Assembly: GCA_963794945.1 (NCBI GenBank)
Contig: CAWCFT010000001.1
Location: forward strand, 419,884 to 483,883
Reading direction: 5' to 3'
DNA length: 64,000 nt
From: Endomicrobiales bacterium
GTDB taxonomy: Bacteria; Elusimicrobiota; Endomicrobiia; Endomicrobiales; CAWCFT01
Both the position numbers and the translations under genes were made by a program. Shown here one piece after another: positions 1-64,000 of the stretch. The notes under the pieces are model-generated. The model had not been told where the DNA came from. It saw only the letters and a program-made list of their open reading frames with translations, and did no database searches. How positions within the stretch are numbered: the stretch's first letter is position 1; each line of letters opens with the position of its first letter.

Positions 1-525
1 GTAGTTACAGATGACAGCGTGCTGTACGAGAAGCTGATACTTTTAAGGAATTATGGGTCTAAAAAGAAGTATGAGCACGATGTGATAGGTTTTAACTCCA
101 GGCTCGATACGCTCCAGGCTGCGGTACTACGTATTAAACTTAAGAAACTAGATGTCTGGAACGATTCAAGAAGGTCCAGCGCAGAGCTATATAGAAAATA
201 TCTCTCAAGTATAAGCTATGTTACGCTGCCTCCGCTTGATGCCCCGGGAACAAAACAGGTGTATCATCTCTTTGTTATAAGAACTTCGAGGAGGGATGAA
301 CTCAAGGACTTTTTAAAAGACAGAGGCGTGGACACGGGCATCCACTACCCTATACCTATACACCTGTGCCCGGCATATTCGTCACTTAAGCTCGGAGAAG
401 GTTCTCTTCCCGTGACCGAGAAACTCTCGCGCGAGTTACTATCTTTGCCAATGTTCCCTTTTATGACTGATGAAGAGGTAAGATACGTCTGCGATCAAAT
501 AAAGGATTTTTTTAAGTTACAATGA
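1..525 (+). CDS. DegT/DnrJ/EryC1/StrS PLP-dependent sugar aminotransferase, C-terminal part (5'-truncated by the window)
   Basis: LRNYG..KKYEH..G.NSRLDTLQAA, VYHLFVIR, GIHYPIPIH and LSLPMFP motifs; frame open from base 1. Confidence 0.9.
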   Translation, partial: VVTDDSVLYEKLILLRNYGSKKKYEHDVIGFNSRLDTLQAAVLRIKLKKLDVWNDSRRSSAELYRKYLSSISYVTLPPLDAPGTKQVYHLFVIRTSRRDELKDFLKDRGVDTGIHYPIPIHLCPAYSSLKLGEGSLPVTEKLSRELLSLPMFPFMTDEEVRYVCDQIKDFFKLQ

Positions 526-1253
526 ATAAACTACATAAGATAATCGTCATCCTTCCTGCGTACAATGAGGAAGGCAAGATAGGCAACACCGTTAAAAAGG
601 TTCTTAACGACCCTCCCAAGGGGCTTGTAAGTACGTGTCTTGTGGTTGACGACGGTTCAACTGATAATACTGTGCTTGACGCCGAAACGAACGGCGCACT
701 AGTACTAAAGAAACCGCGCAATGAAGGCGTTGGTTCAGCTATAAGAGAAGGGATAGCTTATGCTGTAAAGAACGCTTTCGACATTATTGTAGTCATGGCG
801 GGGGACGACCAGGACGTTCCGGCCGAAATACCGGCAGTTGTAGAGCCGATAATAAGCAGAGGGTACGATTTTGTGCAAGGCTCGCGCAGGCTCCGCGGCA
901 CAAGAACAGTAAATATGCCGCTATTTAGGCGTGTAACAACATGGGTGTATTCCTTCATCTTCAAGCTGGTGACCGGGTTCCCGTGCACGGACGGGACCAA
1001 TGGTTTCCGCGCTTTCAAGACAAGCATACTTAATAACCCAATTATCAACCTAAACCAGGAATGGCTGAATACCTACGAACTTGAACCCTACCTTTTCTTT
1101 AAGATCATCGAAGCGGGAGGAAGAGTTTGCGAGGTTCAGGTCACCAAACACTATCACAAGAAGATAATAGGCTACTCGAAAATGGTACCGCTAAAGGACT
1201 GGTGGAACATTCTTAAGCCTCTCATATATTTAAAGATCGGTATAAAAAAGTGA
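522..1253 (+). CDS. Glycosyltransferase family 2 (polyprenol-phosphate glycosyltransferase-like)
   Basis: ILPAYNEE, VVDDGSTD, AGDDQD, GSR, TDGTNGFRAF. Confidence 0.9.
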   Translation: MNKLHKIIVILPAYNEEGKIGNTVKKVLNDPPKGLVSTCLVVDDGSTDNTVLDAETNGALVLKKPRNEGVGSAIREGIAYAVKNAFDIIVVMAGDDQDVPAEIPAVVEPIISRGYDFVQGSRRLRGTRTVNMPLFRRVTTWVYSFIFKLVTGFPCTDGTNGFRAFKTSILNNPIINLNQEWLNTYELEPYLFFKIIEAGGRVCEVQVTKHYHKKIIGYSKMVPLKDWWNILKPLIYLKIGIKK

Positions 1254-1272
1254 GCTCACTTAAAGGACGTTA

Positions 1273-2193
1273 ATGAAAAAACTGCTTTTCTACTTAAAAC
1301 TTGTTTTTATAGTGTGCCTTTTAGGCTGGGTCGCAGTCAAATTTGACTACAAAATGGCGAAAGCCGTGCTATCTGCGGCTAAGATCGGCTGGGCCATAAC
1401 CTCGATCGCTATATCCTTTGTGTCGGTAATATTCGTCAGCCTGCGCTGGAAAATGATAATACGCGGTTTCTGGAGCAACCCAAAGACTTCCACAGCCAAG
1501 CTCTACTGGTTCAACCTGCTCACAGTCTTTTACAATCTTTTTATACCGACATCAATAGCCGGGGAAGCCGTGCGTATATGGCGCCTTGCTAAAAACGAAG
1601 ATAACGATTACGCGAAGGCGGCTTTTACGGCCATTATTGACAGGATAGCCGGCGTTTCGACTTGGTTCCTGCTTTTTCTGGCGATGCCTTCTCTGCTGCC
1701 AAAGAACAGGCTTCTGCTGCTGGTCTTCCTCGTTCCTATAGCTCTGTACCTCTTCCGGCATAAGCTAGCATACAAAGAAAGAAAGCTAATTGATTTTTCG
1801 AGGCATCACCCGCTGGACATAGTATACGCGGTTTTATTCTCCGTTCTGTGCCAGGTCGCTGCAATTATTTCTGGATATGCGGCTTTTAAATGCTTCAACC
1901 TTAATATCGGTATCCTATTGTGCGGCGGATTAATGACAGCCGGAGCTCTTGTGAGCCTTGTGCCTGTTTCAGTGCTCGGTTTCGGAGCGAGGGAAGGTTT
2001 TTTTATCGCCATACTTCCGTCATACGGAGCGCACCCTACGCAAGCCGTGCTGCTTACCACCTTTTTCGTTTTTTCTTCATACTTCGTGGGCATCACCGGC
2101 GGGCTTGTGGAGCTTATGAATACCGGATGGAACCTCACCAGCCTTAAGAAGCCCGATATCGAAGAGATCAAGACGGTGGATCCCTTAAAATGA
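1273..2193 (+). CDS. Flippase-like membrane protein (lysylphosphatidylglycerol synthase TM / UPF0104 family)
   Basis: Multi-TM; RW, P.SIAGEAVR, DRI and PVSVLGFGAREG motifs. Confidence 0.8.
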   Translation: MKKLLFYLKLVFIVCLLGWVAVKFDYKMAKAVLSAAKIGWAITSIAISFVSVIFVSLRWKMIIRGFWSNPKTSTAKLYWFNLLTVFYNLFIPTSIAGEAVRIWRLAKNEDNDYAKAAFTAIIDRIAGVSTWFLLFLAMPSLLPKNRLLLLVFLVPIALYLFRHKLAYKERKLIDFSRHHPLDIVYAVLFSVLCQVAAIISGYAAFKCFNLNIGILLCGGLMTAGALVSLVPVSVLGFGAREGFFIAILPSYGAHPTQAVLLTTFFVFSSYFVGITGGLVELMNTGWNLTSLKKPDIEEIKTVDPLK

Positions 2194-3585
2194 AAGTACT
2201 GCTCATTAACCCGCGTAAAATGTTCCGGTCCGGCAACATATGGAAATCCGTGCTGGGTTTTATGCCGCCCCTGGGGCTCGCGCAGACTCGCGGCGTACCT
2301 AAGAACAAAACAGATCAACGTAAAGATAATAGACGCTAATGCTGAACTGCTCGATGATAGTGCGCTAAGATCAAGAATTGAAACGCTTTTGAAGACCTTC
2401 GGGGCTCCTGAATTTACCGGAATAACAGCGTCAACGAACACATTTTTTCCTGCGATCGAAGCCGCGAAGATAGTAAAAGAGCTGATCCCTGGAACCTCCG
2501 TTACGGCCGGCGGCATACACGCCACGATATTGCCGGAAGATTTCTTAAAATACGGCTTTATCGACTATTGCGTGCGGGGGGAAGGCGAACAGCCGTACTT
2601 TGAACTTATTTCAGGCAAAGACAAGAAAGACATACTCTCGCTTTCATACAAGGACAACGGAAAAATAGTACATAACGTTCCCGGACCGGTTCTGGATAAC
2701 CTTGACTCGCTTCCATTGCCGGCATACGACCTGCTCCCTATGAGCAGGTACAAGCCGTCCCTGGGAAGCTACAAGAGGCTGCCAGCCGTTGGAATGGTCA
2801 CTTCCCGGGGCTGCCCGGGTAAATGCACTTTTTGCTACGGCCAGTATTTTGGCAAAAAGATACGCTATCACAGCACTGAAAGGATATTGGCCGAGATACT
2901 TCACCTCAAAGACGTTTACGGCATTAAAGAGATTTCGTTCTATGACGACACATTTACAGCGGTAAAACCGAATCTCATCAAGTTCTGCGAGCTTTTGATA
3001 AGCAGGGACATCGATATCACCTGGTCATGTTTTTCAAGGACCAACCTCGTAAACGCAAACCTATTAAAGCTGATGAAAAAAGCCGGCTGCCACCAGATAT
3101 GCTACGGTATAGAGTCAGGAGATGAGGTTATACTCAAGACAATTCAGAAGAACGTATCCCTCGATACGGCCAAAGAAGCCATCACGCTCACCAAAAAAGC
3201 CGGAATAGAGGCCAGGTCAACTTTTATGATAGGTAATCCAGGTGAAACCGCCCAAACGCTGGAGAAAACTTTCAGGTTCGCCGTTAACATCGACCCGGAT
3301 ATCGCTCTATTCAACATAACAACTCCATTTCCCGGCACGGCCATGTTCGAGTGGGCGTCACGCAACGGTTACATAAAGACATACGATTGGGCCGATTACG
3401 ACCTTTCCAAGCCTGTAATGGAAATACCCGGGCTCCCGGCCACGGAAATAGTCCGGTATTACAAGATGTTCAACAGGAATTTTTACCTTAGGCCGTGGTA
3501 TATAATAAGAAGAGCATTTAAGATGACAAGCCCAGCCCGTATAAAAGCTGGTTTCTTGGCTTTACGCGCGATCATAAATAAGTAA
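2190..3585 (+). CDS. Cobalamin-binding radical SAM protein (class B methyltransferase-like); apparent 1-nt frameshift near 2287
   Basis: ATG at 2190 gives MKVLLINP...PPLGLAQ, which continues as LAAYL after a shift; GGIHAT, TSRGCPGKCTFC (CxxxCxxC), GIESG. Confidence 0.88.
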
Positions 3586-3594
3586 CAGCAACTT

Positions 3595-4689
3595 ATGGAA
3601 AAACCAAAAATATTTTACCTTGCAACGAGCCTTAACATCGGAGGAACTGAAAAATTCCTTACAGTTCTTGCAGAAAATCTTTCAGAGAACTACGATATCA
3701 CAGTAGGTGTTGTAAGGGGCGGGGGAACGTTGGAGGCCCATCTAATCAAAAATGGCATACAAGTGATCCATTGCCCGTTGCCATGGCAGCTTACCGGCTA
3801 CCTTAGGCTTCACAAGATCAAGATACTGCACACATTCCTTTTTTGGGCGCACATATACGGGCGGCTGGCGGCTAAATTCGCCGGCACACCTGTTGTTATT
3901 ACCACCCAGCAGGCCGTCGACACCTGGAAGAAGTTTTACCACACGTTCTTAGATAAACTCACGGCCCCGCTATGCGATTTTTTCATTGTCAATTCTATCA
4001 CTGCCGCTAAGCGGCTTGAAACCGTCGAAAAGGTCCCCAAAGACCGCATCGGCCTTGTCTACAACGGGGTAGACCTCGGCACGTTCCAAACACAGCACCC
4101 GCGGGAAGAAATAAGGAAAGAATTTAACATAGCTCCAAACGCGTTCGTCGTCGCCTGCGTCTCCAGGCTGCATTACGATAAAGGTGTTGATTTCCTTCCG
4201 GAGATAGCGGCGGGTTCGCCGGGCTGCGTTTTTCTTGTGGCCGGCGACGGGCCTTACATGAGGCTGTTAAAAGATAAAATTAAGTCCATGAAACTTGAGG
4301 GCCACGTGATCCTTTGCGGCTGGAGGCTGGACACCCCGAGGATACTCAAGGCTTCCGACGCTTTTATCCTGCCTTCGAGAGAGGAGAGCTTTCCGCAAGC
4401 GGCTCTTGAGGCAATGGCGATGAGACTGCCTGTTGTAGCGGCTGATGTCGGAGGGGTGAACGAGCTTATCGAAGACGGTGAAACAGGCACATTAGTAAAG
4501 CGCGGTGACACTGCTGGGTTCTCTGCAGCAATAAACAGGCTTATCAACGACAGGGTTCTTTGTTCGCGCTTTGCAGAAGCCTCTTATAACAAATCCCTTC
4601 AATTTAGCGAAAGTAAAATGGTACAGAGCGTGACAGCAGTTTATGATGCGTTCCTGTCAAAAACATCGTCTAAGACCGTAGCCGGTTAA
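3595..4689 (+). CDS. Glycosyltransferase family 4
   Basis: GGTEK, YNGVD, KG, EESFPQAALEAMA, DVGGVNE. Confidence 0.92.
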   Translation: MEKPKIFYLATSLNIGGTEKFLTVLAENLSENYDITVGVVRGGGTLEAHLIKNGIQVIHCPLPWQLTGYLRLHKIKILHTFLFWAHIYGRLAAKFAGTPVVITTQQAVDTWKKFYHTFLDKLTAPLCDFFIVNSITAAKRLETVEKVPKDRIGLVYNGVDLGTFQTQHPREEIRKEFNIAPNAFVVACVSRLHYDKGVDFLPEIAAGSPGCVFLVAGDGPYMRLLKDKIKSMKLEGHVILCGWRLDTPRILKASDAFILPSREESFPQAALEAMAMRLPVVAADVGGVNELIEDGETGTLVKRGDTAGFSAAINRLINDRVLCSRFAEASYNKSLQFSESKMVQSVTAVYDAFLSKTSSKTVAG

Positions 4690-4738
4690 TGCGATTAATT
4701 TTGTTTCTGATACTTTTGTTGGGTTTATCCATTAATTC

Positions 4739-6605
4739 ATGAAAATACTGGGGATATCCGCTTACTACCATGACTCAGCCGCTTGCCTGATCGACAACGG
4801 CAGTATCACAGCCGCCGCGCAGGAAGAAAGGTTCACCCGGAAAAAGCACGACCCGTCTTTCCCTGCGAACGCCGTTAAATTCTGTTTGAGTGCGGGCAAC
4901 GTAACTCTTGCCGGCCTCGACGCTGTTGTTTTTTACGATAAACCCTGGCTGAAATTCGAGCGCCTCCTTGAAACTTATTACATATTCGCGCCTAAAGGAC
5001 TAAGCTCGTTTATCCAATCCATGCCTGTCTGGGTCAAAGATAAACTCTTCTTAAAAAGCCTTCTGCTTAAAGAACTTTCAGCTATAGACGGCGCCAATAA
5101 ATATTCAATAAACCTCCTGTTTTCCGAGCACCACCTTTCACACGCGGCAAGCGCCTTCTACCCGTCACCTTTCGAAGAGGCGGCCATTCTTACAATAGAC
5201 GGAGTGGGCGAATGGGCGACGGCCTCCATATCAAGCGGAAAGGGCAACGGCATTACTATGCGTAAAGAGATGAGGTTCCCTCATTCCGTTGGCCTGCTGT
5301 ATTCGGCCTTCACTTATTACCTCGGCTTTAAAGTCAACTTCGGCGAGTACAAGCTTATGGGGCTTTCTCCTTACGGGGATAAATCTTCAGGCAACCCGGA
5401 TAAATTCGTCAGGCTCATAAAAGACAACATCGTCGATATTAAAGAAGACGGCTCTGTATTCCTCAACCAGGACTTCGTCGATTACGCCGCGGGCCTCAAG
5501 ATGGCCAATGACAAGAAGTGGGAGAAGCTGTTCGGGTTTCCCAAACGACTGCCGGAATCCGAGATAGGACAGAACCATTGCGACCTTGCCCTGGCTATTC
5601 AGAACTGTCAACAATGAAATGGTTATTAAAATGGGAAAGACCGCGAAAGAGCTTTCCGGTTCTAACAATCTGGTACTTTCGGGAGGCGTGGCGCTTAACT
5701 GTGTTTCCAACACTCGCCTGCTTGAGAGCGGAATGTTCGATAATGTTTGGATCCAACCCGCGGCAGGCGATGCGGGGGGAGCCATCGGTGCCGCTTTAGC
5801 CGCTTACCACATCTATTACGGCGCAGAAAGAAAACCGGCGGCGGGTAAAACCGACGGCATGAGCGGGGCGTACCTCGGGCCGCAGTTCTCGAACACCGAT
5901 ATAGCGGAGACGGCAAATAAATTTGGCGCGATTTTCAACCGTTATGACAATTTTGATAAACTCTGCGATGACGTATCGCTAAAGATATCGAACGGTGAAG
6001 TTATAGGATGGTTCCAGGGAAGAATGGAATGGGGTCCGAGGGCTCTAGGCAACAGGAGCATATTGGGCGACGCCCGCAACTCAGAAATGCAAAAACACAT
6101 GAACCTTAAGATCAAGTTCAGGGAAAGCTTTCGTCCCTTCGCGCCATCCGTAAACTCGGAAGACGCGGCTGACTATTTCGATTCGAAAACTCCATCGCCT
6201 TACATGCTCCTTGTGGCGAACGTTAAACAAAATCTTCGAAAGCCCCTTCCTGACGGTTACGACGGGCTTTCAGTAAGGGATAAACTTTACCACAGGCGCT
6301 CAGAACTCCCCGCTGTAACGCATGTAGATTATTCAGCAAGACTTCAGACTGTCGACAAGTCGACTAACCCGAGATACTGGAACCTTATCAACTCTTTTAA
6401 AATACTTACCGGCTGCCCCGTCATAGTAAACACAAGTTTTAACGTAAGAGGCGAACCTATAGTCTGCACGCCCGAAGACGCTTACAGGTGTTTCATGCGG
6501 ACGGATATTGATCATCTTGTTATGGGCGATTACGTGTTTTCTAAGCAAAACCAACCAGAGTGGAAAGAAGGGCGCGGCTGGAAACAGGAGCTTGTTCTTG
6601 ACTAG
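4739..6605 (+). CDS. NodU/CmcH-family O-carbamoyltransferase; frameshift near 5603
   Basis: ILGISAYYHDSAA, EHHLSHAASAF, GEYKLMGL, GGVALNC, GPRALGNRSIL, NTSFNVRGEP split over ORFs 4739..5617 and 5586..6605. Confidence 0.92.
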
Positions 6606-6611
6606 AATACC

Positions 6612-6980
6612 ATGACAAAAAAAGAAGAAATAAAAATCATTATCGTGCTTTCCCTGTTGTGCCTCGCGCTGTTTTTTGCCTCCGGGCATAACAGATGGCT
6701 GCTTGCAATATCTATTTTTCTGGCCTTTTCCGAGCTACTAGGAGGAAGGCTTCCGTATCTCATCGCGGTTGGATGGAAAAACTTCGCCCTCGCGCTGGGA
6801 AAGCTTAATTCAAAAGTTATACTTTTTATCGCGTTCTACGTATTCCTTACCCCTATTGCATTGATATACAGGCTTTTCAATAAAATAGCCGTAGCGCATT
6901 TCAGGAACAACGACCGCGGCTCGCTTTTTGAAGATGTGAACAAAAAGTTCGATAAAGAAGTTTTTAAAAGGATGTGGTGA
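6612..6980 (+). CDS. SxtJ-like small membrane protein
   Basis: W..FA..LG..NS.VIL...FY..LTPIA.I.R pattern, directly after the carbamoyltransferase. Confidence 0.75.
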   Translation: MTKKEEIKIIIVLSLLCLALFFASGHNRWLLAISIFLAFSELLGGRLPYLIAVGWKNFALALGKLNSKVILFIAFYVFLTPIALIYRLFNKIAVAHFRNNDRGSLFEDVNKKFDKEVFKRMW

Positions 6981-6981
6981 G

Positions 6982-9042
6982 ATGACTATCAAACCCGGGC
7001 AGATACTAGCGTTCTTCTGGCTAATCATTATAAGCCTGTTCTATTATGCCTCTTTCCCGATAACCAATCTAATGGCAGGATTGCCGGCAATAAACATTAT
7101 CAACCCACAGTTCAAATCACTGGAACATATTTTGTGCCTTGTATTATTTATAATAGCGGCGAACGGTTGGGCCGGAACGCTCTGGTCAAATTCTCACCTC
7201 TCACATCTCGAACGGTTCCTTTTCTCCACCGCCGCGGGGCTCGGAGCGATGTCGCTTCTGACACTTTTCTTTAATGTCATAGGTGTTACGAACAACCTGC
7301 TCTATTTCTTTTTTCTTCTGTCAGGTTTTGTGCTGTTCGTGACTGCGGGGAAAAATATACATGGTATACTTTCAACGCGGATAAAGTCGCTTATGCTTAT
7401 CTCGCTGGTCCCTCTGATAAGCACCATTATTGGGGCCCTCGCGCCGCCTACCCAGTTCGATTCCCTTGTTTACCACCTTGCGCTGCCTGCAGAGTATCTC
7501 AAGGCCGGAAAGATGTTCACCGTTCCGCACAATATTTTCTTCTCTTTCCCACAGGGCATGGAGATGCTTTACGGGATGGCGTTAAGGCTCGACGGGCCCA
7601 TACTCGCAAACCTCCTTCACTGGATGTTCCTTCCGCTGGGGGCCCTTGCCATATATTCGTTCTGCTCAAAATTCTGGGGCCATAAGTCGGCCGTGACGGG
7701 TTCGATAATATGGCTGTTCACACCGGCCGCAATGTTCGTTTCAACTGGCACATATGTTGACCTCGCCCTGGCCTTTTACGTATTCATTAGCGTTTACTGT
7801 TTCATGCTCTGGAAAGATTCCGGCAGGACCTATTTTATCTATCTCTGCGCGATATTTTCCGGCCTTGCCTGCGGTATAAAATACACGGCTTTCATCAACG
7901 TGCTTATTTTGTCGGCACTGTTCGTTTTCTCGGGCAGGTTCCACAGCCACAACCCGGTATCAAACCCTGACCCGGACTCTGACGAGCCAGAGGATATCAA
8001 GTTTGACAGGCATCATCTGCACACACGAAACAGCCACGCGCAAAGATTAAGAGCGTGCCTGAAGTATGTAATGGTAGTATCTATAGTTTTCTTCCCGTGG
8101 CTCTTAAAGAACTTCATTTACCTCAACAACCCCATAGCGCCTTGGGGGGCTGCGATATTTACCGCTTCAAAGGTCTCCGCGGGCCTCGCCGGAGCTTACT
8201 TTAAGCATATTGCGGGGCACGGGTTAAGCATCGGCGGAATTCGGGGCCTCTTGCTCTTGCCGTGGTATTTGACGTTCTACGGTTACAAGTACGGCGGCGG
8301 GTTCGATATTATGGGCCCGGTTTTCCTGCTGTTCATACCAATCTTGTTTTTAAGAATGAAAATTGATAAAATAGAAAAAATATTAGTCGCCTATTGTCTC
8401 ATGTATCTGGCCGTTTGGATAGTGACGGGAAAGGTAATGAGGTTCCTGATGCCGGTATTGCCTTTTTTGTGCATTCTTTCCGGCAAAGGTGCTGAATATA
8501 TATACGAAGACGGCAACAAACTGCTGGAAAGCGGCAACAAGATATTTAGGTACGCGGTAGCCGTAATATTAGCGGTAGCAGTAACACACAACATTTTGTT
8601 TTATCACTGGGTAATGGCCTCAGTTGACCCCTACTCGTACGTGATAGGCGGGATGGAAGACAGCAAATACATTTCTAACAGGGTCAATTACTACAAGGCC
8701 GCGGACGAGATGCTCGGCAAACTGGGACCCGGCACAAAAACAGTTTTTCTTGGAGAGACGAGAAGTTTCTATTTCACCAACAATGTGATAGCCCCAACAA
8801 ACTTTGATACGAACCCGTTAATTGCCGGCGCCAACACATCGCAGTCACCGGAAAAGCTGCTTGAAACTCTTAAGCACAGCGGCATAACACATGTATTTTT
8901 AAACAAATTCGAATTCCAAAGGCTTTCCATGAGGTCCAGGTTCACCGACAAGGGCTTTGCCAACTGGACCGCCGTAAAAGAAAGATACGCGTCTATGACA
9001 TACCAGGACAAATTCTGCGAGCTATATGAACTCACTCATTAA
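6982..9042 (+). CDS. Large polytopic membrane protein, GT-C type (PMT/ArnT-like) glycosyltransferase
   Basis: PPTQFDSLVYHL, YVDLA, K-YT, PWLLKN....NP and RFL.P motifs; many TM helices. Confidence 0.65.
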   Translation: MTIKPGQILAFFWLIIISLFYYASFPITNLMAGLPAINIINPQFKSLEHILCLVLFIIAANGWAGTLWSNSHLSHLERFLFSTAAGLGAMSLLTLFFNVIGVTNNLLYFFFLLSGFVLFVTAGKNIHGILSTRIKSLMLISLVPLISTIIGALAPPTQFDSLVYHLALPAEYLKAGKMFTVPHNIFFSFPQGMEMLYGMALRLDGPILANLLHWMFLPLGALAIYSFCSKFWGHKSAVTGSIIWLFTPAAMFVSTGTYVDLALAFYVFISVYCFMLWKDSGRTYFIYLCAIFSGLACGIKYTAFINVLILSALFVFSGRFHSHNPVSNPDPDSDEPEDIKFDRHHLHTRNSHAQRLRACLKYVMVVSIVFFPWLLKNFIYLNNPIAPWGAAIFTASKVSAGLAGAYFKHIAGHGLSIGGIRGLLLLPWYLTFYGYKYGGGFDIMGPVFLLFIPILFLRMKIDKIEKILVAYCLMYLAVWIVTGKVMRFLMPVLPFLCILSGKGAEYIYEDGNKLLESGNKIFRYAVAVILAVAVTHNILFYHWVMASVDPYSYVIGGMEDSKYISNRVNYYKAADEMLGKLGPGTKTVFLGETRSFYFTNNVIAPTNFDTNPLIAGANTSQSPEKLLETLKHSGITHVFLNKFEFQRLSMRSRFTDKGFANWTAVKERYASMTYQDKFCELYELTH

Positions 9043-10069
9043 CCATACCGAGTTTCTCTACCTGGTCACTTTTGTGATCTCCATAGTTATCGCGCTTGTT
9101 CTTACGCCTTTCTTCCGTTTTATCGCTTTGAGATACGACATACTTGATAAACCGCACACCGACATAAAAACGCACAAGATGCCCACTCCGTACCTCGGCG
9201 GCCTCGCCATCTGGTCTGGATGGGTCATAAGTCTTTTCTTTATCAGGTTCCTGACACACTTCCCAACGGGCACGCTGAGAAGCCTGAGGGGGCTGCTGAT
9301 AGGCAGTTCAATCATAGTGCTTCTCGGCCTAGTTGACGACGTGCTGCCGAAGGGGCTTAGCTTCAAAAAGAAATTCTTCGTGCAGGCTTTGGCCGCGCTG
9401 GTGCTGGTGGCGTTCAGCATCAAGATAGATTTTATACAACCGTCTTTTATGGGCATAGCTTTTAGCGTGCTGTGGGTGATAGGTATAACCAACGCTTTTA
9501 ACATCATAGACATAATGGACGGCCTATCAAGCGGTATAGCGGTCGTGGCCAGCCTCGCGTTCCTGTTCATAGCTCTGCCTTCCGAACAGATATACGTTAA
9601 TTTTTCGTCCGTGGCCCTCGCCGGCGGATGCCTGGGCTTTATGCCTTATAACCTTTCTACAAAGAGAAAGATATTCATGGGAGACACGGGCAGCCTCGCC
9701 CTCGGTTTCATACTCGCGGGTATATCCATGGGCGCGTCATACACCGAAGTTAACCTCATCGGCGTTTTCGCGCCTGTATTGATACTTGCCATGCCTATTT
9801 ACGACACAATGCTTGTCATGGTGCTCCGCTGGAGCAAGGGCCAGTCGCCTTTCCTTGGCAGTAAGGACCATTTTGCTTTGCGTCTCGAAAAACTGGGGTT
9901 TTCACGCAAACAGATACTAACGATAACTTACCTTGCGAGCATCATCCTTGCCGTAGGGGCATATCTTATGACGCGCCTTCCGGCCGCGTGGGCCACAGGT
10001 TTGTTCGCCGCCATATTCGTCACCGCGCTGCTGGTAGGTAACAGGCTCAGTAAAATTAAAATGTATTAA
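9026..10069 (+). CDS. WecA/TagO-like undecaprenyl-phosphate GlcNAc-1-P transferase (MraY family)
   Basis: PTPYLGGLAI, GLVDD, NAFNIIDIMDGL, IFMGDTGS, DHF..RL. Confidence 0.9.
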   Translation: MNSLINHTEFLYLVTFVISIVIALVLTPFFRFIALRYDILDKPHTDIKTHKMPTPYLGGLAIWSGWVISLFFIRFLTHFPTGTLRSLRGLLIGSSIIVLLGLVDDVLPKGLSFKKKFFVQALAALVLVAFSIKIDFIQPSFMGIAFSVLWVIGITNAFNIIDIMDGLSSGIAVVASLAFLFIALPSEQIYVNFSSVALAGGCLGFMPYNLSTKRKIFMGDTGSLALGFILAGISMGASYTEVNLIGVFAPVLILAMPIYDTMLVMVLRWSKGQSPFLGSKDHFALRLEKLGFSRKQILTITYLASIILAVGAYLMTRLPAAWATGLFAAIFVTALLVGNRLSKIKMY

Positions 10070-10093
10070 AGCCAAAAGGGCACAGGAAACAAA

Positions 10094-11396
10094 ATGCCGG
10101 AGATCATAATAATCGGAGCCGGTCTTACCGGCCTTTCAAGCGCTTACCACCTGAAAAAACCGTTCATTGTGCTGGAAAAGAATAAAACCCCGGGCGGCTT
10201 GTGCGGTTCCGTTGCTGTCAACGGTTTCACTTTCGACTATTCCGGCCATCTTTTGCACCTGCGCGAACCCCGCGTGAAAACACTACTCAGCCGCCTAATG
10301 CCTGCCAAGCTGGACAGTATATACAGAAAAGCTTCGGTATTTACAAACTCCCGCTATGTGCCTTACCCGTTCCAGGCCAATCTTTATTACATGCCCGAAA
10401 AGATTCGGAAAGCGTGCCTCGAAGGATTTTTAAAAAGGGACCTCAAGCACAACTACGGACATAACACGGATTTCTTAAGCTGGTCAAAGTCCTTCTTCGG
10501 CGAGGGCATAACCCGCTATTTCATGAAACCGTACAACGAGAAGCTATGGACGGTTTCAGGCAAAATACTCACCGCGGACTGGGTTGCGCCGTTCGTGCCG
10601 CGGCCGGACACGCGCGAGATAGTTAACGGCGCCACAAGCGAGCAGAAAAAGGATTTCGGCTACAATGTTTCTTACTATTACCCCGATAAAGGTGGATGCC
10701 AGTCAGTAATAAATGCCTTCTACAATAAACTCGACAACGTCCGACTGGGCATTGCTGCCGGGAAGATAGAACCGAAACAAAAATACATTTTATCTTCGGA
10801 CGGCAACAAATTCCACTATGATCATCTTGTTTCTACACAACCCTTGGTCGAGCTGTTAAATAACATCGTCGGCCTTCCTTCTGACGTCGCGGCGGCTAGC
10901 GGAAAGTTTGAGCTGGAACACTGTCGAATGCTTTAACCTCGCGTTCAAGTCGCCCCAAACTGGCGAAAAGCCGGCGGGCGGCGCTCATTGGGTATATTTC
11001 CCGGAAAAGAAGTATGTATTTTACAGGGCGGGTATATACTCCAACATACAGCCTTCTATGGCGCTGAAGGGATATTACTCTATGTACGTAGAGGTAAGCC
11101 GAAACCCCAAGGAGACTTTTAACTCGCGGCAATCTTTAGCGCTGATATTAGACGGCCTCAAGGACGCAGGGATAGTAGAGAAGAACGCTTCGCCGGAGTT
11201 TAACCTCAGGCTCACCTTACCGTACGCTTACGTTATATACGATAGAAAGAAGGACGCCGCGCTGAAAGTTATAAAGGCATATCTCAAGAAAAATGGGATA
11301 TTTTCAATAGGGCGCTACGGCGCCTGGGAATATTCCTTTATGGAACGCTCCATATTAGACGGCATGAGCACCGCTGACCATCTGAACAATAAATGA
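10094..11396 (+). CDS. FAD-dependent oxidoreductase (UDP-galactopyranose mutase / protoporphyrinogen oxidase-like); frameshift near 10908
   Basis: IIGAGLTGLS, GGLC.S...GFTFD..GH, PYNEKLW, YP..GG, GRYGAWEY over two ORFs. Confidence 0.8.
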
Positions 11397-12554
11397 ACAA
11401 TATAAAAGTCTGCCACATTATAACGATGCTTGAGCTCGGCGGCGCGCAAAGGAACACACTGCACACCGTAAAGAGCCTGGATCGGGAAAAATTCACACCC
11501 GTGCTCATCACGGGCCCAGGCGGCATACTTGACCAAGAAACTTCGGCTTTAACGGACGTTAAAACATATTTCGTTCCGGGTCTCGTGCGCCGGATAAGCC
11601 CGGTAAAAGACCTTTTAAGCATGCTTAGAATATACCGTCTGCTCTGCTTAGAAAAACCGGATGTAGTCCACACTCATTCCTCAAAGGCGGGCATAGTTGG
11701 CAGGATGGCCGCGAAGCTTGCCGGGGTGCCGGTCATCATACACACATACCACGGTTTCGGGTTCAACGATTTCCAGAACTTTGTCACGAGATGGGTCTTT
11801 ATACTGGCTGAGAAAATAACCGCACCTTTGACAACAAAGTTCATCGCGGTCACAACCGAGGACGTCGCCAAGGGCATTAAGTACGGCATAGGGACAACCG
11901 CCGATTACACGCTTATCAGGAGCGGCATTGATATTTCTTCGCCTGCCGCGGACAGCTTCAATAAAACAGATCTAAAAAAAGAGTTCGGCATAGCAGCGGA
12001 CGAGAACGTTGTAACGACAATAGGCCCGTTCAAACCGCAGAAGAACCTTGTGGATTTTGTCAAGGTATGCGCGCTTATCTCCGCGGAACTGCCGAAGACG
12101 CGTTTTCTTCTCGCGGGAGATGGTGAGCAGCGCCAGCTTCTCGAGGCGCTTATCCAGAAGTTCAATCTTTTCGGGCGCTTAACTCTTCTAGGATGGCGCA
12201 AAGACGTAAATAAAATACTCGCTGTTACAGAACGTGTTTATAATGACATCGCTCTGGGAAGGCCTGCCGCGCTCCATACTTGAGGCCATGAACATGGGCC
12301 TGCCGGTAGTGGCCAACGCTGTTGACGGCGTCAAGGAGATAGTAAGGGACGGTGTTACCGGTTACCTTATTGAGCCGCGCGACATCAAGGCCCTTGCGAA
12401 AAGAACTGTTCAACTGCTTAAAAACCCTTGCGTTGCAAAAGAAATGGGGATCAAAGGCAAGCAGAACATTGACACCCAGTACGATATTAATTTCATGGTA
12501 AGACAGCAGGAAAAACTATACGTCGAACTAATGGATAAACATGGGATCAAATAG
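11393..12554 (+). CDS. Glycosyltransferase family 4; frameshift near 12231
   Basis: GGAQ, HTHSSKAG, PQKN, then (D)VFIMTSLWEGLPRSILEAM in the next frame. Confidence 0.9.
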
Positions 12555-13884
12555 CTTTAAGATAGGAAAGACACTGTTATTTATAATGCTCGCGGGGCTG
12601 GCGCTCAGGCTCGCATTTTTTGTTGCGGTAAAACCATGGCAGGAGAACTACATCACCAAGAAGATAATCATGGTAGACTCCGAACCTTACAATACTTTTG
12701 CTTTGAACATACTGCACGATAGATCCTTTCAAAACACCGGCACCTACAGGACACCGGGCTATCCCGCCTTTATTGCCCTTGTGTATGCCGTCTTTGGCGC
12801 TCGGCCCTGGATAGTCATTTTGATTCAGGCGTTCATAGGGACTTTAACAATATTCCTAGTGCACCTTTGGGCAAGACAATGGTTCGACGAGAAAGTGGCG
12901 AACGTCTCCGCGCTGCTCTTCGCCATAGAACCGCACGTCATAGTTTACGGGGCCTGCCTGCTTACTGAAACACTTTTCGTTTTTATCGTTATGTTGTCCA
13001 TGATCGCGTGGTACAGATCGATGTCAAACAGAAACATTGCGTTAACAGCCGTTTCGGCGGCTCTGATGGGTTACGCCGTGCTTATAAAACCCGTCGCCGT
13101 TATTTTTCCGGCGGCAATAATCTTCCTTGTTATAATATTTAATAATACGAACCTGAGATTTAAGATCAAATCTGTCATTGTTTATGTTCTGCTTTTCTTT
13201 TTGGTAATGTCATCGTGGATGTTCAAGAACTACCAGCAGTACGGCCACTTTTCGCTTAGCCATATAAACGGTTTCAATCTGCTCTATGTAAGCGCCGCGT
13301 ACACCGAGGTCGCCCGCACGGGCAGGACCTACATCGACGTCTGCAAGGATTTCGACGTTGCCGCAAGGGAGAAGGGAGCCTTAGATACGTCCGACCTTTT
13401 CAAGCAGTCGCGAATATTCAGTAAGTTAGGTTTAACGTACATACGCTCCCATCCTGTGCCGTTCATCAAGAGGCACGTGACAGGCATGTTGACGCTCTTT
13501 ACCAACCTCGCCTCAACCGACACCATGGACCTTATGGGCCTAGACAGCATGAAGAAGAAATACAACGTCTACGAGTTCCACAACTATGTCGACATGGTCA
13601 AGTGGTATTTCCAGAACAAGACTTTCGATGAGATAATCTTCGGATCGTGCGTTTCAGCGTTCCTGATACTCACCTATCTTTTCTGTTTTTACGGCATGTG
13701 GGCTGCATTATCCGAAAAACTTTATTTTTGCTTTATAATTAATTTCTCGGTAGCATTTTATTTCTGTTTCATGACGGGCGTTTTTGGGGTGGCGCGCTAC
13801 AGGCTGCCGCTTATACCTTTTTATATACTTTTCACGGCTTATGGTATTATCAATGCGGCAAACAGAAAGTGCGTTGTTCGTTAA
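12541..13884 (+). CDS. GT-C type (family 39/ArnT-like) membrane glycosyltransferase
   Basis: DS..Y...A, YRTPGYP.F, LLTETLF, KP, RYRLP; many TM helices. Confidence 0.75.
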   Translation: MGSNSFKIGKTLLFIMLAGLALRLAFFVAVKPWQENYITKKIIMVDSEPYNTFALNILHDRSFQNTGTYRTPGYPAFIALVYAVFGARPWIVILIQAFIGTLTIFLVHLWARQWFDEKVANVSALLFAIEPHVIVYGACLLTETLFVFIVMLSMIAWYRSMSNRNIALTAVSAALMGYAVLIKPVAVIFPAAIIFLVIIFNNTNLRFKIKSVIVYVLLFFLVMSSWMFKNYQQYGHFSLSHINGFNLLYVSAAYTEVARTGRTYIDVCKDFDVAAREKGALDTSDLFKQSRIFSKLGLTYIRSHPVPFIKRHVTGMLTLFTNLASTDTMDLMGLDSMKKKYNVYEFHNYVDMVKWYFQNKTFDEIIFGSCVSAFLILTYLFCFYGMWAALSEKLYFCFIINFSVAFYFCFMTGVFGVARYRLPLIPFYILFTAYGIINAANRKCVVR

Positions 13885-13894
13885 AAATATTTTT

Positions 13895-13927
13895 TGTCGT
13901 CCCCGAAATGTTGTATCGGGGATCCAG
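13895..13927. repeat. Short extragenic palindrome (GTCRTCCCCG...CGGGGATCCAG type)
   Basis: TCCCCGA (13900-13906) pairs with TCGGGGA (13916-13922). Confidence 0.6.
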
Positions 13928-13957
13928 AACAATATAGGAATTTCAATATTAACGTGT

Positions 13958-14046
13958 TCCCCTCTTTATTTACAAAGAGGGGATAAAGGGGAGTTTGAAA
14001 TTATGCACTTCAACTCCCCCAGCCCCTCTTTAAACAAAAGAGGGGG
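13958..14046. repeat. REP/REPIN-like composite palindrome
   Basis: Two CCCCTCTTT-n5/6-AAAGAGGGG hairpins linked by GGGGAGTTTGAA...TTCAACTCCCC. Confidence 0.7.
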
Positions 14047-14082
14047 GATGACACACACAGAACACTGCTAATTCGGACAACA

Positions 14083-14826
14083 ATGGACATAATCGAAATT
14101 GACAAGAACAACGTTCACCGGCACCCGTGGGAGTTATCAAGGGCCGGGAACATTCTTTCTCTGGCCGTAAAAACGGGATTAAAAGCCCCGTTAGCCGATA
14201 TCGGGTCGGGCGACCTTTATTTTGCCTCAGAGCTAAAGAAAGTATCCGGCAGTGATGTCACAGCCGTTGACGAGGGGTACTTAACGTTCAAGCCGGAAAA
14301 CCCTCAGGGGCTTAAAACTTTTACCAGCGTTGCGGAGCTTTCTAACGGGTCATTGGGAACGGTTTTTTTACTAGACGTGCTTGAACACGTTAAAGACGAT
14401 GAAGGACTCCTTAATACTTTAAACGGCAAGCTGGCTGTCGACGGAAAACTGATCGTCACAGTTCCGGCTTACCAATTTCTTTTTTCGGAGCACGATGTTC
14501 ACCTTAAACACAAACGCAGGTATAATTTAAACACCCTCAACGGCCTGCTGAAAAGATCAGGTTTCGAAACCTATGAGATATTTTATTTTTTCGGCACGCT
14601 TTTCATTGCGAGGCTGATACAGGTATTCCTAGATAACGCCGGTTTCAAAGCTTCGCCGGAAAAATCTATCAGCGCCTGGAAACGTCCCGCGGATGACTTT
14701 TTAACCAGGTTTGTCGTGTTCATACTTAACGCCGATTTCAGCATATGCCGCATGCTTTCGAAACTTAAAATAAGACTACCGGGGTTATCACTATGCGCGG
14801 TCTCGAAAAAAATGTCTTCCTTATAG
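14083..14826 (+). CDS. Class I SAM-dependent methyltransferase
   Basis: RHPWE..R, DIGSGD, LLDVLEHV.DD, TVPAYQFLFSEHD...H.RRY. Confidence 0.85.
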   Translation: MDIIEIDKNNVHRHPWELSRAGNILSLAVKTGLKAPLADIGSGDLYFASELKKVSGSDVTAVDEGYLTFKPENPQGLKTFTSVAELSNGSLGTVFLLDVLEHVKDDEGLLNTLNGKLAVDGKLIVTVPAYQFLFSEHDVHLKHKRRYNLNTLNGLLKRSGFETYEIFYFFGTLFIARLIQVFLDNAGFKASPEKSISAWKRPADDFLTRFVVFILNADFSICRMLSKLKIRLPGLSLCAVSKKMSSL

Positions 14827-15509
14827 TGCCGTGTTACAACGAAGAGAAACGCCTGGGCAAAAACCTGAACACTTTTATCGGCTCACCCTTCAGGTTCGTG
14901 TTCGTAGACGACGGCTCAAAAGATTTAACGAAAAAGATACTCGAGAACGGGGTAAAAGCTCCTAATTACTTTATCTCTCTGCCTGCGAACTCCGGAAAAG
15001 CGGAAGCCGTGCGCAAGGGTGTGGAATTCGTCCGCAGCCTTGAAGAATACGGTGAAGCAGACTGGATAGGCTTCTGGGACGCCGACATGGCCGCGCCTTT
15101 GGACGAGGTCGCCCATATGATCGACTTTGTAGAGCTCTCCGGAGGCGCCGACGCGGTTTACGGCAGCCGTGTGATGCGACTCGGCAGCGTTATAAAGAGG
15201 AAATCCTTGCGTCATTTTTTGGGAAGGATATTCTGTACGTTCGTTTCTATGCTTTTCGGCATAGAAAGCTATGACACACAGTGCGGCGCGAAACTTTTCA
15301 ATAAAGCCGCGCTTGAGAAAGCTTTCGCCGAGCCTTTCCTCTCCAGGTGGATATTCGACGTTGAAATAATTCTGAGGCTCAAAGGCCTCAAACAGATAGA
15401 ATGCCCGCTCAACAAGTGGGAAGACGTCAAAGGTTCAAAGATCTCGCCCTTTAATTCTTTCGCCGCGGTCGCAGCGGATATTATTAAGATTTACAGTAAA
15501 TACAAATAA
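14793..15509 (+). CDS. Glycosyltransferase family 2 (dolichyl-phosphate glucosyltransferase-like)
   Basis: VPCYNEE, VDDGS, GKAEAVR, DAD, DTQCGAKLF, W.FDVE, WEDV.GSK. Confidence 0.9.
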   Translation: MRGLEKNVFLIVPCYNEEKRLGKNLNTFIGSPFRFVFVDDGSKDLTKKILENGVKAPNYFISLPANSGKAEAVRKGVEFVRSLEEYGEADWIGFWDADMAAPLDEVAHMIDFVELSGGADAVYGSRVMRLGSVIKRKSLRHFLGRIFCTFVSMLFGIESYDTQCGAKLFNKAALEKAFAEPFLSRWIFDVEIILRLKGLKQIECPLNKWEDVKGSKISPFNSFAAVAADIIKIYSKYK

Positions 15510-15518
15510 TACAGTTTA

Positions 15519-15713
15519 AGTTCGTTGAAATAATGTTCTAATGTTGTCATTGTGAGGAGTACCGCCTTGCGGGACGACGCGACAATCTTGCTGTCACTTT
15601 TGAAAGACGAGATTGCTCTCCAAACTTCCGGCGAGTCTTCGACTTCACCTGGAGCCTGCCTTCCTCGGAGGGGGTTCGCAAAGACACAATGTTTGAGGGT
15701 TTTTCAACGAACT
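15519..15713. mobile_element. MITE-like non-autonomous element with 12-bp terminal inverted repeats
   Basis: AGTTCGTTGAAA (15519-15530) / TTTCAACGAACT (15702-15713); nested TGTCATTGTGA...TCGCAAAGACA and CAATCT...AGATTG. Confidence 0.6.
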
Positions 15714-15723
15714 CAATTTGGAG

Positions 15724-15809
15724 TTTCGAAATTGGTTATTAGAAATTGCCATAAAATTGTAGTTTATATTGAAGTTCTTTCGGATTTCGAAATTGTTGAT
15801 TAGAAATTG
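15724..15809 (+). repeat. Two 25-bp direct repeats upstream of the ParB-like gene
   Basis: TTTCGAAATTG-n3-ATTAGAAATTG at 15724-15748 and 15785-15809. Confidence 0.7.
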
Positions 15810-15832
15810 TTGTAAATAGTGGGGGTAAAACC

Positions 15833-17227
15833 ATGCCTGACACAGCTCCGGTTATTAAGCTGATACCTGTAAACCGCATCCTTCCGTCCCGCCATCAAGC
15901 CCGCAAGAGCTTCAACGAAGAAAGCCTCAAAAACCTGGCCGCGTCTATCAAAAAAGAAGGGCTGGTAGAGCCTATTATGGTTCGCGTTGTGCCTCCTCCC
16001 GAAGGGGTTGCCGCTGACCCCGTTAGAGATACATCGGCAGGATTGTCAGGACAGAGTAATGATAAGCAGGACAGTGCTGGTACTTCCGGCCAGCCAAGCG
16101 AGGGTGCGGCCGCCCTTGAGCGGCCTATCTCTAACGGGGCTGGCAGCGAATGGTACGAGATCATATTTGGCGAGCGCCGCTGGCGGGCCTATATGCTTTT
16201 GGGCAGGGAAACCATAGAAGCGATAATAACCACGGTTGCGAGCGAGGCCGCGTCAGCCGCCAAAGGGCTGGTTGAGAACCTTCAACGGGAAGGGATAAAC
16301 CCCATTGAAGAAGCGGAGGGCTTTGTCCACTTAAACCAGCTAGACCCGGTCTACTGGACCCAGGGTAATATATCTGAAACAGTAGGCAGAAGCCATGGGT
16401 ATATTAGCCAATCCCTCAAAATGCTAAAGTTACCGCAGTCTATAATAGATAATGTTAGGCGCCTAACTATCCACAGGAGCAATGCCCTAGAGCTTTTGCG
16501 CCTGCCAAACGAAGGCCTGCAGGAGACGGCGGCTAACGAGATAGTAGCCAAGGACCTGAACCTTAAAAATACACGGACACTTATTGATAAAATGATTGAA
16601 AATCAAGTCAATAGGGCAAAAACACAGGCTGGTGAACAGGCTGGCGGAGCTACTGCCGGCGCCCACCCCTCAAATGACTTCAGTATCAAAGACTCAGCCG
16701 GCGCTATACATATAATAGGTAGCTTCCAGAAGCCTATCGTCCCTGCCGAGGTTATAAAGGCCCTGGAAGCCACACTCCTGCATTGGCAAGAGATGGACAG
16801 CCAGCCAAAGAACCAAACCAAACAGCCAAAACACCCCAAATCCCAACAGACGTCCAAGGAGCCAAAAGCCCCTGACCAGGGTGCGCCCATAACCCCTTCG
16901 CCGCTTGTGGGTAAGGCTGAAGCAAATACAGCCGGACAACCTCTAAACATGGACCAGCTCAAAAAGGCATTAGAGTCAGAACAGGGCAACCTCATCAACG
17001 GGCAGGCGGGTCAGGCAGTTCTCGCCGCATTGGAATATCAAAAGAAAGTAACCGAATTAATCAGCCTTCAGCAGGCCCTTAAAGCGGCTGGCAGCGAAGA
17101 AGAGAAGATCAGGCTGAACGCTGAAATTGAAAAGAAAAAGGCGGAGATAGAAGCTATAAAGAAAGGCCTACAGGCAGGCGGTTCAAACTCGGCCCCGCAT
17201 GATTTGCCGGACGCTCCAAAGGCCTGA
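15833..17227 (+). CDS. Orphan ParB/RepB/Spo0J-family protein with low-complexity and coiled-coil C-terminus
   Basis: Q.RK.F...L..LA.SIK..GL.EPI.VR, GERRWRA, ENLQRE.INPIEEA, HTH (TQ..I...VGRS..YISQ.L..L.LP). Confidence 0.88.
   Translation: MPDTAPVIKLIPVNRILPSRHQARKSFNEESLKNLAASIKKEGLVEPIMVRVVPPPEGVAADPVRDTSAGLSGQSNDKQDSAGTSGQPSEGAAALERPISNGAGSEWYEIIFGERRWRAYMLLGRETIEAIITTVASEAASAAKGLVENLQREGINPIEEAEGFVHLNQLDPVYWTQGNISETVGRSHGYISQSLKMLKLPQSIIDNVRRLTIHRSNALELLRLPNEGLQETAANEIVAKDLNLKNTRTLIDKMIENQVNRAKTQAGEQAGGATAGAHPSNDFSIKDSAGAIHIIGSFQKPIVPAEVIKALEATLLHWQEMDSQPKNQTKQPKHPKSQQTSKEPKAPDQGAPITPSPLVGKAEANTAGQPLNMDQLKKALESEQGNLINGQAGQAVLAALEYQKKVTELISLQQALKAAGSEEEKIRLNAEIEKKKAEIEAIKKGLQAGGSNSAPHDLPDAPKA
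16018..16139. mobile_element. In-frame palindromic insertion inside the ParB N-terminal domain
   Basis: Perfect 14-bp IR CCCCGTTAGAGATA (16018-16031) / TATCTCTAACGGGG (16126-16139). Confidence 0.7.
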
Positions 17228-17280
17228 AGTTTTCGGACGGCCAACTGTTTAAATATGAATTTGAAGTACCCTTTAGGGCA

Positions 17281-17305
17281 TTTAGAGATTGCCAATTAGA
17301 AATTG
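17281..17305 (+). repeat. Third copy of the 25-bp repeat, downstream of the ParB-like gene
   Basis: TTTAGAGATTG-cca-ATTAGAAATTG. Confidence 0.6.
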
Positions 17306-17311
17306 AATTAA

Positions 17312-17337
17312 TGGGGCTGCGCCGAGATCGAACCGGC
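17312..17337 (-). other. tRNA/tmRNA 3'-end-like fragment (possible att remnant) or simple hairpin
   Basis: Minus strand reads GCCGG-TTCGATC-TCGGC-GCAGCCCCA; no matching 5' half. Confidence 0.3.
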
Positions 17338-17419
17338 AGCCAAAGTCAAAGATCCGCTAGTTAGGCAAACCACGGAAGAGTATATGCGCACTTGGAAAAT
17401 ATTTTATATATAGGGGTTG

Positions 17420-17447
17420 TTGCAATATGAAATAATATTGATATAAT
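17420..17447 (+). promoter_or_regulatory. Putative sigma70 promoter with extended -10
   Basis: TTGCAA-16nt-TATAAT with TG-n before the -10. Confidence 0.55.
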
Positions 17448-17549
17448 AGCCTAGGCATAGATCATCTTTTGACTATTGATACATCAGGACGCAAAATAAT
17501 TAGAATAGTTAGTGAAGCCTGCCCTCATAAACGAAAAGGAGAAATGAAC

Positions 17550-18107
17550 ATGGAAGTCAAAGGAGTGGCTTTTGTCGCGAGAAAAAACGCTTTGATCAAG
17601 CAGTTCGGCGAAAAAAAGTTCGCTGAGTTAATGAAAGAGGTTGCCGAGAAGGAAGAGTATTTTAAAGACCCCTTCATAAATCAGGCGACTTTGATCCCCA
17701 TTGAAAAATTCCTGCTTTTTAACGATATGATGGTGAATAAATTTTACGGCGGTGACGCTAAGATCTACTGGAAGATGGGCGAAAAATCCGCGGAATTCTC
17801 GCTTATAGAAGGCCCTTTCAAAGTCTTTATCCAAAATAAGAGCATAGAGGATGCTTGCAAAACGAGCATTCCGAACGTATGGAAGGTTTATTACAACGAA
17901 GGAAGAGTGGAAACAAAATTTGAGAAGGGGATGGTTAATATAAGGATCCTTGACGTGCCAATTCTCCACTCGTACTTCGAGTATGCGCTAATGGGATATT
18001 ACGTTAAATTGCTTGAACTGGTCGGCGCAAAATCGATCAAATACGATGCGATAAAAACGGTTGAAAAAGGCGACACGGAAATTGAATATGTATTCCATTT
18101 TCAGTAG
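17550..18107 (+). CDS. Hypothetical cytoplasmic protein, DUF2378/H-NOX-V4R-like
   Basis: AAGGAG RBS; N-terminal VKG..F......I...FG, MG..SA...L...FK.F, W..YY..G pattern. Confidence 0.5.
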   Translation: MEVKGVAFVARKNALIKQFGEKKFAELMKEVAEKEEYFKDPFINQATLIPIEKFLLFNDMMVNKFYGGDAKIYWKMGEKSAEFSLIEGPFKVFIQNKSIEDACKTSIPNVWKVYYNEGRVETKFEKGMVNIRILDVPILHSYFEYALMGYYVKLLELVGAKSIKYDAIKTVEKGDTEIEYVFHFQ

Positions 18108-18212
18108 TGGAACAAACAACCGCAGGCGTGGTATGAAAATAGTTCTAATTAATTTTGTCATAACAATAATTAGTCAAAATGTTCAGCGATTATAGAACAA
18201 ACAAGGGAGCTC

Positions 18213-19182
18213 ATGAAAGCAATTGTATACACTCAATACGGTTCACCGGATGTTCTGCAGCTTAAAGATGTGGAAAAACCTTCTATTAAAGACAATGAAA
18301 TACTGGTAAAAATCCACGTGGCGTTTGTGAACGCGGCCGACTGGCATCTTTTAAGAGCTGACCCGTTCATAGTACGGCTGTTCGCGGGGCTTTTAAAACC
18401 TAAATATAAGATACTGGGTGCTGATATAGCCGGGCAAGTTGAAGCTGTCGGCAGAAATGTAAAGCGGTTTAAGCCCGGTGACGAAGTATTCGGCAGTATA
18501 TTCGGTTGCTGGCCTTGGCGGTTTTGCCGAATACGCGCGCGCCAGCGATGACGCGCTTGTTCTCAAACCAGCCAATATATCTTTTGAGGAAGCGGCGGTG
18601 GCGCCTTTGGCGGCAATTACCGCTTTGCAGGGCCTTCGCGGCAGGGGGCAAATTCAGCCCGGGCAACAGGTATTGATAAACGGCGCGTCCGGCGGTGTAG
18701 GCACGTTCGCGGTTCAGATAGCCAAATCGTTCGGGGCAGAAGTAACCGCCGTGTGCAGTACGGGGAATTTGGATATGGCGCGCTCGATAGGCGCTGACCA
18801 CGTCATTGATTACACTAAAGAAGATTTCACGAAAAACGGCCAGCGCTATGACCTTATTTTTGCCGCCAACGGATACCATCCCATCTCGGACTATAAGCGA
18901 GCGTTAAGCCCCGGAGGTATATATGTAATGGCCGGAGGGGCCGTAGCTCAAATGTTCCAGGCCGTATTTCTGGGGCCGTTGATGTCGCTTGGCGGAGATA
19001 AGAAAATGTTACAACTTTCGGCGAAATCAAACCAGAAAGACCTAACTTTTATAAAAGAACTCCTTGAAACAGGAAAGATCAAACCCGTTATATACAGGCG
19101 TTACCCGTTAAGCGAGGCCGCCGAAGCTGTCAGGTGCGTTGAACAAGGCCACGCCAAAGGGAAAGTTGTCATAACTATGTAG
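18213..19182 (+). CDS. NAD(P)-dependent medium-chain dehydrogenase/reductase (quinone oxidoreductase-like); frameshift near 18509
   Basis: [58 protein letters not shown]. Confidence 0.88.
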
Positions 19183-19212
19183 CAATAGTTTAACATTTCA
19201 CCAGCCCAATTC

Positions 19213-19241
19213 TTGACAAACTTTTCAATTTGAAGTAGAAT
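19213..19241 (+). promoter_or_regulatory. Near-consensus sigma70 promoter for the icd-like operon
   Basis: TTGACA-17nt-TAGAAT. Confidence 0.75.
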
Positions 19242-19293
19242 TAAGACCATTGAAAACAACTCAATAGTCTTGATTGCGCGGATAATTAACTAC

Positions 19294-19327
19294 GATTACA
19301 CAGATTGTAACATAGATTACACAGATT
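19294..19327 (+). repeat. 13-bp direct repeat in the icd-like leader
   Basis: GATTACACAGATT at 19294 and 19315. Confidence 0.65.
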
Positions 19328-19450
19328 AACATCAACAGAATTTTAAGGCAGTTAGGTTATTTGAAACGTATAAACAGAGTTTTACATATAACCAGTCATC
19401 GACCGAATCATTCCTAGATCAAAATCCAAATCCTTAAGGAGAAAAAAGCA

Positions 19451-20509
19451 ATGTCAGCGCACAAAGTTACTCTTATACCCGGCGACGGAACAGGGCCGGA
19501 GATCACCGACGTTACAGTTAAAGTTGTCGAGGCGACAGGCGTAAAAATAGACTGGGAAGTAGCCGAGGCAGGTTCGGATGTTATGCAGAAATACGGCACA
19601 CCGCTTCCTGAAAGCACGCTTAAATCCATCGCAAAAAATAAAGTCGCCCTCAAAGGGCCTATAACAACGCCAATCGGGACGGGGTTCCGTTCGGTTAACG
19701 TTGCTATTCGCAAAGAGCTCGACCTGTTCACTTGCCTTCGTCCCTGCAGGACATACAAAGGCGTCAAAAGCAAATACGAGAACATCGACCTTGTAGTCGT
19801 TAGGGAAAACACCGAAGACCTTTACGCGGGCGTTGAATACGCCGCGGGAAGCAATGAAGCCAACAAGATAATTGAAATGTCGGCGGGCAAGATACGCAAA
19901 GACTCCGCGATATCCATCAAGCCCATGTCAAAATTCGGTTCCGAGAGAATAGTAAAGTTCGCGTTCGACTACGCTGTAAAGCACGGAAGAAAGAAAGTGA
20001 CGGCCGTGACAAAAGCGAACATAATGAAATTTACCGACGGCCTCTTTTTCGACACCGCCCGCGAAGTGGCCAAACAATACGCAGGCAAGATTGAATACGA
20101 AGAACGCCTCATAGACAACATGTGCATGCAGCTAGTCCAGAAACCCAACCTTTACGACGTTATCTGCCTTCCCAACCTTTACGGCGACATTCTTTCAGAC
20201 CTGTGCGCCGGCCTCATAGGCGGCTTAGGCATTGCCCCGGGCGCGAACTTCGGCAACGAAATCGCCGTTTTCGAAGCAGTTCACGGCTCGGCGCCTAAAT
20301 ATAAAGGAATGAACAAGGTTAACCCTGTGGCTGTTATTCTCTCGGCGAAACTAATGCTTGAGCATCTTGGCGAAGCAGATGCCGCCCAGAGGCTAGATAA
20401 AGCCGTTGCCGGTGTCATTGCCGAAGGCAAGAACGTTACTTACGACCTTGGCGGAACGGCGGGGACCAAAGAAATCGGCGAAGCCATAATTAGCAAGATC
20501 AAAAGTTAA
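19451..20509 (+). CDS. icd: Isocitrate/isopropylmalate dehydrogenase family protein, probably isocitrate dehydrogenase
   Basis: [57 protein letters not shown]. Confidence 0.8.
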
Positions 20510-20592
20510 AAATCAAATGTTAAATATTTTGATTTGCATACATCCGCTTTAGCGGATACCTTAATTTTGATATTTGATGTTTGATATTTAAT
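20495..20592. repeat. AT-rich heptamer inverted-repeat region with a central palindrome
   Basis: ATCAAA-type units facing TTTGAT-type units around ATCCGCT-TT-AGCGGAT (20542-20557). Confidence 0.6.
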
Positions 20593-20613
20593 ATTTCTAT
20601 AAAAGGAATGTTT

Positions 20614-21057
20614 ATGGAACGGACGTGCTTGATAGTCAAACCAGACGGTGTAGGCAAAAGAGTTATTGGCGAAGTTATAAAACGTTTTGAATCCGAAGGC
20701 TTCAAGCTTGTTGGCCTTAAGATGGCCAGGCCCGCCAGGCAAGTTATGGAAGATTTTTACAGCGTTCACAAGGGTAAACATTTTTTTGAACCCTTTATAA
20801 ATTTTGCTACGTCAGGCCCCATAGTAGTTTGTGCGTGGGAAGGCCCTGACGCTGTAGCCAACACAAGAAAGATAATCGGCGCCACCAATTCCAAAGAGGC
20901 AGCGCCCGGAACGCTTCGCAACCTTTACGGCACAGACAACAGGCGCAACCTTGTGCACTCTTCCGATTCCGTAGAGAACGCAAAAAGAGAAATTAGTTTC
21001 TTTTTCAAAGACAGCGAACTTTTCGATTACGAATGGAACGGATGGGAAGATAAATAA
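20614..21057 (+). CDS. ndk: Nucleoside diphosphate kinase
   Basis: MERT..IVKPDGV, GATN...A.PGTLR, RNLVHSSDS. Confidence 0.95.
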   Translation: MERTCLIVKPDGVGKRVIGEVIKRFESEGFKLVGLKMARPARQVMEDFYSVHKGKHFFEPFINFATSGPIVVCAWEGPDAVANTRKIIGATNSKEAAPGTLRNLYGTDNRRNLVHSSDSVENAKREISFFFKDSELFDYEWNGWEDK

Positions 21058-21142
21058 ATCAAAGATCAAGAATCAAATATAAAATATTTCAACCAAGACA
21101 TTTTATGATTTATATTTGACATTTGATTTTTGATATTTAATA
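21056..21142. repeat. AT-rich heptamer inverted-repeat region
   Basis: AAATCAAAGATCAAGAATCAAA ... TTTGACATTTGATTTTTGATATTT. Confidence 0.6.
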
Positions 21143-21172
21143 TATACGATAGGGCTTTAAAGGGATATCACC

Positions 21173-22377
21173 ATGAAGGTTCTTGTTATCAACAGCGGGT
21201 CGTCATCGATCAAATATACCTTTTACGACATGGACGGAGAAAAAAGGCTGGCAAACGGTTTGATAGAATGCATTGGCCTGCCTGAAGCTTATTTCAAGCA
21301 CCAGATAGCTGGCAGCGAAGAAGTGAAAGAGTCCTGCAAAGCGGCTAACCACCTTGAATCGATAGACATGATACTCAAGAACCTTGTTGGCGGGAAGTCG
21401 CCGGTAATTAAGGACCTTAACGAGATATCAGCGGTAGGCCACAGGGTTGTTCACGGCGGCGACAAGTTTTCGGATTCCGTTCCGGTGAACGATGACGTTA
21501 TGGCGGGCCTCAGGGATTGTTTCGCGATAGCGCCGCTTCACACACCGCACCACTACGCGGGCATCGAGGCTATTTCGAAACTCATTCCCGGCCAGCCGCA
21601 GGTCCTTGTTTTTGACACATCTTTCCACCAGTCGATACCCGAGCACGCTTACATGTACGCTCTTCCCTATTCCATTTACGAAAAATACCATATACGCCGC
21701 TACGGATTTCCACGGCACTTCGCACAAATACGTTTCACTGCGCGCGGCGAAGATGCTTGATAAACCGGTAGAGAACCTTAAGCTTATAACATGCCACCTG
21801 GGCAACGGGTGCAGTATAACGGCAGTGCTGAACGGAAAGTCCATTGACACTTCAATGGGGTTTACTCCGCTTGAAGGTTTGATAATGGGCACAAGGTGCG
21901 GCGACATAGACCCGGCCATAATAGTTCACCTGATGAACAACGAAAGGATAACAGCTGAGGGTATAAATACCCTTTTAAACAAGAAGAGCGGCCTTTTCGG
22001 CATCTCGGGCCTGACCGGAGACATGAGGACAATATTGAAAGCGGTCTCGAGCGGCTCGGACAAGGCGAAACTCGCGCTCGACATGTACTGCTACAGGATA
22101 AAGAAATATATTTGTTCATACTTCGGTGTGCTTAACGGTGCGGACGCTGTTGTTTTCACGGCAGGCGTTGGAGAGAACTCGCCCACAATACGCGAGAAAT
22201 CCTGCCAGGACCTTGACAGCCTCGGGGTTAAGCTGGATGCCGCTTCTAATAATCAGTCCGCATCAGGAGAGAGGGTAATATCATCGTCTCGATTCTAGAG
22301 TGAAAGTGCTCGTTATACCTACCAATGAGGAGCTTATGATAGCACGCGAGACAGTAAGGGTATTGACAAATTCATAA
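21173..22377 (+). CDS. ackA: Acetate kinase; frameshifts near 21709 and 22290
   Basis: [54 protein letters not shown]. Confidence 0.95.
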
Positions 22378-22389
22378 GTAAAAAATATA

Positions 22390-22846
22390 ATGAAAAATCT
22401 TCAAATATCCGTTAGTGACGTAAAAGAACACGGCAGTGTAACTCAAGGGCCAGAAAAGTATCACAGCAAGGACCTTGAAGGCCTGGTTAAAAATCAGGAC
22501 CTTTCGGTAAACTTCACGCTTACAGACCTCGAAGGCGAGATACTGCTCAGAGGGGGCATCGAAGGTTCTATTGTCCACGAATGTTCTAGATGCCTTGAAG
22601 AAACTGTTCTGCCTGTTGATATAAAGATGTGCGAAAGTTTCCCTTCAACACAGGAAATTATAGATGTTGAAGAGGAAATAAAGCAATTATTGATACTTGA
22701 ATTGCCCGAAAAGCCGTTGTGCAAGCCCGAATGCAAAGGCCTATGCGCCGTGTGCGGCGTGAACAAAAATATTTAAGGACTGCAGCTGTGGCGAGCCGGG
22801 CATAACGGATCCGCGCTGGGCCAAGTTGAAACAGATATTAAAATAA
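22390..22846 (+). CDS. DUF177/YceD family protein; frameshift near 22773
   Basis: CSRCL, LC..ECKGLC..CG.N, then C.C....DPRW..LK; upstream of rpmF. Confidence 0.85.
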
Positions 22847-22865
22847 ACGCAGAAAAGGAGATACA

Positions 22866-23093
22866 ATGCCAAATCCAAAAAGAAAACATACCCCGTCAAG
22901 GCGCGACAGCCGCAGGGCGTCTAACTGGACAGTAAAGGCCAGGAATTCTTCTAAGTGCCCGCAATGCGGAGCGGCAAAACTTCCTCACCATATCTGCCCT
23001 TCCTGCGGATTTTACAACGGCGAGCTGATATCGCCCAAGAAAGTTAAAAAGAAAAATACCGAAGGCCAGCAGCCGGCCGGGGAAAATAAATAA
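22866..23093 (+). CDS. rpmF: 50S ribosomal protein L32
   Basis: PNPKRKH...RR..RR, CPQCG...PHHICPSCGFY. Confidence 0.95.
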   Translation: MPNPKRKHTPSRRDSRRASNWTVKARNSSKCPQCGAAKLPHHICPSCGFYNGELISPKKVKKKNTEGQQPAGENK

Positions 23094-24110
23094 ATGCGCA
23101 TAGCTCTTGACGCGATGGGAGGAGACAATGCCCCACGCGTAACCGTTGAAGGCTCTATTCTTGCCGCCAAGGCGTCAAAAGACGAGATAATCCTCGTCGG
23201 GCCTGAAGCTGTCCTTAAAGCGGAGCTCGCCAAATACGACACAAGAAAGCTGCCTATCAGCATTTACAACGCTGAAGAGGTAATAGGCATGGACGAGTCT
23301 CCGGCGCAGGCCGTGAGGCAGAAGAAAAATTCGTCGATGTTCGTCGCCGCGAGGCTCGCTTCGGAAGGAAAGGCCGATGCCTTTGTTTCCGCGGGTAACT
23401 CCGGGGCCGCCATGGCTTCGGCGCTCCTTAACATGAAGAGGCTTCCGGGAGTAGCCAGGCCGCCGATACTTACGGTATTTCCAACTGTTAAAGGCGTACT
23501 GCGCGATGCTTGACATGGGAGCCAACGTAGACTGCAAACCAAAACACCTGCTCCAGTTCGCGATAATGGCATCGGTGTATATGAAGAAGGTTTTAGCGAT
23601 AGAGAGCCCCAGGGTTGGGCATTCTTTCCATAGGGGAAGAAGAAACAAAGGGAAATGAGCTTTCTCTTGCCGCTTTCGCTCTTCTTAAAACAGCGGGCTT
23701 AATTTCATCGGTAATTGTCGAAGGCAACGATATACCCCAGAGGCAAGGTGGACATAGTGGTCTGTGACGGCTTCGTTGGGAAACATAATACTAAAATTCG
23801 GCGAAGGCGTGGCCGAGATGATGCTGAAATTAGTCAAACAGGAATTCAAGGAATATCCTATAGCGTGGGCGTCGATTCCGTTTCTTTGGGCCGCGCTTAA
23901 AAGACCTTAGAAAAAAGTTGATTATTCCGAACAGGGCGGGGCGCCGCTTCTCGGCGTAAACGGTGTATGCATGATAGCCCACGGGAGATCGGACTCGAAA
24001 GCCATAAAGAACGCGATCCTCGCAGGGCAGCCAGGTTCGCCGAAAAGAATATTAACGCAGATATCACCCGCGAGCTTGCGGCTAGAGGCATAGACAAGGC
24101 AGAAGACTAA
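23094..24110 (+). CDS. plsX: Phosphate acyltransferase; several frameshifts
   Basis: [45 protein letters not shown] fragments in different frames. Confidence 0.9.
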
Positions 24111-24113
24111 ACA

Positions 24114-25112
24114 ATGAACAACAACAGATACGGAGTAAAAATAGCCGGGACGGGCTCTTATGTCCCTGAAAAGATATTGACAAACCTTGACCTTGAGAAA
24201 CTTGTCCAGACTTCGGACGAGTGGATAACATCCCGCACAGGGATGAAGGAAAGGCATATAGCGGATGATAAAACGGCGACATCGGACCTCGCTATCGAAG
24301 CCTCTAAAAAGGCCCTCGATGACGCCAAACTCAAGCCCGAAGACATAGACTGTATTATCGTCGCCACCGTAACGCCTGACATGTTCTTTCCTTCGACAGC
24401 CTGTTTTGTGCAGAGAGCTCTGAATGTGCCCAACGCCGCGGCCTACGATATCATGGCCGCCTGCAGCGGTTTCGTCTACGGCCTGTCCATCGTCAAAGGC
24501 TATATTGAAAGCGGGATCTATAAAAATGTGCTTTTGATCGGGGCCGAAACTCTTTCCAAGATAACCGATTGGCAGGACAGGAATACATGCGTGCTGTTCG
24601 GGGACGGCGCCGGAGCTATGATCTTAAGCCGAAATGACAACCCTGAGGAAACAGGTTTGTTATCCATAACTCTCGGGTCAAACGGCAATTATGAAAAACT
24701 TTTGTACCTTGCCGGAGGGGGCTCAAGGAACCCAACGACAAGCAAGACCATTGAAGATAAACTTCATTTCATAAAAATGGAAGGCAAGGAGACATTTAAG
24801 GTAGCGGTCACAAAGATGGCTGATGCCGCGCAAAAGGCTCTTGAGTTGGCCGGCAAAAAATGCGAAGACATGAAACTTATAATACCTCATCAGGCGAACA
24901 AAAGGATAATAGACGCAATAGCCAAACGCATGAGTATCGCTGATGAAAAAGTTTACATCAATATACACAAATACGGCAATATGTCGGCCGCTACCACGAT
25001 AGTAGCGCTGGATGAGGCCAGGCGGACCGGAATAGTCAAACAAGGAGACATGGTGGAACTGGTCGCTTTCGGCGGCGGTTTCACATGGGGCGCGGCGGTA
25101 ATAAGGCTATAA
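24114..25112 (+). CDS. fabH: 3-oxoacyl-ACP synthase III
   Basis: AACSGF, DRNTCVLFGDGAGA, PHQAN, YGNMSAA, FGGGFTWG. Confidence 0.96.
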   Translation: MNNNRYGVKIAGTGSYVPEKILTNLDLEKLVQTSDEWITSRTGMKERHIADDKTATSDLAIEASKKALDDAKLKPEDIDCIIVATVTPDMFFPSTACFVQRALNVPNAAAYDIMAACSGFVYGLSIVKGYIESGIYKNVLLIGAETLSKITDWQDRNTCVLFGDGAGAMILSRNDNPEETGLLSITLGSNGNYEKLLYLAGGGSRNPTTSKTIEDKLHFIKMEGKETFKVAVTKMADAAQKALELAGKKCEDMKLIIPHQANKRIIDAIAKRMSIADEKVYINIHKYGNMSAATTIVALDEARRTGIVKQGDMVELVAFGGGFTWGAAVIRL

Positions 25113-25118
25113 CGTCTA

Positions 25119-25180
25119 ATTCAAGATTTAAGATTTTAAGATTAAAGATTGCTGGCATAATTTGAAATTTTCAATTTTTG
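25119..25180. repeat. Heptamer tandem repeats between fabH and fabD
   Basis: (t)AAGATT units x4 followed by AATTT-type units. Confidence 0.5.
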
Positions 25181-25200
25181 TTTTTTAATAGGAATCTATA

Positions 25201-26932
<1,732 letters not shown>

Positions 26933-26981
26933 TTCCGGATTTACGTATACTTATATATATATGTGGTCAAAACCAGCGAAA

Positions 26982-27007
26982 TTGTTGCGGGAACAAAACC
27001 GCAACAA
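26982..27007 (+). other. Perfect 9-bp stem-loop upstream of the acpP RBS
   Basis: TTGTTGCGG-8nt-CCGCAACAA. Confidence 0.55.
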
Positions 27008-27028
27008 ACATGAAACAGGAGGAATCAA

Positions 27029-27277
27029 ATGGCAGATGCAGAGTCAAGAGTGAAGGAAATTATCGTTGAGCAGTTAGGTGTGGACCCGTCAGAAGTGTCG
27101 CTGCAGGCGTCGTTCGTGAATGATCTTGGCGCGGATTCGCTTGACACAGTCGAGCTTGTTATGGCGTTTGAAGAAGAATTCGGCCTGGAAATACCGGATG
27201 AAGAAGCCGAAAAGATCCAGACTGTCGGACAGGCTATAGATTATATCAAAGCCACCAGCCTAAATAGCCTTAAATAA
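27029..27277 (+). CDS. acpP: Acyl carrier protein
   Basis: [20 protein letters not shown]. Confidence 0.97.
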
Positions 27278-27296
27278 GACGAGCGATAAATAACCC

Positions 27297-28537
27297 ATGA
27301 AAAAACGAATTGTTATTACCGGTATAGGAGTGATAACCCCTATTGGCACGGGAAAGAAGCGTTCACTCAGGCTTTGCGCGAGGGCAAATCCGGCGCGAAC
27401 CGCATTACGACATTCGATGTAAGCGCTTTTTCCACTCAGATAGCCGCCCATGTCAAGGACTTTAACGTCGAAGACCACCTCGACAAGAAGAAAGCCAGGC
27501 GTATGGCGCAGTTCAGCCAGTACGGCCTTGTGGCCGCCAAGATGGCGGTTGCCGATTCCGGGCTTGATCCCTCGAAAGAAGACCTTTCCAGGATCGGAGT
27601 TATAACCGGAACAGGCATAGGCGGGCTCGATGTCATTGAGCACGAAGAAAAGAACCTTGTCGAAAAGGGCCCGAGACGCGTGAGCCCTTTTCTGATACCG
27701 ATGATAATAACGAACATTCTCCCGGGCGAGATCGCCATAGAGTACGGTTTTACCGGGCCCAACTACGCTGTAACCAGCGCCTGCGCGTCGGGCAACCACG
27801 CGATCGGCGACGCGATGAGGATGCTAACTTATGGCGATGCCGATGTTATCGTTAGCGGCGGAGCCGAGGCTGCCATAACACCTCTCGGCCTCGCTGGCTT
27901 TTGCAGCATCAAAGCGCTTTCCCAGAGGAACGACGCTCCTGAAAAGGCCTCGCGCCCGTTCGACAAGAACCGCGACGGTTTCCTCATGGGAGAAGGCGCC
28001 GGTATACTTGTTCTGGAAACGCTTGAGCACGCACAGAAAAGGGGTGCCAAGATATACGCGGAACTCATAGGCTACGGCGCCTCCGATGACGCTTATCACA
28101 TAACCGCGCCGCACCCTGAAGGTGAAACGGGAGCGCAGGCTATGAAAGCGGCTATCAAAGACGCGGGCATTACAATAAACGATATAGACTATATCAACGC
28201 GCACGGCACTTCCACTGAATTCAATGACAAGACCGAGACAATAATAATTAAAAAGGTTTTCGGCGACAGAGCCAAGAACGTACCTATATCATCGACAAAA
28301 TCGATGACAGGGCATATGCTTGGGGCCGCCGGAGCCGTAGAACTTATTGCTACTGTTCTCAGCATGCAGAACGGATTTATCCATCCTACGATAAACTACG
28401 AAACGCCCGACCCTGAATGCGATCTTGACTACGTGCCGAACGTCGCGCGCGAAGCCCAGATCAACTGCGCCCTTTCAAACTCGCTCGGGTTCGGCGGGCA
28501 TAACGCTGTTCTGATAGTGAAACGATATGCCAGCTGA
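27297..28537 (+). CDS. fabF: 3-oxoacyl-ACP synthase II; frameshift near 27352
   Basis: KRIVITGIGVITPIG, SACASG, YINAHGTST, KSMTGH.LGAAG, GFGGHN. Confidence 0.95.
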
Positions 28538-29201
28538 CATAGACAAAGCACAGAAAATAACCGGACACAAATTTAAAGACCAGAACCTTCTTTTAAAGGC
28601 TCTGACCCATAAATCGTACGCCGCCGAGACAGGGACCGATGAATACAACGAGCGCATGGAGTTTTTGGGCGACAGTATCCTGTCTGCAGTCGTGGCGGAC
28701 TTTCTGTACAACAAATACCCGGATGACGATGAAGGCAGGTTGTCCCAGATAAAATCCCAGATAGTCTCCAGGCAAACGCTGGCCAAGTGGGCTAAAAAAA
28801 TAAAACTTGGAGATTATCTATATATAGGCAAGGGGGAGGAACTCAACGCCGCAAGAGTCCGCGAAAATCTCCTCGCCGACACTTTCGAAGCAGTGATAGC
28901 CGCGATCTACCTTGATTCGGGTTTTGAAGCGGCAGAGAAATTCATATTCGGTTTTCTATCCCTGCAGAAACGGGTCGTGATAAACGATTCCAAAAGCAAA
29001 CTTCAGGAACTTATACAATCAAGATATCAGACACTACCAGAATATAAGGTATTGAGCGAGTCGGGCCCTGACCATGACAAAGTATTTGAGATAGCCGTTT
29101 ACCACAAGAAGAAACAGCTTGGTACCGGCAGCGGCCGGTGTAAAAAAGACGCCGAGCAGGCAGCGGCCAAAAAGGCATTAAAGGCTATTTCACAGAAATA
29201 A
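28527..29201 (+). CDS. rnc: Ribonuclease III
   Basis: ALTHKSY, NERMEFLGDS, ADTFEA, C-terminal dsRBD. Confidence 0.96.
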   Translation: MPADIDKAQKITGHKFKDQNLLLKALTHKSYAAETGTDEYNERMEFLGDSILSAVVADFLYNKYPDDDEGRLSQIKSQIVSRQTLAKWAKKIKLGDYLYIGKGEELNAARVRENLLADTFEAVIAAIYLDSGFEAAEKFIFGFLSLQKRVVINDSKSKLQELIQSRYQTLPEYKVLSESGPDHDKVFEIAVYHKKKQLGTGSGRCKKDAEQAAAKKALKAISQK

Positions 29202-29235
29202 AGAACACGAAGCATATATTCCGGAGGACAACTAA

Positions 29236-30396
29236 ATGGATTATTTCTTGACAGATGAACAGCAGATGATGGTCGATCTCTCAAAAAAGATCGCCCAAGA
29301 AAAAATGAAACCCGTCCGCGAACATTACGATGAAACGGGCGATTTTCCTTGGCCCATAGTCCATGAGCTTGCCAAAGCTGACCTTTGCGGAGTTTATATC
29401 CCGCAGGAGTTCGGCGGTTTTGGAAGCGGTGTGTTCGGCCTGGTCCTTGTGGTTGAAGAACTTTGCAAGGTTGACGGCGGCGTGGCCCTAGCCCTTGCGG
29501 CTACAGCGCTTGGAACGTTCCCGATCCTTCTGGGAGCAAGCGACGAACAAAAGAAAAAATATCTCCCGGACATAGCTTCAGGAAAGAAGCTGGCAGCGTT
29601 CGGGCTGACTGAACCTGAGGCAGGTTCTGACGCTACGGCGATGCGTACGACAGCCAAAAAAGACGGGGACCATTATATATTGAACGGCACGAAGTGCTTC
29701 ATAACGAACGCAGGCGAAGCGGAAACCTACACTGTATTCGCTAACACTAACCCGGCAAGAGGCGCAAGAGGCATTTCCTGCTTCATCGTAGAAAAAGGCA
29801 CACCGGGCTTTGATTTCGGTAAAAAAGAGAACAAGATGGGTATCCGTGCCAGCATAACAAAGGAACTCATTTTCAATAACTGCAGAATTCCTAAAGAGAA
29901 CCTTGTAGGCAAAGAAGGCCACGGACTTATTATAGCCCAGGCTACACTCGATGCTTCAAGGCCCGGAGTCGCAGCACAGGCCCTTGGTATAGCGGCCGGC
30001 GCACTTGACGAAGCCATAACTTACTCAAGGACAAGGATACAACAGGGTAAGCCGATATGCTCTTTCCAGGGCATACAGCACATGCTGGCTGATATGGCAA
30101 CTGAAGTCGAAGCAGCAAGATGCCTCGTATATCAGACGGCCAGGATGATGGACGCTAACCCAGGCAAACGTACCACAAAGGAATCAGCAATGGCTAAACT
30201 CTATGCTTCAGAAGTGGCTATGAAGGTCACCACGAACGCCGTGCAGGTGTTCGGCGGTTACGGATACATGAAAGAGTACCCGGTTGAAAAAATGATGCGC
30301 GATGCAAAGATAACGACTTTGTATGAAGGCACTAGCCAGATACAACGCAACGAGATCGCGCTCGCGCTCATTAAAGAATCTGCTTCCAAGAAGTGA
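29236..30396 (+). CDS. Acyl-CoA dehydrogenase (butyryl-CoA dehydrogenase-like)
   Basis: AFGLTEPEAGSDA, NGTKCFITN, KMGIRAS, GGYGY.KEYPVE, YEGTSQIQ. Confidence 0.93.
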   Translation: MDYFLTDEQQMMVDLSKKIAQEKMKPVREHYDETGDFPWPIVHELAKADLCGVYIPQEFGGFGSGVFGLVLVVEELCKVDGGVALALAATALGTFPILLGASDEQKKKYLPDIASGKKLAAFGLTEPEAGSDATAMRTTAKKDGDHYILNGTKCFITNAGEAETYTVFANTNPARGARGISCFIVEKGTPGFDFGKKENKMGIRASITKELIFNNCRIPKENLVGKEGHGLIIAQATLDASRPGVAAQALGIAAGALDEAITYSRTRIQQGKPICSFQGIQHMLADMATEVEAARCLVYQTARMMDANPGKRTTKESAMAKLYASEVAMKVTTNAVQVFGGYGYMKEYPVEKMMRDAKITTLYEGTSQIQRNEIALALIKESASKK

Positions 30397-30403
30397 GGTT
30401 ATA

Positions 30404-31189
30404 ATGCACTTTATTGTTTGTATCAAACAAGTACCCAATACAACGAATGTCCAGATCGACCAGAAGACAGGAACGCTTAAGAGAGAAGGTGTTGAATCGA
30501 TAATCAACCCCTTCGACGAGTACGCTATCGAAGAGGCTATACGGCTTAAGGAACGCTTCGGAGGCAAAACCACCGTAGTTACGATGGGCCCTCCGCAAGC
30601 TGAAGTTGCTTTAAGGGAAGCCATCGGACGCGGGATTGATTCCGCGATCCTTGTATCCGACAGAGCCTTCGCGGGCGCAGATACCTGGGCAACTGCATAC
30701 ACTCTTGCCAGCACAATAAGGGCGCTGGGAGATTATGACCTTATCATCTGCGGCAAACAGGCTACGGACGGTGATACGGCGCAGGTAGGGCCCGGTATCG
30801 CTGAAATGCTTGACATTCCGCACGTAGCTTATGTAAAGAAGATAGAAGACATGAACCAGGAATACGTAAAGGTTGAAAGAATGATGGAAGACGGATATGA
30901 CCTCATCGAGATGCCGCTTCCTTCACTAATATCTGTTGTTAAGGAGATCAATACCCCGCGCCTTCCGTCACTGAGAGGTATGATGAACGCTAAAAAAGCG
31001 GTCGTTCAGAAATGGACCGCAAAAGAGATAAACGCTGAACCGAACAACATCGGCCTCACTGGTTCGCCTACTCAGGTCATGAAGATATTCAGCCCTCCGG
31101 CAAGACAAGGCGGGGTAAAACTCGAAGGTTCGCCGGAAGACATAGCCGCAAAGCTTATTGAAAAATTGAAGACAACACAACTTATATAA
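30404..31189 (+). CDS. etfB: Electron transfer flavoprotein subunit beta
   Basis: VCIKQVP, NPFD..A.EEA, GADTWAT, GKQATDGDTAQVGP, PRLPS. Confidence 0.95.
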   Translation: MHFIVCIKQVPNTTNVQIDQKTGTLKREGVESIINPFDEYAIEEAIRLKERFGGKTTVVTMGPPQAEVALREAIGRGIDSAILVSDRAFAGADTWATAYTLASTIRALGDYDLIICGKQATDGDTAQVGPGIAEMLDIPHVAYVKKIEDMNQEYVKVERMMEDGYDLIEMPLPSLISVVKEINTPRLPSLRGMMNAKKAVVQKWTAKEINAEPNNIGLTGSPTQVMKIFSPPARQGGVKLEGSPEDIAAKLIEKLKTTQLI

Positions 31190-31217
31190 ATTTACTAAAA
31201 GGGAGACCCGAAATAAA

Positions 31218-32469
31218 ATGCCTAATCAAATAAATATCGATTGCGATAAATGTATAGGATGCGCTCTTTGCGTCAGCGCCTGTCCATTTGGCGCGATCGC
31301 ACTTATTGAAAGGCCGGGCCACCCGAAGAAGCTGAAACTTGCGGTCATAGACCCGCATAAATGTACTTTCTGCGGCGCTTGCGTGGAAGCTTGCAAGAAA
31401 TTCTCCGCGGTAGTGATGATAAAAGAAGAACCTATAAAACTTGATATCGATATATCTCATTATCATGGCATATGGGTATACGCCGAACAGCGTCACGGCG
31501 AAATTTCACCGGTAGTATTCGAACTCTTGAACGAAGCGGGAACGCTTGCGAAAAAGCTTAATGTTCCTTTAAGCGCCGTCCTTATCGGAGACAAGATCGA
31601 AGCGAAGGCGCAGGAACTTATCCAGCACGGCGCTGATAAGGTCTATCTTTTTGATGACCCGATTTTTGTTGAGTTCCAGGATGACCCGTACAGCGATATC
31701 CTTTCACACCTTATTGAGAAAGAAAAACCCGAAATAGTCCTTATGGGAGCGACGAACATCGGCAGGTCTTTCGCATCTAGGGTGGCCGCAAGGATAAGAA
31801 CTGGCCTTACCGCAGATTGCACGGCTTTAGATGTTGACCCTTCAACACGTAACCTTATGCAGAACGCGCCCCGCCTTCGGCGGCAATATCATGGCGACCA
31901 TCCTTACTCCCCGCCACAGGCCTCAGATGGCAACTGTAAGGCACAAGGTTTTTAAACCCTCTGCTAAAGATGCGGCAAGAAAGGGAGAAGTGATTAAAGG
32001 AAAAGTTGACAGCGCCAAGATAATAAATCGTTCGAAATTCCTTCAATTCATAAAGGACACGACAGCTAAGGTGAACCTTGCCGACGCAGATATAATCTGC
32101 TCAGGCGGCAGGGGTTTAGGAAAACCAGAAGGCTTTAAGCTTATAGAAGACCTAGCAGAAGCGCTCGGCGGAGCCGTTGGTTCGTCAAGAGCTGCTGTAG
32201 ACTCAGGGTGGATACCGTATTCTCACCAGGTGGGCCAAACAGGACGTACCGTCAGCCCAAAAATATATTTCGCCTGCGGGATATCTGGACAGATACAGCA
32301 CCAGGTAGGCATGAGCTCTTCAGATATAATAGTAGCGATAAACAAAGATCCTCATTGTCCTATGATGCAGATGGCTACTTATGCAATCGAAGGGGATCTC
32401 TACGATATAATACCTTGGATAATTAAAGAAGTTAAAAAGACCCAATTCATAAAGATCGTTTGTTTTTGA
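31218..32469 (+). CDS. etfA: Electron transfer flavoprotein subunit alpha with N-terminal 2x[4Fe-4S] domain; frameshift near 31863
   Basis: CIGCALCVSACP / CTFCGACVEAC, TGLTADCT, (Q)TRPAFGGN, QVGQTG, CGISGQIQH. Confidence 0.93.
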
Positions 32470-32490
32470 CAATTGATCTAATTGCTTGAG

Positions 32491-32519
32491 TTGACATAGC
32501 AAATAATTTGATATAGAAT
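32491..32519 (+). promoter_or_regulatory. Near-consensus sigma70 promoter for the hydrogenase operon
   Basis: TTGACA-17nt-TAGAAT. Confidence 0.75.
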
Positions 32520-32589
32520 ATAATCGCAATAGGAGTTAAAAGATGTAATTTTATTTTTTTAAGACCTATTTGTGAATTCTTTCACGCAT

Positions 32590-33594
32590 ATGACACATTT
32601 TTATATAACACATAACAATTTTATTAACTTTATTCAGGCCTTTACTAAACAATATAGGGTCTACGGGCTCATAGCGGAAGCTGAAGACCTCTTTTGGCAA
32701 AGGCTCAATAACGAAAACACTCCAAAAATCACAGTAAACCGCTACAGAGCGTTACAGCCTATAAAATCGTTTTTCTTTCCGGTTAAAGAAGAAGTAACCG
32801 GAGAGCCATCCACTTTAAAAACTATGTTGGTCGGGGTTAAAGCGTGCGATATAAATCATATAAAGACCACCGATGCCATTTTTATCGGAGGAGCAACGCA
32901 GGACCCATATTACACAAAAAAAAGAGATGACACGATAATTATATCCGCAAACTGTGATAGTTACAAACCATGCTGTTTTTGTACATTAATGAATGAAACA
33001 CCGTATGCGTCAAAAGGATTTGACCTAAATTTAAGCCCAACTAGGCACGGATATCTTGTAGAGACCGGTACACAGAGGGGGCAATCGCTTGTTTCAACGC
33101 ATAAGCATCTTTTTCAGGATCCTCAATCAGTATTGCTGCAGGAAAGGAACATTCTTAGAACAAGGATAACCGAAGCAGTCAAGGACAGCAATAAAGATTT
33201 CACATGGACAAACCCAAAAGAAGTTGTCACAGCTGGATATAACTCCGAAAAATGGGAATCCGATATTGCCAGCACCTGCGTTGAATGCGATGCCTGCCGC
33301 TTTACCTGCGGTACCTGTTACTGTTTTCTTTTAGCGGAAACCAGTAAGCTCTGGGGCAGGATCCGTACTTGGGATTCCTGCCAATCTACAGGGTATTTTA
33401 GAGTAGCCGGCGGAGGTAATCCTAAGAAGACCAGGGGCAAGCGCCTGAGGAATTTCTACGCATGTAAACTCGCTTACCGGCCCGAAAACTTCGGATTTTA
33501 TGCCTGCACGGGCTGTGGCCGGTGCATAGATGTTTGCCAAGGAAAGATCGATATACGCAAGAGCCTGCAAAAACTCACTGATGGTACAAAATAA
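32590..33594 (+). CDS. AsrA / sulfhydrogenase beta-like Fe-S protein (alternative start GTG 32572)
   Basis: GVKACD, C......CFC, CVECDACRFTCGTCYCF, R.WDSC, CTGCGRCIDVC. Confidence 0.85.
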   Translation: MTHFYITHNNFINFIQAFTKQYRVYGLIAEAEDLFWQRLNNENTPKITVNRYRALQPIKSFFFPVKEEVTGEPSTLKTMLVGVKACDINHIKTTDAIFIGGATQDPYYTKKRDDTIIISANCDSYKPCCFCTLMNETPYASKGFDLNLSPTRHGYLVETGTQRGQSLVSTHKHLFQDPQSVLLQERNILRTRITEAVKDSNKDFTWTNPKEVVTAGYNSEKWESDIASTCVECDACRFTCGTCYCFLLAETSKLWGRIRTWDSCQSTGYFRVAGGGNPKKTRGKRLRNFYACKLAYRPENFGFYACTGCGRCIDVCQGKIDIRKSLQKLTDGTK

Positions 33595-34415
33595 TGTTCA
33601 AGAGCCCATTTAGATCTATCCCCGCCAAAGTTGAGAATATTATAGAAGAAACATCTAATATTAAAACTTTTGTTCTTCGTCCGGAAGAGACAATTAATTT
33701 CTCAACAGGGCAATTCATCGAGCTCTCTCTGCCGGGCGTTGGTGAAGCGCCTTTTACACCCTCATCTTCGCCGTACAAAACAGAAACCATTGACGTCACT
33801 ATAATGAAAACTGGTAATTTAACGACCAAACTGCACGCTATGTCCGGCGGAGAAACAGTCGGGATACGCGGCCCTTATGGTAACGGTTATCCTGTTGAAA
33901 AGTTCTACGGAAAAGATGTGCTGATACTTGGAGGCGGCGTTGGTATGGCACCTTTGAGATCATTTCTTTTGACACTAATAGAACAAAAAGATAAATTTAA
34001 CAGGATCATTCTGTGTTACGGCTCTAAAACACCTGACGATATAGTTTATAAATACCTTTTTCCGGAATGGAAGAAGATAAAAATACTAGAGATACTCCAA
34101 AGCGTCGATAGGTGCCCTATAGGAAAATGGGACGCAACTGTTGGGATAGTCACTTGTTTGCTTGACCAGGTTAAGGTTGACCTGGCAAACGCCGTTGCCG
34201 TGGTTTGCGGACCGCCCATCATGATGAAGTTTGGTGCCATAAAGCTTACCGAGATAGGATTTAAGCCATCGGATATGTACCTTTCGATGGAGGCAAACAT
34301 GTCATGCGGGCTTGGGAAATGCGGCCATTGCCAGCTTGGGCCCCATTTCATATGCAAGGACGGGCCAGTATTCACGTACGAGCAGCTTAAACCTATCCCG
34401 GAACCGTTCGCTTAA
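33594..34415 (+). CDS. AsrB / sulfhydrogenase gamma-like FAD/NAD(P)-binding [2Fe-2S] subunit
   Basis: GQF....PGVGEAP, RGPYGNGYP, GGGVGMAPLRS, CGPPIMM, MSCGLGKCGHC......CKDGPVF. Confidence 0.9.
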   Translation: MFKSPFRSIPAKVENIIEETSNIKTFVLRPEETINFSTGQFIELSLPGVGEAPFTPSSSPYKTETIDVTIMKTGNLTTKLHAMSGGETVGIRGPYGNGYPVEKFYGKDVLILGGGVGMAPLRSFLLTLIEQKDKFNRIILCYGSKTPDDIVYKYLFPEWKKIKILEILQSVDRCPIGKWDATVGIVTCLLDQVKVDLANAVAVVCGPPIMMKFGAIKLTEIGFKPSDMYLSMEANMSCGLGKCGHCQLGPHFICKDGPVFTYEQLKPIPEPFA

Positions 34416-34432
34416 CACTGGAATTATTTTAA

Positions 34433-34909
34433 ATGAAAAAACTATTTATTGACCTTGAAATTTGTTACAAATGTAAAGAGTGCACGGCTGGATGCAGTTA
34501 CTATTATCACCCGGAAAACAAGGGGTATGTTCGCTGTCTGGCACTGGCCGGGCAGGAACACGTTTGCCGCAGGTGTGAAGAACCGCCATGCGTCAAGAGT
34601 TGTCCCCAGGAAGCACTCGAGAAAAGGTCCGACGGCATGCTCAACAGGTATTCTCTCAGGTGCACATCCTGCAAGACCTGCACCATGGCGTGCCCGTTCG
34701 GCGTTATTTACCCTCAGATAGTGGAATACAAGACAACTATGTGCGATTATTGCTTCGACAGGGCGGACGACAAGACTCCGCCTGTCTGCACAACGACGTG
34801 CCCGAAGAACGCTCTTCAATGGATAGAGGTTGAAGAAAACCCTTCCAAAGACATTTACGCCGTCAGGAACGGGGCTTTCTTCGTACACACTGTTAAATGG
34901 AATAAGTGA
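34433..34909 (+). CDS. Multi-[4Fe-4S] protein (HycB/HyfA/CooF-like)
   Basis: CYKCKEC...C, CRRCEEPPCVKSCP, CTSCKTCTMACPFG, CDYC........C...CP. Confidence 0.85.
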   Translation: MKKLFIDLEICYKCKECTAGCSYYYHPENKGYVRCLALAGQEHVCRRCEEPPCVKSCPQEALEKRSDGMLNRYSLRCTSCKTCTMACPFGVIYPQIVEYKTTMCDYCFDRADDKTPPVCTTTCPKNALQWIEVEENPSKDIYAVRNGAFFVHTVKWNK

Positions 34910-35820
34910 TGATAAACTATATATTTTATTACATTGTGTTTCCGGGGTTCCTGTTTCTGGCTTTGGCCGGTATGGTGCTCAGCTGGGTAGACAGAAAGGT
35001 AACGGCCAGGTTCCAGTGGCGCATGGGCCCGCCTTTCTTTCAGCCATTTTACGACCTGCGAAAGCTTTGCATAAAGGAATCCTTCAGCCCGGCAGGCGGT
35101 AACAGGCTTCTGTTCACGCTTGCGCCGCTAGTTTCGATTATTTCTATCGTAATAGTTTCAGATATAGTGCTGCTTACGTTCCTTGACACAAAGATCAGTT
35201 TCATCGGCGACCTTATCGTTGTATTGTATTTTTTTACAGCTATTCCTTTCGCCTCAATACTCGGTGCCTCTTCTTCTAACAATGCGTTCGCGTCACTCGG
35301 GGCAAGCCGCGAGATGAAATCAATATTATCGTACGAACTGCCGCTGCTCCTCTCAATACTTGTTCCAGTAGTCAAGTCAGGCAGTATATCCATAGGAAAG
35401 ATTGTCGAGATGCAGAATGCCTCAGGCTCTTTTGTGGGCAGCTTGTCCGGATTTATCGCTCTTGTTGTAGCAATGATGTGCCTGCAGGCAAAGATGGGGC
35501 TTGCGCCTTTTGATATAAGCGAAGCAGAGACAGAACTTGCTGCCGGAACCCTTATAGAATACTCAGGGCCGCTGCTGGCTATGTGGAAACTTGCGAAGAT
35601 GATGCTCTTTATTGTAGCTCCTGTGTTTATAGCAGTGATCTTTTGGGGTGGGGGACTTAAACCATTCCTGCTTCTAAAGTACGGCGCGCTCGCATTGTTT
35701 TTCATTGTTCTTAAGAACATAAACCCCAGGGTCAGGATAGACCAGTCGATACGCTTTTTCTGGGGCAGGATGTCAGCCGCGGCTGTGGTAGCTTTATTGC
35801 TAGCGGTCATTGGGCTATAA
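34906..35820 (+). CDS. Hydrogenase membrane anchor (NuoH/HycD/MbhM-like)
   Basis: DRKVTAR.Q.R.GPP..QP..D..KL, GASRE, PFDISEAETEL..G...EYSG. Confidence 0.92.
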   Translation: MMINYIFYYIVFPGFLFLALAGMVLSWVDRKVTARFQWRMGPPFFQPFYDLRKLCIKESFSPAGGNRLLFTLAPLVSIISIVIVSDIVLLTFLDTKISFIGDLIVVLYFFTAIPFASILGASSSNNAFASLGASREMKSILSYELPLLLSILVPVVKSGSISIGKIVEMQNASGSFVGSLSGFIALVVAMMCLQAKMGLAPFDISEAETELAAGTLIEYSGPLLAMWKLAKMMLFIVAPVFIAVIFWGGGLKPFLLLKYGALALFFIVLKNINPRVRIDQSIRFFWGRMSAAAVVALLLAVIGL

Positions 35821-35832
35821 CTTAAACTATAT

Positions 35833-36255
35833 ATGTCATTTATAACTAATGCCTTAACAAAATCCCTTTTTGTCTTTCACGCGGCTTGCAGCCCGTGTAA
35901 CAACTGCGACATTGAGATACTCGACCTGCTTACGCCGCGCTTTGACATTGAACGCCTCGGAATGCAGCTCGTTGGTTCGCCCCGGCATGCAGATGTCCTG
36001 CTTGTTACCGGCGCCGTAAACAAAAAGGTAGTGTCTAGGATAAAAAGGCTTTATGAACAGACTCCAAAACCCTGCGTTGTCGTAGCTATGGGTGGCTGTG
36101 CTTGTTCGGAGATAATTTTCCGTGACTCGTACAACACCTGCGGACCCCTTGACAGGATCATACCGGTCGATATTTACATACCCGGCTGCCCACCGCGGCC
36201 GGAAGCTATGATCGCTGGTCTTTCTAAACTTATAACGAAGCTTAAACAAAAGTGA
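35833..36255 (+). CDS. [NiFe]-hydrogenase small subunit (NuoB/MbhJ-like)
   Basis: CNNCDIE, SPRHADVLLVTG, GGCA, IPGCPPRPE. Confidence 0.93.
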   Translation: MSFITNALTKSLFVFHAACSPCNNCDIEILDLLTPRFDIERLGMQLVGSPRHADVLLVTGAVNKKVVSRIKRLYEQTPKPCVVVAMGGCACSEIIFRDSYNTCGPLDRIIPVDIYIPGCPPRPEAMIAGLSKLITKLKQK

Positions 36256-36692
36256 ACACTATGAAAACATCAGAACAGATAAGAACCAAATTCGAGAAAA
36301 TGATCTTAACATGGGATGATAAGAACCCCAAAAGGGTTTATTTCCGGATATCGCCCGAGAGTATCAGAGAGGTCACGCAGTTTATAGTGGAAGAGCTCAG
36401 TTTGCGTTTCATAATCGCAAGCGGAACGGATACGCGAAGAGATATCGAGATACTCTACCATTTCGCAGACGATAACACCGGAGTTATATATTCGGCAAGG
36501 GTAATTCTTGCAAACAAAAAAAACCCCAGGATAGCGTCCATAGCCGACCTTTTCATCGGGTCAATGTGGATAGAACGTGAGATACATGAGCTCCTGGGAG
36601 TCACATTCATCGGCAACGAAGACATGAAACATCTGCTGCTTAACGATGACTGGCCCAAGAACAATTTCCCATTGAGGCACGACAATGACTGA
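36252..36692 (+). CDS. NuoC/MbhK-like subunit
   Basis: LYHF, SI.......W.EREI.EL.G..F.G, DW....FPLR. Confidence 0.88.
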   Translation: MNTMKTSEQIRTKFEKMILTWDDKNPKRVYFRISPESIREVTQFIVEELSLRFIIASGTDTRRDIEILYHFADDNTGVIYSARVILANKKNPRIASIADLFIGSMWIEREIHELLGVTFIGNEDMKHLLLNDDWPKNNFPLRHDND

Positions 36693-37887
36693 TAACAATA
36701 AATGTTTTATACCCATAGGGCCTTACCATCCGCTTCAGGAAGAACCTGAGTTTTTCAGGCTGCACGTTGAAGGGGAAAAAGTAGTCGGCATAGATATAGA
36801 GCTTGGTTACAACCACCGCGGGATTGAGAAACTTTCAGAAGCCAAACACTTTGACCAGGGCATATTCCTCGTTGAACGCATTTGCGGTATCTGTTCGACG
36901 TCTCATCCTTTCGCTTTCGTTAACGCAGTCGAAGACCTTGCCGGCATATCAATACCGGAGCGCGCCAAATATATCCGTACGATTGTGGGAGAGCTCGAGA
37001 GGATCCACTCACATCTCCTTTGGCTCGGCCTCGCTGGACACTTCATGGGCTACAACACTATCTGGATGTGGTCCTGGAAATACCGCGAACCCATACTGGA
37101 CATTTTCGAGAAGATATCTGGCAACCGCCAGCACTACGCAATGATGGAAATAGGCGGCGTGCGGCGCGATATAGAATCCGGCGACATACCTTGGATCGAG
37201 AAATCACTTGGCGTTCTCAATAAAGGGCTGGACATGTTCAGGGGCGCCATCATGGATGACCCCGTTATACAGGCGAGGACTAAAGGCGTAGGCGTTCTTA
37301 CACCGGAAGACATAAGGAACTACTGCGCTGTCGGCCCGCTCGCGAGGGCGTCCGGCATAAACATAGACACCCGCAGGGACGCGCCGTACGCGGCATACGG
37401 CATGGTTGATTGGAAAGTCCAGACCTACGAAGGCGGAGACATATTCGCGAAAGCCGTTGTCAGAATACTCGAGATGCAGGAATCTATCAAGATCATATAC
37501 CAGTGCCTTACTAGGCTTAAGACCGAAAAAGGCCCGTTCGCCGTATCGGTAAAAGAAGTCCCGGCTGGCGAGGGAATAGGCAGGCATGAAGCGCCGCGCG
37601 GGGAGTGTTTCCATTATGTAAAAAGCGACAAGACCAACCGCCCGGTACGCCATAAAGTGCGCGCCCCGTCATTCGTGAATGTAGCGACGAACCAGAAGGC
37701 TGTTGTCGGCTACCACATATCGGACGCTTTGCTTGTACTGGCGGCGGTAGACCCATGTTACTGCTGCACGGAACGGGTAGCCGTTGTAGACGATCATACT
37801 TCAAAAACTATTTACTCGGGAAACGACCTTGTAAAGCTTTCACAAAATAGGACAAAGATGCTGAGGAAACAAATCCTAGGAAAATAA
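36685..37887 (+). CDS. Group 4 [NiFe]-hydrogenase large subunit (probably 4g/Mbh-related)
   Basis: GPYHP..EEP, L1 ERICGICSTSH, EAPRGE, L2 DPCYCCTER; all four metal-ligating Cys present. Confidence 0.93.
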   Translation: MTDNNKCFIPIGPYHPLQEEPEFFRLHVEGEKVVGIDIELGYNHRGIEKLSEAKHFDQGIFLVERICGICSTSHPFAFVNAVEDLAGISIPERAKYIRTIVGELERIHSHLLWLGLAGHFMGYNTIWMWSWKYREPILDIFEKISGNRQHYAMMEIGGVRRDIESGDIPWIEKSLGVLNKGLDMFRGAIMDDPVIQARTKGVGVLTPEDIRNYCAVGPLARASGINIDTRRDAPYAAYGMVDWKVQTYEGGDIFAKAVVRILEMQESIKIIYQCLTRLKTEKGPFAVSVKEVPAGEGIGRHEAPRGECFHYVKSDKTNRPVRHKVRAPSFVNVATNQKAVVGYHISDALLVLAAVDPCYCCTERVAVVDDHTSKTIYSGNDLVKLSQNRTKMLRKQILGK

Positions 37888-39711
37888 ATGCTCGAATACG
37901 CTGTCTACATCATTTTTCTAATAGGGCTTTTGTGCATGATTGTGCCAAAGAGGTTCCGCTCGCTGATCAGGGCCATTGCACTTATCGGCGCGTCGCTCAC
38001 TTTTTTATACGGTGTTTTAAATTTCATCTCGCCGACATATGAAACTGTTTCGAGCTTCTTTTCTTATAACTCGTTCAACGGGTTCATAACTCTTGCCTGC
38101 ACATTTTTCTGCTTTTGCATAGTATGTTTTTCTATCAATTACGCCGAGTTCATTCCAGAAATAAACCTATATTACGGGCTCATATTTTGGTGCGTGAGCT
38201 TTTCTTTGTTCGCGGTTTACAGCGCGAACCTTGTGGCGCTCCTCGTTTTCTGGGGACTCTCCGGCATGGCGTTGTACCTTCTTGCGAACCTTATGCCGCA
38301 GGCATCCAATGCGGCCAAGAAATCATTTATATTTGTTGGCGGGTCAGACGCTTTCCTTGTGCTTGGGATCGCAATACTTTGGATGCTTACAGGATCGTTC
38401 GATATATTCAACATTCGCATCAGGCTCGCGGACGGTTCGGCCCTTGCAAAGGTTTCGTTCATATGTTTCTCCATTGCAGCCCTCACTAAAGCCGGAGCGA
38501 TGCCGTTCCACAGCTGGATACCTGATTTTGCCGAAAACGTACCTATGACGCTTACGGCGTTCCTTCCGGCCGCGCTGGATAAACTGCTTGGTATCTTCCT
38601 GCTTGTGCTTGTAACGAACAGGCTTTTTATACTCGATGCCCCTATGTCATTATTGCTTCTCATAGTAGCTTCTATAACGATCATAACGGCGGTTTGCATG
38701 GCTATGGTTCAGAGCAATATCAAACGAATGCTCGCTTATTGCGCCGTTTCCCAGGTTGGCTATATTATTCTCGGTATAGCTTCAGGCACGCCGCTCGGTA
38801 TAGCAGGCGGTATGTTCCACATGCTAAACCATGCGGTTTACAAAAGCGGGCTTTTTCTTACCGGAGCTTCTATAGAGCACCGCAACGGAACTACGTCGCT
38901 GTCAAAGCTTGGAGGCCTCTCAAAGTTCATGCCGATTACGTTCGGAGTAGCTCTCGTTACCGGATTTGCCATGTCAGGCATACCTCCTTTCAGCGCTTTC
39001 GCCTCCAAGTGGATGATATACCAATCGCTAATTCAGCAATATTTAAACCCGGCGCTTCCGATAACCGAGAAGATGCTTTTCCTTCTGTTCCTGATCACCG
39101 CGATGTTCGGGTCGGCCATGACGTTGGCGGTCTTCGCGAAATTTATACACTCTGTTTTCCTTGGCCAGCCTTCGGAATCTCCTCAGACACCGGCGGCTGA
39201 AATTAAGGAAGTAAAACTGCCTATGCTTATACCAATGATCCTGCTTGCATTCTTAAGCATTTTGTTCGGCGTTCTGCCTAATTCTATCCCTCTCAAACTC
39301 TTTATTTATCCCAGCCTAGAATCGCTCAATATACCTGTGCCTAAATTCATTGGCCTTTGGCAGCCGGGCACTGCTACGGCTCTTATAGTAGGCGCCCTGT
39401 TTATCGGCATTTTAATATTTCTCGCCGGCAACATCACGTTCAAGACAGACAAGCCGTTCATGGGAGGCGAAGACCTTCCGCCTGATGCAAAGGCTTCCGG
39501 CCCGGAATTTTACAAAACCATCACGGATATGTGGTTCTTTAATAAGGTTTACGGTTTCGCCGAAAAAAAGTATTTTGACATTTATGACCAGATAACAAAG
39601 CTTGTTCTTGGGCTCGGGCGGTTTCTTTCGTTCGTCCACACCGGAAGCCTGCACACGTACTTGCTGTTGTTCCTGCTGGGTTTCGCAACTATAATTTTGG
39701 CCTTGAGGTAA
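37888..39711 (+). CDS. NuoL/MrpA-like antiporter-type subunit with lateral helix
   Basis: TKAGAMPFHSWIPD, DKLLG, SQVGY, HA.YK..LFL, G.PP...F.SKW, C-terminal HTGSLHTY. Confidence 0.88.
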   Translation: MLEYAVYIIFLIGLLCMIVPKRFRSLIRAIALIGASLTFLYGVLNFISPTYETVSSFFSYNSFNGFITLACTFFCFCIVCFSINYAEFIPEINLYYGLIFWCVSFSLFAVYSANLVALLVFWGLSGMALYLLANLMPQASNAAKKSFIFVGGSDAFLVLGIAILWMLTGSFDIFNIRIRLADGSALAKVSFICFSIAALTKAGAMPFHSWIPDFAENVPMTLTAFLPAALDKLLGIFLLVLVTNRLFILDAPMSLLLLIVASITIITAVCMAMVQSNIKRMLAYCAVSQVGYIILGIASGTPLGIAGGMFHMLNHAVYKSGLFLTGASIEHRNGTTSLSKLGGLSKFMPITFGVALVTGFAMSGIPPFSAFASKWMIYQSLIQQYLNPALPITEKMLFLLFLITAMFGSAMTLAVFAKFIHSVFLGQPSESPQTPAAEIKEVKLPMLIPMILLAFLSILFGVLPNSIPLKLFIYPSLESLNIPVPKFIGLWQPGTATALIVGALFIGILIFLAGNITFKTDKPFMGGEDLPPDAKASGPEFYKTITDMWFFNKVYGFAEKKYFDIYDQITKLVLGLGRFLSFVHTGSLHTYLLLFLLGFATIILALR

Positions 39712-39718
39712 GGGATTA

Positions 39719-40225
39719 ATGCTTTCGATACAGATATTGATACTATTTATGATAGCTGCCGCGCTTATGGCCGTAGAAACGAAGGATTTTTTCGCTTCTA
39801 TTATCGCCCTTGGTGTCATGGGACTTGAGTTGTGCCTTGTTTTTCTTCTTTTGAAAGCACCTGACCTTGCCATAATCACTCTTGTGCTTGAGATTCTGGC
39901 TTTGGCGGTGTTCGCCAAAGCTATAGCCTCTCACAACCCCAAGCCTATGGGTGACCTGGATATATTTTCGCTACTAACATTCGCCGCTTTTGCCGTGCTT
40001 TTTACGTTGATCTGCGTTAAGGTCTTTAACGAGCTTCCTTCCTTCGGCTTGCCTTTGATGAAACTCGGCGATGATTACGCCGCCGGGTCAATGCAGAACA
40101 CAGGAGCCGCAAATGAAGTATCCGCAATAGCCTTCAATTTCCGAGGTTTCGACTCACTCATAGCCCTTATGGTGCTTTTACTTACGGCTATGGGAGTATT
40201 TCATATAATGAGGAAAAAAGAATGA
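39719..40225 (+). CDS. MbhD/E-like subunit (DUF4040 + MrpA C-terminal part)
   Basis: LKAPDLAI, TGAAN.VSAI..NFRGFD. Confidence 0.8.
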   Translation: MLSIQILILFMIAAALMAVETKDFFASIIALGVMGLELCLVFLLLKAPDLAIITLVLEILALAVFAKAIASHNPKPMGDLDIFSLLTFAAFAVLFTLICVKVFNELPSFGLPLMKLGDDYAAGSMQNTGAANEVSAIAFNFRGFDSLIALMVLLLTAMGVFHIMRKKE

Positions 40226-40659
40226 GCATCAAAACCGGCCTCTTTAAGGCGATTGCAAAACTATATTTCGCCTCCAATCTCATGTTCGGTTTCTACCTTA
40301 TGTCTCACGGGCATATCAGCCACGGAGCTGGGTTTGCGGGCGGAGTAATGATCGCACTAGGTTTTTTGTTCGCTTTTGCCATGCATGGCAAAGATGATGC
40401 GTCCATAATAGTCAATCTAGCCAACGCAAAGCTCACTATGCTGTCCGGCGGAACGCTATTCCTTTTGGTATCTGTTCTAGGCTATTTGTATGGCAAAGGA
40501 TTTATGTGCAATTTTCTGGACCTTGGCAAACCATTCTCTATATTCAGCGCCGGCATAACAGCTATCTATAATATCATCCTGTGCTTTGGGACAGTAGGGT
40601 GCATGCTTTACATCTATTTAAGTTTTTTTAGTTCAGACACTGACAAACAAGGAAAATAG
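40222..40659 (+). CDS. MrpB/MnhB-like subunit
   Basis: HGH.S.G.GFAGG, SAG.....N. Confidence 0.82.
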   Translation: MSIKTGLFKAIAKLYFASNLMFGFYLMSHGHISHGAGFAGGVMIALGFLFAFAMHGKDDASIIVNLANAKLTMLSGGTLFLLVSVLGYLYGKGFMCNFLDLGKPFSIFSAGITAIYNIILCFGTVGCMLYIYLSFFSSDTDKQGK

Positions 40660-40661
40660 TC

Positions 40662-40997
40662 ATGGAATTCACATTGAGTGTCGTGCTGTTCTGCGTTGGA
40701 TTATACGCTGTAATAGCAAAAAGGAACCTTATAAAAACTATCATTGGCGTCGCGGTGATGGGGTATTCAATAAACCTTATGCTTATTTTGGCGGGTTACA
40801 GAGTGCACTCAGGCATTCCTATACTGTCTAACGAGTCATTACAGATGCCGGGTGTCGACCCTCTTGCCCAGGCAATGGTCCTTGTGTCAGTTGTGTTAGG
40901 ACTTTCGATAACACTGCTTCTGACGGCTTTATCTATCAAACTATATGAGCGCTACGGAACATTCGACTTGACGGAAATTAAGAAACTCAAAGGATAA
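40662..40997 (+). CDS. MrpC/MnhC-like subunit
   Basis: GLY.....NLIK.IIG, DPL.QAMVL...V.G, YGT.D. Confidence 0.9.
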   Translation: MEFTLSVVLFCVGLYAVIAKRNLIKTIIGVAVMGYSINLMLILAGYRVHSGIPILSNESLQMPGVDPLAQAMVLVSVVLGLSITLLLTALSIKLYERYGTFDLTEIKKLKG

Positions 40998-40998
40998 C

Positions 40999-42477
40999 AT
41001 GCTACCGCTATTTATACTGATCCCTCTCATATCTGCCTTACTGCTTGCCTCTCTCGGCAAGACCAGCAAACGGCTGGCTGACGCTGTTGCGCTCGTTTCA
41101 ACCCTTGCGCTTTGCCTTCTTTCGGTACTGGTTTTGGTGGCGGTTATTTCTAAAGGGGCCGTTTCTTATAACATAGGAGGCTGGCAGCTGCCGCTTGGCA
41201 TAACCCTCAACTGCGACGGCCTGAGCGTCTTTTTCCTTGTGACCGTAAACTGCCTGGCCTTCTTAATTTCGATGTACTCTATTGACTACATTGAGAATAC
41301 GAGCGGTAAGCTAAAATACTATTTCTTCTTCATGATGCTTATTGCCGGATTGAACGGCGTCATGCTTACCGGCGATTTCTTCTCCCTGTTCGTACTGATA
41401 GAGTTCTCCTCTATCTCTGCCTACATTCTCACTTCATTTGAAAAGAAGGACGAAAGCTATGAAGCCTCGTTTAAGTACGCGGTGCTGGGTTCGGTCTCGT
41501 CTTTGCTCATAATATTCGCTATAGCCCTGATATATTTCAAGACATCTTCATTAAGCTTCCATGACGTTTCCAGGTCTCTTGCCGGCAATGGACTCTCAGC
41601 TTTCTCTATGCTGATAACGGTGCTACTGCTCGTAGGATTCGGGCTTAAAATGGCCCTCGTCCCGTTCCACACTTGGGCGCCTGACGCATACTCAAGCGCT
41701 CCATCATCTGTTTCCGCCATGTTCTCCGGAGCAGTGGGAAAAGTGCTCGGCATATATCTTTTCTTAAGAATATTTTTCAACGTCATCGGCAGCACGCCTG
41801 CCATGCTTAACCTCACTGCCGTTTTTGGCGTCACATCTATTATAGTGGGTGTAACGCTTGCCTTGTACCAGTGGGACATCAAGAGGCTACTTTCGTACCA
41901 TTCTATCAGCCAGATAGGCTACATAATGCTTGGCATAGGCCTCGGAACGCCGCTCGGCATATTCGGCGGGCTCTTCCATCTCATAAACCATACGGCTTTC
42001 AAATCTCTTTTGTTCCTTAATGCTGGTTCCATAGAGCGACAGGCCGGATCCACCAATCTCAAGGAGCTCGGCGGACTATCAAAGAAAATGCCGGTGACCG
42101 GTTCAACATCAATGGTCGCGTCACTTTCGATCTCCGGCGTGCCGCCTTTCAACGGCTTCTGGAGCAAGCTTTTGATAATTATCGCGTGCATCAGCGCGCA
42201 CAGCTACTGGTTCGCGCTCTGCGCAGTGATAGGCAGCATCTTGACCCTGTCTTCCTTTATGAAGGTCCAGCGCTACGCATTTTATGGGTATCTTAAAGAC
42301 ATTATGTCTGATGTTAAGGAGTCGCCGGCCTTCATGACGATCCCTATGATAATTCTTTCTATATTCTGTATTTTTATGGGCATATTACTTTTGCCTGGCA
42401 TTGATTCGAACTTTCTTGGCGTGGCTCTTAACGTGATCGAACGCGGCACCGGGTATTTCGCGATAGGGCCTCATTGA
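40999..42477 (+). CDS. MrpD/MbhH (NuoN/M-like) antiporter-type subunit
   Basis: D.F.LFV..E, EA.FKY, LKMALVPFHTW.PDAY, KRLLSYHSISQIGY, PPFNGFWSK. Confidence 0.92.
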   Translation: MLPLFILIPLISALLLASLGKTSKRLADAVALVSTLALCLLSVLVLVAVISKGAVSYNIGGWQLPLGITLNCDGLSVFFLVTVNCLAFLISMYSIDYIENTSGKLKYYFFFMMLIAGLNGVMLTGDFFSLFVLIEFSSISAYILTSFEKKDESYEASFKYAVLGSVSSLLIIFAIALIYFKTSSLSFHDVSRSLAGNGLSAFSMLITVLLLVGFGLKMALVPFHTWAPDAYSSAPSSVSAMFSGAVGKVLGIYLFLRIFFNVIGSTPAMLNLTAVFGVTSIIVGVTLALYQWDIKRLLSYHSISQIGYIMLGIGLGTPLGIFGGLFHLINHTAFKSLLFLNAGSIERQAGSTNLKELGGLSKKMPVTGSTSMVASLSISGVPPFNGFWSKLLIIIACISAHSYWFALCAVIGSILTLSSFMKVQRYAFYGYLKDIMSDVKESPAFMTIPMIILSIFCIFMGILLLPGIDSNFLGVALNVIERGTGYFAIGPH

Positions 42478-42487
42478 AGGATCAAAT

Positions 42488-42979
42488 ATGAAGAACAAAC
42501 TAATATTCTTTCTGTCGCTTCTCGCTTTATGGCTGGTTTTGTCCTGGTCCGTAAGCATGGACGAGCTTTTCGCCGGTTTTATTTTCTCTGCGCTAACGGT
42601 CTTTATCTCAGATAAGATTTTTGGCGCCGGGCCGGACAATGCTAACCCGTTTAGGTATCTTTGGTTTGTCGTGTATTTCTTAGCGCTGTTGTGGGATATT
42701 ATGCGTTCATGCGCAGATGCGCTATACAGGCTCATCCATCCGGCGCTTATATCGAAACCCAGAATACTTGATATCAAAACTACCTTGCGCAACGATACAG
42801 CGATAGGCTTGCTTTCAGGAACGCTGTCGCTTATGCCGGGCACTTTGACGGTAGATTTTAACAGCCAGAATAATGTGTTTCATGTTTATTGCCTTGTTGG
42901 AATGACACCAACTTACTCAAGTGTGATCGAGCTTTTGATTTTTAAATACGAGAACATACTTAAGAAGGTGTACGCATGA
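42488..42979 (+). CDS. MrpE/MnhE-like subunit
   Basis: LW..LS, HP...I.P.I, LSL.PGTLTVD. Confidence 0.88.
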   Translation: MKNKLIFFLSLLALWLVLSWSVSMDELFAGFIFSALTVFISDKIFGAGPDNANPFRYLWFVVYFLALLWDIMRSCADALYRLIHPALISKPRILDIKTTLRNDTAIGLLSGTLSLMPGTLTVDFNSQNNVFHVYCLVGMTPTYSSVIELLIFKYENILKKVYA

Positions 42980-43311
42980 AAATATTTCGCTACATTATAG
43001 GCTTAATTGCAGTGCTGTCACTGCTCGGCTGTGACATATATTTCGGCAACACAATGCTCAGCCGGTTATTCTATCTGTTGATAGCTTCATGCTTGTTCGC
43101 CCTTTTGCGGCTTGCGATCGGCGCAACTAACCACGATAGGCTTCTCGCATTCAAGGCGGTCAGCATCACGCTTGTAGGTTTCTGCGTTATACTCGCGATT
43201 GCTCAAAAAAAGGACCTTTATATCGATATAGCCATTGCCTGGACGCTGCAGTCGTATATAGTGTCGTTTTTCTTAAGCAGATACCTGGGCGGAGGGAATA
43301 CTGATGATTAA
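42976..43311 (+). CDS. MrpF/MnhF-like subunit
   Basis: RL..G.T..DR.LA, YIDIAI. Confidence 0.8.
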   Translation: MKIFRYIIGLIAVLSLLGCDIYFGNTMLSRLFYLLIASCLFALLRLAIGATNHDRLLAFKAVSITLVGFCVILAIAQKKDLYIDIAIAWTLQSYIVSFFLSRYLGGGNTDD

Positions 43312-43630
43312 CTATATCGGCTTCACCTTCACCACGCTTGGCGCGCTATTCATATTCCTCGCTGTACTATCAGTTCTACGTTTCCATGATTTTTATTCAA
43401 GGCTTAACGCGTTCGTAAAGTTCGCCGCGTTCGGAACTTTCTGCCTTATGCTGGGAGTTCTTATATTTTGCGGTTTTTCAGCGGTGGGGATAAAAGCCAT
43501 TCTCTGCATCGCAGTAGTAGTCTTGACCCTGCCTGCCGAAGCTCAACTGCTTATGCGTTCCGCAAGAAAAACGGGTATAAAAATGCCCGGCGAACTTGAC
43601 AGCCAGGACCAAGGGAAAGGTTTTAAATGA
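43304..43630 (+). CDS. MrpG/MnhG-like subunit
   Basis: RF.DFYSRL.A..K....G, LT.P.......R.A. Confidence 0.85.
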   Translation: MINYIGFTFTTLGALFIFLAVLSVLRFHDFYSRLNAFVKFAAFGTFCLMLGVLIFCGFSAVGIKAILCIAVVVLTLPAEAQLLMRSARKTGIKMPGELDSQDQGKGFK

Positions 43631-44250
43631 AATACCCTAAACTAAGAGAGATCAAAGAAGCGCTTAAATCGTTCTTTAGCGCGCCTTACACCAATAAATT
43701 CCCTTATGCCCCTGCAAAAACATTCCCGGGCTTCCGCGGAAAACCTGAGCCCAACGATGCAGAGTGTATAGCCTGCAGTGCTTGTGCCGAGGTATGTCCG
43801 GCAAGGGCCATAGAGATAAGACAGAACAAGAATATTAAACCAGCGACAAGACAGGTTATTTGGCATTACGATATATGCATATTCTGCGGACAGTGCGAGC
43901 GCCTGTGCACAACACAGAAAGGCGTAAAGCTTTCAGAAGAGTACGACCTGGCCTCTTTCGACAGGGGGACATTGTTCTCAAAAATTGAAAAGGAACTGGT
44001 TGTTTGCGAAGACTGCGGCGAAGTAATTGGTCCAAAAGCCCAGCTCCTGTGGCTAATAAAGAAACTGGGGCCCCTGGCTTCAGGCAACTTCAACCTTATA
44101 AACACGTCCCAGAAAGAGCTGGGTATAGCTCCAGCCGATGTAACCGATGTAGTCCCTCCTCCAACTACCCGCGGCGATCTCTACAGGATGCTCTGCCCCA
44201 AATGCCGGCATGTCGTCCTTGTATTTAACCAGACCGGAAAACAGTCATAA
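43627..44250 (+). CDS. NuoI/MbhN/HycF-like 2x[4Fe-4S] subunit with extra C-terminal Cys pairs
   Basis: FRGKP, CIACSACAEVCP, CIFCGQCERLC, CEDCG...CPKCR. Confidence 0.9.
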   Translation: MKYPKLREIKEALKSFFSAPYTNKFPYAPAKTFPGFRGKPEPNDAECIACSACAEVCPARAIEIRQNKNIKPATRQVIWHYDICIFCGQCERLCTTQKGVKLSEEYDLASFDRGTLFSKIEKELVVCEDCGEVIGPKAQLLWLIKKLGPLASGNFNLINTSQKELGIAPADVTDVVPPPTTRGDLYRMLCPKCRHVVLVFNQTGKQS

Positions 44251-44263
44251 ACCCATCCTAAAA

Positions 44264-44272
44264 TGGTATAAT
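44264..44272 (+). promoter_or_regulatory. Extended -10 element positioned for a leaderless hypA transcript
   Basis: TG-G-TATAAT with 6 nt before the hypA ATG and no SD sequence. Confidence 0.5.
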
Positions 44273-44278
44273 ATCCAT

Positions 44279-44626
44279 ATGCATGAACTCGGAATAGCTC
44301 AGGATTTCTGGGCAGTGATAAAAGAGCAGGCGAAACTCAACGGTTTGAAGACCGTTTCTAAGATAGTTATCATTCTCGGTGAGGCGAGCGGCATAGACAA
44401 GGATTTTCTTGCCCACTCCTTCAAGGACCATATTCTGCCTGGAACGTTCGCGGCTGGCGCCGAACTCGAAATTGTACCTAAAGGGCTATGCGCCAAGTGT
44501 AACAGCTGCGGCAGTGAAATAACCACAGATATGATAACCGCGCTTAACTGTCCCCGCTGTAAAAGCTCCAATATCGAGATCGTGTCCGGCAAAGAAACCT
44601 ATGTCCAGAGCATCGAAGGGGAATAA
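44279..44626 (+). CDS. hypA: Hydrogenase maturation nickel metallochaperone
   Basis: MHE start, CNSC...CPRC, SGKE....SIE. Confidence 0.95.
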   Translation: MHELGIAQDFWAVIKEQAKLNGLKTVSKIVIILGEASGIDKDFLAHSFKDHILPGTFAAGAELEIVPKGLCAKCNSCGSEITTDMITALNCPRCKSSNIEIVSGKETYVQSIEGE

Positions 44627-46959
44627 AGCTTTCAGTATTCTTGTATCCGGAAAGGTACAGGGTGTTGGATTCCGTCCTTTTATCTTCAGAACCGCAAAAT
44701 CGCTGGGCTTAAATGGTTTCGTGGCTAATTCCACTTACGGCGCAGTTATCAAAATAGAAGGCAAACAAGAATCTATTGACGTCTTTATAAGAAATCTTAA
44801 AAGTACTATCCCGCCAAATTCAAATATTTCAAGCATTAAAATACAACCAATTCCTTTGAAGAACTATAAAATATTCTCAATAACCAAGAGCCTACCTGGT
44901 AAGTCAATTTCCGCCGATATTCCGCCAGACCTTTGCGTTTGTACCGACTGCGCGTGCGACATTTATTCCAAAAATAACCGCCGTTACCTTTACCCTTTCA
45001 CGAACTGTACTAATTGCGGCCCCAGGTTTTCCATAATCAAAGGCCTGCCCTACGACAGGAAAAAGACTACCATGAAAGGGTTCAGTATGTGCAAAGACTG
45101 CGAGAGAGAATATAATGACCCTCTCAACAGGCGTTTTCAAGCCCAGCCTAATGCCTGCCCTGTGTGCGGCCCAAAGGTAACGCTTCTATCAAACAGTTTT
45201 AAGCCTCTGGCTTCCGGTGCCACAGCTTTAGCGGAAGCTATCAGGCTGCTTAAAGAAGGTAAAATTGGAGCGCTCAAAAGCATCGGGGGATACCATCTGG
45301 CCTGCGACGCGACAAACCGCAGGACAGTTAAGCGATTGAGAGAACTTAAACGCCGCCCGTTCAAACCCTTCGCGCTTATGATGCCAAACATAGGCACTGC
45401 AAAGAAATATTGTCATATAAACAAAAGTGAATCAAAGCTTTTAACTTCAACGTCATCTCCGATCGTACTGCTTACGGCTCGCAAAGTTAAGGGCCTGCCA
45501 TATGACATTCTTGCCCCCGGCAACAACCGGTTAGGTGTCATGCTCGCGTATACTCCGCTGCATAAGCTTTTGTTCGATTCGTGCGATACCGGAAAATTCA
45601 ATTTCAAAGCCCTCGTTATGACTTCAGGCAACAGAAGCGATGAACCGATTTGCATAGACGAAAAACAAGTCAATGACAGATTGTCGGGGATAGCCGATTT
45701 TTTTCTTGTTAATGACAGGCCTATCCACAACCGCTGCGACGATTCTATTATTATTAACCTTAATAGCGAAAACAACGTATTCGTACGCAGGAGCAGGGGC
45801 TTTGTACCGGAGCCGGCATGTATCATAGCACGAGAATCGTCGACTCCAGTTGTTTTGGCGGCCGGAGCTGAGCTTAAGAACACGTTCTGTTTTGTTAGGG
45901 GTGCCTCAGCCTACCCTTCACAGTTCATCGGAGATCTTGACAACCTAGAATCATCGCGTTTTTATGAAGAGGCTTTCCTTAGGATGAAGGATTTTCTTAA
46001 GGTAACACCTTCTATCGTAGCGCACGACCTCCACCCGGATTATTATTCAACTATCTTCGCGAATAAACTGCTCAAAAACAACCCGAGATTGAAAACCACG
46101 CCCGTTCAGCACCACCATGCCCACATCGCTTCAGTCATAGCGGAAAAAGGTATTAAGGGTCCAGTCATTGGCATTGCGTTCGATGGTAATGGCATGGGAT
46201 CCGATGGCAACGTATGGGGAGGAGAATGCCTCCTTGCTGAAGGTGCAGGCTTTACACGGCTTGCCCACCTTGACTACTTCAGGCTGCCGGGAGGGGATAT
46301 AGCCACAAAGGAGATCTGGCGGCTTGCCGTTTCTCTAGCACACAAGTATTCTATCAAGGGCCTGCCGGCAACCGTCAAACGCAGAAACATCTCAAATTTT
46401 ATTGATACTATGATAGCGAGAGAGGTCAATTCCCCGTTATGCTCAAGCATGGGCAGGCTTTTTGATGCTGTTGCTTCATTAATAGGTATAAGGCAGGAAG
46501 TAACTTTTGAGGCCCAGGCAGCTATTGAGATGGAGTCGCTTGCCATGGACAACCCGGTCAAAAAAGGCTATAATTTTGATATAGTTTTCAGTAATGATAG
46601 TGCCAGCTGCCCAACTCCGGCTTTAATAAGCGTCAAAAAGGTTATTGAAGGTATCCTAAGAGACCTTTCGTCAGGCGTTGATAAAAGTATTATCAGCGCC
46701 AAATTTCATTTTACTGTTTCCGAGATGATACACAATATGGCCCGGAAGTTCTGCGCATACCATAATATAAATAACGTGGTACTTCAGCGGCGTATTTCAG
46801 AATAAAGTATTGCTAGATATGGCAGTAAAACGCCTTGAACGCTCTCGATTCAAAGTTCACTTCAATACGGTCGTGCCTCCAAATGACGGAGGCATATCGC
46901 TGGGCCAAGCCTACATAGCGGTAAAAACAGTCGAAGAAGCAGTTAAGAGAGCAAGGTAG
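44601..46959 (+). CDS. hypF: Hydrogenase maturation carbamoyltransferase; frameshift near 46787
   Basis: G.VQGVGFRP, C..C/NCTNCGPR/C..C/CP.CGP fingers, HDLHPDY, QHHHAH, SSMGRLFD, then (G)VFQN and PNDGGISLGQ in the shifted frame. Confidence 0.95.
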
Positions 46960-46964
46960 ACTAT

Positions 46965-47186
46965 ATGTGTTTAGGTATTCCAGGAAAGATCATTAAATTC
47001 GGTAAGGACCATTCGGCCGATGTAGATTTCGGAGGTGTAAAGCGGGTAATCCAGCTCGACCTCTTAAAAGGCGTTAAGAAAGGCGAATATGTCATTGTGC
47101 ACGCGGGCTTCGCTATACAGAAGATTACCAAAGAAGACGCGCTGGAAACACTGAAGCTTTTAAACGAAGCCGGGATCAACGGATAG
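46965..47186 (+). CDS. hypC: Hydrogenase assembly chaperone
   Basis: MCLGIPG, VIVHAGFAI. Confidence 0.96.
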   Translation: MCLGIPGKIIKFGKDHSADVDFGGVKRVIQLDLLKGVKKGEYVIVHAGFAIQKITKEDALETLKLLNEAGING

Positions 47187-47189
47187 CAA

Positions 47190-47777
47190 ATGAAAAACGG
47201 CATATTACACAAAAAGATATTCTGCGATATACCAACGCTTTCATCAAACAGGCTCGACCTGCGAAAGATAGCAATTTCTGATGCTAAAGACATGTTTGAG
47301 TACGCCCGGGTTCCCTCGGTTAGCAGGTTTACTCTATGGGCACCTCACAGGAATATTTCTGAAACACTGGAGTTCATAAAGCACATTATTAGGAGTTACC
47401 GCTCCTGCGATTCAGAAGACTGGGGCATAGTTTACAGGCCCGAAGGAAAGTTCATTGGCACGATAGGTTTTTTCAATTGGGATGAAATTAACAAAAAAGC
47501 TGAGATACATTACGCGCTGTCAAATAAGTACGCGGGTATGGGCCTTATGACCGAAGCGATAAAAACAGTTACGGATTTTGGGTTTGACAAAATGCGGCTT
47601 AACAGGATCGAAGCCCGGTGTATGCTTGCCAACAAAGCCTCCGAACGAGTGATGCAGAAATGTGGAATGAAATACGAGGGTATAATGCGTGGCGGGATTT
47701 TTGTCAAGGGCAGATATTTTGACTTAAAGACATACGCGGTTCTTAAGGCTGATCGGAAACGGAGAAAACGCAAATGA
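47190..47777 (+). CDS. GNAT N-acetyltransferase, RimJ/RimL family
   Basis: RL.LR...DA, G.G.MTEA, LNRIEA.....N.AS.RV..K.GM..EG. Confidence 0.9.
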   Translation: MKNGILHKKIFCDIPTLSSNRLDLRKIAISDAKDMFEYARVPSVSRFTLWAPHRNISETLEFIKHIIRSYRSCDSEDWGIVYRPEGKFIGTIGFFNWDEINKKAEIHYALSNKYAGMGLMTEAIKTVTDFGFDKMRLNRIEARCMLANKASERVMQKCGMKYEGIMRGGIFVKGRYFDLKTYAVLKADRKRRKRK

Positions 47778-48322
47778 TAAATAACATATGTGTTTTCTGT
47801 GGTTCCAGCATGGGGAACTCGAAAGAATATTCTGAGTCGGCGAGAAAGCTCGGCGCGCTTATCGCAAGAAAGGGTCTTAAGCTCATTTACGGCGGCGGCA
47901 GAAGAGGGATGATGGGAGTGCTCTCAACCTCGGCGATCGAGCACGGCGGTTCTGTTACCGGCATAGTACCGAAGGGCGTTTTCAGCGATAACCTTATAAA
48001 CAAAAATGTTACTGAACTTATATTCACCGATTCAATGCATTCAAGGAAAGCCCTGATGGGCGCTATGGCGAACGCTTTCATAATCATGCCGGGCGGCATA
48101 GGCACACTTGAGGAGTTCGCCGAGGTTTTTACCTGGGCTCAGCTTGGCCTGCATTCAAAACCCATCGGGCTTCTTAACACGAACAGGTATTACGACAAAC
48201 TGATAAGCTTTTTTGAGACTTCGGTGATGGAAGGGTTTTTCGATAGCATGAGCTTTTCAAAACTGCTCATATCGGACAATCCGGCAAGGCTTCTTAAAAA
48301 AGTAACGGGTGCGGATAAATGA
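47774..48322 (+). CDS. LOG family phosphoribohydrolase (TIGR00730-like)
   Basis: ICVFCGSS.G, YGGG..G.MG, MH.RK, PGG.GTLEE. Confidence 0.93.
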   Translation: MINNICVFCGSSMGNSKEYSESARKLGALIARKGLKLIYGGGRRGMMGVLSTSAIEHGGSVTGIVPKGVFSDNLINKNVTELIFTDSMHSRKALMGAMANAFIIMPGGIGTLEEFAEVFTWAQLGLHSKPIGLLNTNRYYDKLISFFETSVMEGFFDSMSFSKLLISDNPARLLKKVTGADK

Positions 48323-49353
48323 GCAGGATCAAGCGGCCACAGCTGAATTTAATGGAAGTCTGCGGCACACACACTATGTCCATCGCCCGGCACGGCCTTA
48401 AGGCAGTATTCCGCAAAGACGTAAACATGCTTTCGGGGCCGGGATGTCCTGTTTGTGTGACACCCGCTGGAATGATAGACGCAGCAATTGAAGCTTCTAA
48501 GATGCCGAAAACCATTGTTACGACTTTCGGAGATATGATAAAGGTACCTGGAAGTTCGTCAAGCCTTGAGAAGGAACACTCCAAAGGCGCGGATATACGC
48601 ATCGTATATTCGCCCTACGACGCTCTGGATATCGCACGGGCTAACCTTTCAAAACAGGTGATCTTCCTTGGCGCTGGATTCGAAACTACCGCCCCTACTA
48701 TCGCCGCAACTGTTGTTTCGGCTAAAGATAAAAAAGTAAAGAACTTTTCTGTTCTATCGATGTTCAAGACCATTCCTAACGCTTTAAAGGCGATACTCTC
48801 TATAAAGGGCCGGAAGATAGACGGTTTTCTTCTGCCCGGACACGTTTCCGCCATTATCGGAGAAAAGCCCTACGGCTTCATCGCGAAGAAATATGGCGTA
48901 CCCAGCGTTATATCAGGCTTTGAGCCGGAAGATATTCTAGGTTCTGTAAATATCCTGCTCGAAATGATAAGCAATAAAACTCCCTGTGTGATAAACAATT
49001 ACACGCGGGCTGTCAAGCCGGAAGGCAACGTAATCGCCCGGGAGATGATCAACACGGTTTTCGAAGAGACCGACTCCGACTGGCGGGGAATAGGCGAGAT
49101 ACCGAAGAGCGGCCTGGTTTTTAGAAAAGCGTTCTGTTTCTATGACGCTCAAAAACGGTTCGGCATCAAAGCTTTAAGGCCGAAAGAAAATATAAACTGT
49201 ATCTGCGGAAAGATCCTTTCAGGGTTGAGCGGCCCCGCCGACTGCCGGCTGTTCGGCAAGGCCTGCACTCCCCAAAACCCGGTAGGGCCGTGCATGGTCT
49301 CAAGCGAAGGCGCCTGCGCGGCTCACTACAAGTACGGCAGGCTTACCGTATGA
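48319..49353 (+). CDS. hypD: Hydrogenase formation protein
   Basis: MEVCGTH, GPGCPVCV, GFETT, PGHVS, GPCMVSSEGACAA. Confidence 0.96.
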   Translation: MSRIKRPQLNLMEVCGTHTMSIARHGLKAVFRKDVNMLSGPGCPVCVTPAGMIDAAIEASKMPKTIVTTFGDMIKVPGSSSSLEKEHSKGADIRIVYSPYDALDIARANLSKQVIFLGAGFETTAPTIAATVVSAKDKKVKNFSVLSMFKTIPNALKAILSIKGRKIDGFLLPGHVSAIIGEKPYGFIAKKYGVPSVISGFEPEDILGSVNILLEMISNKTPCVINNYTRAVKPEGNVIAREMINTVFEETDSDWRGIGEIPKSGLVFRKAFCFYDAQKRFGIKALRPKENINCICGKILSGLSGPADCRLFGKACTPQNPVGPCMVSSEGACAAHYKYGRLTV

Positions 49354-49574
49354 CCGCTCCTAAAATAAATGTGCAAAAGAGGGCCGGTAAAACTGTTACT
49401 GTTATAGCCGGGTTGCATACGTGCGGCACAGATAGGCTTAAAGAAATAGCGGCAGAACTTAAAGCTTCGCTTGGCGCAGGCGGGACCGTTAAAGACGGGC
49501 TTATAGAGATACAGGGCGATAAGGTAGAGTTTATTAAAAACTGGTTCAAGAATACAGGAAAATCTATTCAATGA
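49350..49574 (+). CDS. SUI1/eIF1-like translation factor (YciH-like), minimal form
   Basis: R.GK.VTVI.GL, LK...G.GGTVKDG.IEIQGD. Confidence 0.9.
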   Translation: MTAPKINVQKRAGKTVTVIAGLHTCGTDRLKEIAAELKASLGAGGTVKDGLIEIQGDKVEFIKNWFKNTGKSIQ

Positions 49575-51515
49575 AACGGCATTGGCAAAACAATAACAAG
49601 GCACACTCTTCCCGCGAAAACACCGGAGAGCTGGTGCAAGGCAAGATACAGCATCACGGACGTTTCGCGTTCCTGCTTTCCGAAAAGGAAGATGGTCATG
49701 ATGTCTTCCTGCACGGCCGTGGGCTGGCCCTCGCTATGGACGGCGACCGCGTTGAAGCCCGCGTTCGGCGAGAGGCTGACGGACGTTACTCTGGCGAGAT
49801 CGTCAGAGTGCTAAACCACGCGAACAATGTTCTTGTCGGCGTACTTAAACAGTTCCCGCACGGCTGGGCCGTGTTCCCGGAAAAGGGAAACGCGCTTGCT
49901 GCACAGGTAACGGGTTTTGCAAATAAGATAGCTCCCAAGGCCGGTTCGCTTGTAGTGCTTGAAATATCGCGCTGGCCGACCGAAACAACAGGTTCTGCGG
50001 GCATAGTCATCGAGCAACTTGGCGACCCTGACGACCTCCGCACTCGCATTTCCTCCATGCTGCGCGCCCGCGGCATTATCGAACATTTTCCGGCTGATGT
50101 CCTCGCGCAGAGCGAGTCCTTTGGCACAAGGCTCGAGCCGCACCAGTGGCAGGGCAGGGAAGAGCTGTTCGATCTGCCTGTTGTGACGATCGATGGGGCC
50201 GACGCCAAGGATTTTGATGACGCGGTTTCAATAGAAACTTTCGACGGGTTTTCAAGGCTTGGCGTACATATCGCCGACGTTAGCTATTACGTTAAACCTG
50301 GAACTGATCTAGATAAGGAAGCTTATTTGCGCGGAACAAGTGTTTATCTACCTGATAGAGTAGTGCCTATGCTGCCTCCTTCACTTTCAAATAACCTGTG
50401 CAGCCTCGTTCCCAACCAGGAAAGGCTCACCGTTTCCGTATTCATGGATGTTAACTCCGCCGGTGAGGTTATTCGCAGGCGCATGGCTGTAACAGTGATA
50501 CGCTCATGCAAACGCTTCACATACGAAGAGGTACAAACGCTTCTTGATGGGCAAAGCGTACGTTCAGTTACAGCCCCGGTTGCCGAGGCTGTCTTGAGAA
50601 TGGGAGCTCTGGCGAAAGTACTCCACCGGAACCGCGCTGGCCGCGGTTCGCTTGATTTCGATTTACCCGAATATAAAGTTGAAACAAACACTGACGGAAA
50701 ACCGCTGCGGGTAAGCCTTAGGGCAAGGATCGAGAGCCACCGGCTAATAGAGGAGTTCATGCTGCTCGCCAACGAGGCAATAGCCACGGAGCTTTTGGCC
50801 GCTAAGGCACCTTTCCTGCACCGCCGCCATGATGAACCGGACACGGCAAAGATAAAGACACTGGCCAAGACTCTTGGCGAGCTCGGATTTACGGCGGGGC
50901 ACCTTATGGGCGGTAACACAAGGAAAGCCATACAGGATATACTCCGCCAGGCAGAGAACAACCCTCTTTCAGAACATTGTAAATTCACTTATAGTGCGCA
51001 GCATGAAACAGGCCGTATACTCGCCTGAATCGTCCGGACACTACGGTATAGCCGCTACGGCGTACGCTCATTTTACGTCCCCGATACGCAGGTATCCAAA
51101 CCTCATGGCGCACCGCGCCGTAAAAGCGCTTCTGCTGGGCAATAGGGAGAACCACGGCGCCCTGTCTCTTGCCAAAGCGGGCGAGCACTGCTCCACACGT
51201 GAACGCGCAGCTGCTGAAGCCGAACACAAGTCAATTGACATCATGCGGGCTGAACTTTTTAAAGATAAGATAGGCACGGTACTTGAAGGCATAGTTACAA
51301 CCGTTGTAGAGAGCGGCTCGTTTATTCTATGCGGAGACACAGGTACGGAAGGCATGCTCCGCGTGACAAACCTTAAGCCTGGCGAGAAGGTTAAGGTACT
51401 GGTGGACGCCGTTGACCCTGTAGAAGGAAAGATTACCCTTTCTCTTGCCGACGCCCCAAGGATGCCGGCGCAGGTTCGCATCGAGAGACATCGCGGAAAA
51501 AGACACAGGAAATGA
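49571..51515 (+). CDS. rnr: RNase R / RNase II family 3'-5' exoribonuclease; frameshift near 50972
   Basis: TIDG.DAKDFDDA, VHIADVS, RGTSVY, LIEEFMLLAN, HFTSPIRRY. Confidence 0.88.
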
Positions 51516-51541
51516 TCTCAGAATATAGGAACTAATAGAAA

Positions 51542-53446
51542 ATGATCAAGATATTTGAACTCAACAAAGCTTACGGCGACCAGGTGCTCTTTGAGGACCT
51601 CACGCTTAACATAAACAGAGGAGAGAAGATCGGGCTTGTAGGTAGGAACGGGCACGGAAAATCTACTCTTTTCCAGATGATACTCGGAGAAATTGAGCCT
51701 GACTCTGGAAGCATAACCGTTCCCAGGAACTACCGCGTAGGATACCTTGAGCAGCACTTGCATTTCAGCAAACCCACGGCGCTTGAAGAGGCCTGTCTCG
51801 GCCTATCAGCGAAAGAAGAATATGATACCTGGAAAGTAGAAAAAATACTTTCGGGCCTGGGCTTCTCCGAAGAAGACATGAGCAAGAGCCCTGCCGAATT
51901 TTCCGGAGGCTACCAGATACGCCTTAACCTGGCCAAACTTTTAGCCTCTAACCCCGATATGCTCATGCTTGACGAGCCGAGCAATTACCTCGATATAGTC
52001 GCCATCCGCTGGCTCGAAGAGTTCCTGAGGGATTGGAGAGGCGAATTCATACTCATTACCCACGACAGGGGCTTCATGGACAGCGTGACAACCCATACCG
52101 TCGCGATCCACCGCTGCAAAGCAAAGAAAATTGAAGGCGGGACCGATAAACTCTATGCCCAGATAAACCAGGAAGAAGAGATATACGAAAAAACCAGGCT
52201 TAACGAAGAACAGAAGCGCAGGCAGACCGAAATATTCATTGCTCGTTTCAAAGCCAAGGCAAGCTTTGCGGCCCGCGCGCAGTCGCGCGTCAAGATGCTT
52301 GAAAAACAGGTCAAGCACGAAGCTCTGCAAAATATCGAAGACCTCGAGCTGCATTTCAACAGCGTCCGTTTCCCGGCAGCGCAGATGATGGCGGCCTACA
52401 ACGTGAGTTTTTCATATACCGGTACGGAGCCTTACCTCGTAAATAAATTCTCGCTCGAAGTGGGGAAAAGAGAACGCATCTGCATCATAGGCAAGAACGG
52501 CAAAGGAAAGTCCACACTTTTAAAACTTCTCGCCGGCGAACTCAAACCGATAGAAGGAAACGTAAAGAAACACTCTCTGCTCCAGGAAGGTTATTTCGGC
52601 CAAACTAACAAGATGGACCTAAACGACAACAACACCGTCCTTGAAGAGATCAAGAGCGCTGACAGCAAGTGCGGAGAGAACAAAGCGCGCAACATAGCAG
52701 GCGGGCTCATGTTCTCCGACAACAACGCCCTCAAGAAAGTAAAAGTGCTTTCCGGTGGCGAGAAGAGCAGGGTTTTGCTCGGCAAGATACTCGTCGCTCC
52801 CTGCCAGATACTTTTCCTAGACGAACCGACCAACCATCTCGACATGCAGTCGTGCGATTCACTTATCGACGCGATAGACGAGTTTGACGGTTCGCTTATC
52901 ATGGTCACTCACAATGAGATGTACCTCAGAAGCGTCGCGACAAAGCTCGTCATCTTTGACGGCGGAAGGATTAACATTTACACGGGCGGCTACGACGATT
53001 TCCTTAACGATGTCGGCTGGTCTGATGAATATAATTCCGAGAAGCCCAAAAAAAAGAAAATCGAAGAGAGCGATTCCGACGCAAGGGAACGCATTAAGAA
53101 AGCCAAGGCCGAGCTAAGACAGGAAAAAAGCGATGCACTGAACCCGCTGAAACTTAAGATAGACGAGTTGGAGTCATCTATCAAAGCAGCCGAGCAAGTG
53201 CTTCACTCAGATACCGAAGCGCTTATCAAGGCTTCCTCCGCAGGCGACAGAGAAATCATAACGGCTCTAGCCAAAAAAACACACCATTCAAAAGAGCTTA
53301 TTGAGGGCCAATACGAACAGCTCGACAAGATAAGCCGCGATTATGATTTCAGGAACCAAAATTTCGAAACCAGGCTGCGCGAATTAGAAGGCTCGCAGCC
53401 CGGAACAGAAAACAACATAGTTGAAGACGAAGCAGAATCCGCTTAA
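51542..53446 (+). CDS. ABC-F family ribosome-associated ATPase
   Basis: Two ABC domains ([38 protein letters not shown]), no TM, C-terminal coiled coil. Confidence 0.93.
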
Positions 53447-53508
53447 AGCAATTGAAGCAACACAGGTTTGATGTTGAGTTAGTTTAGATAAAAGCGCAAG
53501 AGGGGAAC

Positions 53509-54736
53509 ATGAAAAATATGAATTCTTTAAAAATGCCGGCTCTCAACGACAAGAGCATTATTATTATCCTGCGTTTCCTGGTCATATTAGTAACATTTTT
53601 TCTCACAATCTATGATTTTAGGCAGGATATAAGGCCTGCGGTGTTAACGCTGGTCTTTGGCCTTTTCCTTCTTTCCGATTTCGTTCTAATTTTCGTGCCC
53701 AGGTTTGTCTTCACTATGAAAGGCTTACGAAACGGTATTTTTCTGCTAGACGTTATCCTTATATCCTGCGTTATTTACCTGACCGGCGGCCTTTAGACAG
53801 ACCTTTACCTCATATATTTTCTTATAATATTTATGTCCAGCAGCGGAAGCAACATCAAGCACGCGTTCATCATGACTATCGTCGTCGCAGCCATCTACGT
53901 GTTCCTTCTAGCCCGCATGGGTTTTTCTTTTTCGCTTTCGAACCCCGGCCTGCTACTGAGAATACCGTTTATATTCATTCTTTCTTTCGTTTTTCTCTAT
54001 TACGCGCAGGAGGAAAAAAGACTGATCCAGATACAGGCGGAAAGAGTAGACCGCCTGACAATGATAGGTGAAATGACAGCAGACATAATACATGAGATCA
54101 AGAACCCGCTTACCGTTATACTAGGCAACGCCCAAATACTGGATGACGTTGACCCTGATGTGGCGCGCAAAGAACTATGGCCGGACATTGTCAAGGCTAC
54201 GCAACTGCTTTCTACAAAGATCAATTCGATCCTTGCCTTTGCGCGCAACGACAATTCCGAGACAATGGGGCCGATTGATATCGTGTCTACTCTGCGCTCG
54301 GCGCTGGAAATGTGCCGCAGTCAACTGTTAAGGGACCATATAAAGATCAACGAGAAGTTCCATGAAGGGCTCCCTACGATCTTCGGCAGCCGAAACGGGA
54401 TTGACCAAGTGTTCGTCAATATCATTACGAATGCCAATTATGCTCTGACAAAATTCAAGCCAAAAGAAGACAGGAAGCTGTACATTACAATAGAGAAGCA
54501 GGGGAAAAAGATAGTTATTACGTTTAAAGATAACGGCCCCGGCATTGACAAAGAAGGGCTTGAAAAGATCTTTACACCGTTCTACACAACTAAACCAGAA
54601 GGCGAAGGAACTGGCCTGGGCCTGAGCATTTGCTACAAGATAATTAAGCAGCACGGCGGTGACATTCGGGTATCCAGTAAAGCCGGTTCTGGGCGCGGCC
54701 TTTATAATAGAGTTACCCATCACAGAAACGTTCTAA
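53509..54736 (+). CDS. Membrane sensor histidine kinase with an in-frame TAG at 53794 and a frameshift near 54688 (possible pseudogene)
   Basis: Multi-TM N-terminus continues in the same frame across the TAG; HEIKNPL, QVF.NI..NA, DNGPGI, FYTTK..GEGTGLGL. Confidence 0.85.
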
Positions 54737-54767
54737 ATAGCGCGGCCTAATATATCAAAGGATTAAA

Positions 54768-55784
54768 ATGGACCATACCAGGATATTGCTATCACACGGA
54801 GCAGGCGGAAGGCTGACACACGAGCTAGTTGATAAGCTTTTCAAGAAACATTTTTCTAACCCTGTACTGAACGCTCTTGATGATTCGGCAGAACTGAAAA
54901 TCAGCAACCCCGGCAGCGCGCGTCTTGCTTTCACAACCGATGGCTTCGTAGTAAACCCGATTTTTTTCCCGGGCGGCGACATAGGTAAGCTTAGCGTTTG
55001 CGGCACCGTTAATGACCTCGCGATGAAAGGCGCGGTGCCTTTATGGATATCTGTGGCCGTTATAATCGAAGAAGGCCTTGAGATATCGGTGCTGGAAAAG
55101 ATCGTAAAGTCTCTGGCGGATACAGCCCGAAAAGCCGGTGTTTCAATTGTGACCGGCGACACAAAGGTGGTTGAGAAAGGGAAAGCCGACAAGATATTCA
55201 TCACGACATCCGGTATAGGTATTATTGAAAATGGCGTAAACATCTCCGGCTCCAACGCGAAAACCGGGGATGACGTAATGGTCAACGGGACCATGGGAGA
55301 CCATGGAATATCAGTGATCGCTGCGAGAAACGATTTCAAGTTCAGTTCAAAACTAAAGAGCGACTGCGCTCCCTTGAACCACCTTGTCAGTAAAATACTT
55401 TGCGCCTCAAAAGATATCAACGTTATAAGGGACCCTACACGAGGCGGGCTTGCCACAACTCTAAACGAAATAGCAGCTTCATCAGACATCGGCATAATAC
55501 TCGATGAGAGACTCATACCTGTGAGAAAAGAGGTTAAGTCAGCATGCGCTTTGCTGGGGTTCGACCCGCTCTACGCTGCCAATGAGGGCAAGCTAATCGC
55601 CATAACACCAAATAAAGTATCGTCAAAAGTTCTAGAAGCCATGAGGGCAAATCAGCTTGGCAGGAACTCAGCGGTCATTGGGAAGGTTGTCAACTCGCCT
55701 AAAGGCGTTCGGCTTAGTACTGCAAGTGGCTCCATGCGGCCGCTTATAATGCTCGAAGGCGAGCAGCTACCGAGGATCTGTTAA
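54768..55784 (+). CDS. hypE: Hydrogenase expression/formation protein
   Basis: HG.GG, TDGFVV.PIFFPGGDIG, TGDTKVV, RDPTRGG, ANEG, C-terminal PRIC. Confidence 0.97.
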   Translation: MDHTRILLSHGAGGRLTHELVDKLFKKHFSNPVLNALDDSAELKISNPGSARLAFTTDGFVVNPIFFPGGDIGKLSVCGTVNDLAMKGAVPLWISVAVIIEEGLEISVLEKIVKSLADTARKAGVSIVTGDTKVVEKGKADKIFITTSGIGIIENGVNISGSNAKTGDDVMVNGTMGDHGISVIAARNDFKFSSKLKSDCAPLNHLVSKILCASKDINVIRDPTRGGLATTLNEIAASSDIGIILDERLIPVRKEVKSACALLGFDPLYAANEGKLIAITPNKVSSKVLEAMRANQLGRNSAVIGKVVNSPKGVRLSTASGSMRPLIMLEGEQLPRIC

Positions 55785-55787
55785 CCA

Positions 55788-56765
55788 ATGAAGGTATTAG
55801 TCACAGGCGCCAACGGATTCGTAGGAAGCCACATTGTGGAAGAACTCGCAAAGGAAGGCTTTGACGTCACCTGTATGGTCAGAAAGACCAGCGACCTTAA
55901 ATGGCTTTCAGGAGTTAAAGTTAATTTCGTTAATTGTGATATGGCAGTCACTGAAGATTTCGGAAATGCCGTAAACGGATATGACGCAGTCGTTCATTCA
56001 GCCGGAGTGTTAAGGGCAAAAGACTCCAATCAATATTACGCAATTAACCGAGACTCCACCAAGAGGCTAGCGCTGTCGGTCCTTAAACACAATCCGGATC
56101 TTAAGAGGTTTATCTACATTTCTTCTCTTGCCGCACAGGGCCCGGCCATTGGGCGGAAATGTGCCAACCCCGAACCGGGGCTCGAGAACCCTGTTTCGGA
56201 CTACGGCAAAAGCAAACTTGCGGGCGAGAGAGAACTCCGGATACTAACCGATAGGATACCCTGCACGGTATTACGTCCTGCAGCTGTCTACGGACCCCGA
56301 GATAAAGATATATTCATGTTCTTTAAACTTGTAAGTTTGGGCCTTCGGCCGAAACCCTTACGAGAACGTTTTCTTCAGCTATTGTATGTTGAGGATGCCG
56401 CCAAGGCTGTAACCGCTGCCCTCAAGTTTGAAGGCCACGGTTTTGATGTATACCCGCTGGCAGAAAAGACTGTTTACGGGTGGGAAGAACTCGGAAATAT
56501 TATAGCTGGATCTGTAAACCAGAGGACAATACCCATTCCCGTACCTAGAATCGCCTTCCAGGCCGCTGCATTGTTATCTGAATTTGCAGGTATTTTCACG
56601 AATAGACCATCGGTAATAAACAGACAGAAAGTTGATGAGATGCTGATGCCTTACTGGACCTGCGATGTATCAAAAACTGAAAAAGATTTGCAGCTGGACT
56701 TTACAAAACTTTTTTTTGGTGGTAAAATAACATATCAATGGTATAAAAGCAACAATTGGTTGTGA
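55788..56765 (+). CDS. Extended SDR (NAD-dependent epimerase/3-beta-HSD-like); candidate ceramide reductase
   Basis: VTGANGFVG, ISSLAA.GP, YGKSK, RP.AVYGPRD. Confidence 0.85.
   Translation: MKVLVTGANGFVGSHIVEELAKEGFDVTCMVRKTSDLKWLSGVKVNFVNCDMAVTEDFGNAVNGYDAVVHSAGVLRAKDSNQYYAINRDSTKRLALSVLKHNPDLKRFIYISSLAAQGPAIGRKCANPEPGLENPVSDYGKSKLAGERELRILTDRIPCTVLRPAAVYGPRDKDIFMFFKLVSLGLRPKPLRERFLQLLYVEDAAKAVTAALKFEGHGFDVYPLAEKTVYGWEELGNIIAGSVNQRTIPIPVPRIAFQAAALLSEFAGIFTNRPSVINRQKVDEMLMPYWTCDVSKTEKDLQLDFTKLFFGGKITYQWYKSNNWL
56700..56728 (+). promoter_or_regulatory. Putative sigma70 promoter inside the SDR 3' end
   Basis: TTTACA-17nt-TAAAAT with TG-n extension. Confidence 0.45.
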
Positions 56766-56811
56766 ATATCCTTTTTAACGGTTTAGATTTTCGATGCGGA
56801 GGGACGAGTTA

Positions 56812-58119
56812 ATGCACAACGATATTTTCAACAAGTGTGTAAAGTTCACAAGCGCCAGAGAGATAATGGCGGCAGGTGTTTATCCCTACTTTAAAAAAAT
56901 TGAATCGGCGCAGGGGCCGGAGGTTGTAATAGAGGGGAAAAAGAAAGTAGTAATATGTTCAAATAACTATCTGGGACTTGCAAACCATCCGAAAGTCAAA
57001 GAAGCTAGCAACGAAGCCGTCCGCAAATACGGCACTTCCTGCACGGGTTCACGTTTTCTCAACGGCACCAATGACCTGCACGAAAAGGTTGAACGTAAAT
57101 TCGCCCGTTTCGTGGGAAAAGAATCGGCAATACTTTTTACCACAGGCCACCACTCTAACCTCGGAGCCATATCTACCCTCGTGGGTAAAACGGACATCGT
57201 TCTTACCGATAAGCTTGACCACGCTTCAATCATAGACGGCTGCCGCCTCTCCATGGGTGAAATGGTCAGGTTCCGCCACAATGACATGGGCGACCTTGAA
57301 CGCCAGCTTATACGCTACCAGGATAAGGGCAAGCTGATAGTTGTTGACGGCGTCTTCAGCATGGAAGGTGACATAACGAATCTTCCCGAGATCGTTAAAC
57401 TCGCAAAGAACTACGGCGCAAGAGTGATGGTAGATGAGGCTCATTCGCTTGGTGTCCTTGGGGACACAGGCAGAGGGACAGGAGAACATTTCGGCCTGGA
57501 AACCGACGTTGATGTGGTCATGGCTACAGCATCAAAATCGCTGGCCTCGATAGGCGGTTTCATCGCCGGAAGGGAAGAAGTCGTCCATTACGTTAAACAT
57601 CTTTCGCGTTCCCTAATATTTACAGCGAGCCTTCCTCCCGCCTGTGTAGGCGCTATAGACGCTGCGCTCGATATAATAGAAAAGGAACCTGAAAGAAGGC
57701 ACAGGCTGTGGGAGAACACTAGAAAGATGAAAGACGGCTTCGAAGCGCTTGGTTTCAATACTAGGACCAGTGAATCGCCTATAATTCCCATAACCGTTGG
57801 CGAAGACATGAAAGCGTTTCAGATGTGCCGCATACTTTTTGATGAAGGCGTGTTCACATCGCCTGTAGTAAGCCCTGCGGTGCCGGAAGGCCAGGCGATA
57901 ATACGGACCAGCTATATGGCAACCCACACCGACAGCCAGCTCGATTTTGTCCTCGACACCTTTGAGAGGGTCGGCAAGCAGCTGGGCATTATTCCAGGTG
58001 GGACAAGCCGCTCAAAACCCAGGCCTGAACCAAAGTGGAAGTTCGCTTTTTCCAGGGAACAGATGGTAGCAGCATCCAAACGGTGGGTAAAAAACCTATG
58101 GAATTTCAATAATAATTAA
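56812..58119 (+). CDS. PLP-dependent alpha-oxoamine synthase, most like bacterial serine palmitoyltransferase
   Basis: GVYPYF..IES, SNNYLGL, GSRFLNGT, HASIIDG, DGVFSMEGD, DEAH, T.SKSLASIGG, IR.S.MATH. Confidence 0.8.
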   Translation: MHNDIFNKCVKFTSAREIMAAGVYPYFKKIESAQGPEVVIEGKKKVVICSNNYLGLANHPKVKEASNEAVRKYGTSCTGSRFLNGTNDLHEKVERKFARFVGKESAILFTTGHHSNLGAISTLVGKTDIVLTDKLDHASIIDGCRLSMGEMVRFRHNDMGDLERQLIRYQDKGKLIVVDGVFSMEGDITNLPEIVKLAKNYGARVMVDEAHSLGVLGDTGRGTGEHFGLETDVDVVMATASKSLASIGGFIAGREEVVHYVKHLSRSLIFTASLPPACVGAIDAALDIIEKEPERRHRLWENTRKMKDGFEALGFNTRTSESPIIPITVGEDMKAFQMCRILFDEGVFTSPVVSPAVPEGQAIIRTSYMATHTDSQLDFVLDTFERVGKQLGIIPGGTSRSKPRPEPKWKFAFSREQMVAASKRWVKNLWNFNNN

Positions 58120-58201
58120 CAGTATGATCGGGAATATTTTATAGATTGTTTGACCATTAAAATCTTCCGCACAGAAACTAGCGGAATAATAGGAGAAATT
58201 T

Positions 58202-58588
58202 ATGGCAGTAAAAAAAGTGAAGAAAGTGGCTGAAGTGCAAGCAGCAACAGCAGTCGCAGAACCGAAGAAGCCAGCGAAAAAAGCTAAAAAGGCGGCAACA
58301 GTGAAGACTCCTGTTGATCAAAAATCTTACGTGGTAGTAGACCACCCTCAGGAAGGCGAGATAATCTCTGGGCTGCATTATGCGATACGTATAGGAGCGT
58401 CGGATAACGGTTCGGTAGAGATAGCTTTTGATTGCGGCGAGTGGCAGCCCTGCAGAGCATCCGCCGGGTATTGGTGGTTTGATTGGGGATATTTTACACC
58501 CGGAATCCACAAAATAGCGGTGCGTTTGCGCGATGCCGAAGGCGGAACTATCAAAAAAACTCCTGCTGTGAAATGCGAAGTCAAATAA
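58202..58588 (+). CDS. Hypothetical protein: Lys/Ala-rich N-terminal tail plus Ig-like beta domain
   Basis: AGGAG RBS; KKPAKKAKKAA tail; Trp-rich beta domain (GEWQPC....GYWWFDW). Confidence 0.7.
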   Translation: MAVKKVKKVAEVQAATAVAEPKKPAKKAKKAATVKTPVDQKSYVVVDHPQEGEIISGLHYAIRIGASDNGSVEIAFDCGEWQPCRASAGYWWFDWGYFTPGIHKIAVRLRDAEGGTIKKTPAVKCEVK

Positions 58589-58654
58589 AAACCGTCTATA
58601 AATCTTTATTATATCACCGCACTTGCTATTTATAAGGTGCAAAAAGGGAGAGTT

Positions 58655-58870
58655 ATGGAGTTAACGCCAGGTGAAAGGGAACAGATTTATCAGCAAGAAA
58701 AAGCCCTAAGGAGCGGCTCTAAAGGGAACTCAATCGAGATAATACTCGTGGCCGCAGCAGCGGTCTTGGGATTCGCTGGGTTTTTAATGCTTATCCAGAA
58801 ACCCAACCGCAGCGTCAAGATAGAAGATCTGCGCAAGGCTTATGATGGCTTGAGTCCTGAAGAAGAGTAA
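58655..58870 (+). CDS. Small single-pass membrane protein of unknown function
   Basis: GGGAG RBS; ER.QIY..EK N-terminus, one hydrophobic helix. Confidence 0.6.
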   Translation: MELTPGEREQIYQQEKALRSGSKGNSIEIILVAAAAVLGFAGFLMLIQKPNRSVKIEDLRKAYDGLSPEEE

Positions 58871-58909
58871 ATAACCCGGCTTTAATGAGTCGGCGCCAAA
58901 GGATGATTA

Positions 58910-61900
58910 ATGTATTTAAAGAGAGTTGAAATGTGCGGTTTCAAATCGTTCGCCGACAGGACCAGGCTTGATTTTGAGCCTGGTATTTCTGCGATTGTAG
59001 GGCCCAACGGCTGCGGCAAATCAAATATTTCAGATTCCATACGCTGGTGCCTTGGAGAACAAAGCGCGCGTTCCATGCGCAGCCACCAGATGCTTGACGT
59101 AATATTCGGCGGGTCGCATTCCCGCCAGACAACGGGCATGGCTGAAGTATCGCTTACATTTGATAATTCAAAGAACATACTCCCTATAGATTATTCAGAG
59201 ATAACCGTTACCCGCAGGCTATTCCGCAGCGGCGAGAGTGAGTTCTACATAAACAAAGCTCAGTGCAGGCTCAAAGACATCCGAGACCTGTTCCTTGACA
59301 CCGGCATCGGCTCGGAAGGTTACGCTATTATAGAACAGGGGAAAGTTGAGTTCATATTATCGGCAAAACCCGAACAGAAGAGAGAGATGTTCGAAGAGGC
59401 TGCCGGTGTATCTAAATACAAAGCCCGCAGAGAAGAGACTTTAAGAAAACTTGAGAAAGTGGATATCGACCTCAACCGCATATCCGACATGCTCACACTT
59501 TTGAAAGAACAAATTACCTCCCTTGATATCGCGGCAAGGAAAGCCAGGCAATACCAAAAATACCAGGAAAACCTCAAGAAGATGGAAGTGGCAGCAATAA
59601 TCAGCGGAATAACACACGCGCGCGAAGATACCGGACGCATAAAAAAAGAGTTGGACCCGAAATCTAGCGAGTACGAGATCCAGAACACAGCACTTAATCA
59701 GCTTGAAGCGGAGATCGCTCAGCTGCGCGTGTTCCAGGTAGAAAAAGACGAACTCTATATCAAACAGCAGGAAGAGCTCTCCCAGGTAAAATCCGGAATA
59801 AACCTTTCCGATGAACGCATAAGCCAGGCCTCGCAGAGAGAGGTAGAACTAAAAGAACGGCAGGAATCACTTGGTGTAGAGATAGAAGAAGGGAAAAACA
59901 GGATACTTGAGCTTACAACTGAATCCGAGTCTATAAAGTCGCTGAGAGATAAACTTTCCATAGAAGTTAAAAGGCTTGAAAATGACTACATGGAGAAAGA
60001 GGCCAGCATACAGGCTCTCAGGAACAAAATAGACGGTACTCTTAAAACAGTTAGCGAGCTTAAAGCTAGGCTCTTTGACATCAACCAGGAAAGGACAAAG
60101 TGTCACAACGAGATCAACAGGCTGCTTTCAAAACAGGCCCACTGCCAAGCGACAGTTCTATCCCTCAACAAAGAACTTGCCCGCCTCAACGAGCAATACT
60201 CTCCTCTTAAGGAAGAGATAAATTCAAAGAGCAGCAACTCCTCATCGCTTGACGCCGCTATAAACGATCTGACACTAAAGAAGAGTGCCCTCGATAACGA
60301 AATTACCGACATTGAACACCGCAAGGCCGACCTTGAAGAAAAGATCGTAAGCCTTAAAGAGAGCATTGCATCGTTGCAGTCCAAACACATGACGCTCATT
60401 GAATGGGAAGAAAAAGACCCCGCAAGGCACGCCATACGCGCTGTCATGTCTCTCAACCTTCCGGGCATCAAAGGGCCAGTAAGCGCTCTTATCCGCATAG
60501 ATCCGGGCATGGAAGATACCGTCGCCTCGGCACTGGGCGAAAAACTTAACTACATCGTGACCGACACCATAGATACCGCACAGACAGCCATAAATTACCT
60601 TAAAGAGAATAACTCTGGGCGAGCAGTATTCATCATTCTCGATAGGCTCGAACACACCGGCGGTTTCACTCCTATCGCGAAACCTCAGGACGCGAGAGAG
60701 CTTATCTCTCTCGTACAGTTCGACCCCGAATTTGAAAAAGCCGTCAAGTTCATTTGCGGAGAAACTCTAGTAAGCGAAAATGGGTTTTACAGCTTCTGCG
60801 TAATCCAGGGCGGCAGCAGGGTAAGCATTGATAAACCCGTGCTGATAGAAGAACATCTCAGAACGATAAACTCTGATATCGATAAGACCCGAGCGGAGCT
60901 GGAAACCTCAATAGCGGCAATCAAAGGCCTCAATACCCTTTACGCGGAAAAAAGCGATAGCAAAAAGTCAATCGACGCTGACCTGCAACAGAAAATGATA
61001 GAATCATCGTGGATCAAAAAAGATATTTCGTCCGTTAGCGAAGAAGTGACTTTCCTTGAAAAAGAACTCGCTCTAAACAAGAGCGATATAGAAGCACAAA
61101 CCGCCGAAGAGAACACAATTAAAGAAGAACTCTCAAGGTTTTACGAAACTCTCGCTAACTTTCAGAAAGAAGAAGAAGATGCCGACTCGTCACTTAAGGA
61201 CTCCGAGAACGAGATTACCGGATACCGCAACCTTGAAGCAGAACAAGCACCGTTGCTTACCGAAGCCAAGGTCGCCTGGGCAACACAAGCTAACGAACTT
61301 GCTGGCCGGGAAAGGGAAGAACAGAAACTTGCAGATGATATCTCAGCACTCAACGCTTCTCAGGAACAGTCTACCTATGAACTGACATCAATTGAAACAA
61401 AGATACTTGACCAGCGCGCCATACAGAAAACAGAAAGTGAGAACCTGCAGAATTTTCAGGCAGCGCTTACAAGGAAGGAAACGGAAGTCCAGGCAGCAAT
61501 AAACGAACGCCAGGAACTGATGAACGACCTTGATAGCAAGAACTCTTCCATTCATGAACTGCGTCAGAACGGTTGAAACACTGAAAATTGACATACACAA
61601 TCTCCAGATAGAACAGCGCAGTTTCGAGCTTCAGGGACAGGGAATGGAACAACGCCTGAAGGACAGTTTCTCGCTGGAGTTTGAGAACGTAAAGGCTGAA
61701 TATGCTTCGGAAGCGTTCAGCGAAGAAGAGATATCAAGGCTCAAGCGAAAAATAGAGTCACTTGGCGCTGTAAACCTGACCGCACCGGAAGAATATACGA
61801 GCCTCGAAGAGCGTTACAATTTCTTGCTTACACAACAACAGGATCTTCTCAAGGCGAAGGAAGACCTCCACCAGGTCATAACTAAAATCAATGAGAACAC

Positions 61901-62379
61901 ACGCGAGAACTTTAAGAAATCTTTCGACCAGATAAGAGAGAATTTTATTAACATATATCACCAGCTGTTCGAAGGCGGAGAAGCGAGACCTGGTACTGAC
62001 GGATGAAAACAACCTTCTAGAGACCGGAGTCGAAATCTATGCCCAGCCGCCCGGAAAAAAACTACAGAACATAGCGCTTCTCTCGGGTGGAGAAAAAGCA
62101 CTGACGGCCATCGCGCTTCTGTTCGCATTTTTCATGGTTAAGTCCTCGCCGTTCTGTATACTTGACGAAGTTGACGCGCCGCTCGATGATGCCAACGTTG
62201 GGCGGTACCTTGCAATGATCAGGGAATTCTCATCAAGGTCCCAGTTCCTGATGATAACGCACAACAAACGCTCAATGGAAATGGCTGACGTGCTTTATGG
62301 TATAACAATGGAAGAGTTGGGCGTTTCCAAGATCATATCGGTCAAGCTTAAAAAGGAAAATCTGCTAGCCTCCGCATGA
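58910..62379 (+). CDS. smc: Chromosome segregation protein SMC; frameshifts near 61567 and 61985
   Basis: [18 protein letters not shown], hinge, LG.VN, PPGKK...[20 protein letters not shown]. Confidence 0.95.
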
Positions 62380-63126
62380 CGCGGGTTGAACTTATGGCCC
62401 GAACAAACCTAGGACCTGTAAGTCTTGATATTTGCGATATAAAGACGATTCTTGATAAAATCGAAGAATTCATCGTATCCCGCACTCCCTCTCAAGTAGT
62501 TACCCTGAACTCGCTCATGTTCAACATCGCACTCCGCGACGCGCCATTGCGCAGGGTTATCTCAGAAGCCGCTCTTATTATTCCGGAGTCATCAGGTATA
62601 ATATGGGCTACGAGATTTCTCAACATACCATTAGCGACGCGCGTTCCGGGGATAGACCTTCTTAGCCGCATATGTGAGGTATGTTCTACACGCTGTTCCG
62701 GAATATTTCTACTGGGGGCTGAACCCGGCGTAGCGGAAACTGCGGCTTCCAACCTGTTAAAATTATACCCAGGCCTTAAAATCTGCGGCACGCATAACGG
62801 CTACTTTGAGGTCAGCGAAGAAGAAGGGATAACGAAACTAATAGCTGAGAGTGCGCCCGATATTTTGTTCGTAGGCCTTGAGATGCCCAAGCAGGAATTT
62901 TGGATAGCCAGAAACCTTACGAAACTAAATGTGCCGGTGGTTATGGGCGTGGGCGGAAGCTTTGACGTTATATCCGGAAGGCTGAAAAGGGCACCTATGT
63001 TGTTCAGGCGTTTACACCTCGAATGGTTTTTTCGTTTCCTGCAACAACCATGGCGTATAAAAAGGCTGGCAGAACCTGCCGGCTTTCGTTATAAGCATTC
63101 TGCGCATCAGGCTGGGTTCATTGTAA
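62376..63126 (+). CDS. WecB/TagA/CpsF family glycosyltransferase; frameshift near 63072
   Basis: [33 protein letters not shown]...RAP, LEW..R...P.R. Confidence 0.92.
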
Positions 63127-63159
63127 TCATTAATTTAACTGTTTAGCGGCGGGATTTGC

Positions 63160-63882
63160 ATGCTTTACGGAATCTTTTCTGATATCCATTCTAATCTAGA
63201 AGCGCTGAACATCGTTTTGAGATATTTTGACAACAAGCAAGTTGACCGTTATATATGCGCCGGGGACGTGGTTGGTTACGGGCCGGACCCGAATGAATGT
63301 GTAAGGATAGTTAAAGGCATATCGCCGCTCTCTATATGCGTGGGCAACCACGACCGCGCCGCGTGCGGGCTTAAAGACATGACGTGGTTCAATGATTACG
63401 CGCGGCAATCGCTTGTCTGGACTTCAAGGGTTCTGACCGAGGTTAACAATATATATCTATCCGAACTGCCTAAATCTGTTCTGATTGACGAATTTATGGT
63501 TGTGCACGGCTCACCGCGCGACCCTGTTGATGAGTACCTTATGGCGCACAGACAGTTCGAGGAGATCATCCCTCAGTTAAAGAAGCATATAGTTGTAGTC
63601 GGGCACACGCACATACCAACCATTTTCGGACATGAGTCGGCCTTCACGCTAAAAGATGCTTCACCGGTCAGGCTGGAAATTAGCAATAATTATTTGATCA
63701 ATCCTGGATCGGTCGGCCAGCCGAGAGACGGCAACAACAAGGCTTCATGCGCTTTGTTCAATACCGAGACCAGGGAACTTGAACTTATCAGGCTCGAGTA
63801 CGATATCACAAAGACACAGAGCAAGATGCGCGCTCTAAAACTTCCTCCTTACCTTATCGAGCGACTGAGCTGGGGAAATTAG
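63160..63882 (+). CDS. Metallophosphoesterase (calcineurin-like)
   Basis: SDIHSN, GDVVGYG, GNHD, VHGSP, GHTH, NPGSVGQPRD. Confidence 0.93.
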   Translation: MLYGIFSDIHSNLEALNIVLRYFDNKQVDRYICAGDVVGYGPDPNECVRIVKGISPLSICVGNHDRAACGLKDMTWFNDYARQSLVWTSRVLTEVNNIYLSELPKSVLIDEFMVVHGSPRDPVDEYLMAHRQFEEIIPQLKKHIVVVGHTHIPTIFGHESAFTLKDASPVRLEISNNYLINPGSVGQPRDGNNKASCALFNTETRELELIRLEYDITKTQSKMRALKLPPYLIERLSWGN

Positions 63883-63894
63883 GAAATATCAATT

Positions 63895-64000
63895 ATGAAA
63901 ACAAAAGTCAGTATCATCAAGTGCGGTTCTTACGAAACAAACGAAATAGACACTTCGGTAAGGCGTGCGATAGACCTTATCGGCGGCATAAATACTTTTC
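63895..64000 (+). CDS. DUF362-like protein, N-terminus (3'-truncated by the window)
   Basis: MKTKVSIIKC.SY.......VRRAIDLIGGI..F. Confidence 0.6.
   Translation, partial: MKTKVSIIKCGSYETNEIDTSVRRAIDLIGGINTF

Follow-up and report, generated by a model that had tools for sequence, protein, structure and literature searches.

A Hun-type [NiFe] hydrogenase operon of an Endomicrobiales bacterium with a putative NADH input and a predicted Rex operator

The operon at positions 32590..44250 of the analysed window (the whole stretch of 64,000 nucleotides) encodes, judging by its gene set, its CGIC/CYCC motif, and the carrier phyla named for this type, a membrane [NiFe] hydrogenase of the Hun type, and is a further copy of that already named complex rather than a discovery. 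The sequences suggest, in our estimate at somewhat less than even chances, that Hun-type hydrogenases transfer electrons from NADH to protons, using an AsrB-like flavoprotein as the input and Fe-S clusters as the wire, and that the operon is released by Rex when NADH accumulates. If Hun is NADH-linked, the published ferredoxin model would be corrected for a complex found across several anaerobic phyla; such an enzyme would also show another mode of attaching NADH as the electron source to a complex I-like arm, and nature would have provided a test case for what determines the direction of ion coupling.

Relation to known loci

Hun was named as a 16-subunit membrane [NiFe] supercomplex, encoded by hunA-P and carried by Elusimicrobia, Omnitrophica, and Bacteroidetes, in a preprint that proposes a ferredoxin input together with a Na+ ATP synthase and assigns HunG to HydDB group 4g, yet far from the remaining 4g sequences (Glass et al., bioRxiv 10.1101/536078). 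Kosmotoga is a cultured carrier according to that preprint. In the main text of that preprint, 'Rex' is absent and 'NADH' occurs once, in a legend on complex I. The present operon shares with it the 16-gene set, the AsrAB-like pair without AsrC, the CGIC/CYCC motif, the NuoH-like anchor, and the Mrp set; it differs in that no gene for a molybdopterin protein separates hunB from hunC, such a protein being described in some published Hun loci (10.1101/536078, PMC6349859). No molybdopterin or CODH-family gene was recognised at that position among the Hun loci listed. 'Mbh-Mrp-oxidoreductase' loci, in which Mrp subunits and an oxidoreductase module likewise accompany a group 4 hydrogenase, have been reported from Saganbacteria (PMC6349859) and Elusimicrobia (10.1101/765248). 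The supplement of PMC6349859 mentions asrA, asrB, cooF, an AsrB FAD/NAD domain, and a nuoE/nuoF-like role; unlike the present operon, the Saganbacteria locus has a molybdopterin enzyme, and its function was left as Mbh-like or unknown. The literature searched yielded neither a purification or biochemical study of Hun nor an NADH-linked group 4 hydrogenase.

Operon organization

The 16 tightly packed genes are co-directional open reading frames on the plus strand, as are all features below, in the order given earlier and with intergenic gaps of -8 to +17 bases, and each label is backed by Pfam and NCBIfam models. As a candidate for the single promoter proposed for them, a sigma-70-like site, TTGACA-17-TAGAAT, is present upstream at 32491..32519; it is a pattern match that agrees with the consensus at 11 of 12 positions, and the region holds 38 promoter-like sites against 26.5 expected. 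Downstream of the operon are hypA, hypF, and hypC (44279..47186; Pfam, with hypC labelled by sequence likeness only) and hypD (48319..49353; PF01924). In the present assembly, hypF is frameshifted close to its 3′ end, at ~46800, and no maturation protease gene lies within the operon. These hyp genes, the frameshift, and the absence of the protease, together with a Rex-type palindrome described below, had been overlooked before.

Hydrogenase core and membrane arm

The large subunit, HunG (36685..37887; Pfam and PDB matches), has a C-terminal extension and carries all Ni ligands, as predicted, in the motifs RICGIC (C67, C70) and DPCYCC (C358, C361); the four cysteines are kept in 114/114 homologues and the CYCC motif in 112 of these. 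Its top PDB matches are MbhL of MBH (6cfw_L) and HycE of FHL (7z0s_E), and the HunG-type large subunits form one clade (43/43 sampled, support 0.91). In the NuoB-like small subunit HunE (35833..36255; PF01058), C22, C25, C89, and C119 are found in 108/108 homologues. With four Ni-ligand cysteines in a NuoD-like subunit and with NuoB-, NuoC-, NuoH-, and NuoI-like partners, among them the NuoC-like HunF (36252..36692; PF00329) and the NuoH-like anchor HunD (34906..35820; PF00146, conserved acidic residues), the complex can be assigned by sequence to the group 4 [NiFe] hydrogenases.

The expected equivalents of MrpA-G are all present in the operon, each with a Pfam match: the MrpA/MbsH′-like antiporter subunit HunH (37888..39711, 607 aa; Pfam/NCBIfam, alignment), the MbhD/E-like HunI, corresponding to the C-terminal part of MrpA (39719..40225; PF13244, PF20501), the MrpB-like HunJ (40222..40659; PF04039), the MrpC-like HunK (40662..40997; PF00420), the MrpD-like antiporter subunit HunL (40999..42477; Pfam/NCBIfam), the MrpE-like HunM (42488..42979; PF01899), the MrpF-like HunN (42976..43311; PF04066), and the MrpG-like HunO (43304..43630; PF03334). 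HunL is intact at E135, K217, K248, and K390, each in 80/80 homologues, and the charged residues of HunD are conserved as well. Two antiporter-like subunits also occur in MBS (6u8y; PMC8165549). Unlike MBH, MBS, and FHL, HunH lacks the TM5 glutamate, which is replaced by Gly123 here and by glycine in 84/96 homologues. MBH and MBS accept electrons from ferredoxin and FHL from formate, and none of the three has an AsrAB module.

Soluble arm

HunA (32590..33594, 334 aa; Pfam/NCBIfam) is an AsrA/sulfhydrogenase beta-like Fe-S subunit whose sole PDB match is SHI beta (9nez_B, E 8.7e-38), and its 14 cysteines are kept in 92/92 homologues. HunB (33594..34415, 273 aa; Pfam/NCBIfam) is the AsrB/sulfhydrogenase gamma-like FAD, NAD(P), and [2Fe-2S] subunit, which matches Pyrococcus furiosus SHI gamma (PDB 9nez) with E 1.4e-51 and retains the GGGxG, CGPP, and CxxxxCxxC...C cluster motifs. 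By sequence, SHI beta/gamma and AsrAB are the closest structural relatives of this pair; Hun differs from SHI and AsrABC in having neither alpha/delta subunits nor AsrC, in scoring below every family cut-off of the AsrA/AsrB and sulfhydrogenase beta/gamma models that match HunA and HunB, and in having Asp for Thr at the nucleotide site. This Asp172 of HunB is found in 99/100 homologues; in its column, NAD-linked PyrK and 4ylf_A likewise have Asp, and SHI gamma, an NADPH enzyme, has Thr. Asp172 presumably corresponds to Asp239 of cytochrome b5 reductase, at the 2′-phosphate site; the register could not be demonstrated from PDB alignments, and HMMER placed the nitrate reductase strand in a different register. 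An acidic residue at this site is a mark of NADH-specific FNR-type reductases, Asp239 of cytochrome b5 reductase being given in PMC5817062, and AsrABC is described as NADH-linked (PMC10949509). Together with the synteny given below and the HunB motifs, these data support the earlier reading of HunAB as an NAD(P)H module and its narrowing to a putative NADH module.

HunC (34433..34909, 158 aa; Pfam, PDB) is a HycB/CooF-like multi-[4Fe-4S] subunit, in which two clusters are invariant and two dispensable: four cluster sites are present here, but two are missing from 23 Bacteroidota loci (23/74 aligned sequences), and a spare ferredoxin-like branch is therefore not required. The NuoI/HycF-like HunP (43627..44250) has FHL HycF as its top PDB match (7z0s_F, E 1.3e-19) and four extra cysteines that are conserved among homologues. 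The arm would thus be of the formate hydrogenlyase type (HycB/HycF-like), with AsrAB replacing formate dehydrogenase, and electrons may pass from NADH to the FAD and [2Fe-2S] of HunB and on through HunA, HunC, HunP, and HunE to the NiFe site of HunG.

Synteny and genomic context

The survey of asrAB-like genes beside group 4 large subunits, suggested in the original prediction, favoured a fixed association. Scorable loci were those with at least 4.2 kb upstream, 20 of the 120 loci being too short and 3 being duplicates; the order asrA-asrB-FeS-nuoH-nuoB-nuoC ahead of the large subunit was found in 97/97 distinct scorable loci and in 0/20 sister group 4 loci. Two apparent misses (L041 and L061) were explained by an inserted gene of 539 residues. 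HunA-clade and HunG-clade matches occur in the identical 41 of 201 genomes of the phylum. In this sample, in which kin are not independent, acetyl-CoA synthase is found in 26/41 Hun genomes and 3/160 others, and Rnf in 34/41 and 8/160, respectively; this co-occurrence fits H2 uptake by Hun as well, and because Hun and Rnf go together, the idea of Hun as a stand-in for Rnf was rejected.

The present genome is 86% complete, which limits every absence given here. Within it, AsrC has no match above the cut-off, with just ferredoxin-domain matches, and neither a molybdopterin enzyme nor a CODH-family protein was matched, which sets aside formate or CO as the input; acetyl-CoA synthase and Rnf were not seen either. 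Group 3b alpha/delta subunits are missing from the operon, and apart from HunG the genome shows just two NiFe large subunits: one of Mvh type, next to hdrA, and one of another group 4 enzyme, which lacks AsrAB. No alternative AsrC or group 3b partner came to light in this genome, and neither of these refuting outcomes named in the original prediction, a lack of conserved gene order or such a partner elsewhere, was seen.

Rex box and regulation

A Rex-type operator with 2 mismatches to the consensus TTGTGAA-N4-TTCACAA (PMC13077300; PMC2883068) is predicted at 32570..32587, ending 2 bases ahead of the hunA ATG. It is the single such palindrome in the window, where 0.37 are expected, and significance of this site by itself was dropped as 32 of 100 shuffles also gave one. 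Among the loci, a Rex-type box lies within 300 bases of hunA in 45/90 loci, for which dinucleotide shuffles give 0.37 and at most 3, and a rex gene lies within 500 bases in 33/81. Half of the loci, including that of a cultured strain, Labilibacter sediminis CG51 (L100), have no close box. The present genome encodes a Rex protein, and with the predicted operator it has the features of a Rex regulon, in which a build-up of NADH would release Rex and turn the operon on. Such a box is not proof of NADH use because ferredoxin- or CO-linked membrane hydrogenases are also described as being under Rex control (PMC6391272, PMC13077300).

Catalytic direction and alternative models

The NADH-to-H2 reaction was computed to be uphill above roughly 10 Pa H2, and no ions could therefore be pumped outward in this direction. 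In the group 4 enzymes characterised so far, energy is conserved as H2 is evolved (PMC5037454), and the NADH reading needs the opposite sense of coupling. The likeliest solution, though less probable than not, is that the membrane arm lets ions flow in and thereby pays for the step; a loosely coupled arm, with a valve that works only at low H2, seems improbable. In its fullest form, Hun would be a complex I-family NADH:H+ oxidoreductase wired in reverse, with an AsrAB-type input where complex I has NuoEFG; ions flowing in through an Mrp arm altered by loss of the HunH TM5 Glu would drive NADH electrons uphill onto protons. Fermenters of many phyla would then own a Rex-switched redox valve and could do without flavin bifurcation and without a partner that consumes H2; this picture is speculative and rather less probable than not. 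Against NADH as the donor stand other possible NADH routes in the genome ([FeFe] hydrogenase, Bcd-Etf, and Nfn), the frameshifted hypF, and the lack of a protease gene in the operon.

The two modes put forward originally, oxidation of H2 coupled to export of ions and venting of NADH driven by ions, are the forward and reverse of one reaction, and either would require the coupling sense of characterised group 4 enzymes to be reversed; their NAD(P)H input is supported, but their energetics were glossed over. The energy-conserving mode, with ions pumped out as H2 reduces NAD+ to NADH, releases 18 kJ under standard conditions, but export of one ion (17 kJ assumed) would take more than ~0.1 bar H2 at an NADH/NAD+ ratio of 0.1, and with its reversed coupling and the wrong sense for Rex it is the least credible option. 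Uptake of H2 with ordinary coupling, where at very low H2 the inflow of ions drives NAD+ reduction by H2 and supplies NADH, much as Ech in reverse yields reduced ferredoxin, keeps the coupling sense unchanged and agrees both with the phylum-wide company of acetyl-CoA synthase and Rnf and with the placing of this hydrogenase type in predicted acetogens (10.1101/765248). We regard it as unlikely, though a serious rival, since Rex frees its targets at high NADH, opposite to what an enzyme that makes NADH would call for, since acetyl-CoA synthase, CODH, and Rnf were not found in this 86%-complete genome, and since above ~10 Pa H2 the reaction is already downhill and the gradient would be wasted.

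The published model (10.1101/536078, section 8), in which HunABC is fed by reduced ferredoxin only and H2 evolution pumps H+ or Na+ out as in Mbh, has easy energetics (-17 to -39 kJ per H2, with -500 mV assumed), ordinary coupling, and compatibility with Rex control. It leaves unexplained the intact FAD/NAD site of HunB in ~100 homologues, sits poorly with the NADH link of AsrABC, and has to accommodate another group 4 enzyme in the same genome that lacks AsrAB, so that it appears a weak contender. The motif of subunit c, by a rule that we take to hold, looks H+-type rather than Na+-type, which is a further point against it. Slightly less probable still is confurcation, in which NADH and reduced ferredoxin jointly yield H2 and leave energy for one ion to be exported at low H2: it keeps ordinary coupling, gives -19 kJ per H2 at 10 Pa, and finds a possible second entry in the four cluster sites of the present HunC, but there is no known bifurcating site, HunB being an FNR/PyrK-type flavoprotein of the non-bifurcating kind, and the spare HunC clusters are those often missing elsewhere. 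That HunAB is merely co-transcribed and serves a sulfur, heterodisulfide, or formate enzyme beside an ordinary ferredoxin hydrogenase might be argued from the HdrA-Mvh of this genome and the molybdopterin protein of some published loci; the fixed gene order, the one-to-one match of HunA and HunG (41/41 genomes), and the failure to find AsrC or a Mo enzyme make it very improbable. HunAB is also retained where Mrp has been lost, as in two close relatives (L031 and L033) that keep the soluble arm; the literature searched held no earlier mention of this Mrp-less form. Natural variants of Hun differ in their number of antiporter subunits (one half, two, or three), and along with the cultured carrier they make the NADH reading testable.

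Operon composition and identity

The sixteen genes at 32590-44250 (hunA-hunP) all run in one direction and are separated by −8 to +17 bases, as tightly packed as the original prediction had claimed, and a sigma-70-like site lies upstream (32491-32519). Family scans give the order AsrA/SH-beta-like, AsrB/SH-gamma-like, HycB/CooF-like, NuoH, NuoB, NuoC, and NiFe large subunit, followed by MrpA-like, MbhD/E, MrpB, C, D, E, F, G, and NuoI-like; hypA, hypF, hypC, and hypD are found downstream. The Hun complex, described from Atribacteria, Omnitrophica, Elusimicrobia, Bacteroidetes, and Kosmotoga (bioRxiv 10.1101/536078, section 8), consists of 16 subunits: HunAB resembles AsrA/B, AsrC is missing, the large subunit is of the CGIC-CYCC type, and Mrp homologues are included. 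Every one of these features is present in the window operon, whose membership of Hun is highly probable. The Hun-type locus is already known and named, and the window operon is a further copy. Loci of the same kind are presented in PMC6349859 (with supplement file 11) and 10.1101/765248 as Mbh-Mrp hydrogenases that carry an oxidoreductase module, and PMC8542988 and PMC9324843 treat group 4g with Mrp as ferredoxin-linked. A literature search, with most subscription journals outside its reach, found no biochemical study of Hun, which agrees with the earlier guess that similar loci were known from metagenomes without biochemistry.

Conservation of the locus

In the phylum, large subunits with at least 61% identity occur in 41 of 201 genomes and are clearly separated from another group 4 clade, whose identity is about 45-48%; HunA-clade matches in a reverse search were confined to the same 41 genomes. 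The comparison took in the 40 non-self phylum loci together with the 80 best-ranked of at least 596 loci in GTDB (from Bacteroidota, Omnitrophota, Elusimicrobiota, and further groups); scoring needed at least 4.2 kb upstream, for which 20 loci were too short, and three duplicates were removed. In this synteny survey, which the original prediction had suggested, the series asrA-asrB-FeS-nuoH-nuoB-nuoC stands ahead of the large subunit in all scorable loci (100/100, or 97/97 when deduplicated), counts that do not represent independent events because the loci were selected for their similarity to the query and share ancestry. Two scorable loci carry an unrelated inserted gene, encoding a 539-residue CsgG/FlgO- and VWA-like protein between hunD and hunE (L041:3429-5048 and L061:4115-5734). 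No asrA, asrB, Fe-S gene, or rex was found in 20 sister-clade loci (11-16 kb fetched each), and all 43 CYCC-type large subunits included in a tree fall into a single clade (FastTree support 0.91).

Individual loci show further peculiarities. One HunA-like open reading frame encodes 513 aa with an N-terminal part resembling a response-regulator receiver domain (L107:4274-5815); another locus has a second AsrA-like gene 3′ of an apparent molybdopterin enzyme and upstream of rex and hun (L077:1-2470); and a third has another complex I-like cluster, with a NuoI-like subunit of 616 aa, directly upstream of hun (L114:1-4502).

Soluble arm and electron partner

The beta subunit of Pyrococcus furiosus soluble hydrogenase I (SHI) is the sole PDB match of HunA, and SHI gamma is the best match of HunB, whose flavin, nucleotide, and [2Fe-2S] motifs are kept across 100 homologues. 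The proposed NAD(P)H module stands on this pair, and Asp172 of HunB, present in 99/100 homologues, probably narrows it to NADH; NAD-linked PyrK and 4ylf_A also have Asp here, and SHI gamma has Thr. Asp172 may be equivalent to an Asp of cytochrome b5 reductase, a correspondence that alignments did not show. In that reductase, an Asp-to-Thr change switches the preference from NADH to NADPH, according to PMC5817062. NADH is quite probably the partner of HunB. PMC10949509 describes AsrABC as NADH-linked and as never having been purified, and this weakens the argument given for the ferredoxin model.

HunP is matched best by the formate hydrogenlyase subunit HycF and has four additional conserved cysteines, and HunC resembles HycB; these likenesses suggest a formate hydrogenlyase-type arm in which AsrAB may take the input role and HunA would dock on HunC/HunP. 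Among 74 aligned HunC sequences, four cluster sites are present in 35 and nearly so in 2, one is lost in 14, and two are lost in 23, all of the latter from Bacteroidota; two clusters are invariant.

Membrane arm

The loci that include hunP number 80. Two antiporter-like subunits occur together with small Mrp genes in 64 of them, 11 have three antiporter-like subunits, two have two such subunits with few or no small Mrp genes, two have only one, half-size subunit and lack Mrp genes altogether, and one is cut. The half-size subunits (about 295 aa; L031:7186-8067 and L033:8199-9098) retain the TM12 lysine but lack TM5, TM7, and TM8, the AsrAB arm is full in both loci, and L033 has a perfect Rex-type box. 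Both are among the nearest relatives of the window and, since they belong to one family, their Mrp loss was probably one event. E135, K217, K248, and K390 of the MrpD-like HunL are kept in 80/80. In the MrpA-like HunH, the TM5 glutamate is replaced by Gly in 84/96 sequences, whereas the counterpart subunit of the second group 4 locus in the window's genome keeps it; the 10 HunH sequences that retain Glu all come from loci with an extra antiporter gene. Overall, the ion machinery, retained but altered in most carriers, looks less conserved than the H2/NAD chemistry.

Energetics and direction of hydrogen flow

With textbook potentials of −320 and −414 mV, an NADH/NAD+ ratio of 0.1, and an assumed 17 kJ per ion, the computed cost of NADH-to-H2 is +23.8 kJ at 1 bar, +1.0 kJ at 10 Pa, and −4.7 kJ at 1 Pa. 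Export of one ion leaves the reaction uphill at all pressures tried, the lowest being 0.1 Pa; import of one ion makes it feasible below about 0.1 bar. Characterised group 4 enzymes couple H2 evolution to energy conservation, as stated in PMC5037454 and PMC8165549. Given these energetics and this coupling, an NADH-linked Hun must therefore involve reversed or loose coupling, ion-driven H2 uptake, or admixed ferredoxin electrons. Of the two modes originally proposed, namely energy conservation from H2 oxidation and ion-driven venting of NAD(P)H as H2, the NAD(P)H link survives, but they are not distinct mechanisms, both being the reversed-coupling case in opposite directions. A valve from NADH to H2 falls slightly short of an even chance.

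The genomic setting bears on the direction. The window's genome (G000, 86% complete, with the window at C1:419884-483883) has a second group 4 operon without AsrAB (G000:C1:269595-279783, with three antiporter-like genes and a HycI-like protease), Mvh adjoining HdrA and an NfnAB-like pair (the Mvh, Hdr, and Nfn labels come from visual inspection of the sequences), and an [FeFe] hydrogenase. Genes for acyl-CoA dehydrogenase, EtfB, and ferredoxin-fused EtfA (Bcd-EtfBA; 29236-32469) lie immediately 5′ of the hun operon, and the ATP synthase c subunit lacks the usual Na+ motif. No AsrC, RnfC, molybdopterin enzyme, CODH, or acetyl-CoA synthase was found in this genome, in line with the claimed absence of AsrC and of formate and CO dehydrogenases. 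Judged by gene content, the organism resembles a fermenter, a point in favour of venting, and the missing RnfC, CODH, and acetyl-CoA synthase speak against Hun as an H2 uptake enzyme. Uptake nevertheless keeps some probability because, in the phylum, Hun co-occurs with Rnf (34/41 Hun genomes vs 8/160 others) and acetyl-CoA synthase (26/41 vs 3/160).

Several phylum genomes (e.g., G020:C16, G067, and G091) also carry a second RnfC-like gene, whose open frame spans about 650-710 aa; in some of these genomes it shares a contig with acetyl-CoA synthase.

Candidate regulation and maturation genes

A palindrome at 32570-32587, with two mismatches to the Rex consensus, abuts the hunA start; taken alone it is not above chance, and the genome has 20 such sites. 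Across loci, a box lies within 300 bases of hunA in 45/90, whereas dinucleotide shuffles give 0.37; 16 of these boxes are perfect. A rex gene is within 500 bases in 33/81. The Rex of the window's genome is encoded on another contig, two genes 5′ of the F-type ATP synthase operon (G000:C11:36615-37241). Rex leaves DNA at high NADH, as described in PMC13077300. Over-reading of candidate Rex control is unwarranted, because Rex also governs ferredoxin-dependent Ech and CODH/Ech (PMC6391272 and PMC13077300) and the cultured-strain locus (L100) has no close Rex-type box.

Two neighbouring genes are interrupted: hypF (44601-46960) has a stop at 46805, with its last conserved stretch in another frame, and etfA is split by a frameshift into 31218-31955 and 31831-32469; L033 has the same upstream neighbours intact. 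Since several other genes are split too, assembly indels are suggested for both and appear likely for hypF; a real hypF frameshift would mean impaired maturation. A HycI-like protease lies 3′ of hunP in 45/65 loci; this is not so in the window, but its genome has one adjoining the second group 4 locus.
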